Virus record (IMG/VR): IMGVR_UViG_3300031949_000082
Coordinates: 1-42,824 of that record
DNA: 42,824 bases
DNA from: a virus
Lineage: Duplodnaviria > Caudoviricetes
Reading direction: 5' to 3' (one strand)
A model generated the notes under the pieces. It searched no databases and was not told where the DNA came from. It saw nothing but the letters and a program-made list of their open reading frames with translations. Of the stretch, positions 1 to 42,824 are shown in pieces (the stretch's first letter is position 1; every line of letters begins with the position of its first letter). The position numbers and the translations under genes were made by a program.

Positions 1-11
1 GATAAATGAGG
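1..11. repeat. Left copy of 11-nt terminal direct repeat GATAAATGAGG (probable cohesive end)
   Basis: 1..11 is identical to 42814..42824. Confidence 0.8.
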
Positions 12-158
12 TGCGATTTCGGGATGGGTTTTGAATTTTTTTTATGGCTTTACTTACATAAGCTTTGCAGTTACAGTTAGTTATGAGCGTAAGATTTTGG
101 AAAATTTAAAAGATTCATCATGTCGAAGCCAGGGCGATGAGCGTGTTTTGGACGCGAA

Positions 159-374
159 ATGATTGCGACTAATTTCACCGACGCAAGCAATTACATAGCA
201 TGCGTCGCAGCCGAATACCGCGGCGATCCGTTCGAGGCCCGCACCCTGACCAGCCGCCGATGCGGGGCTGATGTTCCTGAAGGTGCAATGATGATTGAGA
301 TTCGGTTCGATGAAAACAAACTCAAGGAAGTCGAGCGGATGCTCGCGGCGATGGCCGAAAAAGAAACGCGGTAA
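159..374 (+). other. Small mosaic ORF assembled largely from exact copies of other parts of this genome
   Basis: 205..226 = reverse complement of 40887..40908; 233..259 = 11025..11051; 258..352 = 10879..10973. Whether it is translated is uncertain. Confidence 0.6.
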
Positions 375-406
375 AAAAACTAATAGTAAATACGAAAGGC
401 AAATTC

Positions 407-1093
407 ATGGAAGATAACTATATTGAAAAGACGGTCGCCGGGCTCCTGCGGTTTCGCGATCTGTACAGCGAGAAGATTCGGACCCTGGATGATACGATCG
501 CCGTCATAAGAGCTTTGCCGTCGGAAGAGTCGGCTTTGTCTCTCGTCGCGGAATTGCCGGCTGCCGCGGATGAGATTCCGGAGATGGCAGCCGATGGGCC
601 GCCGGCGGTCCGGCCACGGCCGCCGCATCGCAGGAAGAATACGGTGAAGCCTCGCAAAGCCGGCAGCCAAACGAAGCCGCCGCGAGCGGGCCACGGGACA
701 CAAAAGAGAGTCCCGTCGCAGTATACCGGTGTGACGAAAAAAACAGGTAAACGGGGCGTGCGGTTCGAGGCACTGGCATGGGACTGCAAAAAAAAGAGGC
801 TGGTTTACGTCGGCAGGTTCGACAGCGAGATCGAGGCTGCAATTGCCGCGGCAAAGGCCCGCGGCGACAATGACGAGGTCCGGCGGCTCAGTGACTTGGC
901 AGAGCAAATAGAGAACAATCCCGACCGGCCGTCGCGCGGCAGTCGGCGGGATGACACGCCGACCGCCGAACCGGAGATTATTTACAAGTGTGTGCATTGC
1001 CGCGCGGAATATCAGTCCCGGACCGGTTGGTGCCCTCGGTGCGGCGGTGAAAAATTCGCCGCAGTAAAGCCGGAACCGCAGAAAAACAAGTGA
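407..1093 (+). CDS. AP2-like DNA-binding domain protein with C-terminal zinc ribbon
   Basis: SQYTGV...YVGRFDSEIEAAIA is the AP2 pattern; C-terminal CVHC...CPRC; RBS GAAAGG upstream. Confidence 0.7.
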   Translation: MEDNYIEKTVAGLLRFRDLYSEKIRTLDDTIAVIRALPSEESALSLVAELPAAADEIPEMAADGPPAVRPRPPHRRKNTVKPRKAGSQTKPPRAGHGTQKRVPSQYTGVTKKTGKRGVRFEALAWDCKKKRLVYVGRFDSEIEAAIAAAKARGDNDEVRRLSDLAEQIENNPDRPSRGSRRDDTPTAEPEIIYKCVHCRAEYQSRTGWCPRCGGEKFAAVKPEPQKNK

Positions 1094-1160
1094 CAAGTGA
1101 CAAGTGACAAGTGACAATTGACAATTATCCATTATTTTTCCATTCGTGGTAAAAAATTAC
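1083..1160. repeat. Heptamer repeat block (CAAGTGA/CAATTGA) at gene junction
   Basis: ACAAGTG x4, then ACAATTGACAATTATCCATT and ATTCGTGGTAAAAA; related blocks at 4706-4757, 22090-22131 and, inverted, 32181-32240. Confidence 0.9.
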
Positions 1161-1176
1161 GATCGGATAAGACGAA

Positions 1177-1584
1177 ATGAAATCGACCAATGCCGATAAA
1201 GTCAGAGCCGACGCGAGTAAGATCGTCGAGCGGCTGCGCAAGTTTCCCGCCGCGACGGTCGCCGGATTCTCCCGCGAATACGGGGTCAAACCCGAGACGG
1301 TCACGCGGGCGATTCGCACGGTGATCTGCGACGAGGAGTTTACGCGTTCCGCAGGCGGCGACGACGGGATAAAGAGAGCCGAGGCCGCAGCGGCCGCCGA
1401 AGAGGCGATGCACAAGGCCAATATCGCCGAGCTGCAGGGTGAAACTGCCGTTTGGTATCAATGCCGCGGCTGCGGATTCGACTCGGCCGAGCCGGTCCTG
1501 CCGTGCCCGAAGTGCGGCCACCTTTTGTTCGAGCGAATAGAGCAGCCGATCCGGTTCGCCCGACGTCATGCAATAAACGAATGA
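1177..1584 (+). CDS. Putative HTH plus zinc-ribbon protein
   Basis: TVAGFSREYGVKPETVTRAIR is HTH-like; CRGC...CPKC. Confidence 0.55.
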   Translation: MKSTNADKVRADASKIVERLRKFPAATVAGFSREYGVKPETVTRAIRTVICDEEFTRSAGGDDGIKRAEAAAAAEEAMHKANIAELQGETAVWYQCRGCGFDSAEPVLPCPKCGHLLFERIEQPIRFARRHAINE

Positions 1585-1594
1585 GCAGCGCTCA

Positions 1595-2596
1595 GTGACA
1601 TCGAAGAAGAAAAAAAATCATAAATCGCCGAAGCGAAGTCTTACAGAGGCCGCGGCCCAGCGGCTCGGCTTCGAGTGCGGGGACCTGGCCGAGGCGGACG
1701 CGGCGTCGGGCATCCGGCCGAACCTGGCGAATTATTTGCAGCGTCACCCGCGTTACAAGGCCGCGTATGACCGCGGGCGGTTTCTGGCGAATCTCAAGTC
1801 GCTCGCCGGCGTCGTGGCGACCGTCTCGGAGGCGGCGCACAAGTTGGCACTGGTTTCGGGCGAGGCCCTGCGCGAGATATTGGATAGCGACGCCGAGGCG
1901 GCGGACATCTGGAGCCAGACGCGGCTCGATACCATCATCGCGGCCCGCCAGGCCCTGCTCGAGGCGGCCAAACAGGGGAACCAGACGGCGATTCGGGCGG
2001 TCGAGAATTACCTCCGCGAGGAAAAGCAGACGGCCGGGCCGGCGGCGGACCTGGCTCATCTTTTGCAAAAAGAAGTTTGCGAGCTTTTTGCCGTCAGCCG
2101 AGTGACGCTCGGCGAATGGCAGGCCAAACAGGGCTTGCCGCGCAACACCGACAAGACGTATAATCTCTGCGACGTGATCCGCTGGTACGGCGAGTTCAGC
2201 AGCCGCAAGTCCGGCGGGCGAATCCTGCCGGCCGATAAGCTCCGAGACTTGAAGGCGGCGGAAAAAGAGATCGATTTAGCCGAGCGGCGGGGACAGCTCC
2301 TGGATCGAGAAGCCGTGATCGAATATCTCACCGCACGCTGGCAGCAGGTGATCGGCGCTTTTCGCTACAAGCGGAGGGAGCTGGCCATGATGGTCCATGC
2401 CCAGACGGTCGAACGGATCGAGGACGCCCTGGGCAGGTTCTTCGAGGACCTGCAAAATAGCTGGCTCAATGTCCCGGAGTTCCTGCAGTTGCCGCCGGAG
2501 GCGGAGGGCAAGCTCGCGGAGCTGTTCGCGTCGCTGGCGGAAAAGGAAGCCACAGACGCCGTCCTGAGCTTACCGAACGAGCACACAGAAAATTAA
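1595..2596 (+). CDS. Terminase small subunit (gpNu1-like C-terminal half, extra N-terminal helical region)
   Basis: Upstream of terL; winged-HTH QKEVCELFAVSRVTLGEW...YNLCDVIRW followed by coiled coil KAAEKEIDLAERRGQLL, typical of Nu1-like proteins. Confidence 0.75.
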   Translation: MTSKKKKNHKSPKRSLTEAAAQRLGFECGDLAEADAASGIRPNLANYLQRHPRYKAAYDRGRFLANLKSLAGVVATVSEAAHKLALVSGEALREILDSDAEAADIWSQTRLDTIIAARQALLEAAKQGNQTAIRAVENYLREEKQTAGPAADLAHLLQKEVCELFAVSRVTLGEWQAKQGLPRNTDKTYNLCDVIRWYGEFSSRKSGGRILPADKLRDLKAAEKEIDLAERRGQLLDREAVIEYLTARWQQVIGAFRYKRRELAMMVHAQTVERIEDALGRFFEDLQNSWLNVPEFLQLPPEAEGKLAELFASLAEKEATDAVLSLPNEHTEN

Positions 2597-2636
2597 CCAC
2601 GAATGAACACGAATAGACACGAAAGGCAGGTGACAG

Positions 2637-2729
2637 ATGGCTCGAATCACAATTGAGATCAACGTACTAAGGACAGGGAGAGGTGTCGTTAAAATTCTGA
2701 CATTAGTAAATATAGATACAGTGGAATGA
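2637..2729 (+). CDS. 30-aa small ORF (MARITIEINVLRTGRGVVKILTLVNIDTVE)
   Basis: Preceded by AGGCAGGTGA; its stop overlaps the terL start (ATGA). Confidence 0.4.
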   Translation: MARITIEINVLRTGRGVVKILTLVNIDTVE

Positions 2730-4681
2730 TCCAGCCAATCGAAAATCGAAAATCGTCAATCGTCAATCGCCGGCGTCTTCTGTCGCTTTTCGATGAAGAG
2801 CGGGATATTTTGAAGCCCCGCCAGCGGCCGCCGCTGATCGAGTGGCTGGAGAACAACTACATTCTGGAGGGTGGCACGGCGGCGATCGAGGGACTCTGGA
2901 GCCGCGAGTACACGCCCTATTTCGTGGAGCCGGCCGAATGGCTCTCGGATTCCACGACGCGGGAGATTTGGATATACGCCTGCAGTCAGTCGGGCAAGAC
3001 GACCTTCGACACGGGCTTCGTGGGCTATATCACCGACGTCTCGCCCGGCCCGACGCTGCTGATCATGCCGACCAAGTCCGACGTCCAGAACCGCGTCGAG
3101 GCGAGGATCCGGCCGATGTTCCGGGCGAATGAAAACCTGCTTCGCCACGTCCGCGGTCGGGACCGCAATATCTTCATCGGCAAACAGACGGTGATGGATC
3201 ACATGAACCTGTACATCGGCTGGCCTACGACGGCGCAGGCCCTGGCGGATAAGCCCGTCTGCTACATTTTGCCCGATGAGGTCGGCAAATTCCCGCCCTT
3301 CGTGGGCGAGGAAGCGGACCCGATCTCGCTCATGCGCAAGCGCCAGCGATGGTTCAAAGGCCGCTCGAAGCTCCTGGCCACGACGACACCGGTCATTCAA
3401 GGGGACATGGCCGATCAGAACTGGAAACGAGGCGATTGTTGTGAGTGGTGGGTGCCTTGCCCGCAATGCGGCCGGTGGCATCAGCTCGGCTGGTTTCGCG
3501 GCGAGAACGAATATAACGTCGTGATCGAAAAGACGGCCAAAGGCGAGTGGTACGCCGAAGGGACCTATGCCCGGGGTTTGCACTGCTGGTACGAATGCCC
3601 GCGATGTCACGCGCACTGGACCGAGGACGATCGCTGGAAGGCGGTGACGGCGGGCCAATGGGTGCCGGGCAGCCTGTCCCTCGATGAGCGGGGCAGTCTG
3701 GTCGGGCAGGTTGCGCCCACGACGTACCGCTCGATCCGTATCCAGGCCTTGATGCTGCATCCTATGGTCGAGACGGTCTCATCGCTCGTCGCCGAGTTCG
3801 TCACGGCGATCAAAGCGAGGGACGCCGGCAACATCCAGCCTTATAAGGATTTCTGGAACAGCCAGTTGGCCCGCCCTTGGCAGGAAAAGAAGGCGATCAC
3901 GGAGATCGAAGTACTCAAGCATCACATCGGCTCCTGTCCCCGGGGCAAGGTCCCGCCGGGCGTCCAAATGCTTACGGCCGGCATTGACCTGCAGCTCGAT
4001 CACTGCTATATCGCCGTCCTGGGCTGGGGGTACCTGGGCCAGTGGTGGAGCATCTTCGAGGAGCGGGTCGAGACGGGCCCGACGGACCGCCTGGAGAATC
4101 TCAAAAAGATGGAGCCGTATCTCGCTATGCGATTCGAGCTGCTGGAGGACCCCGGGCTGGTCATGCGCATAGCGCTGGCCGCTATCGACCGCCAGTACAA
4201 CAGCGAGACGGTCGATGCCTTCTGCTGCCACTATGCGGGGATGCTGCCGATTGTCCCCGTCATGGGCGATGACCGCTTGAATAAGCAGCCCTGGCGGGTC
4301 GGCGCCGCCGCCGGCGGGCGCTTGAAGCGATACGATCTCAATGTCGCGATGTATAAGGACGCCCTCTATCGCGGCTACTTCGAGGCCATCGTCGCCGGGC
4401 CGGGCTACGGCCACCTTCACCGCGACACGCAGTATTGGGTCCTCGAGCAGCTGACCAGCGAGACCAAGGAAATCGACCGGCGCGGGGAGCGGATCGTGTG
4501 GATTGGATGGAAGCAGAAGCCGGGCCGGCCGAACCATCTGTGGGACTGCGACGTCTATGCCCGCGCGGCTGCCGAGATCCGGGGGCTCTGGTCGCTGCCG
4601 GACCCGGGGGCCGAGGCTAAGACGACGATGCCGTTGCCCGGCCGGCCCGTGGGGAAACGGCCGATCAGAACCAAATATTAA
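2726..4681 (+). CDS. Terminase large subunit, lambda gpA family
   Basis: YTPY; Walker A-like SQSGKT; Walker B DEVGKF; Zn motifs CPQC and CPRC; nuclease motifs AGIDLQ and NHLWDC. Confidence 0.95.
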   Translation: MIQPIENRKSSIVNRRRLLSLFDEERDILKPRQRPPLIEWLENNYILEGGTAAIEGLWSREYTPYFVEPAEWLSDSTTREIWIYACSQSGKTTFDTGFVGYITDVSPGPTLLIMPTKSDVQNRVEARIRPMFRANENLLRHVRGRDRNIFIGKQTVMDHMNLYIGWPTTAQALADKPVCYILPDEVGKFPPFVGEEADPISLMRKRQRWFKGRSKLLATTTPVIQGDMADQNWKRGDCCEWWVPCPQCGRWHQLGWFRGENEYNVVIEKTAKGEWYAEGTYARGLHCWYECPRCHAHWTEDDRWKAVTAGQWVPGSLSLDERGSLVGQVAPTTYRSIRIQALMLHPMVETVSSLVAEFVTAIKARDAGNIQPYKDFWNSQLARPWQEKKAITEIEVLKHHIGSCPRGKVPPGVQMLTAGIDLQLDHCYIAVLGWGYLGQWWSIFEERVETGPTDRLENLKKMEPYLAMRFELLEDPGLVMRIALAAIDRQYNSETVDAFCCHYAGMLPIVPVMGDDRLNKQPWRVGAAAGGRLKRYDLNVAMYKDALYRGYFEAIVAGPGYGHLHRDTQYWVLEQLTSETKEIDRRGERIVWIGWKQKPGRPNHLWDCDVYARAAAEIRGLWSLPDPGAEAKTTMPLPGRPVGKRPIRTKY

Positions 4682-4761
4682 CCACGAATGAACATGACAG
4701 AGAAACAATTGACAAGTGACAATTGACAAGTGACAATTATCCATTATTTTAGGAGCCCACC

Positions 4762-5064
4762 ATGTCCAAAAAAAAAGAGAGCAACGATAAACCCCAATAC
4801 AGTTTCCCGACCGTGAGCGTGTGCCCGCGATGCCGGGGCACGCAGACGCGGGCCGTCTCGACCCAGGGCCGGATCCAGTACCGCGCCTGCCAGGCGCCCG
4901 TCTGCCGCCGGCGTTATACGCTAATGGGGACACTCGTAAAACAATCAAAAATAAAAGAACGAAAGGAGCAAACCAATGACCGGAATACGAAGAATGACCA
5001 ACGAAGAGCTCAAGAAGGAAGCGGCGGCGTTAATCCTGCTGCGGAACCATCCGGAGTTGAGTGA
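4762..5064 (+). CDS. Ogr/Delta-like zinc-finger protein (possible late activator)
   Basis: CPRC...YRACQAPVC; RBS AGGAG; lies just upstream of the head operon. Confidence 0.5.
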   Translation: MSKKKESNDKPQYSFPTVSVCPRCRGTQTRAVSTQGRIQYRACQAPVCRRRYTLMGTLVKQSKIKERKEQTNDRNTKNDQRRAQEGSGGVNPAAEPSGVE

Positions 5065-5278
5065 TAAACTGGCTGAGGCGCTGGGGACTGGGCACTTCCT
5101 CGTCACGGTGCACTGTCAGCTCGTCAAGCCGGGCGCGGCGGGCGACTTGCAGCATTATCTTTTTCAGAGCAGTTATCCGCCCGGCGATATCGTCAATTCG
5201 CTCCGGCACATCGCGACTGTGCACGCGGCGCGAACCAACCCGGCGGCGGATGCATCAGGGGCTAAAGGCTGGGTGTAA
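4976..5278 (+). CDS. Hypothetical protein
   Basis: RBS AAAGGAG before ATG; phage-typical codon use. Confidence 0.6.
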   Translation: MTGIRRMTNEELKKEAAALILLRNHPELSDKLAEALGTGHFLVTVHCQLVKPGAAGDLQHYLFQSSYPPGDIVNSLRHIATVHAARTNPAADASGAKGWV

Positions 5279-5302
5279 ACCCATTGACTATTGAAAAAAG
5301 AA

Positions 5303-5337
5303 AACCCTGCCCGTGGCTGAGCCGCCAGGGCAGGGTT
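5303..5337. terminator. GC-rich hairpin; U-tract is on the minus strand
   Basis: AACCCTGCCC...GGGCAGGGTT, preceded by AAAAAAGAAAA. Confidence 0.6.
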
Positions 5338-5369
5338 AAAAATGCGCATGAGTAGGATATTTCATCAAA

Positions 5370-5393
5370 ATTCTTTACAATGTTGTAAAGAAT
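5370..5393. promoter_or_regulatory. Perfect 11-bp inverted repeat, probable protein-binding site
   Basis: ATTCTTTACAA-TG-TTGTAAAGAAT in the intergenic region upstream of the head genes. Confidence 0.55.
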
Positions 5394-5557
5394 CTGCGTT
5401 TTGCGTGATAAAACGGGGAGAAAGGGCTTGTTTCAGGAGGCAAAAAGTGACGAAATAGCCTAAAGATTCACAAAGACAATTGAAAATTGGAAGCCGCGGA
5501 CGACGGATAGAATTTGGCGCAGCATTTTTTATCCGTCGCCTTTCCGCAAATCTTTTT

Positions 5558-5830
5558 ATGGCGCTGGACAGTAATTCAACACTCGATGATGCCCTGGCTC
5601 AGTACAACGATAATCTGAGCTGGGACGGCGATTCGACCAAGGCCGGTCGAGCCCTGGCCGCCGTCCGCTGGATCCTGATCAACCGGCCCCGAATAATCGC
5701 CACCAACGACCGCAACGTCAATTTCGATTCATTAGCCGCCGAGAAGGAACGCCTCGAAGCCTACGTCGGCGCCGCCGCAACCCAAACAAGCCGCTCATCT
5801 TTCACGCGGGGAAAGATGCTGCTGACATGA
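5558..5830 (+). CDS. Head completion protein, gpW-like position
   Basis: Short ORF between terL and portal; overlaps the portal start (ATGA). Confidence 0.55.
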   Translation: MALDSNSTLDDALAQYNDNLSWDGDSTKAGRALAAVRWILINRPRIIATNDRNVNFDSLAAEKERLEAYVGAAATQTSRSSFTRGKMLLT

Positions 5831-7338
5831 CCGTCCGAACGCCCCGGCATAGTAGCTCCACCGATCCGATCACCGTTGACGGCATGCGCCGCGTCTATGG
5901 CGCCCTGGGTTATCGCAGCGTCCGCGTCGCCGCCGCCGAGGGACGCAGCTACACGGCCTATCCGGGCGAGAGCCACGATGAGCGCGATCGCGCCAAGCTG
6001 GTCAGCCAGTCGCGCGATTTCATGCGCAACAACGCGATCTACAAAGGCATGATCGAGCGGATGGTCAGCTATATCGTCGGCAACGGCTTCGAGCTCCAGG
6101 TGACCGGGGCCTCCGTCGGCACGATCAAAAAGGTCGAGGGACTCTGGCGGGCGTGGTTCGCCAAGCCGGAGGTCCGCAACCTGCTCTCGGGCGCCGAGGT
6201 CTCGCGAATGATCTGCCGCGAGCTCTTGACCGCCGGGGACATCGCGACCCTCAAGACCGACAAGGGTCTGATCCAGCTCTTCGAGTCCGAGCAGATCGAC
6301 TCGACCGAAAGCAAAAAGTTTCCCAACGGCATCCGCAAGGACGATTACGGCCGGCCGATGGAATTTTCACTGTGCCCCTGGAAGACATACGGGATCGACA
6401 AGAAAAAGGCCAAGGCCGTCAAAGCCGAAGACGTGCTCTTCCTGACCAATCCGGAGCGGCCGAGCAATTTGCGCGGCGTGCCGGCCTGCCAGAGTTCCTT
6501 TGCCATGCTGCACCGGATCAACGATGTCTGCGACAGCGAGGCCATCGCCTGGCAGCTCCTTTCGCGGATGGCGGTATCCATTACGCGAGAGCAGGGACCC
6601 GAGCAGGCATTTGTCGAATCCAAAGAGGATCCCGACAAAACAACCGAGAGTCTCGAAGGGGACGCGGCAACGCGGATGACGGAATACGATTATGCCATCG
6701 TCTTTCACGGCCGGGTCGGTGAGGATGTTAAGGGCATCGAGCGAAATATCCCCGGCATGAATTTTCCAGAGTCACTGCGGATGTTCCTTCGGCTCCTGGG
6801 CCTGCCCGTCGGCTGCCCTCTGGAGCTGATCCTGCTCGATTGGACCAAGAGCAACTACAGCCAGTCCCGCGCCATCTTAGAGCAGGTGTACGAGAATTTC
6901 CTTTTCTGGCAGTACAAGCTGCGTGACTTTTTCTACGGCCCGCTCTTCGAGTGGAAGCTCAGTCACTGGCAGAGCCAGGACGGCATTGGCAAGAACAACA
7001 AGCTCACCGCCGGCTGGATCGTGCCCACGTTCCCCTGGATCGATCAGCTCAAGGAGGTACAGGCCTACGCCGAAAAGGTTTTGCGGGGATTCACGACCCA
7101 TAGCCAGACGTGCAAGTCGCTCAAACTCGATCCGGATGAGGTGCTCGAACAGCGCGAGGCCGAGGTCCGCGGCGCCATCGAGCGGGTCCAGCGGATCGAG
7201 AAAGAGATGGGCGTCCTGGTGCCCTGGCAGCATTTCGCAGGTCTCAAGCCGCCCACGGCGGTCCCGGCAAAGTCAGACGAACCGGACGCGTCCGACGAAC
7301 CTGACGATCAGGAAGAAGATGAGGACACAGATGCCTAA
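5827..7338 (+). CDS. Portal protein, lambda family
   Basis: SRDFMRNN, LRGVP, DWTKSNYSQSR and WIDQLKEV motifs; 503 aa. Confidence 0.92.
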   Translation: MTVRTPRHSSSTDPITVDGMRRVYGALGYRSVRVAAAEGRSYTAYPGESHDERDRAKLVSQSRDFMRNNAIYKGMIERMVSYIVGNGFELQVTGASVGTIKKVEGLWRAWFAKPEVRNLLSGAEVSRMICRELLTAGDIATLKTDKGLIQLFESEQIDSTESKKFPNGIRKDDYGRPMEFSLCPWKTYGIDKKKAKAVKAEDVLFLTNPERPSNLRGVPACQSSFAMLHRINDVCDSEAIAWQLLSRMAVSITREQGPEQAFVESKEDPDKTTESLEGDAATRMTEYDYAIVFHGRVGEDVKGIERNIPGMNFPESLRMFLRLLGLPVGCPLELILLDWTKSNYSQSRAILEQVYENFLFWQYKLRDFFYGPLFEWKLSHWQSQDGIGKNNKLTAGWIVPTFPWIDQLKEVQAYAEKVLRGFTTHSQTCKSLKLDPDEVLEQREAEVRGAIERVQRIEKEMGVLVPWQHFAGLKPPTAVPAKSDEPDASDEPDDQEEDEDTDA

Positions 7339-8611
7339 TTCCATCATCGCCGAATATCAGTCGCAGCCCTGGCTCATGGAACCGGCGGCCCTGGCGGCGT
7401 TCATCGAGCGGGTCGCCGGCCTGCCGGAGAATGCTTCGCTGATCGGCGTCGCCATCGAGCGCAAACCCGCCTTACTGGAAGTGGTCGGCGGCGTCGCCCG
7501 CATTCCCATAAATGGCGTTCTGCTCACCAAGGTCCCGGACTGGATGCGGCTGTGGAATCTCAACGTCACGGGCTACGACTGGATCGCCGAACAGGTCGCC
7601 GAGGCCTCCGGCCGCAAGGACGTCACTGCCATCGAGCTGGCGATTGACTCGCCCGGCGGCATGGTGGCCGGCGTCATGGGCGCCGCCGACGCGATATTTA
7701 ACGCCCGGCAAAACAAACCGGTTACGGCCCTCATCTCGAATCTCGGCGCCAGCGCCGCCTACTGGCTCGCCTCGCAGGCCCAGTCGATTGCGGCCGCCGA
7801 CGCGAATACACTCGCCGGCTCCATCGGCGTCTATAGCGTTTACGTCGATTGGTCCAAGCTCGAGGAACGGGTCGGGATCAAAGTCATCGTCATTCGCAGC
7901 GGCGAGCACAAGGGCATGGGAGTGGATACGATCACCGAATCGCAGATCGCCGCCGTCCAGCAGTATATCGACGCGACAGCCGGCAACTTCATCGCCGCCG
8001 TCGCCCGCGGCCGCGGCCGCACGACAGAAGAGATCGCCGAATACGCCACGGGCCAGTTGTGGATTGCCACAACGGCCCGGGAGAAAGGACTCATCGACGC
8101 CGTCATCGACGGCGCCCGACAAAATACGCCAACAGTTATCCAATCGCAAGGAGATCAATCTATGGAACCGAACCCAGCACAAACGGCGGACGTCGAAAAG
8201 GCCAAGAACGATGCCTCGACGGCCGCGCAGAACAACGAGCGCATTCGCATGTCGCAGCTCAGGACCGAGTTCGCCGATGACGCGGACTTTGCGATCAAGG
8301 CATTCACCGAGGGCTGGTCGCTCGAAAAAGCCAAGGCCGAATATTGCGGCGTTCTGCGCGAGAAGCTCAAAGACCAGGCCAAAAAGGCCGCCGAGAAACC
8401 GGCCGCCGGCGCCGCGGCGATCCCCGAGGCCGGCGCGGATGGTGTCACGCAGGGCGATTTCCTCGAAGAGGCCCGCGCGCTCGCGAAGGAAAAGGGCGTC
8501 ACCGTGACGGCGGCGATGAAGCAGTTGAACCGCCGCAAGCCCGGCCTGCACGATGCCTTCGTACAGCAATGCCAAAGCGAAGGCAAGCGGATGTACCAGG
8601 AAGCCTGCTGA
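7331..8611 (+). CDS. Prohead protease (S49, lambda gpC-like) with C-terminal scaffold region
   Basis: IDSPGG, ASAAYWLAS, GSIGV and FIAAVARGR motifs; ATG at 7331 after GAGGA. Confidence 0.9.
   Translation: MPNSIIAEYQSQPWLMEPAALAAFIERVAGLPENASLIGVAIERKPALLEVVGGVARIPINGVLLTKVPDWMRLWNLNVTGYDWIAEQVAEASGRKDVTAIELAIDSPGGMVAGVMGAADAIFNARQNKPVTALISNLGASAAYWLASQAQSIAAADANTLAGSIGVYSVYVDWSKLEERVGIKVIVIRSGEHKGMGVDTITESQIAAVQQYIDATAGNFIAAVARGRGRTTEEIAEYATGQLWIATTAREKGLIDAVIDGARQNTPTVIQSQGDQSMEPNPAQTADVEKAKNDASTAAQNNERIRMSQLRTEFADDADFAIKAFTEGWSLEKAKAEYCGVLREKLKDQAKKAAEKPAAGAAAIPEAGADGVTQGDFLEEARALAKEKGVTVTAAMKQLNRRKPGLHDAFVQQCQSEGKRMYQEAC
8162..8611 (+). CDS. Probable nested scaffold protein (Nu3-like internal start)
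   Basis: In-frame ATG at 8162 preceded by AAGGAGA; helical, Ala/Lys-rich sequence. Confidence 0.6.
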   Translation: MEPNPAQTADVEKAKNDASTAAQNNERIRMSQLRTEFADDADFAIKAFTEGWSLEKAKAEYCGVLREKLKDQAKKAAEKPAAGAAAIPEAGADGVTQGDFLEEARALAKEKGVTVTAAMKQLNRRKPGLHDAFVQQCQSEGKRMYQEAC

Positions 8612-8654
8612 AATAATTGTCAATTGTCAATGGAAAATTGAGAAAGGAGCATTT

Positions 8655-9119
8655 ATGGCAATCTATTCCAACAGTCCAAAGTCCGTCACGGCCGGCGCCG
8701 CGATTGCCGTATTCCTTCGCGTCAAGCTCGCCGCCCGGACGGCGTACCTGGCCGGGGCCTCCGATTACGGCGTCGGCACGGCCCAGCAAGCCGCCGGCTC
8801 GGGCGCTCGGGTTTCGATCCGGCTCTGGGAGCACGGCGGCAGCCACAAGTGCGTCGCGTCCGCCGCGATAGTCGCCGGTGCGAAGGTCTATGCCGCCGCC
8901 TCGGGCAAAATCGCCGCGACAGGGACATTGCTGATCGGAACGGCGCTGGACGCCGCCTCCGGCAACAACAGTGTGATCGAAATTTTGCCGCACCTGACCT
9001 ATAAACAGTCGAGCAGCTCCAGCAGTTCGAGCAGCAGTTCATCGTCTTCGAGCAGCTCCAGCAGTTCGAGCAGCAGTTCGAGCAGCAGTTCAAGCTCTTC
9101 GAGCTCAGCGGCGGCGTAA
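8655..9119 (+). CDS. Capsid cement/decoration protein (DUF2190-like) with 33-Ser C-terminal tail
   Basis: AAIVAGAKVYAAASGKI...IGTALDAASG motif, located before the MCP; Ser codons 9009-9107; RBS AAAGGAG. Confidence 0.8.
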   Translation: MAIYSNSPKSVTAGAAIAVFLRVKLAARTAYLAGASDYGVGTAQQAAGSGARVSIRLWEHGGSHKCVASAAIVAGAKVYAAASGKIAATGTLLIGTALDAASGNNSVIEILPHLTYKQSSSSSSSSSSSSSSSSSSSSSSSSSSSSSSSSSAAA

Positions 9120-9163
9120 GCAAACATTTAAGATTTCAGATTTGAAATTGAGAAAGGGACATT

Positions 9164-9547
9164 ATGACAAACAGCCCGTTCACCCTGACGGCCGGGGCCG
9201 CGATTGCCGCGTTTCTGCGCGTCAAGGCCTCTGGCCGGACCGGCTATCTCGCCGGGGCCTCCGATTACGGCGTCGGCACCGCCATCGAGGGCGTTGCCAG
9301 CGGCAAACAGGTGACCGTCCGGCTCTGGGAGCACGGCGGCACGCACAAATGCGTAGCCTCGGCCGCCATCTCGGCCGGCGCTAAAGTCTATGCCGCCGCC
9401 TCGGGCAAAATCGCCGCGACGGGGACATTGCTGATCGGGACCGCGCTCGACGCCGCCAGCGGCAACAACAGCGTGATCGAGGTGATCCCGCATATCGGGC
9501 ATACGCAGTCCTCATCGAGCAGCAGCAGCAGTTCGTCGACCGCATGA
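9164..9547 (+). CDS. Second capsid cement paralog with 10-Ser tail
   Basis: Near-identical core to 8655..9119; ends QSSSSSSSSSSTA. Confidence 0.8.
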   Translation: MTNSPFTLTAGAAIAAFLRVKASGRTGYLAGASDYGVGTAIEGVASGKQVTVRLWEHGGTHKCVASAAISAGAKVYAAASGKIAATGTLLIGTALDAASGNNSVIEVIPHIGHTQSSSSSSSSSSTA

Positions 9548-9611
9548 CAATGGATAATTGATAATTGACAATTGAGAATTGACAAAGGGGCAATGAAAAA
9601 GGAGTAAAACA

Positions 9612-10565
9612 ATGATTCAGAAATCAACTCACGCCGTGCCGCGAATGGACCTGGGCGTCGCGTTTCACGAGTACACGATGAGCAAGGTGCGGCTGATCGC
9701 CGACGCCGTGTTGCCCATCCTGCCGGTCGCCAAAGAGGCGGCCACGATGAGCGTCACCAAGCGAAAGAACCTGACTATCCCGGAGACCAAGCACGCCAAC
9801 GGGGCGACGTACAACCGCGTCGAGCTCTACATGGACGACCTGGCCTACGCCTGTGTGGACCACGGGCTCGAGGGACAGGTCACGGACCGCGATCGCGAGA
9901 AATACGCCAGCGATTTCGACGCCGAGGTCGAAAAGACGCAGGCGATCAAAACCAAGATGAGATTGGCCCGCGAAAAGCGGATCAAAGAGCTCGTCTTCAA
10001 TACGACGACGTGGACCGGCTCCGACCTCTACACGGATTACAGCAGCGCTCCCTGGGACGCCGCCGGAAGCGGCGTGATCGCGCAGATCCAGACGGTCCGC
10101 GAAAAGGTCCGCCTCAATTGCGGCGTTCCGCCGGATACGCTGATCATCAGCGAGACGGCGATGATCAATCTAACGAACAACACCGAGATCAAGGCCAAGT
10201 TCCCAGGCAGCCCGGCAATCACTGAGGCTATATTGCGGGGCAACATGGCGGCGATCCTGGGTATTCAGAATCTGATCATCGGCCAGGCGGTCTATAACTC
10301 CGCCGATGAGGGGCAGGATTTCACCGGGGCCGAGATCTGGCCGGACGATTACGCAATGGTCTGCGTCCTCGGCGCCGACGGTCTGCCGATGACCGAGCCC
10401 CAGTTAGGCCGGACGATTCTCTGGGAAGATTACATCTCCGACATCGAGTACGTCGAGTCATACCGCGAAGAGCAGACCAAGAGTGAAATCATCCGGGTCG
10501 AGCAAAGCATCGATGAGAAGATATTCGACGCCTACTTCGGCCACCTGATGCTGATTGATGCCTGA
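9612..10565 (+). CDS. Major capsid protein (lambda gpE-like)
   Basis: 317 aa in the MCP position; YACVDHGLE and LAREKRI motifs; RBS AAGGAG. Confidence 0.85.
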   Translation: MIQKSTHAVPRMDLGVAFHEYTMSKVRLIADAVLPILPVAKEAATMSVTKRKNLTIPETKHANGATYNRVELYMDDLAYACVDHGLEGQVTDRDREKYASDFDAEVEKTQAIKTKMRLAREKRIKELVFNTTTWTGSDLYTDYSSAPWDAAGSGVIAQIQTVREKVRLNCGVPPDTLIISETAMINLTNNTEIKAKFPGSPAITEAILRGNMAAILGIQNLIIGQAVYNSADEGQDFTGAEIWPDDYAMVCVLGADGLPMTEPQLGRTILWEDYISDIEYVESYREEQTKSEIIRVEQSIDEKIFDAYFGHLMLIDA

Positions 10566-10912
10566 TGAGTGACGTCTTTGACGATACGCTGAAAGCGGCG
10601 GCGGCGAGTTTCTTCCTGCTGCCCGGGGCCGAGTGGATCACCTATCGGCCCCGCACCGGCGCGGCCCGGCGGATTCGGGCCGTGGTGACGCGGAGCGAAT
10701 GGATTGCGCTGCCGGGCGTCGAGGGCGGATCGCGTCCGCCGTTCGGGGTTCTGGTGAAGAACGATGCAACGAACGGGATTGACAGCGCGACGGTCGATAC
10801 GGGCGGCGACGAGCTGGATATCGCCCCGAACGTCGGCGAGCCGCCGAAGGCGTTTCGGCCCGCCGAGATTATGAATCACGATGCGGGGCTGATGTTCCTG
10901 AAGGTGCAATGA
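10565..10912 (+). CDS. Head-closure / head-tail joining protein (gpFII-like)
   Basis: Directly after the MCP; 115 aa, beta-rich (ITYRP...IRAVV...DTGGD). Confidence 0.65.
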   Translation: MSDVFDDTLKAAAASFFLLPGAEWITYRPRTGAARRIRAVVTRSEWIALPGVEGGSRPPFGVLVKNDATNGIDSATVDTGGDELDIAPNVGEPPKAFRPAEIMNHDAGLMFLKVQ

Positions 10913-11496
10913 TGATTGAGATTCGGTTCGATGAAAACAAACTCAAGGAAGTCGAGCGGATGCTCGCGGCGATCCCCGGCGCGCTGCCAAAAGTCATGAG
11001 CCGCGGCCTCAATCGCACGGCGACCGAGGCCCGCACCCTGACCAGCCGCCGGCTCTCACAATCGACCGGGCTTCGCGTCAAGGACGTGCGGGACCGCATC
11101 GGCGTCGAGCGGGCCAGTTTTAAGAACTGGCGGTCGGCCATTCGTTTCCGGGCCGGCGGCCTGCCAATTGTCCGATTCCCTCACGAGCAGACGGGCCAGG
11201 GCATTCTATGGCGGCCGTCGCGGGGCAAGCGGATCCTGATTCGCCATGCCTTCATCGCCACTATGAAGGCCGGCCATACGGGCGTGTTTCTCAGGGCCCG
11301 GTATGCCAAGGGCCGCTTTATCCCTATGAAAAGCCGGCCCAAGCGCGAAGCCATCTATGAGCAGAAGGTGCGGCTGCAGGACGTTTTTGCCCAGAGCCAG
11401 GCGGAGATGGACCAGGTCTATGTCGAGAGCCTCGCCCGGCTCGAAAAGAACATCCACGACCAGGTGCAACTGATCCTCAAGCGGAGGGCCGGATGA
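10909..11496 (+). CDS. Tail completion protein, gpZ-like
   Basis: RGLNRTA and HAFIATMKAGHTGVF; basic protein in the Z position. Confidence 0.75.
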   Translation: MMIEIRFDENKLKEVERMLAAIPGALPKVMSRGLNRTATEARTLTSRRLSQSTGLRVKDVRDRIGVERASFKNWRSAIRFRAGGLPIVRFPHEQTGQGILWRPSRGKRILIRHAFIATMKAGHTGVFLRARYAKGRFIPMKSRPKREAIYEQKVRLQDVFAQSQAEMDQVYVESLARLEKNIHDQVQLILKRRAG

Positions 11497-11960
11497 GCAC
11501 GCCGATCGTCGAAACCATCGCCGCCAAGATCAAGACACTCATCGACGGCGTCACGGCGGCTGCCGGCTATAACCAGACGCTGACGGCCGTGCGGCCCAAA
11601 CGAATCCATTTAGAAGGGGATTTAAACGCCGACAATACGGTGATCGTCGATCAGGAGGACGCCGCGATCGAGCAGGACTCCAATACCGAGATCGTCTGGC
11701 GGCAGGGCTTCTCGCTGCAGGCCTTAGTCATCGATTCGGACGATGCGACCGAGCCCATCGATACTCGCCTCAATAAGATCGCCGCCGACATGATCAAGCA
11801 CTTGTTTGCCGGCGACAACTGGCAGCTCGACGGCAACGCCGAGGGCATTCTCATCAAAGGCACGCAGCGGTTCATCGCCGATCCGCAATTGTCCGGCGTA
11901 GCCCTCAATATCGACGTAATTTACCGGACCGCCGCAAGCGATCCGTACACGAAATCCTAA
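11493..11960 (+). CDS. Tail terminator, gpU-like
   Basis: Acidic 155-aa protein before the tail tube gene. Confidence 0.6.
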   Translation: MSTPIVETIAAKIKTLIDGVTAAAGYNQTLTAVRPKRIHLEGDLNADNTVIVDQEDAAIEQDSNTEIVWRQGFSLQALVIDSDDATEPIDTRLNKIAADMIKHLFAGDNWQLDGNAEGILIKGTQRFIADPQLSGVALNIDVIYRTAASDPYTKS

Positions 11961-12024
11961 AGGACAAATGGATAATTGACAATTGATAATTGACAATTGA
12001 CAATTAACAAGTAAGGAGATTACA

Positions 12025-12444
12025 ATGATTCTATACGGATGGACATTGACCGGCTCATCGAGCGGCGTTCTGGGCAAACTCACCAACATCAACTGGTCCG
12101 GGCTCAACGAGGACGAGATCGACGTCACCAACGCCGATTCCACGGACCAGTGGAACGAATACGAAGGCGGGTTTAAGGACCCTGGCATCATTCAGGCCGA
12201 TCTTTTATTCGATCCGGCCGTTCTTGAAACAATTATCGCCGCGTTTGCCGGTACAAACGAAACCTGGGTCCTTACCCGCGATACCAAGACGCTGACTGTC
12301 ACCGGCCACATTCGCAGTATCACACTGGCAATGCCGTTACGTTCCGCAGCGTCGCATCCGATTGAGATACGATGCAGCGGCCTGCCCGCGTTCCTGAGCA
12401 GCTCATCCAGCTCTTCCAGCTCTTCCAGCTCGTCGAGCTCCTAA
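12025..12444 (+). CDS. Tail tube protein ending in 15 serines
   Basis: IDVTNADS...EYEGGFKDPG tail-tube motif; C-terminus L-S15-stop; RBS AAGGAG. Confidence 0.8.
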   Translation: MILYGWTLTGSSSGVLGKLTNINWSGLNEDEIDVTNADSTDQWNEYEGGFKDPGIIQADLLFDPAVLETIIAAFAGTNETWVLTRDTKTLTVTGHIRSITLAMPLRSAASHPIEIRCSGLPAFLSSSSSSSSSSSSSSS

Positions 12445-12467
12445 CACACGAAAAGAAAGGATATTTC

Positions 12468-12908
12468 ATGCCCGAAAAATGGGTCGGCAAAGATGCTTTA
12501 TTCAAATCGCCCAAAAAAAAAGAGCGTCACACAATCGAGGGCCTCGGCGACGTCTGGATTCACTCCCTCACCTGCGGCCAGAAAGATGAATACGAGACGG
12601 CCGCATACCAGGTCATGGAGGGTACTCGCGAGGTGAAGATGCACCAGGCCAGGGCGCTGCTGATCCTCTGGACCGTCCACGATCAGCACGGCAATCGGCT
12701 GTTCGCCGACGCCGACCTGGGCAAGGTCGCTGCTATGGACTCCTGGATCGCTGAGCCGCTTTATACAAAAGCCAGGCGTCTGAGCCGCATGACGGCCGCG
12801 GACATGGATGAACTGGTAAAAAACTCAGGGACAATCCGGAGCGACGGCTCCGTTTCCGGATTGCAGCCGCCCTCGGATGGTCCTGCGCCCGGGTCGACGC
12901 CGAGTTAG
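12468..12908 (+). CDS. Tail assembly chaperone (G-like)
   Basis: Between tube and tape measure genes; DQHGNRLF; ELVKN slippery site. Confidence 0.8.
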   Translation: MPEKWVGKDALFKSPKKKERHTIEGLGDVWIHSLTCGQKDEYETAAYQVMEGTREVKMHQARALLILWTVHDQHGNRLFADADLGKVAAMDSWIAEPLYTKARRLSRMTAADMDELVKNSGTIRSDGSVSGLQPPSDGPAPGSTPS

Positions 12909-13141
12909 GGGCAGACGAGCAGGCGGAATGGCTGGCCCTGGAGTCGATAGAGCCGTGGGGCGAGAGACGGGCCGATTACAGGGCGGCCGTGACTTGCTGG
13001 GTAATCGCCAGTTGCAATTTTTCAGGCAAGGGCCGGCCGCCGCAGATGAAGGATTTCCTGAAGATGTTCGAGTTCACCGACAAATCCGTGCAAAGCGATG
13101 AAGAGGCGGATGAGATACTGACCAGGTTCGCGGGCAAATAA
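12818..13141 (+). CDS. -1 frameshift extension of the tail chaperone (GT-like)
   Basis: In-frame A-AAA-AAC at 12818-12824. The -1 frame is open to TAA at 13139-13141 and reads KLRDNPERRLRFRIAAALGWS...EWLALESIEPWGERRADYRAA. Confidence 0.85.
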   Translation, partial: KKLRDNPERRLRFRIAAALGWSCARVDAELGADEQAEWLALESIEPWGERRADYRAAVTCWVIASCNFSGKGRPPQMKDFLKMFEFTDKSVQSDEEADEILTRFAGK

Positions 13142-13143
13142 TC

Positions 13144-15396
13144 ATGGCACTATCAACCACAGTCGGAATCGAGTTCATCGCCCGCAATCGAGCGACTGCG
13201 GGAATCAATTCTTTTAATCGCAGTCTCGGTACTGCCTCCGGAACAGTCATGAGGCTGAGCCGCAGTTTATTGGCGGTCGCCGGCGTCGGCGGCGGGATGT
13301 ATATGCTCGGCAGCATTATGAGGAGCGGCGTCACTGAAGCTGCTGCCTTCGAGCGCCAGATGGCCAATGTATCGACGATGCTGGATGACCAGTCCATGCA
13401 GCTGTTGCCTCGATACACGCAGCAGTTGCGTGCAATGAGCGTCCGGTTCGGCGAGGGTACGGAAACGCTGTCGAAAGGTCTTTATGATATCCTTTCAGCC
13501 TCGATAGCACCGTCGGCGGCCCTGGACGTCTTAGCGGTTTCAACCAAGGCTGCGTCGTCGGGCATAACCGATACGGGAGTTGCTGCCGATGCGATTACGA
13601 CCATCCTGAACTCGTATAGTTTGTCAGCGGATAAGGCCGGCGAAATCAGCGACAAATTGTTTTCTATCGTGATCCGAGGAAAGACCACATTCGCGGAACT
13701 GGCGCCGAACATCGGGAAAATTGCGGCGCTCGCGGCAACTGCCGGGGAATCGTTCGACGATTTAGGTGCGACATTGGCTACCATGACCCGGGCCGGAGTC
13801 AGGACTGAAATTGCTGTCACGTCACTGCGTGCGATTATTTTGAGTTTCTTGAAGCCGCAAAGCGATTCGGTCGAGGCGGCGAGAAAATATGGAATAGAGC
13901 TCAATAGCCAGACGTTGAGAACGATCGGTCTGATCGGGGTGATTCAAAAGCTCAAGAAAGCTACAGCGGAGGAGCTGGCGGTCATCGTACCGACATCGAG
14001 GGCGATAACCGGCTTTGCCGCCGCAGTTCAAAAGGCCGAAGCCCTGGGCGGCGACTACGAGTTCATGCTCAATTCACTCGGCAACACGGAAAAGGCATAT
14101 CAGAAAATAGCGGATACGTCGGCCTTTAAACTCGACCAGATGAATCAGCAATGGATCGAATTTAAACGGACAATTGGGGACGTTGTCATTCCCATCCTTA
14201 TTTCGGTATTCGAACACATGAATGCCGCCGCCGGCGGTGGTAAATTCAAGGCTTTAATGCACGAAAACATTGCCGTCATGTACGAATTCGCCGATGCTCT
14301 CACGAATCTTGATGAGCTGTTCAAGGCTGTCGGAGCGAAAGGATGGGACAAAACTTACGCTGAATTAGCCGCCGAACAAAGACGGCTCGCGGCTGAGGCA
14401 CGGGTTGTTGTCCCCAGCCAACCTATTGAAGAACCAACTGCCCGGCTTGAAATTTCAGAAAGTGCAATGGCCAAAATCGAGGCGATGAATCGCTATACGC
14501 AGGCGGCGCAAGGTCCGGCGGCGATGACGGCCAAAGAGATGGCGCAGATCGTCGCCGATACCCGCGAGAAGCTGGCCTCGATCCGGGCGATGGACGATCT
14601 GACCAGGATGGAGAAGATTCAGAACCTGCAGGATTATGCCGCCGAACACGCCGAAACATTGTCTAAAGTGACAGATGCGGAAAAGCTAATCAACGACGAA
14701 ATAATCGCCCTGCAGCAGAGCCGCCGGAATGCGATGAAGGTTTACAGCGCCGAGCTTCGCGAGGACATGCAGAACCTGTCACTTTATATATCCGAACAAT
14801 TCGCCGACGCATCGCGGAGTATGGAATCGGCCCTGAGCAACAGTTTCCAGTCGATGATCCGGGACGGCATGTCCTGGCGTGATGCAACGATTCAATTCCT
14901 GACCGAAGTTCGCAACGCCTTTATCAAGATGGTTGCCGATATGGTAGCGCGGGCCGCAGCAAAATCATTCATCGAGCCGCTAATGAGCGGACTGCTGGGC
15001 ACTCTCACGGGCGGCATTGCCTCGAATGTCGGCGGCGGTTACGCAGCGAAACAAAACGCCATTAACGTGGCGGCGGGCGAAGCTCACGGCGGCGGGCGGG
15101 TCGGAGCGATTTCTAATCGGCGATGGGTGGACAGCTCCGTATTCGACAGCGCCCCGAAGTTCCACGATTTGAGGCCCGGCGAAACGGCAATTATCGCACA
15201 GAACGATGAAGTCATTTCCCGGCCGGGATTGGCGAGGGGGATGGGCTCGCCCGCTCCGAGCGTGATCATCAACAATTACACGGGGCAGAATTTCGAGAGC
15301 CAGGGCCCGTCCTTCGACGGTGAACGGTGGGTCGTGGGCATCGTGGCGCGCAATATGAAACAGGGCGGCGGCCTGAAAAAAATGATGAGAGGATAA
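13144..15396 (+). CDS. Tape measure protein (TP901-type core)
   Basis: 750 aa, Ala-rich; FERQMANVSTM, GLYDILSA, GKTTFAELA; C-terminal HGGG...APKFH. Confidence 0.9.
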   Translation: MALSTTVGIEFIARNRATAGINSFNRSLGTASGTVMRLSRSLLAVAGVGGGMYMLGSIMRSGVTEAAAFERQMANVSTMLDDQSMQLLPRYTQQLRAMSVRFGEGTETLSKGLYDILSASIAPSAALDVLAVSTKAASSGITDTGVAADAITTILNSYSLSADKAGEISDKLFSIVIRGKTTFAELAPNIGKIAALAATAGESFDDLGATLATMTRAGVRTEIAVTSLRAIILSFLKPQSDSVEAARKYGIELNSQTLRTIGLIGVIQKLKKATAEELAVIVPTSRAITGFAAAVQKAEALGGDYEFMLNSLGNTEKAYQKIADTSAFKLDQMNQQWIEFKRTIGDVVIPILISVFEHMNAAAGGGKFKALMHENIAVMYEFADALTNLDELFKAVGAKGWDKTYAELAAEQRRLAAEARVVVPSQPIEEPTARLEISESAMAKIEAMNRYTQAAQGPAAMTAKEMAQIVADTREKLASIRAMDDLTRMEKIQNLQDYAAEHAETLSKVTDAEKLINDEIIALQQSRRNAMKVYSAELREDMQNLSLYISEQFADASRSMESALSNSFQSMIRDGMSWRDATIQFLTEVRNAFIKMVADMVARAAAKSFIEPLMSGLLGTLTGGIASNVGGGYAAKQNAINVAAGEAHGGGRVGAISNRRWVDSSVFDSAPKFHDLRPGETAIIAQNDEVISRPGLARGMGSPAPSVIINNYTGQNFESQGPSFDGERWVVGIVARNMKQGGGLKKMMRG

Positions 15397-15397
15397 A

Positions 15398-15847
15398 ATG
15401 GCGACCTTTCCGACGTTGACCAGGGCGGTTTCGCATCGCGGGTGGCAGGAATCGAAATTGATCGATCCCACCATACGCACGGAGTTCGTTTCCGGCGCCA
15501 TTGCAACGCGGGCGAGATTCTCGGGGACGGTCCCGGTGCTCTATCACGTGACGTATCATCACGTCTCCCCGGCGGATAAGGTTTTGCTGGAGACGTTCGA
15601 AAATTCGATCGACGTCGGCGTCACGACGTTCAACTGGACCAATATCCTGACGTCCACGATGTGGATCATGCGATTGAACGCGCCGATCCGGTTCGGCCTG
15701 GAGCCCAACTGCATCGACAAGTATTTTGCGCAGATCGAGATGTTCGGCTCGGCCGGCAGCTCGTCGTCCTCGTCGCTGTCATCGTCATCGTCCTCGTCGT
15801 CATCGAGCCTTTCTTCGTCGTCATCGTCCAGTTCATCGAGTGCATAA
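15398..15847 (+). CDS. Distal tail protein (gpM-like) with poly-Ser tail
   Basis: IRTEFVSG...TRARF...FNWTN directly after the TMP; ends S6-L-S10-L-S10-A. Confidence 0.7.
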   Translation: MATFPTLTRAVSHRGWQESKLIDPTIRTEFVSGAIATRARFSGTVPVLYHVTYHHVSPADKVLLETFENSIDVGVTTFNWTNILTSTMWIMRLNAPIRFGLEPNCIDKYFAQIEMFGSAGSSSSSSLSSSSSSSSSSLSSSSSSSSSSA

Positions 15848-16476
15848 TGCCCGAACAGATTGATAAATATATCGCGATTGAAAAGAACAAGCTGGCCGGC
15901 GGCGGGGCCTGGCTGTGGCTGCTGGATATAGACGTCGAAGGCGAGGACACGATTCACCTGGTCAACAACATCGAGAACGTCACGTACCGGGGCACGCTTT
16001 ATTACAGGTGCAATTTCCAGATGGCCGCCTACGACAAGTCCGAGCCCGGCCGCCTCTCGGAAGTCGAGATGAACATCAGCAATACCGATCTGATTCTGGC
16101 CGTGCTGCCGTATGTGAACGATTACAACGGCCTGATCGGTTCGACGATCACCCGCACGCCGGTCAATAGCAAATACCTCTCGATCGACATGTCGGCCAAG
16201 GCCGAGGACTTCATCGTCACGGGCTGCTCGGCGGGCGAGGAATGGATCGCGTTCACGCTCGGGGCCCCCAGCCCGTTGAACAGGAAGTTTCCGGAGAAAC
16301 GATTTTTCGGCGCCTATTGCCGTTACGTCGGCAAGTTCAAGGGTATCGAATGCGGCTACGCCGGCGCCGAGACGGTGTGCAATGGCTCGCCGGAGGACTG
16401 TGAAAATAATAAGGATAATCTGAATCGCTTCGGCGGCCAGCCGGGCCTGCGGAGCAAGACGGTGAAGTTTGCCTGA
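15847..16476 (+). CDS. Tail tip protein gpL-like
   Basis: C-terminal four-Cys cluster (YC...ECGYAG...CNGSPEDC...NRFGGQPG); ATG overlaps the previous stop. Confidence 0.8.
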   Translation: MPEQIDKYIAIEKNKLAGGGAWLWLLDIDVEGEDTIHLVNNIENVTYRGTLYYRCNFQMAAYDKSEPGRLSEVEMNISNTDLILAVLPYVNDYNGLIGSTITRTPVNSKYLSIDMSAKAEDFIVTGCSAGEEWIAFTLGAPSPLNRKFPEKRFFGAYCRYVGKFKGIECGYAGAETVCNGSPEDCENNKDNLNRFGGQPGLRSKTVKFA

Positions 16477-16506
16477 TGGATAATTGACAATTGACAATTG
16501 ACAAGT

Positions 16507-16944
16507 ATGGAAGTCCCGCACATTAAAACCAAACTCAATTTGTCCGAATTGATCGGCAGGCCGTATAAGGTCGCCGGCCGTGGTCCGGCGGATTATGACT
16601 GCTGGGGCCTTTGCATGGCGGTGGCGGAAAAACTGGGGTTCCCATTGCCTGATTTTGAGATTCCGCAAAATAACGATTTGCGAGGCGAATTAGTGGATCG
16701 GCAGCGGGCAGGGTCATTCAATCGCATCGATGAGCCATCCGGCGGATGTCTGGTGCTATTTCGCGTTATCGACGACCATGATCTGATTAAATGGCATGTC
16801 GGTACGATGCTGCCCGATTGCAGGCATTTTATCCATACGACCGAAAAGATGGGAGTCAATATCTCCGCCCTCGACCGCCAGCCGTGGAAACTGTTTGTCG
16901 AGGGCTTTTACGTCAATTGTCAATTGAACACTGATCGAATATGA
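16507..16944 (+). CDS. NlpC/P60 tail assembly protein (gpK-like)
   Basis: GRPYKVAGRGPADYDCWGL, WHVG, FIH. Confidence 0.85.
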   Translation: MEVPHIKTKLNLSELIGRPYKVAGRGPADYDCWGLCMAVAEKLGFPLPDFEIPQNNDLRGELVDRQRAGSFNRIDEPSGGCLVLFRVIDDHDLIKWHVGTMLPDCRHFIHTTEKMGVNISALDRQPWKLFVEGFYVNCQLNTDRI

Positions 16945-19160
16945 ATAAAGAATTGAAGATCATTGTTATCCGCAATCCTTTCGACGTTCAGAGGGACCGC
17001 CTCATCGAATCCGTGCCGTTCACCGGCCAGAGGCTCAGTGACGTTCTCAGACACTATGCGGCCGAGATGGAATGCGTCATTGTCCGGATCAACGGCGTCA
17101 AGCTGCCGGCCGTCGAGAAGGACGAATATCAGCGGGCCCTTGCCGCCGGTGACGAGATCGTCATCCTGCCCGCAGTCCGCGACCCGATCAGCGGAATCAT
17201 GGGCGTCATGACCTGGGTGGCGGCATCAGCGGGCTATGCGGGTATCGGGGCAATGCTCTGGTCCGTCGCCGTCAGTATAGGCATCTCGATTGGCGTCGCC
17301 TACCTCATCCGGGCCATCGGCGGATCGCCCGACGACGCCGATCTTGACAGCACTCCTTCCTACGGCTGGTCGCCGGCGACGATCCAGAGACAGGGCACGG
17401 CGATCCCCCGGGCTTACGGCGCCAATAAGCAGCACGGCAACATCATCGCCGCATGGCGGACGCCGGACGGCGCCGATGAGACGCTGAGCCTGCTGATCGC
17501 CTTCGGCGAGGGCCCGGACTACGGCATCGTCGCCGATACGGTCTATCTCAATGGCCAGCCCATCGGCAATTACGAATCGGTGACCACCTACGAGCGCAAA
17601 GGCCTGATGGAGCAATCCGCCATATTCGCCGCGCTCAAATGCGAGTATCAGCCCGAGCTGGAAGTGCTGCATACCTCCGATGGGGGAGGGCCGGTCACCT
17701 GGACCACGCCGGACAATGATTTCGATTCGCTTGAGATTGCCGTCAAATACAGCGGCCACTACGTACACAAAGACGGCGGAATAAAAACCCAAACCGTCGA
17801 CGTGAAGATCGAAATATCGGAAAACGGCGCCGAGGATTGGTACGTTCTGGCCGACGAATCGCTTTACTGCGGATCGACTCCGCTGCAGAAAAACTACGTC
17901 TCGACCGGCGCTTATACCGGCGGCTCGCCCGTTTCGATTACCAAGGGAACGCGCTGCGACATCCGGATTACCAAGACCAGCGCGGGTAGAACCTGGGACG
18001 GGAGCCGCAAGAGCCGGTACCTGTATATTACGACGGTCCGCGAGGTGATCGGCACGCCCTTCGAATATCCCGGCCTCTCGCTCCTGGGAATCTCCGCCAT
18101 CGCCACCGAGGCCCTGAGCGGCGCCCTGCAGGTCTCGTGTATCCGCAAGGGCCGCATCGTCAACGTCTATAACGGCTCGGCCTGGACGCTGGAATGGTCC
18201 GACAACCCGGCGTGGGTGATCTGGGACATCCTGACCCGGCCGGTGATTTCGGGCGACGGCGGCGGGACGCCTTATGCCGTAGAGCGCTATGACGGGATCG
18301 ACCCGGCGCGATTGACGCCCTATCTGGACGAATGGTACGAGGCGGCGGCGTATTTCGATGATCAGATCACGGACGGCAAGGGCGGCTATGAGAAACGGAT
18401 TCTGTTCAACGGCGTGTTCGACTTTGGAACCACCGTCTGGGACGCGGTCGCCAAGGTGTGCGCAATCGCCCGCTGCGAGGTGCTTCGGATCGGCCGTAAT
18501 TATACCATCCTGGTCGATAAGCCGGACGCGGCGGCCCCGGTTCAGCTTTTTTCCGCCGGCAATATCAAGCCGGGGAGTTTCCGCAGAAACTATATCGACC
18601 TCACCGACCGGGCCGGGGAATTGGAAATAGATTATCAGGACCTCGACCTCGATTACGAGATGACGCCGATGCTCCACGTCGATACGGCCATCGACAGTCA
18701 CGCGGCCAAGACCATTTCAGGATTCGGCATCACGCGCGCCTCGCAGGCCTGGCGGGCCGTCTATTACGAGCTGGCGAAAAACCGGATTCTCAAATATATG
18801 GTCGAGTTCGAGGCGGATATAGACGCCATCGCGTGCAAGAAAGGCGATATCGTCTATGTGGTGGAGCCCTGGCGACTCGGCGGCCGGGTTGTCGCCAGCA
18901 CCGCCGCCGATAAGGTCACGCTCGACGTCCCGCCGGCGGTGAGCGGCGCCGATACCGTGGCCGTGCGGGTCAATCATCCCGATACGGGCGCCGAGACGGT
19001 CGAGACGCATACGGTCGCCTCCGTCGCCGGGGCGGTCGTGACGATAGCCGACGCCTGGAGCGTGACGCCGAAAAGGGACGATCTCTACGCATTCGGCCCT
19101 ACGGCGACCATCCTCAAGAAGTTCCGGGTGGTCGGGATCGTCGAAGGAGCGGAGCTGTGA
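16941..19160 (+). CDS. Central tail-tip / host-specificity protein (gpI+gpJ-like), C-terminally truncated
   Basis: N-terminal ubiquitin-like gpI region; IPRAYG, WSDNPAWVIWDILT, LFSAGNI, GITRASQAWR; stops right after FRVVGIVEGAEL. Confidence 0.85.
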   Translation: MNKELKIIVIRNPFDVQRDRLIESVPFTGQRLSDVLRHYAAEMECVIVRINGVKLPAVEKDEYQRALAAGDEIVILPAVRDPISGIMGVMTWVAASAGYAGIGAMLWSVAVSIGISIGVAYLIRAIGGSPDDADLDSTPSYGWSPATIQRQGTAIPRAYGANKQHGNIIAAWRTPDGADETLSLLIAFGEGPDYGIVADTVYLNGQPIGNYESVTTYERKGLMEQSAIFAALKCEYQPELEVLHTSDGGGPVTWTTPDNDFDSLEIAVKYSGHYVHKDGGIKTQTVDVKIEISENGAEDWYVLADESLYCGSTPLQKNYVSTGAYTGGSPVSITKGTRCDIRITKTSAGRTWDGSRKSRYLYITTVREVIGTPFEYPGLSLLGISAIATEALSGALQVSCIRKGRIVNVYNGSAWTLEWSDNPAWVIWDILTRPVISGDGGGTPYAVERYDGIDPARLTPYLDEWYEAAAYFDDQITDGKGGYEKRILFNGVFDFGTTVWDAVAKVCAIARCEVLRIGRNYTILVDKPDAAAPVQLFSAGNIKPGSFRRNYIDLTDRAGELEIDYQDLDLDYEMTPMLHVDTAIDSHAAKTISGFGITRASQAWRAVYYELAKNRILKYMVEFEADIDAIACKKGDIVYVVEPWRLGGRVVASTAADKVTLDVPPAVSGADTVAVRVNHPDTGAETVETHTVASVAGAVVTIADAWSVTPKRDDLYAFGPTATILKKFRVVGIVEGAEL

Positions 19161-19166
19161 ACGCAG

Positions 19167-19226
19167 GTGACAATGGATAATTGATAATTGATAATTGACA
19201 ATTGACAATTGTCAATTGAAGTAATT
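19167..19226. repeat. Heptamer repeat block between the J-like gene and its apparent continuation
   Basis: TGACAATGGATAATTGATAATTGATAATTGACAATTGACAATTGTCAATTG; a similar block lies at 19505-19551. Confidence 0.9.
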
Positions 19227-19505
19227 ATGAGCAGGAAACTGACACTGATCGAGTACGACGAGGATATTTACGACGGCGATGATATGGAGCCGAATATCCA
19301 GGACCCGAATTACTATAACGCCGCCCAGGGCGGCGAACCGGCCGCCACGGCCGCCGAGAGACTCGAGAGCGACCGCGTGGATGCCAAGATCGAAGTGCAG
19401 CTTTCGGACCTGCACGATTACCTGATAGGAATATCGAGCAGTTCCAGTTCTTCATTTTCGAGTTCGAGCTCATCGAGCAGCAGCTCATCGAGTTCCGGGG
19501 CATAA
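19227..19505 (+). CDS. Tail-tip module 1: RKLTLIEYDE strand plus poly-Ser tail
   Basis: N-terminus is paralogous to that of 19552; ends S7-F-S13-GA. Confidence 0.65.
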   Translation: MSRKLTLIEYDEDIYDGDDMEPNIQDPNYYNAAQGGEPAATAAERLESDRVDAKIEVQLSDLHDYLIGISSSSSSSFSSSSSSSSSSSSSGA

Positions 19506-19551
19506 TGGATAATTGACAATTGTCAATTGTCAATTGTCAATTGAAGTAATT

Positions 19552-21078
19552 ATGACGCGAAAACTAACGCTAATTGAATATGACGAAAATGTGTTCGCCG
19601 GCGACGATATGGAGCCCGCGATTCAATTTCGCGAGCAGCTTGGCTCGGTGACGGGCCAAAGGGAACTCGGCGATAGAGAGTTAGAGACTACCGATATCGC
19701 GGAGATTGCCCGGCGGATCGAGGACATGCGGGTGTATGCCAGGGTGATATCGAGCTCATCGAGCGAAAGCTCCTCGAGCAGCACGCCGAGCGAGGAGCTG
19801 TTCGAGCATCACGAGACGGGCGGCGATTCGTCTTATACCATCGGCCAGACCGGCTACGCCCAAATACTCGCTCAGACCTTCACGCCGGATATTGCGCACC
19901 GGATATCGAGAGTGGAACTGGAATTATTCGATCAGCAGGGCAACGGTTTGACGGGCGACATTGCTATCGAGATCAAGGCGACCGACGTCGACGGCCTGCC
20001 CACCGGCCTGGCCCTGGCCGGCGGGACAATCGACGCGGCCGATCTCAATCCGGGCCATTATACAGATGTGTACAATAACATCTATAGATCAGGCACGGGA
20101 GGAACGAGTTATTTGTTTGAGGTTTGTTTTTCCCAGGATGGCCTTCACATGTATTCGATCAGCTATAAGAGTAGCTGGGGCAATTACGGCATTCATCATT
20201 ATATTTTGTCCGCGGCCTGGGACATTACAACGGCGTCATTGGCCGAATCGCACGAGCTTGATGACTGGGGACATGGTTCGTATTTCTTTTTCGCCGCCGG
20301 CACCGGCTACACGGGAATATTTCTCAAGCCCGACGGCACGCGATTGTATATCGTAGGCAACCTTACGTCTTATGGCAGTTACATTTGGAGAATTGACCTC
20401 GACACGCCGTACTATATCGCTTCGGCGACACCCTACATCGCCCAGGATTTGTTTGCAACTCAACAGCAATATTCATGCTGGTTTAACGATGAGGGAACAC
20501 GCCTTTTTACGGCTGACAACTTTAACGATGCCATCTTTCAATACAATTTATCGACGCCCTGGGACCTCACGACATTTTCATCGACGCCGAGTCAGAGTAC
20601 GAGCGTTTCGGCCTATACCAACAGTACACATGGCGTCGCATTTAGCGCCGACGGTCTGAAGATGCAGGTTATCGATGCCCAGAATCACAAAATACTCTTC
20701 TGGAATTTATCGACGGCTTTCAATCTGTCTGGCGAATCGAAGGATTCCTATGAAATGGACATCTCGGACATAATGACAACGCCGGCCGGATGCTATACGA
20801 AAGACAATGGAAAGACTTTCTTTGTTTGCGATGGCAGTGTATCTGCTCTGACGGTCCATCGCTTCGATCTGCCCGCCCTGCACGGCGACTGGCACAGTTG
20901 CGATTTAGGCGCCGGTGACGAGCTGGCAGCCGCGACCCAGTACGCTTTGTGTGCAAGCTATGCGGATTACGAGGACGGGGTCAGCGAGCCGGAGTGGGTC
21001 GATAACGAGGACGGCGACGACAATTACGCCGCCGGGACGCTGCTGCGCTATGACGGCAGCGACTGGTACGACAGTTAG
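19552..21078 (+). CDS. Tail-tip module 2: RKLTLIEYDE strand, Ser linker, beta-sandwich with inserted beta-propeller-like repeats (putative receptor-binding protein)
   Basis: Repeats YILSAAWDITTA, IDLDTPYYIASA, YNLSTPWDLTT, WNLSTAFNLS with F-x-x-DG motifs; AQTFTP...YAL sandwich segments flank them. Confidence 0.65.
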   Translation: MTRKLTLIEYDENVFAGDDMEPAIQFREQLGSVTGQRELGDRELETTDIAEIARRIEDMRVYARVISSSSSESSSSSTPSEELFEHHETGGDSSYTIGQTGYAQILAQTFTPDIAHRISRVELELFDQQGNGLTGDIAIEIKATDVDGLPTGLALAGGTIDAADLNPGHYTDVYNNIYRSGTGGTSYLFEVCFSQDGLHMYSISYKSSWGNYGIHHYILSAAWDITTASLAESHELDDWGHGSYFFFAAGTGYTGIFLKPDGTRLYIVGNLTSYGSYIWRIDLDTPYYIASATPYIAQDLFATQQQYSCWFNDEGTRLFTADNFNDAIFQYNLSTPWDLTTFSSTPSQSTSVSAYTNSTHGVAFSADGLKMQVIDAQNHKILFWNLSTAFNLSGESKDSYEMDISDIMTTPAGCYTKDNGKTFFVCDGSVSALTVHRFDLPALHGDWHSCDLGAGDELAAATQYALCASYADYEDGVSEPEWVDNEDGDDNYAAGTLLRYDGSDWYDS

Positions 21079-21109
21079 TGTTTATTCGTGTTCATTCGTG
21101 GTTTGAATT

Positions 21110-21820
21110 ATGGGTCAGCAGCTCTATACACCGGGTCAATTCGGCAACTGGCCGGCGCCTTTCGCCGGCGAGTGTCTCGTGGAGTGCTGGGGCGGCGGCG
21201 GCACGGGCGGCGGCGGGGCCAACGGCAACGGCACCGGCGGCGGCGGCGGCGCGGGCGGTCAGTACGCATCCAAGACGGTCACCGTCGTCAAGGGCCAGAA
21301 TTATTACTATTCCGCCGCGGCAGATCGGGCCGGGGTCGGAAAGGCCATCAACGGCAATGCGGGCTATAACAGCTATTTGGGTCCACCCGGCGATCCGTTG
21401 GTCCTCGCGGTGGGCGGCTCGGGCGGCCTGGCCTACGATAACGGCGGCACGGGCGGCCAGGGATCGATCACGAACGGCGTGGGTGATACGGTCTATGCCG
21501 GGGGCAGCGGGGCCGATTCAGCCGCCGGCTACGGCGGCGGAGGCGGCGGCGGGGCCGGTTCAACCGGTGCAGGCAACAGCGGTTCCGGCTCGACGGGCGG
21601 GGCGGCCAAGGCGGACAACGGCGGGGCCGGCGGCAACGGCTACGTCGGAAATACCGGTGACGGCTCGCCGGGTGAAGACTACGGCGGCGGCGGCGGCGGA
21701 GCTACCAAGGCCGGTATCAGCGGCGGCGGCAACGGCGGCTATATAAAGATCACGTGGGAAAACATCGCCGGGAGCAAATACGATTTGAATTTCAGAGAGT
21801 ACGGCTATCGATTGGAGTAA
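21110..21820 (+). CDS. Glycine-rich phage tail-associated protein
   Basis: VECWGGGGTGG...GGGGGAGGQY...GGNGGYIKITW pattern. Confidence 0.75.
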   Translation: MGQQLYTPGQFGNWPAPFAGECLVECWGGGGTGGGGANGNGTGGGGGAGGQYASKTVTVVKGQNYYYSAAADRAGVGKAINGNAGYNSYLGPPGDPLVLAVGGSGGLAYDNGGTGGQGSITNGVGDTVYAGGSGADSAAGYGGGGGGGAGSTGAGNSGSGSTGGAAKADNGGAGGNGYVGNTGDGSPGEDYGGGGGGATKAGISGGGNGGYIKITWENIAGSKYDLNFREYGYRLE

Positions 21821-21823
21821 CGC

Positions 21824-22087
21824 ATGGAAGCAGCAGTAATCATCATCCCATTGATCCCTGTTGTCGTGGGATTGTTTTACGCCCTCTATGCCCACGTCTC
21901 CAATACGGACCGCCACGCCGGCAAGAAGGACCTCGTGTTCAAAGACGTCTGCGAGCCGAAAATGAAGGGCCTGGAGGATTGTGTGGAGATCAAGATCGAA
22001 GGACTCAAGGAGCTGATGAATCAGCGGTTCGACAATCTTGAAAGACTGGTGCGCAACGGCGGCGGTCCGCCGAAAATCAGGACGTAA
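21824..22087 (+). CDS. Small membrane protein with coiled coil (possible holin-like)
   Basis: N-terminal hydrophobic helix; RBS GGAG. Confidence 0.5.
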   Translation: MEAAVIIIPLIPVVVGLFYALYAHVSNTDRHAGKKDLVFKDVCEPKMKGLEDCVEIKIEGLKELMNQRFDNLERLVRNGGGPPKIRT

Positions 22088-22135
22088 ATGTGACAAGTGA
22101 CAATTGACAATTATCCATTGTTTTAGGAGCCACGA

Positions 22136-22780
22136 ATGAACACGAATGAACTCGAATCAGTGCAATCTGTGAAATCTGTGGCGAATTTTCCAACATTCGA
22201 GCAATGGATCGGGATCGTGCCCAAGCCGGGCGATTTGGCTCACTACCGCCGCCGGAACTTCTACGATTATTACAAGATCAAATTCGAGATCGCCCTCGGC
22301 GCACGCCCCTCGGCGATCTGCGAGATCGGCGTGCGCTGGGGCTATTCGGCCTTTTCGTTCCTGTCCGCCGCGCCGGCGGCCGCCTACACGGGCTTCGATA
22401 TCGTCGAAGGCACGCACGGCGGGGTCAGGGGGACCGACACGTTCGCCTACGTCCGTGACTTTCTCGAAAAGCATTTTCCGCAGGCCCGCATCGAGCTTCG
22501 CCACGCCGATACACGTCTGCTGACGGAGCTGCCGTGCGGGCCATTCGACTTCGTCCACGTGGACGGCGACCATTCCGAGGCCGGGTGCGCCCACGATCTG
22601 TGCCTGGCCATGGACGCCCTGGAGCCGGGCGGGACGATCCTGGTCGATGACTACCACTATATCGCGGGCGTCCAACGGGCGGCGGACGTATTCTGCGACG
22701 ATCGTGCCGCGGACATCGCCGAGAAAATCGTCCGCGATTCGCTGCGAGGCGAATTGCTCATCGTCAAAGGAGAGAAATAA
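22136..22780 (+). CDS. Class I SAM-dependent methyltransferase (Methyltransf_24-like)
   Basis: EIGVRWGYS, FDFVHVDGDH, GGTILVDDY. Confidence 0.85.
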   Translation: MNTNELESVQSVKSVANFPTFEQWIGIVPKPGDLAHYRRRNFYDYYKIKFEIALGARPSAICEIGVRWGYSAFSFLSAAPAAAYTGFDIVEGTHGGVRGTDTFAYVRDFLEKHFPQARIELRHADTRLLTELPCGPFDFVHVDGDHSEAGCAHDLCLAMDALEPGGTILVDDYHYIAGVQRAADVFCDDRAADIAEKIVRDSLRGELLIVKGEK

Positions 22781-22896
22781 TGGATAATTGTCAATTGTCA
22801 ATTGAAAGTCGTCAAGTGACAATGGACAAGGGACAATGGAAAATTGTCAATCGTCAATTATCAACTGTCAATTGTCAAATAAGGAGGCCCTGAGAA

Positions 22897-23388
22897 ATGA
22901 TCAAGCTGCGTCCCTCGATAGAAGTCGTTCGCCATTGCTGCCCGGCGCCCGTGGCCGGGGCCGAGATCGGCGTATTGGGCGGAGGGCACGCCGTGACGAT
23001 GCTGCGCAATTTCCCCGAACTGAAGATGCTTCATCTGGTCGATTCTTACGGCGGCGTCAGCGAGCAGGATCGCAAGGTGATCGAGTTCAAGAATCGTTTC
23101 GCCGCCGAGGCCGACCGGATCGCCTGGCATATCCGAACGTCTCTGGAAGCCGCTACGGAGTTTCCGGATGCCTGCCTGGATTTCGTCTATATCGACGCGA
23201 ATCATCGGTACTTCGAAGTTGCGCAGGACATCCGGGCGTGGTGGCCGAAGATCAAAGCGGCGGGCCTGTTATGCGGGCACGATTATTTCAGTCACGGCTC
23301 GGTCAAACAGGCCGTCGACGACTGGGCCAAAGAGTTCAATCATTACATCTTTTCAACGGCGCCCGACTGGTGGTGCTTCAAGGAGTGA
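22897..23388 (+). CDS. Class I SAM-dependent methyltransferase (Methyltransf_24-like)
   Basis: AEIGVLGG, LDFVYIDANH, WWPKIKAAGLLCGHDY; RBS AAGGAGG. Confidence 0.85.
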   Translation: MIKLRPSIEVVRHCCPAPVAGAEIGVLGGGHAVTMLRNFPELKMLHLVDSYGGVSEQDRKVIEFKNRFAAEADRIAWHIRTSLEAATEFPDACLDFVYIDANHRYFEVAQDIRAWWPKIKAAGLLCGHDYFSHGSVKQAVDDWAKEFNHYIFSTAPDWWCFKE

Positions 23389-23389
23389 C

Positions 23390-23974
23390 ATGGATATCGA
23401 CTATAAACAAATCATCAAGGACAGCAACGGTCGCATCGCCGTCGAGGACCTGCAGCTCCTGGAGCGGGCCTGCGATGCCTGCCGGGCGAAGAATATCCTC
23501 GAGATAGGCTCCGCCGACGGCGGCTCGTCGGTGGTATTAGGGACAAAGGCCAAAGAGCGAAACGGCCATCTGTGGTGCATCGAGCCGCGGCCGAAACAAC
23601 GGATGCTTGACAACATGGCGACATACGGCCTTGAGGGACATTATACACTGATAGCCAAACCGTCACCGTGGATATCGCTCACCGAATTGTCGGGATTTAT
23701 CGATCTGCTCTTCATCGACGGACGGCACGATCTTCGATGGTGCCTGGTCGATTACCACTACTTCGAGCGTTTTGTCCGCGTCGGCGGCGTCATCGTCTTT
23801 CACGACACGAACGGCCATTGCCGGGAGGACCGCGTTCAGCCGGACTATGGCCGTGAAGGTTACGTGCCTTTGGTCCGTCGGGCCATCGACATCATCCTGA
23901 CGACGGATCCCCTGATCGAGATCGACCGGTCCGACGCCAAAATGGGCGGAGCCATCGCATTCAGAAAGCAATAG
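23390..23974 (+). CDS. Class I SAM-dependent methyltransferase (Methyltransf_24-like)
   Basis: LEIGSADGGS, IDLLFIDGRH, GGVIVFHD; ATG at 23390 after AAGGAG. Confidence 0.85.
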   Translation: MDIDYKQIIKDSNGRIAVEDLQLLERACDACRAKNILEIGSADGGSSVVLGTKAKERNGHLWCIEPRPKQRMLDNMATYGLEGHYTLIAKPSPWISLTELSGFIDLLFIDGRHDLRWCLVDYHYFERFVRVGGVIVFHDTNGHCREDRVQPDYGREGYVPLVRRAIDIILTTDPLIEIDRSDAKMGGAIAFRKQ

Positions 23975-24026
23975 GGAATAATGGATAATTGACAATTGAT
24001 AATTGACAATTGTGAAGGGAATCATT

Positions 24027-24908
24027 ATGAACGTCCTCGTCACCGGCGGCTCGGGATTCATAGGCCGCCACGTCTGTCAAAACCTGCTCGACCGGGGCCA
24101 CCATGTCCTTGTCTATGACGTCGCTAAGCCTTTCTTGCCGGGCGTCATTCACATGAGCGGCTGTATCCAGGACAAAAGCAAGCTCTGGTCCGCCATTGAG
24201 ATATCCGATGCCGTGATTCACCTGGCCGGCGTCTTAGGCACGGCCGAGACGATTGAGGATCCACTGCTGCCGATCAATGTCAATATCATCGGCTCCGTAG
24301 ATGTGTTCGAGGCCTGCCGGCGATTCGATAAGCCCGCCTGTTATATCGCCGTCGGCAATCACTTCATGAACAATTCCTACGCGATCACCAAGACGGCCGC
24401 CGAGCGATTCGCCCTGATGTACAACGCCGAGCATGGGACGCGGATCGCCGTCGTGCGCGGCCTGAATGCCTACGGTCCCTGGCAGAAGCACAAGCCGGTC
24501 CGCAAGGTGATTCCGAACTTCGTCATCCCGGCCCTGAAAAACGAGCCGATTATCATTTACGGATCGGGCGGGCAGATCATGGACTTCATTTACGTCGCCG
24601 ACCTGGCGGAGATACTCTGCAGGGCACTCTTGGAGGATCACGGCTGTTACAACCGCGTCATGGAGGGCGGCAGCGGCCGCCGCACCACGATCAACCACGT
24701 TGCCGAGATGGTGATTCGCCTGGCGGGATCGCTCTCAAAGATCGAGCATCACGCCATGCGTGGCGGCGAGACGAGTGATTCGGTGGTCGTGGCCGATGTG
24801 CGGACCCTCGCCCCGCTGCGGTATTCGCCCGGGACCATGGTGTCTCTCGAAGAGGGCCTGGCCCGAACCATCGACTATTACAGAACAAATCCGGAGCAAT
24901 ACGCATGA
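24027..24908 (+). CDS. NAD-dependent nucleotide-sugar epimerase/dehydratase
   Basis: VTGGSGFIG, HLAG, catalytic YAITK, NAYGP, DFIYVAD. Confidence 0.92.
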   Translation: MNVLVTGGSGFIGRHVCQNLLDRGHHVLVYDVAKPFLPGVIHMSGCIQDKSKLWSAIEISDAVIHLAGVLGTAETIEDPLLPINVNIIGSVDVFEACRRFDKPACYIAVGNHFMNNSYAITKTAAERFALMYNAEHGTRIAVVRGLNAYGPWQKHKPVRKVIPNFVIPALKNEPIIIYGSGGQIMDFIYVADLAEILCRALLEDHGCYNRVMEGGSGRRTTINHVAEMVIRLAGSLSKIEHHAMRGGETSDSVVVADVRTLAPLRYSPGTMVSLEEGLARTIDYYRTNPEQYA

Positions 24909-25618
24909 ATTGTTATTTTTTCACCTACGTCGATCTGAATCCGAAGTACCTCGCCGAGGCCGATATCCTGATCCGGTCCGGGCGGCGGTTCGGCCGTGAC
25001 ATTCATTTGTTCGAGATCCCCGACGGCGCGATGTGGAATCGCTATAAGGTGGAGCTGCTCGCCGGCGACCTGCCCGAGGCCGATCGTTACATCTGCCTCG
25101 ATGGGGACACAATCATGACGGGTCCCGGCGATTGGGAAAGCGACGATTGCCGGGGTGTGATGGACATTCTCTATTACATGAATGAGCCGGACCGGCTCAA
25201 GCATACCCATGCCTTCATCAAGAATCACACGCTGCTGGACGGCGATCCGGGCGCTTACGAGTTCATTCTCTCGCTCTGGCGAGAGCGGCAGTGTCCGATC
25301 TGGCCGAACAGCGGCGTTGTAATCCTCGACGCCTCGATCCGGCTGCCGTTCGCCGGGTTATGGAAACAATGGATGGCGGCAATCGATTCGCATTGCGACA
25401 AGGGCTATGTCGTCGGGGACGAGGCGCCGTGTACGTTCGCCCGGGCGGAGTTCGGCCTGCCGCTGCTGCCGCCGCGATTCAACGTCTGCCTCAAATGGCA
25501 GCCTATGCCGCCTGATGCCGTGCTGCTGCATGCCGACGGCAACGTCACCGGCGAAAAACGCATCCCTTATAACCGGGCCGTGGAGGACCTGATCGCTTAT
25601 GAACGAAGTTGCGGATAA
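24905..25618 (+). CDS. GT-A fold glycosyltransferase (GT8-like)
   Basis: YICLDGDT (DxD), NSGVVI, GDEAP, LPPRFN, LLHAD. Confidence 0.7.
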   Translation: MNCYFFTYVDLNPKYLAEADILIRSGRRFGRDIHLFEIPDGAMWNRYKVELLAGDLPEADRYICLDGDTIMTGPGDWESDDCRGVMDILYYMNEPDRLKHTHAFIKNHTLLDGDPGAYEFILSLWRERQCPIWPNSGVVILDASIRLPFAGLWKQWMAAIDSHCDKGYVVGDEAPCTFARAEFGLPLLPPRFNVCLKWQPMPPDAVLLHADGNVTGEKRIPYNRAVEDLIAYERSCG

Positions 25619-26327
25619 ATCGTCAATCACTTTTCCGTCCTGGCACGGCGAGTTCGGCTGGGAGGTGATGACCTGGGCGCCGTTCTGCCGCCTGGCGGCC
25701 CATGGCCGTGATCGGGTAGTCGTAACCAGTTTCGAGGGGATGGGTCCCTTATATGCCGATTTCGCAACCGAATTTATTTCTCATGACGGGATCGGACGGG
25801 CTCTGAATTATCCGAAGCACTACAGGCTCAAGGGCGATTTCTATCGCTACGGACGCCCGGGCGACTCGAAATACTCCTGCAATATCCTGGTCCACGCCCG
25901 CGGCATTCGCCGCAAATCCAATATCAACTATCGAAACTGGCTCGATGCCGTCATGCTCCTGCCGCAGGCATACACCGTCGGGTGGATAGGCTCTGCCGAT
26001 GACGATTATATATCCTGCACCGGCCTGGACCTGCGCGGTCTCAAGCTGCAGTCGCTGATGGACCTGATCGCCCGGGCGAAGGTCGTTGTGGGCGTCAGCT
26101 CCGGCGTCATGCACTTAGCCGCCGCCTGCGGAACGAACATTGTCACGTGGGGCGACCGCCGGACCTATTTCGGCGAGACCCTCGAACGGCGATACAAAGT
26201 CACATGGAACCCGCACAACGTCCGGGTCGGCTGGATTGACGCCGACGACTGGCAGCCGCAGCCGGAACGGATCGTCGAAGAAATCGAAAGGATGCTTGAA
26301 AATGGAACCACGAATGAACACGAATAA
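25599..26327 (+). CDS. GT9-like glycosyltransferase
   Basis: GEFGWE; DLRGLKLQSLMDLIARAKVVVGVSSGVMHLAAACG. Confidence 0.75.
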   Translation: MNEVADKSSITFPSWHGEFGWEVMTWAPFCRLAAHGRDRVVVTSFEGMGPLYADFATEFISHDGIGRALNYPKHYRLKGDFYRYGRPGDSKYSCNILVHARGIRRKSNINYRNWLDAVMLLPQAYTVGWIGSADDDYISCTGLDLRGLKLQSLMDLIARAKVVVGVSSGVMHLAAACGTNIVTWGDRRTYFGETLERRYKVTWNPHNVRVGWIDADDWQPQPERIVEEIERMLENGTTNEHE

Positions 26328-28242
26328 AATGGATAATGGACAATTGACAATGGAAAATGGAGGTATCCCGAATCGTCAATCGTCAATTGTCAATTGCAGA
26401 GTCTTACTGCGCAACACCCAGCCGCTTTTAGGAGATCGGCTGATGTTCACGCCCCTGGTTCGGGATCTCAAAAAGGCCCATCCGGATTGGCAAATTGGCG
26501 TGCTGTCCGCCGGGCCGGAGATATGGCTGAATAATCCGCACGTGGACTTTTCAATCAACGAGGCGAACGCCGACAAAATTTACGACGTCGGGCCGGGCAA
26601 GGTCACGCGGGGCAGTAAGACCAACGGGCTTCATATCACGGCGGCTTTCCGCTGCTCGCTGGAAGAGCAGTTGGGCGAAACCATCCCCCAGGGTCCCTTC
26701 AAGCCGGACGTTTACCTTTCGGACGCCGAGAAGGCCCACCGGCTCATCGCCGGTGACTATTGGGTCATCAATTGCGATACGGGTCCGTTCACCGCCAAGC
26801 GATGGCCGCTGGAGCGGTTCCAGGCCGTCATCGATGCGATGCCGGACCTGATGTTCGTCCAGGTCGGCTTAGGCAAGGATTGCCGCGGGCGGCTGACGGG
26901 CCCTAATGTCATCGATCTGATTGATAGAACCAAGGTCCGCGAACTCTTCAGTCTTGTCTATCATGCCCACGGCTGCATCAGCCTGGTCAGTTCTCTGATG
27001 CACGTTGCCGCCGCCTTCGAGAAGCCCTGCGTGGTCATCGCCGGCGGCCGCGAGCCGCCTACGTTCGAGCGGTACGCTTATCATCGCTTTATCGACAACG
27101 TGGGCTGCCTACGCTGCTGCAGGATGCAGGCCTGCTGGCATAACGCATTATCCGCCTGCAAGGACCATGACGGCAATTACGCCCGGTGCATGAGGCTCAT
27201 AGAGGCCCCTGACGTTGTCTCCGGCTTGCGATCCTATTATCGGGGCGGCAGGCTCGAATCGCCCAAGTCTCTCACAGCCACGGCCAAGCTGAGACCCTTG
27301 CTTCGAATCGTGGCGAAAGGTTCGTTCTTAGGCGGGGCGGAACGGTCCTGGACGACGATTGCCCGTCTGTTCGTTAAAAATAACTGGCGGGTCGAGATTT
27401 CGCCGCCGGAGCCGCTGAATCCCGCCGTAGCGGCGCAACTGCCGCCGGAGGCCGTCGTAACGAACCATCTGTCGCGCCCCTGCGACGTGCTGCTGTTCTA
27501 CGCCTCGGACCTGGTCTTCGGATTCGACGATCCCCGATATGAGATTTTCAATCGCATCGACGCCGGCCGCAAAGTCATGGCCTTGACGTATAAGATCGGC
27601 AAGGCGGGCGAGTCGCCCTGGACGGAGGGCTGGGACCGGTATTTGTTCCTGTGCTCGGCGCTTCGCGATGTCTTCGTTAATAAATCGAATCGCTGTGAAA
27701 CGCAAGTTCTCGCGCCGTGCGTGGATCTCGAGCCGTTCCTGGCCGTCCGGCCGGACTACGAACAATCGTCAATCCATTTAGTCCGTCACAGTTCCCAGGG
27801 CGAGAAGAAGTACCCGATGGTGGATTTGCTGCAGATCGTTCAGCACACATCGGCGAGGTATAGTTTCATGCCGAGGCCGGCCATCCTGCCGGAGCGGTCG
27901 CATTCAACGCCCTGGTCCGACGATCCGAAAGCGGTCGCCGCGTTTCTCGCATCGGGCAATTGCTTCTGGTACCTGCTGCCGGAGGGCTATACCGACCAGG
28001 GACCGCGGGTGATTGTGGAGGCCATGGCCGCCGGCCTGCCCGTCATCGCCGAGAACCGGGACGGCGCCAAGGACCGCGTGACGCCCGAGGCCGGCTGGCT
28101 CCTGGATTCGCACGGGCAGGCTGCAGAGTTAATCAATGGCTTAACCCCGGCGATCCTCGCTGAGAAAGGCCGGGCCGCCCGCCGGCGGGCGATGGAAGAA
28201 TTCAAACCCGAAAAATGGTTCGAGGCGATTAAAGGAAATTGA
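26314..28242 (+). CDS. Two-domain glycosyltransferase (GT9-like + GT4-like)
   Basis: LGDRLMFT, KRWP, SSLMHVAAAFEKPCVVI; then LGGAERS and DQGPRVIVEAMAAGLPVIA. Start uncertain (26302/26314/26329). Confidence 0.85.
   Translation: MNTNKMDNGQLTMENGGIPNRQSSIVNCRVLLRNTQPLLGDRLMFTPLVRDLKKAHPDWQIGVLSAGPEIWLNNPHVDFSINEANADKIYDVGPGKVTRGSKTNGLHITAAFRCSLEEQLGETIPQGPFKPDVYLSDAEKAHRLIAGDYWVINCDTGPFTAKRWPLERFQAVIDAMPDLMFVQVGLGKDCRGRLTGPNVIDLIDRTKVRELFSLVYHAHGCISLVSSLMHVAAAFEKPCVVIAGGREPPTFERYAYHRFIDNVGCLRCCRMQACWHNALSACKDHDGNYARCMRLIEAPDVVSGLRSYYRGGRLESPKSLTATAKLRPLLRIVAKGSFLGGAERSWTTIARLFVKNNWRVEISPPEPLNPAVAAQLPPEAVVTNHLSRPCDVLLFYASDLVFGFDDPRYEIFNRIDAGRKVMALTYKIGKAGESPWTEGWDRYLFLCSALRDVFVNKSNRCETQVLAPCVDLEPFLAVRPDYEQSSIHLVRHSSQGEKKYPMVDLLQIVQHTSARYSFMPRPAILPERSHSTPWSDDPKAVAAFLASGNCFWYLLPEGYTDQGPRVIVEAMAAGLPVIAENRDGAKDRVTPEAGWLLDSHGQAAELINGLTPAILAEKGRAARRRAMEEFKPEKWFEAIKGN
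26335..26396. repeat. 62-nt hairpin-forming element, identical to 35315..35376
   Basis: Exact duplicate including the non-repeat core AGGTATCCCG; arms CAATTGACAAT / ATTGTCAATTG. Confidence 0.85.
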
Positions 28243-28244
28243 AC

Positions 28245-29885
28245 ATGACTCTGACTCTCGACGCTCTAAAAACCGAAATCGGTGCCAGTGCCGATTATAA
28301 AGACTTGCAACAGCAGGAATGGCTGGGGAAGATCGATTACCGGGACATCACGCATCGAAGCCAGAAAGACTTCGACTGGCTTATTCCCATGTATGTTCGC
28401 AAGATTGACGCCTGCCGATGGATGCAGCAAACGGGGGGCATGGCGATAGAAGTCGTGCCCTCGACGCCGGAGGGATTCCGCAAGACTAAAACGCAGATTG
28501 CCGAGGAAATCTGGGACCATTTGCAGAAGTTCTATGACAAAGAATTGCGAATGCTGGACAAGCTGGCCGTATGCCTCAAAGAAGTCGAATATCGCAAGGC
28601 GGGCGTCGTGACGCGGACCGATTTGCACGACCAGGCGAATTACTACATCGACTACGCCGGGGGCGATGACGCTAATACCGGACTCTCTACGGTTCAGGCG
28701 TGGAAAACAATTACTCAGTACACCACGACGACGGTTCGCACGCCTGGCGACATAGCTTATCTCAGGGCCAACGTCACATGGACCCAGGGCACGGAAGCCG
28801 TCAGTATTAGCTTTGATGAGGACGGTAATCAGGATTTGTGGATTAAAATTATCGGCTGCGACGCCGTGACAAATGACCCCTGGGCCGATGCCTCAAACGT
28901 CAAGCCGATTGTGGATTTTCAGGATTTGGCGTATAATTTTGGGTTCAATGGAGACACTTACTGGTACATGGAGCGGCTGGATATTCGGCAATCGGCGAAT
29001 ACAACTGGGCAGGTTAATTTAGTATCAGCCCTCGTTTATCTTAAATCCTGTGACGTTTCAGACAGCGCAAGTGCATCCGCGGAAGGAATGTATGTGACCA
29101 ACGGAAGTTATTTAACTTGCAATGCGTGTACATTTACCGATTGTTGGGGTAATTCCCTTTTTGTGGTTTCGGGCAGAGCAGATTTAATCAACTGCACCCT
29201 CGACGCAGGAACAATCAGGGGAAGTCTTAGCGCAATTACTGCGTGGGGGAACATCAATGTAATAGATTGTTCCATTGCTCCGTCAAATACCTTTAGTGGT
29301 AACGAAATTTATAGCTTGAGCGGGATTGTCAACTGCCGCAACGTGACGTTCGGAGTAGCGGCTGATATTCTGTGTGTAGATAGCGGAATCGTCAACTTTG
29401 AGGATTACGACGGCACGTATGGCGACCACCGCCAGCTACAAACAGGCGGTTGGGTGACGAAAGAAACAACGTCGCCGCGAGCGGGCGGCTCGGACAGCTA
29501 TGCGAGACTGACGCCAAATAGTTCCTGCGGGCCGAACCAAACATTGAGAGTCGGCTATAGGGTAGATGGTGTGCCGAGTGGAGTCTGGCTGGCCTCCGGC
29601 GTCGAAAAGACTATCACCATTTACGCCCGAACAGGCTCGGCGTGGGACAGCGCGTTGACGGCGGGTCAAGCCTATCTCACCGCTTCTTATCTGAGCAACG
29701 GGGCTTCTGCCGCGAGAACGGATATTCAATCCGCCGAGACGATTACCAATGACGCCGCGTGGACGGCGTTTACCGTGACGTTCACGCCGCTACAGGCGGG
29801 CTTTGCATATTACTGGTTTGAGCTTGCCGAGTACGAGGACGCGACTGAATACGTGGACGTGGATATGTTAGCCGTGGTGAGTTGA
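28245..29885 (+). CDS. Putative pectin-lyase-like beta-helix protein (appendage/tailspike-like)
   Basis: YYIDYAGGDDANTGLS...AWKTI...PGDIAYLR entry motif, Asn/Cys-ladder repeats (NACTF, NCTL, DCSI), C-terminal sandwich. Confidence 0.6.
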   Translation: MTLTLDALKTEIGASADYKDLQQQEWLGKIDYRDITHRSQKDFDWLIPMYVRKIDACRWMQQTGGMAIEVVPSTPEGFRKTKTQIAEEIWDHLQKFYDKELRMLDKLAVCLKEVEYRKAGVVTRTDLHDQANYYIDYAGGDDANTGLSTVQAWKTITQYTTTTVRTPGDIAYLRANVTWTQGTEAVSISFDEDGNQDLWIKIIGCDAVTNDPWADASNVKPIVDFQDLAYNFGFNGDTYWYMERLDIRQSANTTGQVNLVSALVYLKSCDVSDSASASAEGMYVTNGSYLTCNACTFTDCWGNSLFVVSGRADLINCTLDAGTIRGSLSAITAWGNINVIDCSIAPSNTFSGNEIYSLSGIVNCRNVTFGVAADILCVDSGIVNFEDYDGTYGDHRQLQTGGWVTKETTSPRAGGSDSYARLTPNSSCGPNQTLRVGYRVDGVPSGVWLASGVEKTITIYARTGSAWDSALTAGQAYLTASYLSNGASAARTDIQSAETITNDAAWTAFTVTFTPLQAGFAYYWFELAEYEDATEYVDVDMLAVVS

Positions 29886-30937
29886 TGCGAATAGAATGGA
29901 TCAACGGACAATCCGTCCTGATTACAGATACCTACGAATGGATCGATGGCCAGTTATTTATCCTTGTTGATGCTACTGCCGAATCGAGCTCCAGCGAATC
30001 GTCATCAAGTTCCGAGTCCAGTTCGAGCTCTTCGTCGCTGAGTTCCAGCAGCGAGTCCAGTTCGAGCTCTTCGTCGCTGAGTTCCAGCAGCGAGTCCAGT
30101 TCGAGCTCTTCGTCGCTGAGTTCCAGCAGCGAGTCCAGTTCGAGCTCTTCGTCGCTGAGTTCCAGCAGCGAGTCCAGTTCGAGCTCTTCGTCCCTGAGTT
30201 CCAGCAGCGAGTCCAGTTCAGGTTCTTCGTCACTGAGTTCGAGCAGCGAGTCCAGTTCAAGTTCTTCGTCACTGAGTTCGAGCAGCGAGTCCAGTTCAGG
30301 TTCTTCGTCACTGAGTTCGAGCAGCGAGTCCAGTTCAAGTTCAGAATCGTCTTCCAGCTCCGAATCTTCTTCCAGCGAATCGTCTTCAAGTTCCGAATCG
30401 TCTTCCAGCGAATCGTCTTCAAGCTCGGAATCGTCTTCCAGCGAATCTTCTTCCAGCGAATCTTCTTCAAGCTCGGAATCTTCTTCCAGTGAATCGTCTT
30501 CAAGCCAATCGTCATCTTCAAGCTCGATGTCACTCAGTTCATCCAGCGAGTCATCGAGCGAATCGTCCTCCTCGAGCAGCTACGGCGTATCGCCGAACAC
30601 GGCGGACCGGGCCTTAATGGCGGCGGCGCCGGGCGTGCAATCGAGTCTATCGTCGGCGACGATCACCTATTTGCCCCGAGGCGGCCCGGCCCGGACGATC
30701 CAGGCGATTGTGGAATACAAAGGACCTCAGCCGCTCGACGGTCTGCGCGGCGGCTCGCGGCCCCACGTGGAGCTATTGGTCCGCAATCACGCGACGTTGG
30801 GAATATCTTCGAAGGAAATAGATACCGGCGGCGATCTTCTCCAGGTCCCGCTTCGCCGCGGCCGGTCGGTGCGGACCGTTCGAATTGTTCAAATCATCGG
30901 TCAGGACCGTGCGATGTTGCGGCTCGCCGCCTGGTAA
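29885..30937 (+). CDS. Serine-rich stalk protein fused to a paralog of the head-closure protein
   Basis: About 200 residues of mostly Ser; C-terminal ITYLPRGGPARTIQAIV...GGSRP...IDTGGD aligns with 10565..10912. Confidence 0.8.
   Translation: MRIEWINGQSVLITDTYEWIDGQLFILVDATAESSSSESSSSSESSSSSSSLSSSSESSSSSSSLSSSSESSSSSSSLSSSSESSSSSSSLSSSSESSSSSSSLSSSSESSSGSSSLSSSSESSSSSSSLSSSSESSSGSSSLSSSSESSSSSESSSSSESSSSESSSSSESSSSESSSSSESSSSESSSSESSSSSESSSSESSSSQSSSSSSMSLSSSSESSSESSSSSSYGVSPNTADRALMAAAPGVQSSLSSATITYLPRGGPARTIQAIVEYKGPQPLDGLRGGSRPHVELLVRNHATLGISSKEIDTGGDLLQVPLRRGRSVRTVRIVQIIGQDRAMLRLAAW
30014..30325 (+). repeat. Eight tandem 39-bp units encoding ESSS(S/G)SSSLSSSS
   Basis: Unit GAGTCCAGTTCGAGCTCTTCGTCGCTGAGTTCCAGCAGC; later copies diverge slightly. 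Confidence 0.9.
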
Positions 30938-30956
30938 GCGGCGGGCGTCCTTTCGG

Positions 30957-30997
30957 CCCCCGCGCTATCCAGTCGCCGGATAGACGCGGGGGTTTTT
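30957..30997 (+). terminator. Intrinsic terminator ending the structural/glycan operon
   Basis: CCCCCGCG-CTATCC...GGATAG-A-CGCGGGGG followed by TTTTT. Confidence 0.85.
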
Positions 30998-31126
30998 ATT
31001 TTGAAACCGCAGAAAAACAATGGATAATTGTCAATTGTCAATTGTCAATTGTTTCTCTATAATCCCGGTTTTCATCCCAAAAACCACGTTTTACAACTAT
31101 TTTGCAAAAATTCCCCGATTTTTTGA

Positions 31127-31160
31127 TTGACAAACTATGCCTGAGCGTATATACGTATAG
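31127..31160 (+). promoter_or_regulatory. Possible sigma70-type promoter with overlapping palindrome
   Basis: TTGACA at 31127, TATACG 17 nt later; CGTATATACG palindrome; AT-rich upstream region. Confidence 0.45.
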
Positions 31161-31217
31161 GTGTAATTGATAAATCAATAAAGCCGCCCGAAAGGGCAAA
31201 AATTGAAAGGGTTAAAA

Positions 31218-31604
31218 ATGGAAACGCAACTCACAATCACGCGGGACGCTGAGACTGAATTTTCGGTGCAGAGCGGTAAAAACACCTATCATGTCACAAA
31301 AACGAATGGGCGATGGCACTGCTCATGTCCCGCACGCGGCATGTGCAAGCATCTGCGCACAGTGCTGGGTTGTTTCGGCATGGGCGTCAGCGCCACATTG
31401 AGTCTCGATGCTCATAGCCGACGGTCTGCCGATGACCGAGCCCCAGTTAGGCCGGACGATTCTCTGGGAAGATTACATACAGATAACTCCGGCGATGATG
31501 GTTTGTTATCGCCCGAGGAATTTGACGCCGAGGCGGGCCGGGACGTGCGGGCCGAGATTGACTACATACGCAGTGGCCGCGAAAAACGGAACTATGGCTG
31601 CTGA
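31218..31604 (+). CDS. SWIM zinc-finger protein
   Basis: FSVQSGKNTYHV...WHCSCPARGMCKHL; RBS GAAAGGG; contains a 62-nt copy of the capsid gene. Confidence 0.7.
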   Translation: METQLTITRDAETEFSVQSGKNTYHVTKTNGRWHCSCPARGMCKHLRTVLGCFGMGVSATLSLDAHSRRSADDRAPVRPDDSLGRLHTDNSGDDGLLSPEEFDAEAGRDVRAEIDYIRSGREKRNYGC

Positions 31605-31756
31605 ATGAAACGATTGATATTGTGGCTCGCTACACGCTGTAGAGCATTTTTAACCCCGCCCGGTTGGCGTATGCCGCCGGGCCGGTGCCCGCAGCTCTTG
31701 ACGCTTATTGCTGCGGCGGTCTGCTGGCTCAATTCACAAGAGAAGGAGGTGGCCTG

Positions 31757-32185
31757 ATGTTCACCGTCAAATTAGATCGCAGCGATTTCAAAGACCCGTC
31801 CAGGTGGACCGAGATTGCGAACGCCCTCGAACTGCCGGAGGGTCGGACCTGGGCGATTGTCGCGCGCATACCGGGCCTTCTGCCGGTCGTGACGAGAATA
31901 AAGATTGAATGTCACGGCAAGGAGCCGGACGAATGGATGCTCGGAGAGGCTATCGACGGTAAGCGGCAATGGATCATCCACACCCGCGGAACTCAATTCA
32001 TCGCGGAGATCGTCGATGACGAGGACGATGCTCTCAATCCGCCGTTTGAGTATCGGATGAGCAGCGGCCAATGGCTCTGCAATTTTACGTGGTACGACGA
32101 TGCCCCGCCGCAGGACTTGATGATTCTCTGCCGCGAGGCAGAGGAAGCGATTGAAATATACGATGAGATTTTAGGGATTGATTGA
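31757..32185 (+). CDS. Hypothetical protein
   Basis: Strong RBS AAGGAGGT before ATG at 31757. Confidence 0.65.
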   Translation: MFTVKLDRSDFKDPSRWTEIANALELPEGRTWAIVARIPGLLPVVTRIKIECHGKEPDEWMLGEAIDGKRQWIIHTRGTQFIAEIVDDEDDALNPPFEYRMSSGQWLCNFTWYDDAPPQDLMILCREAEEAIEIYDEILGID

Positions 32186-32241
32186 CAATTGACAATTGTC
32201 AATTGTCACTTGTCACTTGTTTTCTATTCGTGGTAAAAATT

Positions 32242-32457
32242 ATGACAAAGATCGATTTTCGCAAAACGATCCGAGCGGCCCTGGACCGAGGCAAGATGAG
32301 CGTGCCGGTTCTGGCTAAACAGGCCGGATGCAACCCGATGGCGATTTACAATTTTCTTGCTGGCCGGACCGAGATGAAGGCGGATCTGCTGGGCAACGTC
32401 CTGGCGGCGCTTCGGATACGATTAGCCACAGAGGCCCCGGAGGCGGCAAAGAAATGA
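32242..32457 (+). CDS. Cro/XRE-like HTH protein
   Basis: MSVPVLAKQAGCNPMAIYNFLAG. Confidence 0.75.
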   Translation: MTKIDFRKTIRAALDRGKMSVPVLAKQAGCNPMAIYNFLAGRTEMKADLLGNVLAALRIRLATEAPEAAKK

Positions 32458-33365
32458 AAACTGCCGAAATCAACCAAGAATTGAAAGTGCAGATGTATCA
32501 ACTGCGGCAGCGGCAATCACTTCCTCTGGATTGCAAAGTCACCTTATCTCAGAATCGCATTAAGCAATGGTATGAGCACTGGGTCGAGCAATGTTACGTA
32601 GCTTTTTCCGGCGGCAAAGATTCGACCGTTCTGCTATCTCTGGTCCGCGATTTATACCCCGACGTTCCAGCCGTTTTTGTCGATACCGGTCTGGAATATC
32701 CCGAGATCAAAACCTTCGTGAGGCAGATTGACAACGTCGTCACGCTTCGATCTGCGCAAACATTCAAAGAGGTGATTGAGCATCACGGCTTCCCGGTGAT
32801 CAGCAAACAAGTGGCCGACGCTGTTCGGCGGATTCGCAGCCCCGGATGCTCGCAGGCCACCAAAGACAAGGCACTCTATGGCGACGAGCGGGGCACGTAT
32901 GGCCGTCTGCCGAAGAAATGGCGTTTTCTCCTTGAAGCCCCGTTCAAGATCAGTGACAAATGCTGCGAGGTGATGAAGATTAGGCCCGTGATAAAATACT
33001 ATCACCAGACCGGCCGCACAGCCTTCGTGGGCACGATGGCCGGCGATTCGCAGAAACGCATGATGCAGTATCTCAGGCACGGCTGCTTCGTTCCCAACAA
33101 AACCCTGCCCAAATGCACGCCGATAGCATTTTGGACGGAGGAGGATATCTGGCAGTATCTTCGAGAAAAGAATGTCTCCTACTGCTCTGTTTACGACACG
33201 GGCGTGCGCCACACCGGGTGCATTTATTGCATGTTCGGGATCGCCGCCGAGCCTTCTCCGAATCGGTTCGAGCGGATGAAACAGTCTCACCCGGCACTCT
33301 ACGATTACTGCATTTACAAACTCGGCCTATCTGATGTTTTGACTTATTTGGGCATCAAATTTTAA
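32454..33365 (+). CDS. Phosphoadenosine phosphosulfate reductase family protein
   Basis: PP-loop AFSGGKDS, DTGLEYPE, KCC, PIAFW, TGCIYC. Confidence 0.88.
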   Translation: MKTAEINQELKVQMYQLRQRQSLPLDCKVTLSQNRIKQWYEHWVEQCYVAFSGGKDSTVLLSLVRDLYPDVPAVFVDTGLEYPEIKTFVRQIDNVVTLRSAQTFKEVIEHHGFPVISKQVADAVRRIRSPGCSQATKDKALYGDERGTYGRLPKKWRFLLEAPFKISDKCCEVMKIRPVIKYYHQTGRTAFVGTMAGDSQKRMMQYLRHGCFVPNKTLPKCTPIAFWTEEDIWQYLREKNVSYCSVYDTGVRHTGCIYCMFGIAAEPSPNRFERMKQSHPALYDYCIYKLGLSDVLTYLGIKF

Positions 33366-33412
33366 GCGATTTGAAAGATAATTTTCGCTTATAAATCCCG
33401 AAAGGACAAAAA

Positions 33413-33639
33413 ATGGACCCATATACCATCGACCCAAATAACTTTTTCATACTCGTTTTGCCTGCTGCCTTGCCGCGGCGATTTGGTTTTTCATCTGTGT
33501 CGCGATCGTCCGCTGGATATTCCTGATCAACAAACAGATCCGCCTGCTGACCGATATCCGCGATCTGCTGCGCGATCGGTCAACGCGATCTCCGGCGCCG
33601 CCGGAAACGGATGACCCGATTCGCCCCGCCCGGAATTGA
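33413..33639 (+). pseudogene. Small membrane-protein gene with apparent 1-nt frameshift, flanked by 36-bp direct repeats
   Basis: Adding one T at the TTTT run (33456-33459) gives MDPYTIDPNNFFILVFACCLAAAIWFFICVAIVRWIFLINKQIRLLTDIRDLL...; repeats at 33368-33403 and 33638-33673. Confidence 0.5.
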
Positions 33640-33717
33640 TTTGAAAGAAAATTTTCGCTCATAAATCTCGAAATAAACGCAACTTACGCAGCCGGGGAAA
33701 AAAGATTACATTTTAAC

Positions 33718-33746
33718 TTGACTATTTTCGTGGAAAATCCGATAAT
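33718..33746 (+). promoter_or_regulatory. Sigma70-type promoter
   Basis: TTGACT-N17-GATAAT. Confidence 0.6.
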
Positions 33747-33753
33747 AAGGTTA

Positions 33754-33878
33754 TGTTTCAAGGCAATGTACAATACGGTTATGAAACCCCTGGCCATCAA
33801 ACCCGCCTTGCCCGTTGTACATCCTTGAAACAGAAGTGCCCTGGCGAGGTTTCTCGTTTGATGGCCTCTTTTTCTTTT
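33754..33878 (+). ncRNA. Candidate structured leader RNA / attenuator
   Basis: TGTTTCAAGG/CCTTGAAACA and ATGTACAA/TTGTACAT stem; loop GGCCATCAAAC pairs with downstream GTTTGATGGCC, followed by a U-tract. Confidence 0.55.
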
Positions 33879-33892
33879 CGCGGAGATGAAAG

Positions 33893-34696
33893 ATGAATAA
33901 GATCGAGTACAACAAAAAACCGGGAAGTGAAACCGCCGATTCGCGCGGATTAACGCCGATGCTGGCGAAAAAATACAACGGATGCGACCCGGCGGGCTGG
34001 TGGATGAGCGAGAAATTAGACGGTGTCCGGGCGATATGGGACGGCTCCCGGCTGGTGTCACGGACGGCCAAGGTGTTCGCCGCCCCTGAATGGTTCACGG
34101 CCGGGCTTCCCGCCAGTGCGGTGCTCGACGGCGAGCTGTGGGAAGGACGGGGCAAGTTCCAGCAGACGGTCGGCAAGGTCCGCACGCAATACGATCCCGA
34201 CTGGAGCGGCGTCGAATACGTCCTCTTTGATCTGATCGCCGAGGGCCCGTTCGAGCAGCGGCTCGAAAGACTCAAAGAATTGCCATTGCCCAGCCACGCC
34301 AGGGTGCTCGACCAGGTCCGCTGCTCCGGTCAGAGGCATTTGCAAGAGCGTCTGATTGCCATCATCAGCCTGGGCGGGGAAGGCGTCATGCTCCGGCGGC
34401 CCGGCAGCTTGTACGAGCACAAGCGGTCCGGGGCGCTGCTGAAAGTCAAACGGTTCGAGACGCATGAAGCCGTTGTGACCGGCTACGAGCCGGGCAAAGG
34501 GAAATACGAAGGGCTGGTGGGCGCCTTGTTATGCCGCTTCCGCGATAAACTTATCGAGATAGGAACGGGCCTGACCGACGAGCTTCGCCTCTGCCCGCCG
34601 GCGATAGGCAGCCGGATCACTTTCAAGTTCTTCGAGTTGACCGAGAAAGGCATGCCCCGGTTCCCCGTATATCTGGCCGAGAGGGATTACGAATGA
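33893..34696 (+). CDS. Minimal ATP-dependent DNA ligase
   Basis: Motif I SEKLDGVRA, LDGELW, EGVMLR, LLKVK; OB domain ending PRFPVY. Confidence 0.93.
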   Translation: MNKIEYNKKPGSETADSRGLTPMLAKKYNGCDPAGWWMSEKLDGVRAIWDGSRLVSRTAKVFAAPEWFTAGLPASAVLDGELWEGRGKFQQTVGKVRTQYDPDWSGVEYVLFDLIAEGPFEQRLERLKELPLPSHARVLDQVRCSGQRHLQERLIAIISLGGEGVMLRRPGSLYEHKRSGALLKVKRFETHEAVVTGYEPGKGKYEGLVGALLCRFRDKLIEIGTGLTDELRLCPPAIGSRITFKFFELTEKGMPRFPVYLAERDYE

Positions 34697-35019
34697 CCAA
34701 TCGAAATTCGCAAATCGCAAATCATAAATCGGTAGTGGCAAAGATTATCGAGATTCGAATCGCCCTGGATGTCGAGGACAAACTCTACCGGCTGTTTATC
34801 GATAACGGAATTGCGGTCGCCTGCATCGAAAAGTGGTATCCGAAAATGACGTCCGAGCAAATCGCAGAGGCGGTGACGCGGTACTTTTCATCTGATTTGC
34901 TGGTGAAGATGAATATTCCATCGGCCGACTATAATGCCCTGGCCCGAACGGCCTTCCAGGCGGCGCTAAAGCGGGCCATAGACGATATGCTGGATGCGAC
35001 GGAGGCGGGTGGCGAATGA
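34693..35019 (+). CDS. Hypothetical protein
   Basis: ATGA overlap with the ligase; begins with a heptamer-derived peptide. Confidence 0.6.
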   Translation: MTNRNSQIANHKSVVAKIIEIRIALDVEDKLYRLFIDNGIAVACIEKWYPKMTSEQIAEAVTRYFSSDLLVKMNIPSADYNALARTAFQAALKRAIDDMLDATEAGGE

Positions 35020-35293
35020 GCAATCGAAATTCGCAAATCGCAGATCGTAATTTAGCGCCTCGCTCCTGGCGCCACCGCATGGCCCGGCTGATTGCGGCGC
35101 CATTATACGAGCGAAGAAGATATGTATTAAACAAGCCCCGGCCCGTGCGGCGTGGCCGCCGGGCCTGGGGCGTTCTTTGAAAATCGATGTCAATCGTAAA
35201 TAATAAATACGGACGCTGTTGTCGCAATGAGTCGGAGGCGGTGGTATCAGGGACACGATGTCCCGGCGTCCGGACCTTTTTGAGGGACCGAAA

Positions 35294-35539
35294 ATGGAAG
35301 AGAGAATAATGGAAAATGGACAATTGACAATGGAAAATGGAGGTATCCCGAATCGTCAATCGTCAATTGTCAATTGTCAATCGACTCCGGAGCCGGAAAA
35401 AGATTATTACGAACGAAAAGAACGGCAGAATGACGAGCTGATCGTCACGATGGTCTGGGCCATAGGTTTCGGCTTGGGCCTGGGCGTGCTGTACGTTGCC
35501 GCCCGATTGATCGTCGCTGCCGCCGAGAAAATATTTTAG
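35294..35539 (+). CDS. Small membrane protein containing the 62-nt element in frame
   Basis: RBS GAGGG; C-terminal hydrophobic helix. Confidence 0.55.
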
Positions 35540-35556
35540 CCGCGGAGGACACAGAG

Positions 35557-35787
35557 ATGGATACGCGAACCGGCGAAATTCTGACCGAGGAAGAAGCAAA
35601 TGCACGGATGCGAATGTTACGAAAAGAGTTGGGATGTGTAGAAGCCAAAAACCCTATCAAGCTCCTTCCTCCGGGCTTTGCGCCAACGCGGAAACAGAAG
35701 AGAACAAACAAGATCGGCCGCAATGATCCTTGCCCGTGCGGAAGCGGTCGGAAATTCAAAAAGTGCTGTAAGCGTAAATTCCAATGA
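35557..35787 (+). CDS. SEC-C motif protein
   Basis: [20 protein letters not shown]; RBS GGAGG. Confidence 0.85.
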
Positions 35788-35981
35788 GCTGGTGCGATGT
35801 TTTGAAATTGGTGCAAATGGCCGGCGGCGATATGGACTCGATCGAGCCGGCGAGATTATCAACGGCCACGTCGAGAGGGCCCGGCGATGCCGAGACCCAG
35901 ATCGCAATCGCCCGATGGGAATACAAGAGACAATCACGAAAGGAGCGAGAGCATGGCCAAACGAAATGGGAATTCGGATAA
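35784..35981 (+). CDS. Hypothetical protein
   Basis: ATGA overlap with the SEC-C gene. Confidence 0.4.
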
Positions 35982-36297
35982 CGGAACGTTTCCGAAAATA
36001 GCAGCCGAGGCGACAATCAAGAAAGTTACGATGGCCGATAAGGCCGGGCTGACCTTCGACGATCTGGAATTTAGTCCCGATCAGTATGCGCAATTAGAGC
36101 GATGGCGTAAGTTCGGCGACAAGATCCGCATCACGCTCGAACAGATTCAGGGCATTCTGGAACCGCCGGACGAAGAGCCGCTATTGCGAGTAGCGGCAGC
36201 AGTCGCTATTAAATCCGTCTCGAAGTCCGGCAGAAAGAAAAAAGACAAAGGGATGTCGGCAACCGTCGCGGCGGAGGAAGCTGAAAACGAGGGATGA
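35953..36297 (+). CDS. Hypothetical protein
   Basis: RBS AAGGAG before ATG at 35953. Confidence 0.6.
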   Translation: MAKRNGNSDNGTFPKIAAEATIKKVTMADKAGLTFDDLEFSPDQYAQLERWRKFGDKIRITLEQIQGILEPPDEEPLLRVAAAVAIKSVSKSGRKKKDKGMSATVAAEEAENEG

Positions 36298-36348
36298 GGG
36301 AAGATAGGCGACGGACGAAAATCAGCCGCAAAGAGACACAAAAGGCAC

Positions 36349-36606
36349 ATGAAATCGAAAAACAAAACAACGGTTGCGAATACGCTGAGGGATATCGCCA
36401 ATGAATCTGCCCTGAGCGCCGCCGAGAAGTATAGTCTTCGGTCGATCGCCACAGAAGTTCAGACGATACTCCGAGCCTCAAAAAAAGTGATCGAGGTTTT
36501 TGATGAATGGGACTGCGAGGAAGAATTCAACGGAACCGACGCGGCCAGGGCACGCAACAAAAAGGTACGCGCCTATGCAGCTCTCATACGTGCCATGTAC
36601 TCGTAA
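36349..36606 (+). CDS. Hypothetical protein
   Basis: ORF with AAAGG upstream. Confidence 0.5.
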   Translation: MKSKNKTTVANTLRDIANESALSAAEKYSLRSIATEVQTILRASKKVIEVFDEWDCEEEFNGTDAARARNKKVRAYAALIRAMYS

Positions 36607-36640
36607 ATAGTCAATAGTAAATCATGAAGGGAGCTCAAGT

Positions 36641-36883
36641 ATGAACTGGAAGGACCTGTTCGATTCTCGCAAAGTCCGCACGGCGATGATTGCCGTAGTC
36701 GGTATTTATATGATCGCCACCAATGGCGAGAGCCCGGATAAGACCGCGACATTAGCGGCGATCGGGGCGATCTTCGCTCTCGGGGCAATCCATACGATCT
36801 GCCAGACGCTGCTCGACTGGAAGTGGCCGAAAGATTATTCGCAGCCGATATCTGCCGAAAAAATTGAAAAGCCGGAGGCCTGA
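36641..36883 (+). CDS. Two-TM membrane protein, holin-like
   Basis: LFDSRK followed by two hydrophobic segments and a charged tail; RBS AGGGAG. Confidence 0.55.
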   Translation: MNWKDLFDSRKVRTAMIAVVGIYMIATNGESPDKTATLAAIGAIFALGAIHTICQTLLDWKWPKDYSQPISAEKIEKPEA

Positions 36884-36993
36884 TCATGAAGCGGGTTTAT
36901 GTCCGAGTGCCATTGAAGATCGCACGGCGGATAACCGTTCCGGCCGGGCAGCTTCGCGAAAAAGAAAAATTGTAAATCTTGAAAGGGAAACCA

Positions 36994-37329
36994 ATGCTGA
37001 AGCGAAAATTTGTAATCTGTTACGTGTTATGCGGCCTGCTGTTTTGCGGATGTGCGAACATGCAGAGCAATCCGCGTGCCGAGTACCTGGCATCGCTGCG
37101 GGTATTCACGGCGACGGTCGATTCGCTCGCCCAACTGCAGCGGGCGGGCAAATTCAGCGACACCGAGACTGCCCGGGTGCTGGCCGTCATCGAGCAGGGC
37201 CGGGAGTATTTCAATCTGTGGGAGCCGGCCGCCGGGGCCGGTCAGCCCCGCCCGGATATCGCCGGGGCCGTCTCTGCGATTCTCGATGAGCTGCTGGCGA
37301 TCGAGCTGGCCAAAGACGGAGGTGACTAA
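36994..37329 (+). CDS. Predicted lipoprotein
   Basis: Basic N-terminus, hydrophobic stretch, lipobox-like LFCGC. Confidence 0.6.
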   Translation: MLKRKFVICYVLCGLLFCGCANMQSNPRAEYLASLRVFTATVDSLAQLQRAGKFSDTETARVLAVIEQGREYFNLWEPAAGAGQPRPDIAGAVSAILDELLAIELAKDGGD

Positions 37330-37544
37330 TGGACTCGGAAAAACTGATTTTGATCGTCTTGCTGCTAACTAAGGGACTGGAACTGGCCAATGAGCTGGCC
37401 ATGATCGCCCGCCGGGCGCTGGCCGGCGAAGAAATAACCGATGCGGAGCTGGACGCGGCGAAGGCGAAAATGGAAGCATCGGTCGAGAACTTCAAACAAG
37501 CGGCAAAGCCGGCTTTCTCGCCGCTGGAGCCGGCGGATGGATAA
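37329..37544 (+). CDS. Small helical protein coupled to the lipoprotein gene
   Basis: RBS GGAGGT; TAATG overlap. Confidence 0.6.
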   Translation: MDSEKLILIVLLLTKGLELANELAMIARRALAGEEITDAELDAAKAKMEASVENFKQAAKPAFSPLEPADG

Positions 37545-37608
37545 GGCTCTTTTGACAATTGTCAATTGTCAATTGTCAATTGACAATTATTGAAACGGAG
37601 GTTCGATT

Positions 37609-37824
37609 ATGCTGGTCATGACCGACGACAGGACGGACCGGGTCCATTTAACGGACCTGACGTGGCCGGAACTGTTCGCGTTAGCAGCCTGCGTCATCAA
37701 TACGGTATCGCTTACCGAGGATAGCGACGTCCACTCGCTGCTCGAGCCGCTGCTCGACGGCATGGACGCCGCAACTCATCACGCGCTGAACGAGCCCGCC
37801 CGCCGCGCGGCGAAAGGCCATTAG
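37609..37824 (+). CDS. Hypothetical protein
   Basis: RBS GGAGGT. Confidence 0.55.
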   Translation: MLVMTDDRTDRVHLTDLTWPELFALAACVINTVSLTEDSDVHSLLEPLLDGMDAATHHALNEPARRAAKGH

Positions 37825-37839
37825 AAAGGAGTCGATTCC

Positions 37840-38631
37840 ATGCCGAATCGTAAATCGCAAATCTTGAATCGTAAATCAAAAAGCGGCACGCGCGAATGGT
37901 CCGAGCATTCCGTCAACATCCAGCTCGGCTGCGAGTACGGCTGCCGATATTGCTACGCCAAATACGATGCGGTCTGCAGATACGGGCGGTGCATCGAGCC
38001 GGACTGGGCCCGGCCGGTCATGGATCAGAAAAAAGTTGACGGGCGTTTCGGCAAATATCGCGGCGTCGTGATGTTCCCGACCTGTCACGATATCACGCCG
38101 AGGAATCTGAGTGAGTGCCTGGTTGTGCTGCGAAAGTTGCTTGAAGCGGGCAACCAGGTGCTTATCGTAACGAAGCCGGCGTGGAGCTGCATCACGATGA
38201 TCTGCGAGATGCTCAAGGATTTCCGCAATCAAGTGACATTCCGGTTTACGATCGGCTCGGGCAGTCCGAATGTGCTGAAATTCTGGGAGCCGCGCGCGCC
38301 GGGCCTGGCTCAGCGGCTCGGCTGTCTGCAATATGCGTCCGAGTCAGGCTATGCCACGAGCGTCTCCTGCGAGCCGTTCCTGGATCCGTGGCCGCAGCAC
38401 GTGTACGAGGCCTGCCTGCCGTGGCTTACCGATTCGTTCTGGCTGGGCCTGCTGAACAGGCTGGATCAAAGAGTGGATCTCGGCGGCGTGCCTGCAGAAT
38501 TGATTGAGCGGTTCGTCACGCCGGTGAGAAAGACCCAGGCTCCGGCGATGCTGAAAGAATATTACAAACTCTTCAAGAACCTGCCGAAGGTCAAATTTAA
38601 GAAAGAGTTCCGGGACGCGGTGGGAATCTGA
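37840..38631 (+). CDS. Radical SAM protein
   Basis: CxxxCxxC motif GCEYGCRYCYA; LIVTK; VSCEPFL. Confidence 0.85.
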   Translation: MPNRKSQILNRKSKSGTREWSEHSVNIQLGCEYGCRYCYAKYDAVCRYGRCIEPDWARPVMDQKKVDGRFGKYRGVVMFPTCHDITPRNLSECLVVLRKLLEAGNQVLIVTKPAWSCITMICEMLKDFRNQVTFRFTIGSGSPNVLKFWEPRAPGLAQRLGCLQYASESGYATSVSCEPFLDPWPQHVYEACLPWLTDSFWLGLLNRLDQRVDLGGVPAELIERFVTPVRKTQAPAMLKEYYKLFKNLPKVKFKKEFRDAVGI

Positions 38632-38708
38632 ACGGCAGAATACAGTTGTCCATTGACAATTGACAATTGACAATTGACAAATACGGAATACGGGAGACGG
38701 AATATGGA

Positions 38709-39197
38709 ATGAGTGATGCGACAGATTCGTCTTTGATAAAACCCGTTCTCGACCAAAAGATGCGAGATATCTGCGGGCGTCCATATATGGGGCATCCCCG
38801 AGGCTGCCCGAATTACGGCAAACGAGATACATGTTCCCCTCGCCAGCGATTGCTCGATGAAATCATCGATCTATCAAAACCGGTATGGGCAATCTGGATC
38901 GAGTTTGATCTCGAACGGCAGCGAACCGAAATGTGGGCGAAGCATCCGAAATGGTCCCGCCGCCGGGCGGAATGCTGTCTGTACTGGCAAAAAGGAGTTC
39001 TGGCGGAGCTCAGGCATCAGGTTGCAAGTTTTTGTACGATGATGGTTTTGGGTACGAAGGAAAAATTAATGGCGCTTTACTGTCCGGAGGCCTGTGGCGT
39101 GAACGTCACTGAGACGATGAAGCGGATTGGAATAGAGCTTCAATGGCCGCCGAATGACATCGTTTACAAAATAGCGTTTATCGGGACTCCAGTCTAA
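38709..39197 (+). CDS. Cys-rich metal-binding protein (DUF2284-like)
   Basis: CPNYGK...CSP and PEACGVNV. Confidence 0.6.
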   Translation: MSDATDSSLIKPVLDQKMRDICGRPYMGHPRGCPNYGKRDTCSPRQRLLDEIIDLSKPVWAIWIEFDLERQRTEMWAKHPKWSRRRAECCLYWQKGVLAELRHQVASFCTMMVLGTKEKLMALYCPEACGVNVTETMKRIGIELQWPPNDIVYKIAFIGTPV

Positions 39198-39284
39198 AGT
39201 AACGAATACATTGACAACCCGAACTGAGTTGACAATGGACAATTGTCAATTATCAATTGTCAATTGATAAAGGAGAATTAAAAT

Positions 39285-39503
39285 ATGGAGAAGCACAAAG
39301 GCGAAGCGGCGAAGCGGCGCTACGTCTGCGAGCGTCACCCGGACCGGATCGCTTCGATATCTACCACCCTCAAGGGGCGATGCTGCTGGGAGTGTTATCT
39401 GCCGGCGGACGTATTCTCGAAGCGTTACGGTCCCGAGTTTTACAAACCAGGCGGTCCCGGCTGCGCCGGAAACGCCGGAAACGAAGAAAGGAAGGAATCA
39501 TGA
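39285..39503 (+). CDS. Small Cys/His protein
   Basis: RBS AAGGAG; CERH...CWEC; ATGA overlap with the ParB-like gene. Confidence 0.55.
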   Translation: MEKHKGEAAKRRYVCERHPDRIASISTTLKGRCCWECYLPADVFSKRYGPEFYKPGGPGCAGNAGNEERKES

Positions 39504-41119
39504 GTAAGGTCAAGACTTGTCAATTATCAATTGTCAATTGTCAATTGTCAATGATCACGCTGGCGAAAAACAACCCGCGGACAATCGATAAGAAAAGTTC
39601 GAGTTTCAACGAGCTCGTCGAGAGTATCGCCGCCCAGGGCGTGATCGTGCCCGTCCACGTTCGCTCGGATCCGTCGCACAAGAACGCTTACGAGTTGCTC
39701 GCCGGCGAGCGGCGGTATTGGGCGGCGAGGAAGGCGGCCCTTAAAACGATCCCGGCAATCGACCACGGCGGCATCTCCGACGAGGAGGCGTTCGAGATTA
39801 CATTCGCCGAGAACTTCCAGCGCGAGGACTTAACGACGTTGGAGCACGGCCGGGCCGTAGCTGTGCTGCTTGAAAAGTACAAGGCCGATTTTGCCGCCGT
39901 CGCCGCCAGGATCGGCCGTTCGGAGACGTGGGTCAGGATGCACCACTGCATCGAGGCCAATCTCGCCGACGAATGGAAAAAGGCGATATCGCCCGGCGGC
40001 GAGTACGAGAAATTGACTGCCGCTCACATGGGCCTGATAGCCAGGTTCCCGGCGGAAACGCAATTGCAAATTTACCGGCAGATGAAGCGCAGTTATATGC
40101 GGGACGTGCAGCTTACCGTCAAGGGCCTCGAACGGGAGGTCGCCGCTCTGCTGCGGCTGCTCTCGAAGGCTCCATTCGATCCGGCGGGCTGCGAACAGTG
40201 CATGAAGCGCAGCAGCGTTCAGCCTTCTTTGTGGCTCGACGACAGCGCACGGGCGATCGGGAAAGACGATCGCTGCCTGGACCCTCACTGCTGGGCCGCA
40301 AAGGAGATCGCCGCCGAAAAGCAGAAGGTCGGAGAGCTTCGCAAAAAGCGTCCCGGCCTGATAGCAGTCTCGACGTTTTTTATATATTCGGGCAGTGACG
40401 AGGCAAAAGCGGCTAAAGCCATCTATGGCACATATCTGCAACCGCACGAGTACAAAAGCTGTAAAAAGAGCGACAAGGGCGCCGTCCCGGCAGTAATGGT
40501 CGACGGCGAGGCCCGCGGCAAGATTCACTATGTTAAAGTGACCAAACACTCGCCTTCGAAGCCGAAAACCGAAACCGCAAAAGAAAAACAGGCGTCCGTT
40601 GAAAAGCAGCGATGGTCGATAGCCGTTTCGAGCCTGATGCGAAGGATTTCTGACGCTACATACGAGCAGATCCACGAATCCCACGCGATCGTCTGGCTGG
40701 CTGCGGTCTTCGGCGCCGCTGATTGTTACGGCGCCGAGCGCAGAGCGATTATCGAAGCATTCAAAAATAACTCGACCGATTTCCGGCCTGCCGGCGAGGC
40801 GATATGGCAGGATATCCGCGAGACTTTGAGAGGCTTCGCCGACAATTGCGACGGCGTCGCCGATGATATTGCCGTCGCCGGATTCGTCGCCGCGGTATTC
40901 GGCTGCGATCTGCAGGCCGAATACGATGCGGTCCGCATCTGCCGCGAGTGCGGCTGCACCGATTCGAAGACCTGTCCGGACGACGGGACGGGCAAGCCCT
41001 GCCACTGGGCCGAAGAGGACTTATGCAGCGCATGTAAGGCCAAGGCCGAACCGGCGGCGAAAAAGACGAAAGGACGCAATGGAAAATCCAAAAAAGCCGG
41101 ATCCCGAATCCGACGCTGA
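39500..41119 (+). CDS. ParB/Spo0J-like protein with C-terminal Cys-rich zinc finger
   Basis: LVESIAAQGVIVP, LLAGERRYWAA, ENFQREDL, HTH; C-terminal CRECGCT...C...CHW...LCSAC. Confidence 0.85.
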   Translation: MSKVKTCQLSIVNCQLSMITLAKNNPRTIDKKSSSFNELVESIAAQGVIVPVHVRSDPSHKNAYELLAGERRYWAARKAALKTIPAIDHGGISDEEAFEITFAENFQREDLTTLEHGRAVAVLLEKYKADFAAVAARIGRSETWVRMHHCIEANLADEWKKAISPGGEYEKLTAAHMGLIARFPAETQLQIYRQMKRSYMRDVQLTVKGLEREVAALLRLLSKAPFDPAGCEQCMKRSSVQPSLWLDDSARAIGKDDRCLDPHCWAAKEIAAEKQKVGELRKKRPGLIAVSTFFIYSGSDEAKAAKAIYGTYLQPHEYKSCKKSDKGAVPAVMVDGEARGKIHYVKVTKHSPSKPKTETAKEKQASVEKQRWSIAVSSLMRRISDATYEQIHESHAIVWLAAVFGAADCYGAERRAIIEAFKNNSTDFRPAGEAIWQDIRETLRGFADNCDGVADDIAVAGFVAAVFGCDLQAEYDAVRICRECGCTDSKTCPDDGTGKPCHWAEEDLCSACKAKAEPAAKKTKGRNGKSKKAGSRIRR

Positions 41120-41297
41120 ACAACAGGCCCGCAAGCTTTTAGCCGGATCGAAAAAATTTGTGGATATCTACAATGTCGGCGTAAAGGACGGTAAGTCCGC
41201 CGGCTGTCGAACATGCTGGGAAGCCGGCTTTTTCCTCGGGCGCAAGGCCGGCTGGGACGCCGCGGCCGGGAGCATTCACAATCCCAACATGAATTGA
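41079..41297 (+). CDS. Hypothetical protein
   Basis: RBS AAAGGA; YNVGVKDG...WEAGFFLG pattern. Confidence 0.5.
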   Translation: MENPKKPDPESDAEQQARKLLAGSKKFVDIYNVGVKDGKSAGCRTCWEAGFFLGRKAGWDAAAGSIHNPNMN

Positions 41298-41333
41298 ATC
41301 AACGAAATCAGCGTAATCCGCGGTTAAATAACA

Positions 41334-42659
41334 ATGACGAAAAAGCGATCTTCTACGAAATCGCCGGAACCGGCCCACGCGGCGTCTGAGATGAGTTTCT
41401 TTGAGATCGTCAACTGGAAGAAGGCCCAGCCGAAGCTGTCGGGCCGGGGCAATACCTGGTGCAAGAATTACACGTCGCTGCTCGAGCATGACGGATATGC
41501 CAGTCTCGCTGACGGATCGAGGAACCTGCTTCACATGCTCTGGCTCTATGCCGCCCGGACGGGGCAGCATATCCTGCCTGCCGACTCGAAATGGTTGTGG
41601 CGGCAGATACCTATTCTCAATTCCGAGCCGGATCTGCGGCCGCTGCTCGAGACTAAGGACATATACGGCCGTCCCACGCCGTTCCTGAGGCTCTGCGGGC
41701 CGCCGGGGCCCGACGACTCGCCCCGGGAGGATGTCTCGCACGAGGGCGGCAAAAAACGCAAATCGCCCGCACGCAAGCCTGCTGCGGCAGGCTCGAATGA
41801 TCCGTTGTCTGCCGAAGCCCTTGAGTCGTTATCGACGCGCGTTGCCGGGTCAACGGGATACGTTACTGTTCGGGCAACGGCAACAACTTTGAAGACAGGC
41901 AATCGCAGAGCGGCTGAAATCGTTAAGTCCATTGTCGAAGCGGGGTTAGCAGGTGACTATGTACCCGGCAAAGGCCGTCCGTTGAGTCGTTATCGAAAAA
42001 CAAAGACAGAAGAGAACAGATTAGAGAAGAGAAGACTAGGAAAGAACAGAGAAGATCCTGCGCCCTATCGGGCTTCGGATCATCCCGAAAAGAAAAGAAA
42101 ATCCCTTACGGGATTTTCCAAAGAAGAGCAGACGCAAGCCACAGCAGACCAGAGCAGTCCGGAGCAGACGCAAGCCACAGCAGACCAGAGCAGTCCGGAA
42201 CCCGAGAACCCGAGTATCCCGACGAATTCCGACGCGGAGCAGGCTAAGGTGCATCATGTGCCGAGGCCTGCCCGCTCGGCTGCTCGCGGGCCTGAGCAGA
42301 TCGGCGCCATCCTGGGCAGGCGGTTCAAGCCCTGGTGGGACGATGAGGATTGCGAGGCGTTCGCCTGGGCGATTGTCGAGGCCCTGGGCTATTCGTCCGA
42401 CAGGCTCAATCTGCAAAGCCGCAACGAGTGGGGTACGGTAGCGGCGTGGTGGTGGCAGCTAAAGCAAGCCGCGCCGTTCGCTATCATCGCGGAGCTGCGG
42501 GTCAAGGCGCTCGAAAAAGCGACGGAGATCAGGACCAAACGCAAACGGCACGTGAACAACCCGGGCGCGATGTGGGTTTACATTATGGGCAAGGAGATGG
42601 TGTCTCACGGTGTGAGGCTGCCCGATGAGCGGGCAGGGCCTCCGGCGGCGAATAATTGA
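41334..42659 (+). CDS. Putative replication initiator protein
   Basis: N-terminal IVNWKKAQ...WCK...LL...LWLYA; purine-rich EENRLEKRR linker; C-terminal NNPGAMW. Confidence 0.55.
   Translation: MTKKRSSTKSPEPAHAASEMSFFEIVNWKKAQPKLSGRGNTWCKNYTSLLEHDGYASLADGSRNLLHMLWLYAARTGQHILPADSKWLWRQIPILNSEPDLRPLLETKDIYGRPTPFLRLCGPPGPDDSPREDVSHEGGKKRKSPARKPAAAGSNDPLSAEALESLSTRVAGSTGYVTVRATATTLKTGNRRAAEIVKSIVEAGLAGDYVPGKGRPLSRYRKTKTEENRLEKRRLGKNREDPAPYRASDHPEKKRKSLTGFSKEEQTQATADQSSPEQTQATADQSSPEPENPSIPTNSDAEQAKVHHVPRPARSAARGPEQIGAILGRRFKPWWDDEDCEAFAWAIVEALGYSSDRLNLQSRNEWGTVAAWWWQLKQAAPFAIIAELRVKALEKATEIRTKRKRHVNNPGAMWVYIMGKEMVSHGVRLPDERAGPPAANN
42126..42197 (+). repeat. Perfect 36-bp tandem duplication within the putative initiator gene
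   Basis: GAGCAGACGCAAGCCACAGCAGACCAGAGCAGTCCG x2 (EQTQATADQSSP). Confidence 0.9.
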
Positions 42660-42784
42660 GGCGATGTAAAGCGATGTAAAGTCATTGTCACCCTGGATTT
42701 AGCGAGCATTGCGAATCGACGAATGGAAAGTGAAAAGTGCAAAATATGGCTTGTAAACTGCGTGACAATCAGCACTTGCATCGC

Positions 42785-42824
42785 GGGTCCTTCCCGGCCA
42801 ATACCGCCCAGCGGATAAATGAGG
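42785..42824 (+). other. cosQ-like GGGTCCT followed by the right copy of the terminal repeat
   Basis: GGGTCCT at 42785-42791 lies 22 nt before the 11-nt repeat, similar to the lambda cosQ-to-cohesive-end spacing; the terminase is gpA-family. Confidence 0.7.

Follow-up and report, generated by a model that had tools for sequence, protein, structure and literature searches.

The locus studied here raises the question of how a phage tail tip is completed when the gene of its central hub is followed by two genes that begin alike. In the window, i.e., the whole stretch of 42,824 nucleotides that was analysed, a lambda gpJ-like tail-tip hub gene, here referred to as J, ends with FRVVGIVEGAEL and a TGA stop codon, and each of the next two open reading frames opens with the same strand motif. 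An earlier note on this DNA proposed that a strand missing from J is supplied in trans by one product or the other, or that the intervening block is overcome in some other way; the J stop, the two reading frames with their common motif and a 25-nt repeat at their starts were all confirmed position for position. We favour, with a probability of roughly 60%, a split hub into which the strands of both paralogous products dock in trans, the slots of the tip being filled jointly. All features described below lie on the + strand.

The hub gene and the position of its break

J (16941..19160, 739 aa) was assigned by profile matches and the C-termini of its homologues. It matches phrog_31 (E 4.7e-98) and PF13550 (E 5.4e-09), and the profile of its family matches both lambda gpJ (E 5.5e-66) and gpI (E 8.1e-08), the latter reflecting a gpI-like segment fused onto the N-terminus. 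Matches to PF05100 and PF00877 upstream of J provide the gpL and gpK (NlpC/P60) context, and the neighbourhood follows the lambda order of tape measure, distal tail, gpL, gpK and gpI. According to structural reports, the lambda tail tip is composed of gpM-gpL-gpK-gpI-gpJ (PDB 8IYK, 8K35, 8XCG), the HDII-insertion domain of T5 pb3 is split in lambda over gpL and gpJ, and gpI attaches to gpJ through beta-sheet augmentation (PMC10721106, PMC11101478). J shares the hub fold of the lambda tip, T1 gp33 (9L9P) and the F-type pyocin hubs, with HDII-insertion, FNIII-A, HDII-IV and OB recognised by sequence and fold, and the gene order distal tail, L, K, J is that of lambda. It differs from lambda in that gpI is fused to J, in that the chain stops ahead of the last strand of hub domain IV (HDIV), and in that linker and distal part come from two paralogous genes, not from a single chain in which HDIV is followed by linker, FNIII domains, shaft and receptor-binding domain. 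Lacking the last HDIV strand, J is classified as a split variant of the lambda gpJ-like hub and not as a full central fibre; that it forms a homotrimer in the virion is an assumption taken from lambda.

The break had been suspected to fall inside a beta-hairpin, and alignment to unsplit homologues, which continue in register past it, bears this out. In the unsplit sister protein P0017, GGEF/SHKISCEIYD..GGDDLEPDI aligns in register with GAEL/(M)SRKLTLIEYD..GDDMEPNI of the split pair (the slash marks the break), and in the P0017 model strands 722-731 and 736-743 flank this position as a hairpin. The model matches lambda gpJ (8K35) with a Foldseek E of 4.3e-43 (VIA Z 24.8, rmsd 4.6, 545 aligned, up to model residue 755). 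Going by this model, the J chain breaks off at the turn of the final HDIV hairpin, one beta-strand short. Every J homologue that is at least 73% identical stops at this break (16/16), and in a tree that took in 49 of 63 matches the split J proteins group as a single clade (SH-aLRT 100) inside a wider set of unsplit relatives. A search of the window for the distal domain of the unsplit relatives gave nothing beyond one match at E 0.23.

An A+T-rich repeat with stops lies at the break, which could suggest that J is broken or misassembled and its pieces decaying, a reading to which we give practically no credence: the same break recurs in 16 proteins and 19 loci, dN/dS is well below 1 for both modules, and three contigs of run X1, possibly the sample from which the window comes, tile positions 17500-21183 with 0 differences to the window, which contains no assembly error here as far as the contigs show. 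The best annotated phages are less than 30% identical (best 25 of 1309 matches), two scans of genome contigs found no relative, and the ESM Atlas search returned no usable match. No published description of such a split was found in titles and the beginnings of abstracts, among which subscription journals are mostly missing.

The junction in related loci

Nineteen loci, of which 16 remain distinct at 95% identity, were compared at the junction; the sample is biased toward close relatives, because nearly all were retrieved with the window's J or module as query. The counts leave out L007 and L019, in which the end of J is lacking, L008, which is the window, duplicates of kept regions (L009, L011-L013, L029-L032, L035) and the loci unsplit at this site (L023-L028). 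The gene after J opens with the missing strand in 19/19 loci, and a second strand-bearing gene is present in all 15 that are long enough to show one, the sequence of the remaining four ending 124-739 nt past the J stop. The distance from the J stop to the next start is -4 in 11 loci, -1 in one, +8 in two, and +27, +46, +48, +58 and +66 in the other five. Thus 12 of the 19 have no gap, 11 of them showing a four-base stop/start overlap without spacer, and all three frames occur. An early hint from the window, L002 and L005 that spacers are always in frame was discarded, as only three of seven positive gaps are multiples of three. Judging from these sequences, the split is a single, old and conserved gene fission and not a recoding event.

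In the window, J and the first module are separated by a 66-nt spacer (19161..19226) with a palindromic heptamer block (19169-19217). Module 1 lies in J's frame, at a distance of 69 nt if J's stop is included, and J's own stop is one of four in this interval. A second spacer of 46 nt (19506..19551), between the modules, carries a second heptamer block and the second of two identical 25-nt leader copies (19206..19230 and 19531..19555). The first copy is absent from the closest relative, L001, and GAAGTAATTATG, a part of the leader, has 0 copies elsewhere in the window. The heptamer pattern has 22 matches in the window compared with 0.5 in shuffles, and each of the 14 located ahead of position 26400 is no more than 60 nt from a gene end; on this sequence evidence the block is a repeat generic to intergenic regions, which was inserted in this lineage and is incidental to the split. 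A relic GTG overlapping the J stop (19157..19180), with a Shine-Dalgarno-like site of -8.4 kcal/mol, opens no more than a 7-codon frame here and corresponds to the module-1 start codon in relatives. The modules had also been said to lack a strong ribosome-binding site, and anti-Shine-Dalgarno pairing is indeed weak for both (-0.9 kcal/mol each), but this is not peculiar to them, since J (-1.3) and the terminase gene (-1.1) are scarcely stronger. Because the heptamer hairpin extends to the module start codons and their ribosome-binding sites are weak, it is an assumption that the modules are expressed in this genome.

Programmed bypassing in T4 gene 60 relies on matched take-off and landing codons and a conserved stem-loop at the gap, and programmed -1 frameshifting on a slippery heptamer in frame just ahead of the stop. 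The present genome resembles both in placing a stop and a hairpin between the halves of an ancestral gene. A joining of J to a module by the ribosome or by RNA processing (bypass, frameshift, readthrough or splicing) would agree with the in-frame position of module 1, the spacer hairpin (z -3.15), the weak ribosome-binding site and the last codon of J, CTG, which recurs at codon 5 of module 1. However, gap, frame, matched codon and slippery site are not conserved across the 19 loci: the gaps occupy all three frames and are unrelated in sequence, TGA and TAA stops occur alike, a matched codon is found in 0/19 before the start, 0/19 at the start and 1/19 at codon 5, and a slippery heptamer in the last 8 codons in 0/19. 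The hairpin is also present in L010 (z -2.56), weak in L017 (-1.96) and absent from L002 (+0.62), the Rfam search gave no match, and all 34 modules have a start codon, ATG or GTG, at one kept position four codons ahead of the strand. The proposal that the block is bypassed or removed at the DNA, RNA or ribosome level is therefore not supported, 11 of 19 loci having no block at all, and we regard joined chains as very improbable.

Tail-fibre switching systems have conserved recombination sites inside the reading frame and a linked recombinase or reverse transcriptase. Here, the identical 25-nt direct repeats span both starts, and a joint of 19210 to 19505 was listed in the run X1 contigs, which could suggest that recombination between the repeats, or excision of heptamers, switches or fuses the modules. 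The joint turned out to be repeat mis-mapping, since it comes from the far end of a 7242-nt contig that maps to another heptamer block, near 11970. The J stop is located upstream of the repeat, so that no fusion is possible by such an event, and removal of the spacer between its flanking TGA triplets would give a stop/start overlap as in the relatives. L001, with gaps of -4 and +1 nt, has no shared site, and the repeat is missing from other loci as well; no recombinase or reverse transcriptase was named (best five PHROG matches, 48 of 229 ORFs). DNA-level switching is scarcely credible, and the conserved fission is retained as the reading of the junction.

Two paralogous modules and their predicted docking in J

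Module 1, or type 1 (19227..19505, ATG start, 92 aa, MSRKLTLIEYDE..GDDMEPNIQ), consists of a donor strand, a linker, a helix with invariant L-H-x-Y-x-x-G-I and a poly-serine tail (19434-19496). Module 2, or type 2 (19552..21078, ATG start, 508 aa, MTRKLTLIEYDE..GDDMEPAIQ), has the same order of strand, linker and helix, the latter with invariant I-E-D-M-R-x-Y-A, followed by a serine linker (19750-19782) and a beta-rich domain with an inserted beta-propeller (20107..20868, about residues 185-438). The propeller is the most variable part of module 2 among relatives and is putatively receptor-binding. The glycine-rich gene after module 2 (21110..21820), for which no Pfam or PHROG match was found, is also located 3' of module 2 in L001, L002, L005, L006 and L014 and has no counterpart at that place in L018, L033 and L034.

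First and second modules form two clades with 100/100 support, and they are old paralogues under purifying selection, with dN/dS of 0.11-0.45 for module 1 and 0.11-0.35 for module 2 after exclusion of pairs with saturated dS (4/16 and 3/13, respectively). The helix columns are invariant within each type and different between types (16 type-1 and 13 type-2 sequences). The strand motif is found at residue 2-3 in 13 clusters (50% identity) with lengths of 48-504 and differing cargo. A small second residue, present in 33 of 34 modules, fits removal of the initiator Met, which would restore the strand register, but it may instead be inherited, because the unsplit sister P0017 also has Ser there.

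Structure prediction of the complex, carried out for J with module 2, gave a score of 0.76, compared with 0.01 for the best of three controls. Among solved complexes 116 of 157 reach the mark applied, as against 2 of 215 mismatched pairs; the score may reflect likeness to solved intact hubs. The runs share at least 61% of contacts, and the pLDDT of module 2 in the complex is at least 49 (50-53), its own fold being uncertain. The predicted interface covers module 2 residues 1-24 after Met (19555..19626), of which residues 4-9 are inserted between J residues 620-624 (MVEFE; 18798..18812), where the contacts of lowest error are found, and 727-730 (KFRV; 19119..19130), the hairpin partner in unsplit relatives. 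The expectation that the N-terminal peptide docks in the J domain thus holds in the prediction for module 2, and together with the conserved separate starts it upholds the view that the missing strand is supplied in trans. Docking of the modules in J is, overall, highly likely.

The earlier note had contrasted a short cap with a long receptor-binding module as alternatives, a distinction that is weakened by type-1 proteins carrying lectin-like domains: P0068 has an F5/8 type C domain (E 1.6e-07) and P0076 a laminin-G-like domain (E 1.2e-10), although type 1 is without cargo in most loci. Looking for module 1 in longer or fused form yielded none, and known longer relatives such as P0065 and P0068 were missed as well. 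The division of roles between the modules is accordingly not fixed. Module 1 could also be a placeholder, keeping J stable until module 2 takes over in assembly, just as the donor strand of a pilus chaperone is temporary and later exchanged. Its usually short, cargo-free form and its translational coupling to J by the four-base overlap in 11/19 loci would suit this role, but the cargo domains and a serine tail common to capsid cement, tail tube and distal tail proteins point to a virion component, making a placeholder improbable.

Alternatively, the strands may dock as proposed, but with three copies of one module per virion, resulting in two particle types with alternative tips. Both modules have the same strand motif, whose copies in one genome resemble each other more than copies from different genomes do (0.74 vs 0.68 over the first nine residues, permutation p 0.0003, the loci not being independent), the invariant helix of each type could favour self-assembly, and gpJ of lambda is a homotrimer (PMC10721106). 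On the other hand, co-expressed subunits competing for three equal slots would be expected to mix unless sorted, and the mostly cargo-free type 1 would give particles without a tip adhesin. Module order is fixed in 15/15 informative loci, with no single-module or swapped locus among them; because of this order, the type-specific invariant helices and the type-1 cargo, co-assembly fits better than either/or, and one-module virions are considered unlikely.

Proposed assembly of the tip and related systems

In the assembly we propose, the N-terminal strands of both modules would insert into the J beta-sheet in trans, and the three slots of a single tail tip would likely be divided between modules 1 and 2. 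The linker would run to the distal tip as in lambda, and the type-specific helices could come together as a mixed bundle of three (2:1 or 1:2), taking the place that the FNIII cone and the helical shaft have in intact gpJ. Whatever cargo follows the serine linker (propeller, F5/8 type C, laminin-G-like or none) would bind the cell surface and could be exchanged while the hub stays as it is. A more specific version is offered tentatively and is itself somewhat doubtful: each of three hub subunits would leave a slot, central in its HDIV sheet, as a donor-strand socket, to be filled by non-interchangeable paralogues at a fixed 2:1, whose complementary helices form an obligate heterotrimeric plug that breaks the threefold symmetry and bears freely swappable adhesins on probably glycosylated linkers.

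Donor-strand complementation is known from chaperone-usher pili, in which the missing strand comes from the N-terminus of another chain. J likewise has a fold without one strand, a gap that in the prediction is filled by a second chain with its N-terminal strand. In contrast to the pili, the acceptor here is an HDIV tail-tube-type fold and not an Ig fold, and the donors are not hub paralogues, would not polymerise and are of two types for three slots. According to the prediction, docking would thus work like donor-strand complementation without being a member of that system. For the stoichiometry only, an analogy is offered by the T1 capsid cement, a heterotrimer of one gp48 and two gp49 (PMC11945409), in which a short paralogue and another that is extended by a C-terminal domain likewise combine 2:1 at a threefold site, but as whole-domain trimers on the capsid and not by strand insertion at the tail tip.

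If the proposal is correct, the best-studied type of siphophage hub can take a core strand of its tail-tube fold from a separate protein, and a homotrimeric tip becomes mixed once the strand protein is duplicated. As the lambda FNIII cone has no counterpart here, a different closing and opening of the tip is predicted. The module pair is small enough for recombinant protein work. One particle would likely carry two different swappable tip proteins, which would show how a threefold tip displays one or two bulky monomeric adhesins, and gene fission within a domain would create a natural exchange point for host-recognition parts.

A beta-hairpin broken in the J hub

The gpJ-like tail-tip hub gene J (16941-19160) ends in FRVVGIVEGAEL-TGA and is followed, after a gap of 66 nt plus the J stop, by module 1, which starts at 19227, and then by module 2, which starts at 19552, with a shared 25-nt stretch at both starts (copy 1 at 19206-19230, copy 2 at 19531-19555). 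All of these features, described in the earlier note, are present in the window, and contigs of the sequencing run X1, which may be the source sample, tile the junction region with 0 differences from it. The shared leader is a local feature, absent from the closest relative (L001). Just upstream of the J start and overlapping it (16914-16946), a block of palindromic heptamer repeats precedes a TLIEYE-stop stretch in another frame, which has 11 identical nt in common with module 1 (19242), either by chance or as a relic copy.

By sequence, fold and gene order, J is a lambda-type hub and not a full central fibre. Among 63 matches to J residues 380-739, the 16 homologues that share 73% identity or more, a count including the J of the window, all end at the break. 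In a tree of 49 rows obtained with a short search, these homologues group as a single clade (SH-aLRT 100) that lies within the unsplit relatives and has the J homologues P0017 and P0018 as sister (SH-aLRT 84). Unsplit relatives continue past the break in register, e.g. with GGEF before it and SHKISCEIYD..GGDDLEPDI after it, and the AlphaFold2 model of unsplit P0017 (mean pLDDT 79.8; match to lambda gpJ with E 4.3e-43) places the break at the turn between strands 722-731 and 736-743, which supports the proposed position within a beta-hairpin. Structural alignments of this model to the lambda, T5, GTA, Mu and VgrG hubs reach residues 743-765, beyond the break; therefore, the missing strand is part of the conserved hub core. 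The J gene underwent a single, old fission within a hairpin. Hub domain IV (HDIV) is described as having a tail-tube fold into which an OB domain is inserted, with a linker leading on to the distal tip (PMC13455828, PMC11101478, PMC10721106).

Related J proteins (P0020-P0029; loci L023 737-3923 and L024 6001-9964) keep the hairpin and end about 70 residues later, at 805-820 aa, a second fission site that is apparently also next to a beta-strand. In L023, the gene after J is similar to the distal part by which longer relatives continue, so the distal part of J has been split off more than once in this family. Splitting of hub domains has a precedent, since in lambda one domain is divided between gpL and gpJ (PMC10721106), and of the other tips as described in excerpts, none is split like J (PMC13612043, PMC13252515). 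A search of titles and abstract starts yielded no cut removing a central hub strand with two paralogous donors. In the donor-strand complementation of pili, a fold is completed by a strand from another chain; the J/module mode would work alike, whereas its acceptor did not match in the pilus fold test.

Spacers between J and module 1

The heptamer pattern has 22 matches in the window as opposed to 0.5 in shuffles (50 shuffles), and all 14 copies before position 26400 lie no more than 60 nt from a gene end. The same block occurs on many other contigs of the runs X1 and X2 and is therefore widespread in those samples. Across the 19 loci compared, of which 16 are distinct at 95% identity, the J stop is separated from the start of module 1 by -4 nt in 11, -1 in one, +8 in two, and +27, +46, +48, +58 and +66 in one each. 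The commonest state is a stop/start overlap (ATGA or GTGA); the spacers consist of unrelated repeats, all three frames are represented, and the J stop is TGA or TAA. In the window, a relic GTG with a Shine-Dalgarno-like site persists within the last codons of J and now opens a 7-codon frame. The heptamer block is incidental to the split. Gene boundaries in this phage group carry short tandem repeats of several unrelated kinds that differ between close relatives (22 sites in the window; spacers of L002, L003, L005, L010, L014 and L017). At 39519-39553, a heptamer block stands in frame directly before a ParB-like domain; the block is translated, or else it marks where the gene really starts.

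Given the frequent overlaps without a spacer, the three frames and the missing slippery site, the earlier suggestion that the block is removed or bypassed at the DNA, RNA or ribosome level finds no support. Recoding would find support in the hairpin formed by the block in the window (z -3.15 and -3.90) and by the spacer in L010 (z -2.56), but the hairpin is missing in L002, and palindromic heptamers fold by construction anyway. A slippery heptamer at the J end was found in 0 of 19 loci, and a conserved matched codon at three positions in 0, 0 and 1 of them, the one being the window. Excision of the spacer between its flanking TGA triplets would merely restore the stop/start overlap, with J still split from the module. 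Both recoding and DNA switching are unlikely, even taken together. The sole contig joint observed was rejected; it derives from the opposite end of a contig of 7242 nt that begins at the heptamer block near 11970.

Modules as genes and predicted strand donors

An ATG or GTG lies four codons before the strand in all 34 module genes seen, and in 33 the next residue is S, A, G, T or P. Methionine aminopeptidase usually removes the start Met when a small residue follows, and such removal would restore the strand register; alternatively, the small residue may be inherited, since the unsplit sister has Ser at this position. The first and the second modules separate into two clades (100/100); dN/dS against the window, from pairs with unsaturated dS, is 0.11-0.45 for module 1 and 0.11-0.35 for module 2. 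In the window's pair, 14 residues are shared within the first 20, of which only 5 have identical codons, so the likeness is maintained at the protein level. An N-terminal profile search among 1.84 billion proteins gave 13 clusters at E < 1e-10, each carrying the motif at residue 2 or 3; three weak matches were unrelated repeats. The modules are genuine genes of their own.

The predicted complex of J 415-739 with residues 1-66 of module 2 scored 0.76 as opposed to 0.01 for the best control. The pass mark is attained by 116 of 157 solved complexes and by 2 of 215 mismatched pairs; at least 61% of the contacts recur between runs, and the partner pLDDT is at least 49. The lowest-error contacts place module 2 residues 4-9 mid-sheet, between J 620-624 and J 727-730. 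The N-terminus is thus predicted to slot into the J sheet, as the earlier note had proposed for a strand supplied in trans, although halves of a split gene can pass because they resemble solved intact hubs; the score therefore shows fit and not binding. The J hub would be short of one strand, and the N-terminal strand of a module would complete the HDIV sheet in trans, a reading to which we assign a probability of about 0.85. Predicted alone, module 2 shows low confidence in its first 50 residues, then a helix, the serine linker and a beta-rich domain into which a beta-propeller is inserted.

Virion context and composition of the tip

The window is a complete contig of 42,824 bases, and its head and tail genes are lambda-like: the head genes are terminase, portal, protease, two cement paralogues and capsid, and the tail genes run from tail tube and tape measure to distal tail, gpL-like, NlpC/P60 and gpJ-like genes. 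At 12372-13101, a tail assembly chaperone gene and an overlapping short ORF precede the tape measure gene. The tandem cement paralogues (PF09956; 8553-9547) are a second duplicated structural pair and recall T1 gp48/gp49. Poly-serine C-terminal tails occur on both cement proteins (9009-9107, 9509-9538), the tail tube (12397-12441), the distal tail protein (15758-15841) and module 1 (19434-19496), and a long Ser/Glu array lies at 29984-30580. The enzymes encoded at 22136-28242 are one with a GT9 domain, one with both a GT9 and a GT1 domain, an epimerase and three methyltransferases (Methyltransf_24). Phage glycosyltransferases are reported to glycosylate mycobacteriophage virions (PMC11256854, PMC12363180). 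The serine tails and the enzymes are a lead for a possibly glycosylated virion. In six loci, a glycine-rich gene without family match (21110-21820 in the window) follows module 2 in its ~500-aa form; this gene is absent from L018, L033 and L034, all with shorter module 2, and its product is a possible partner of the ~500-aa cargo.

The second module is present in 15 of 19 loci, the other four being truncated 124-739 nt beyond the J stop; the order is never swapped, and no third module occurs among the loci examined. The earlier distinction between a short cap and a long receptor-binding module is weakened, as cargo is not tied to type: in some relatives, type-1 proteins bear an F5/8 type C or laminin-G-like domain, and the cargo of type 2 varies between about 230 and 508 residues. 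The invariant helix of type 1 reads L-H-x-Y-x-x-G-I (16 of 16 sequences) and that of type 2 I-E-D-M-R-x-Y-A (13 of 13); at one core position, type 1 has a large residue where type 2 has Ala, and these type-specific invariant residues would suit a heteromeric bundle. An analogy is the T1 cement, described as a 2:1 trimer of paralogous proteins (PMC11945409). Homotrimeric particle types with one module each are a serious rival. With three slots per virion, as assumed from lambda, and two donors expressed together, mixed tips would be expected by default; the best reading, which we consider somewhat favoured, is that type 1 and type 2 would together fill the three hub slots of one tail tip.
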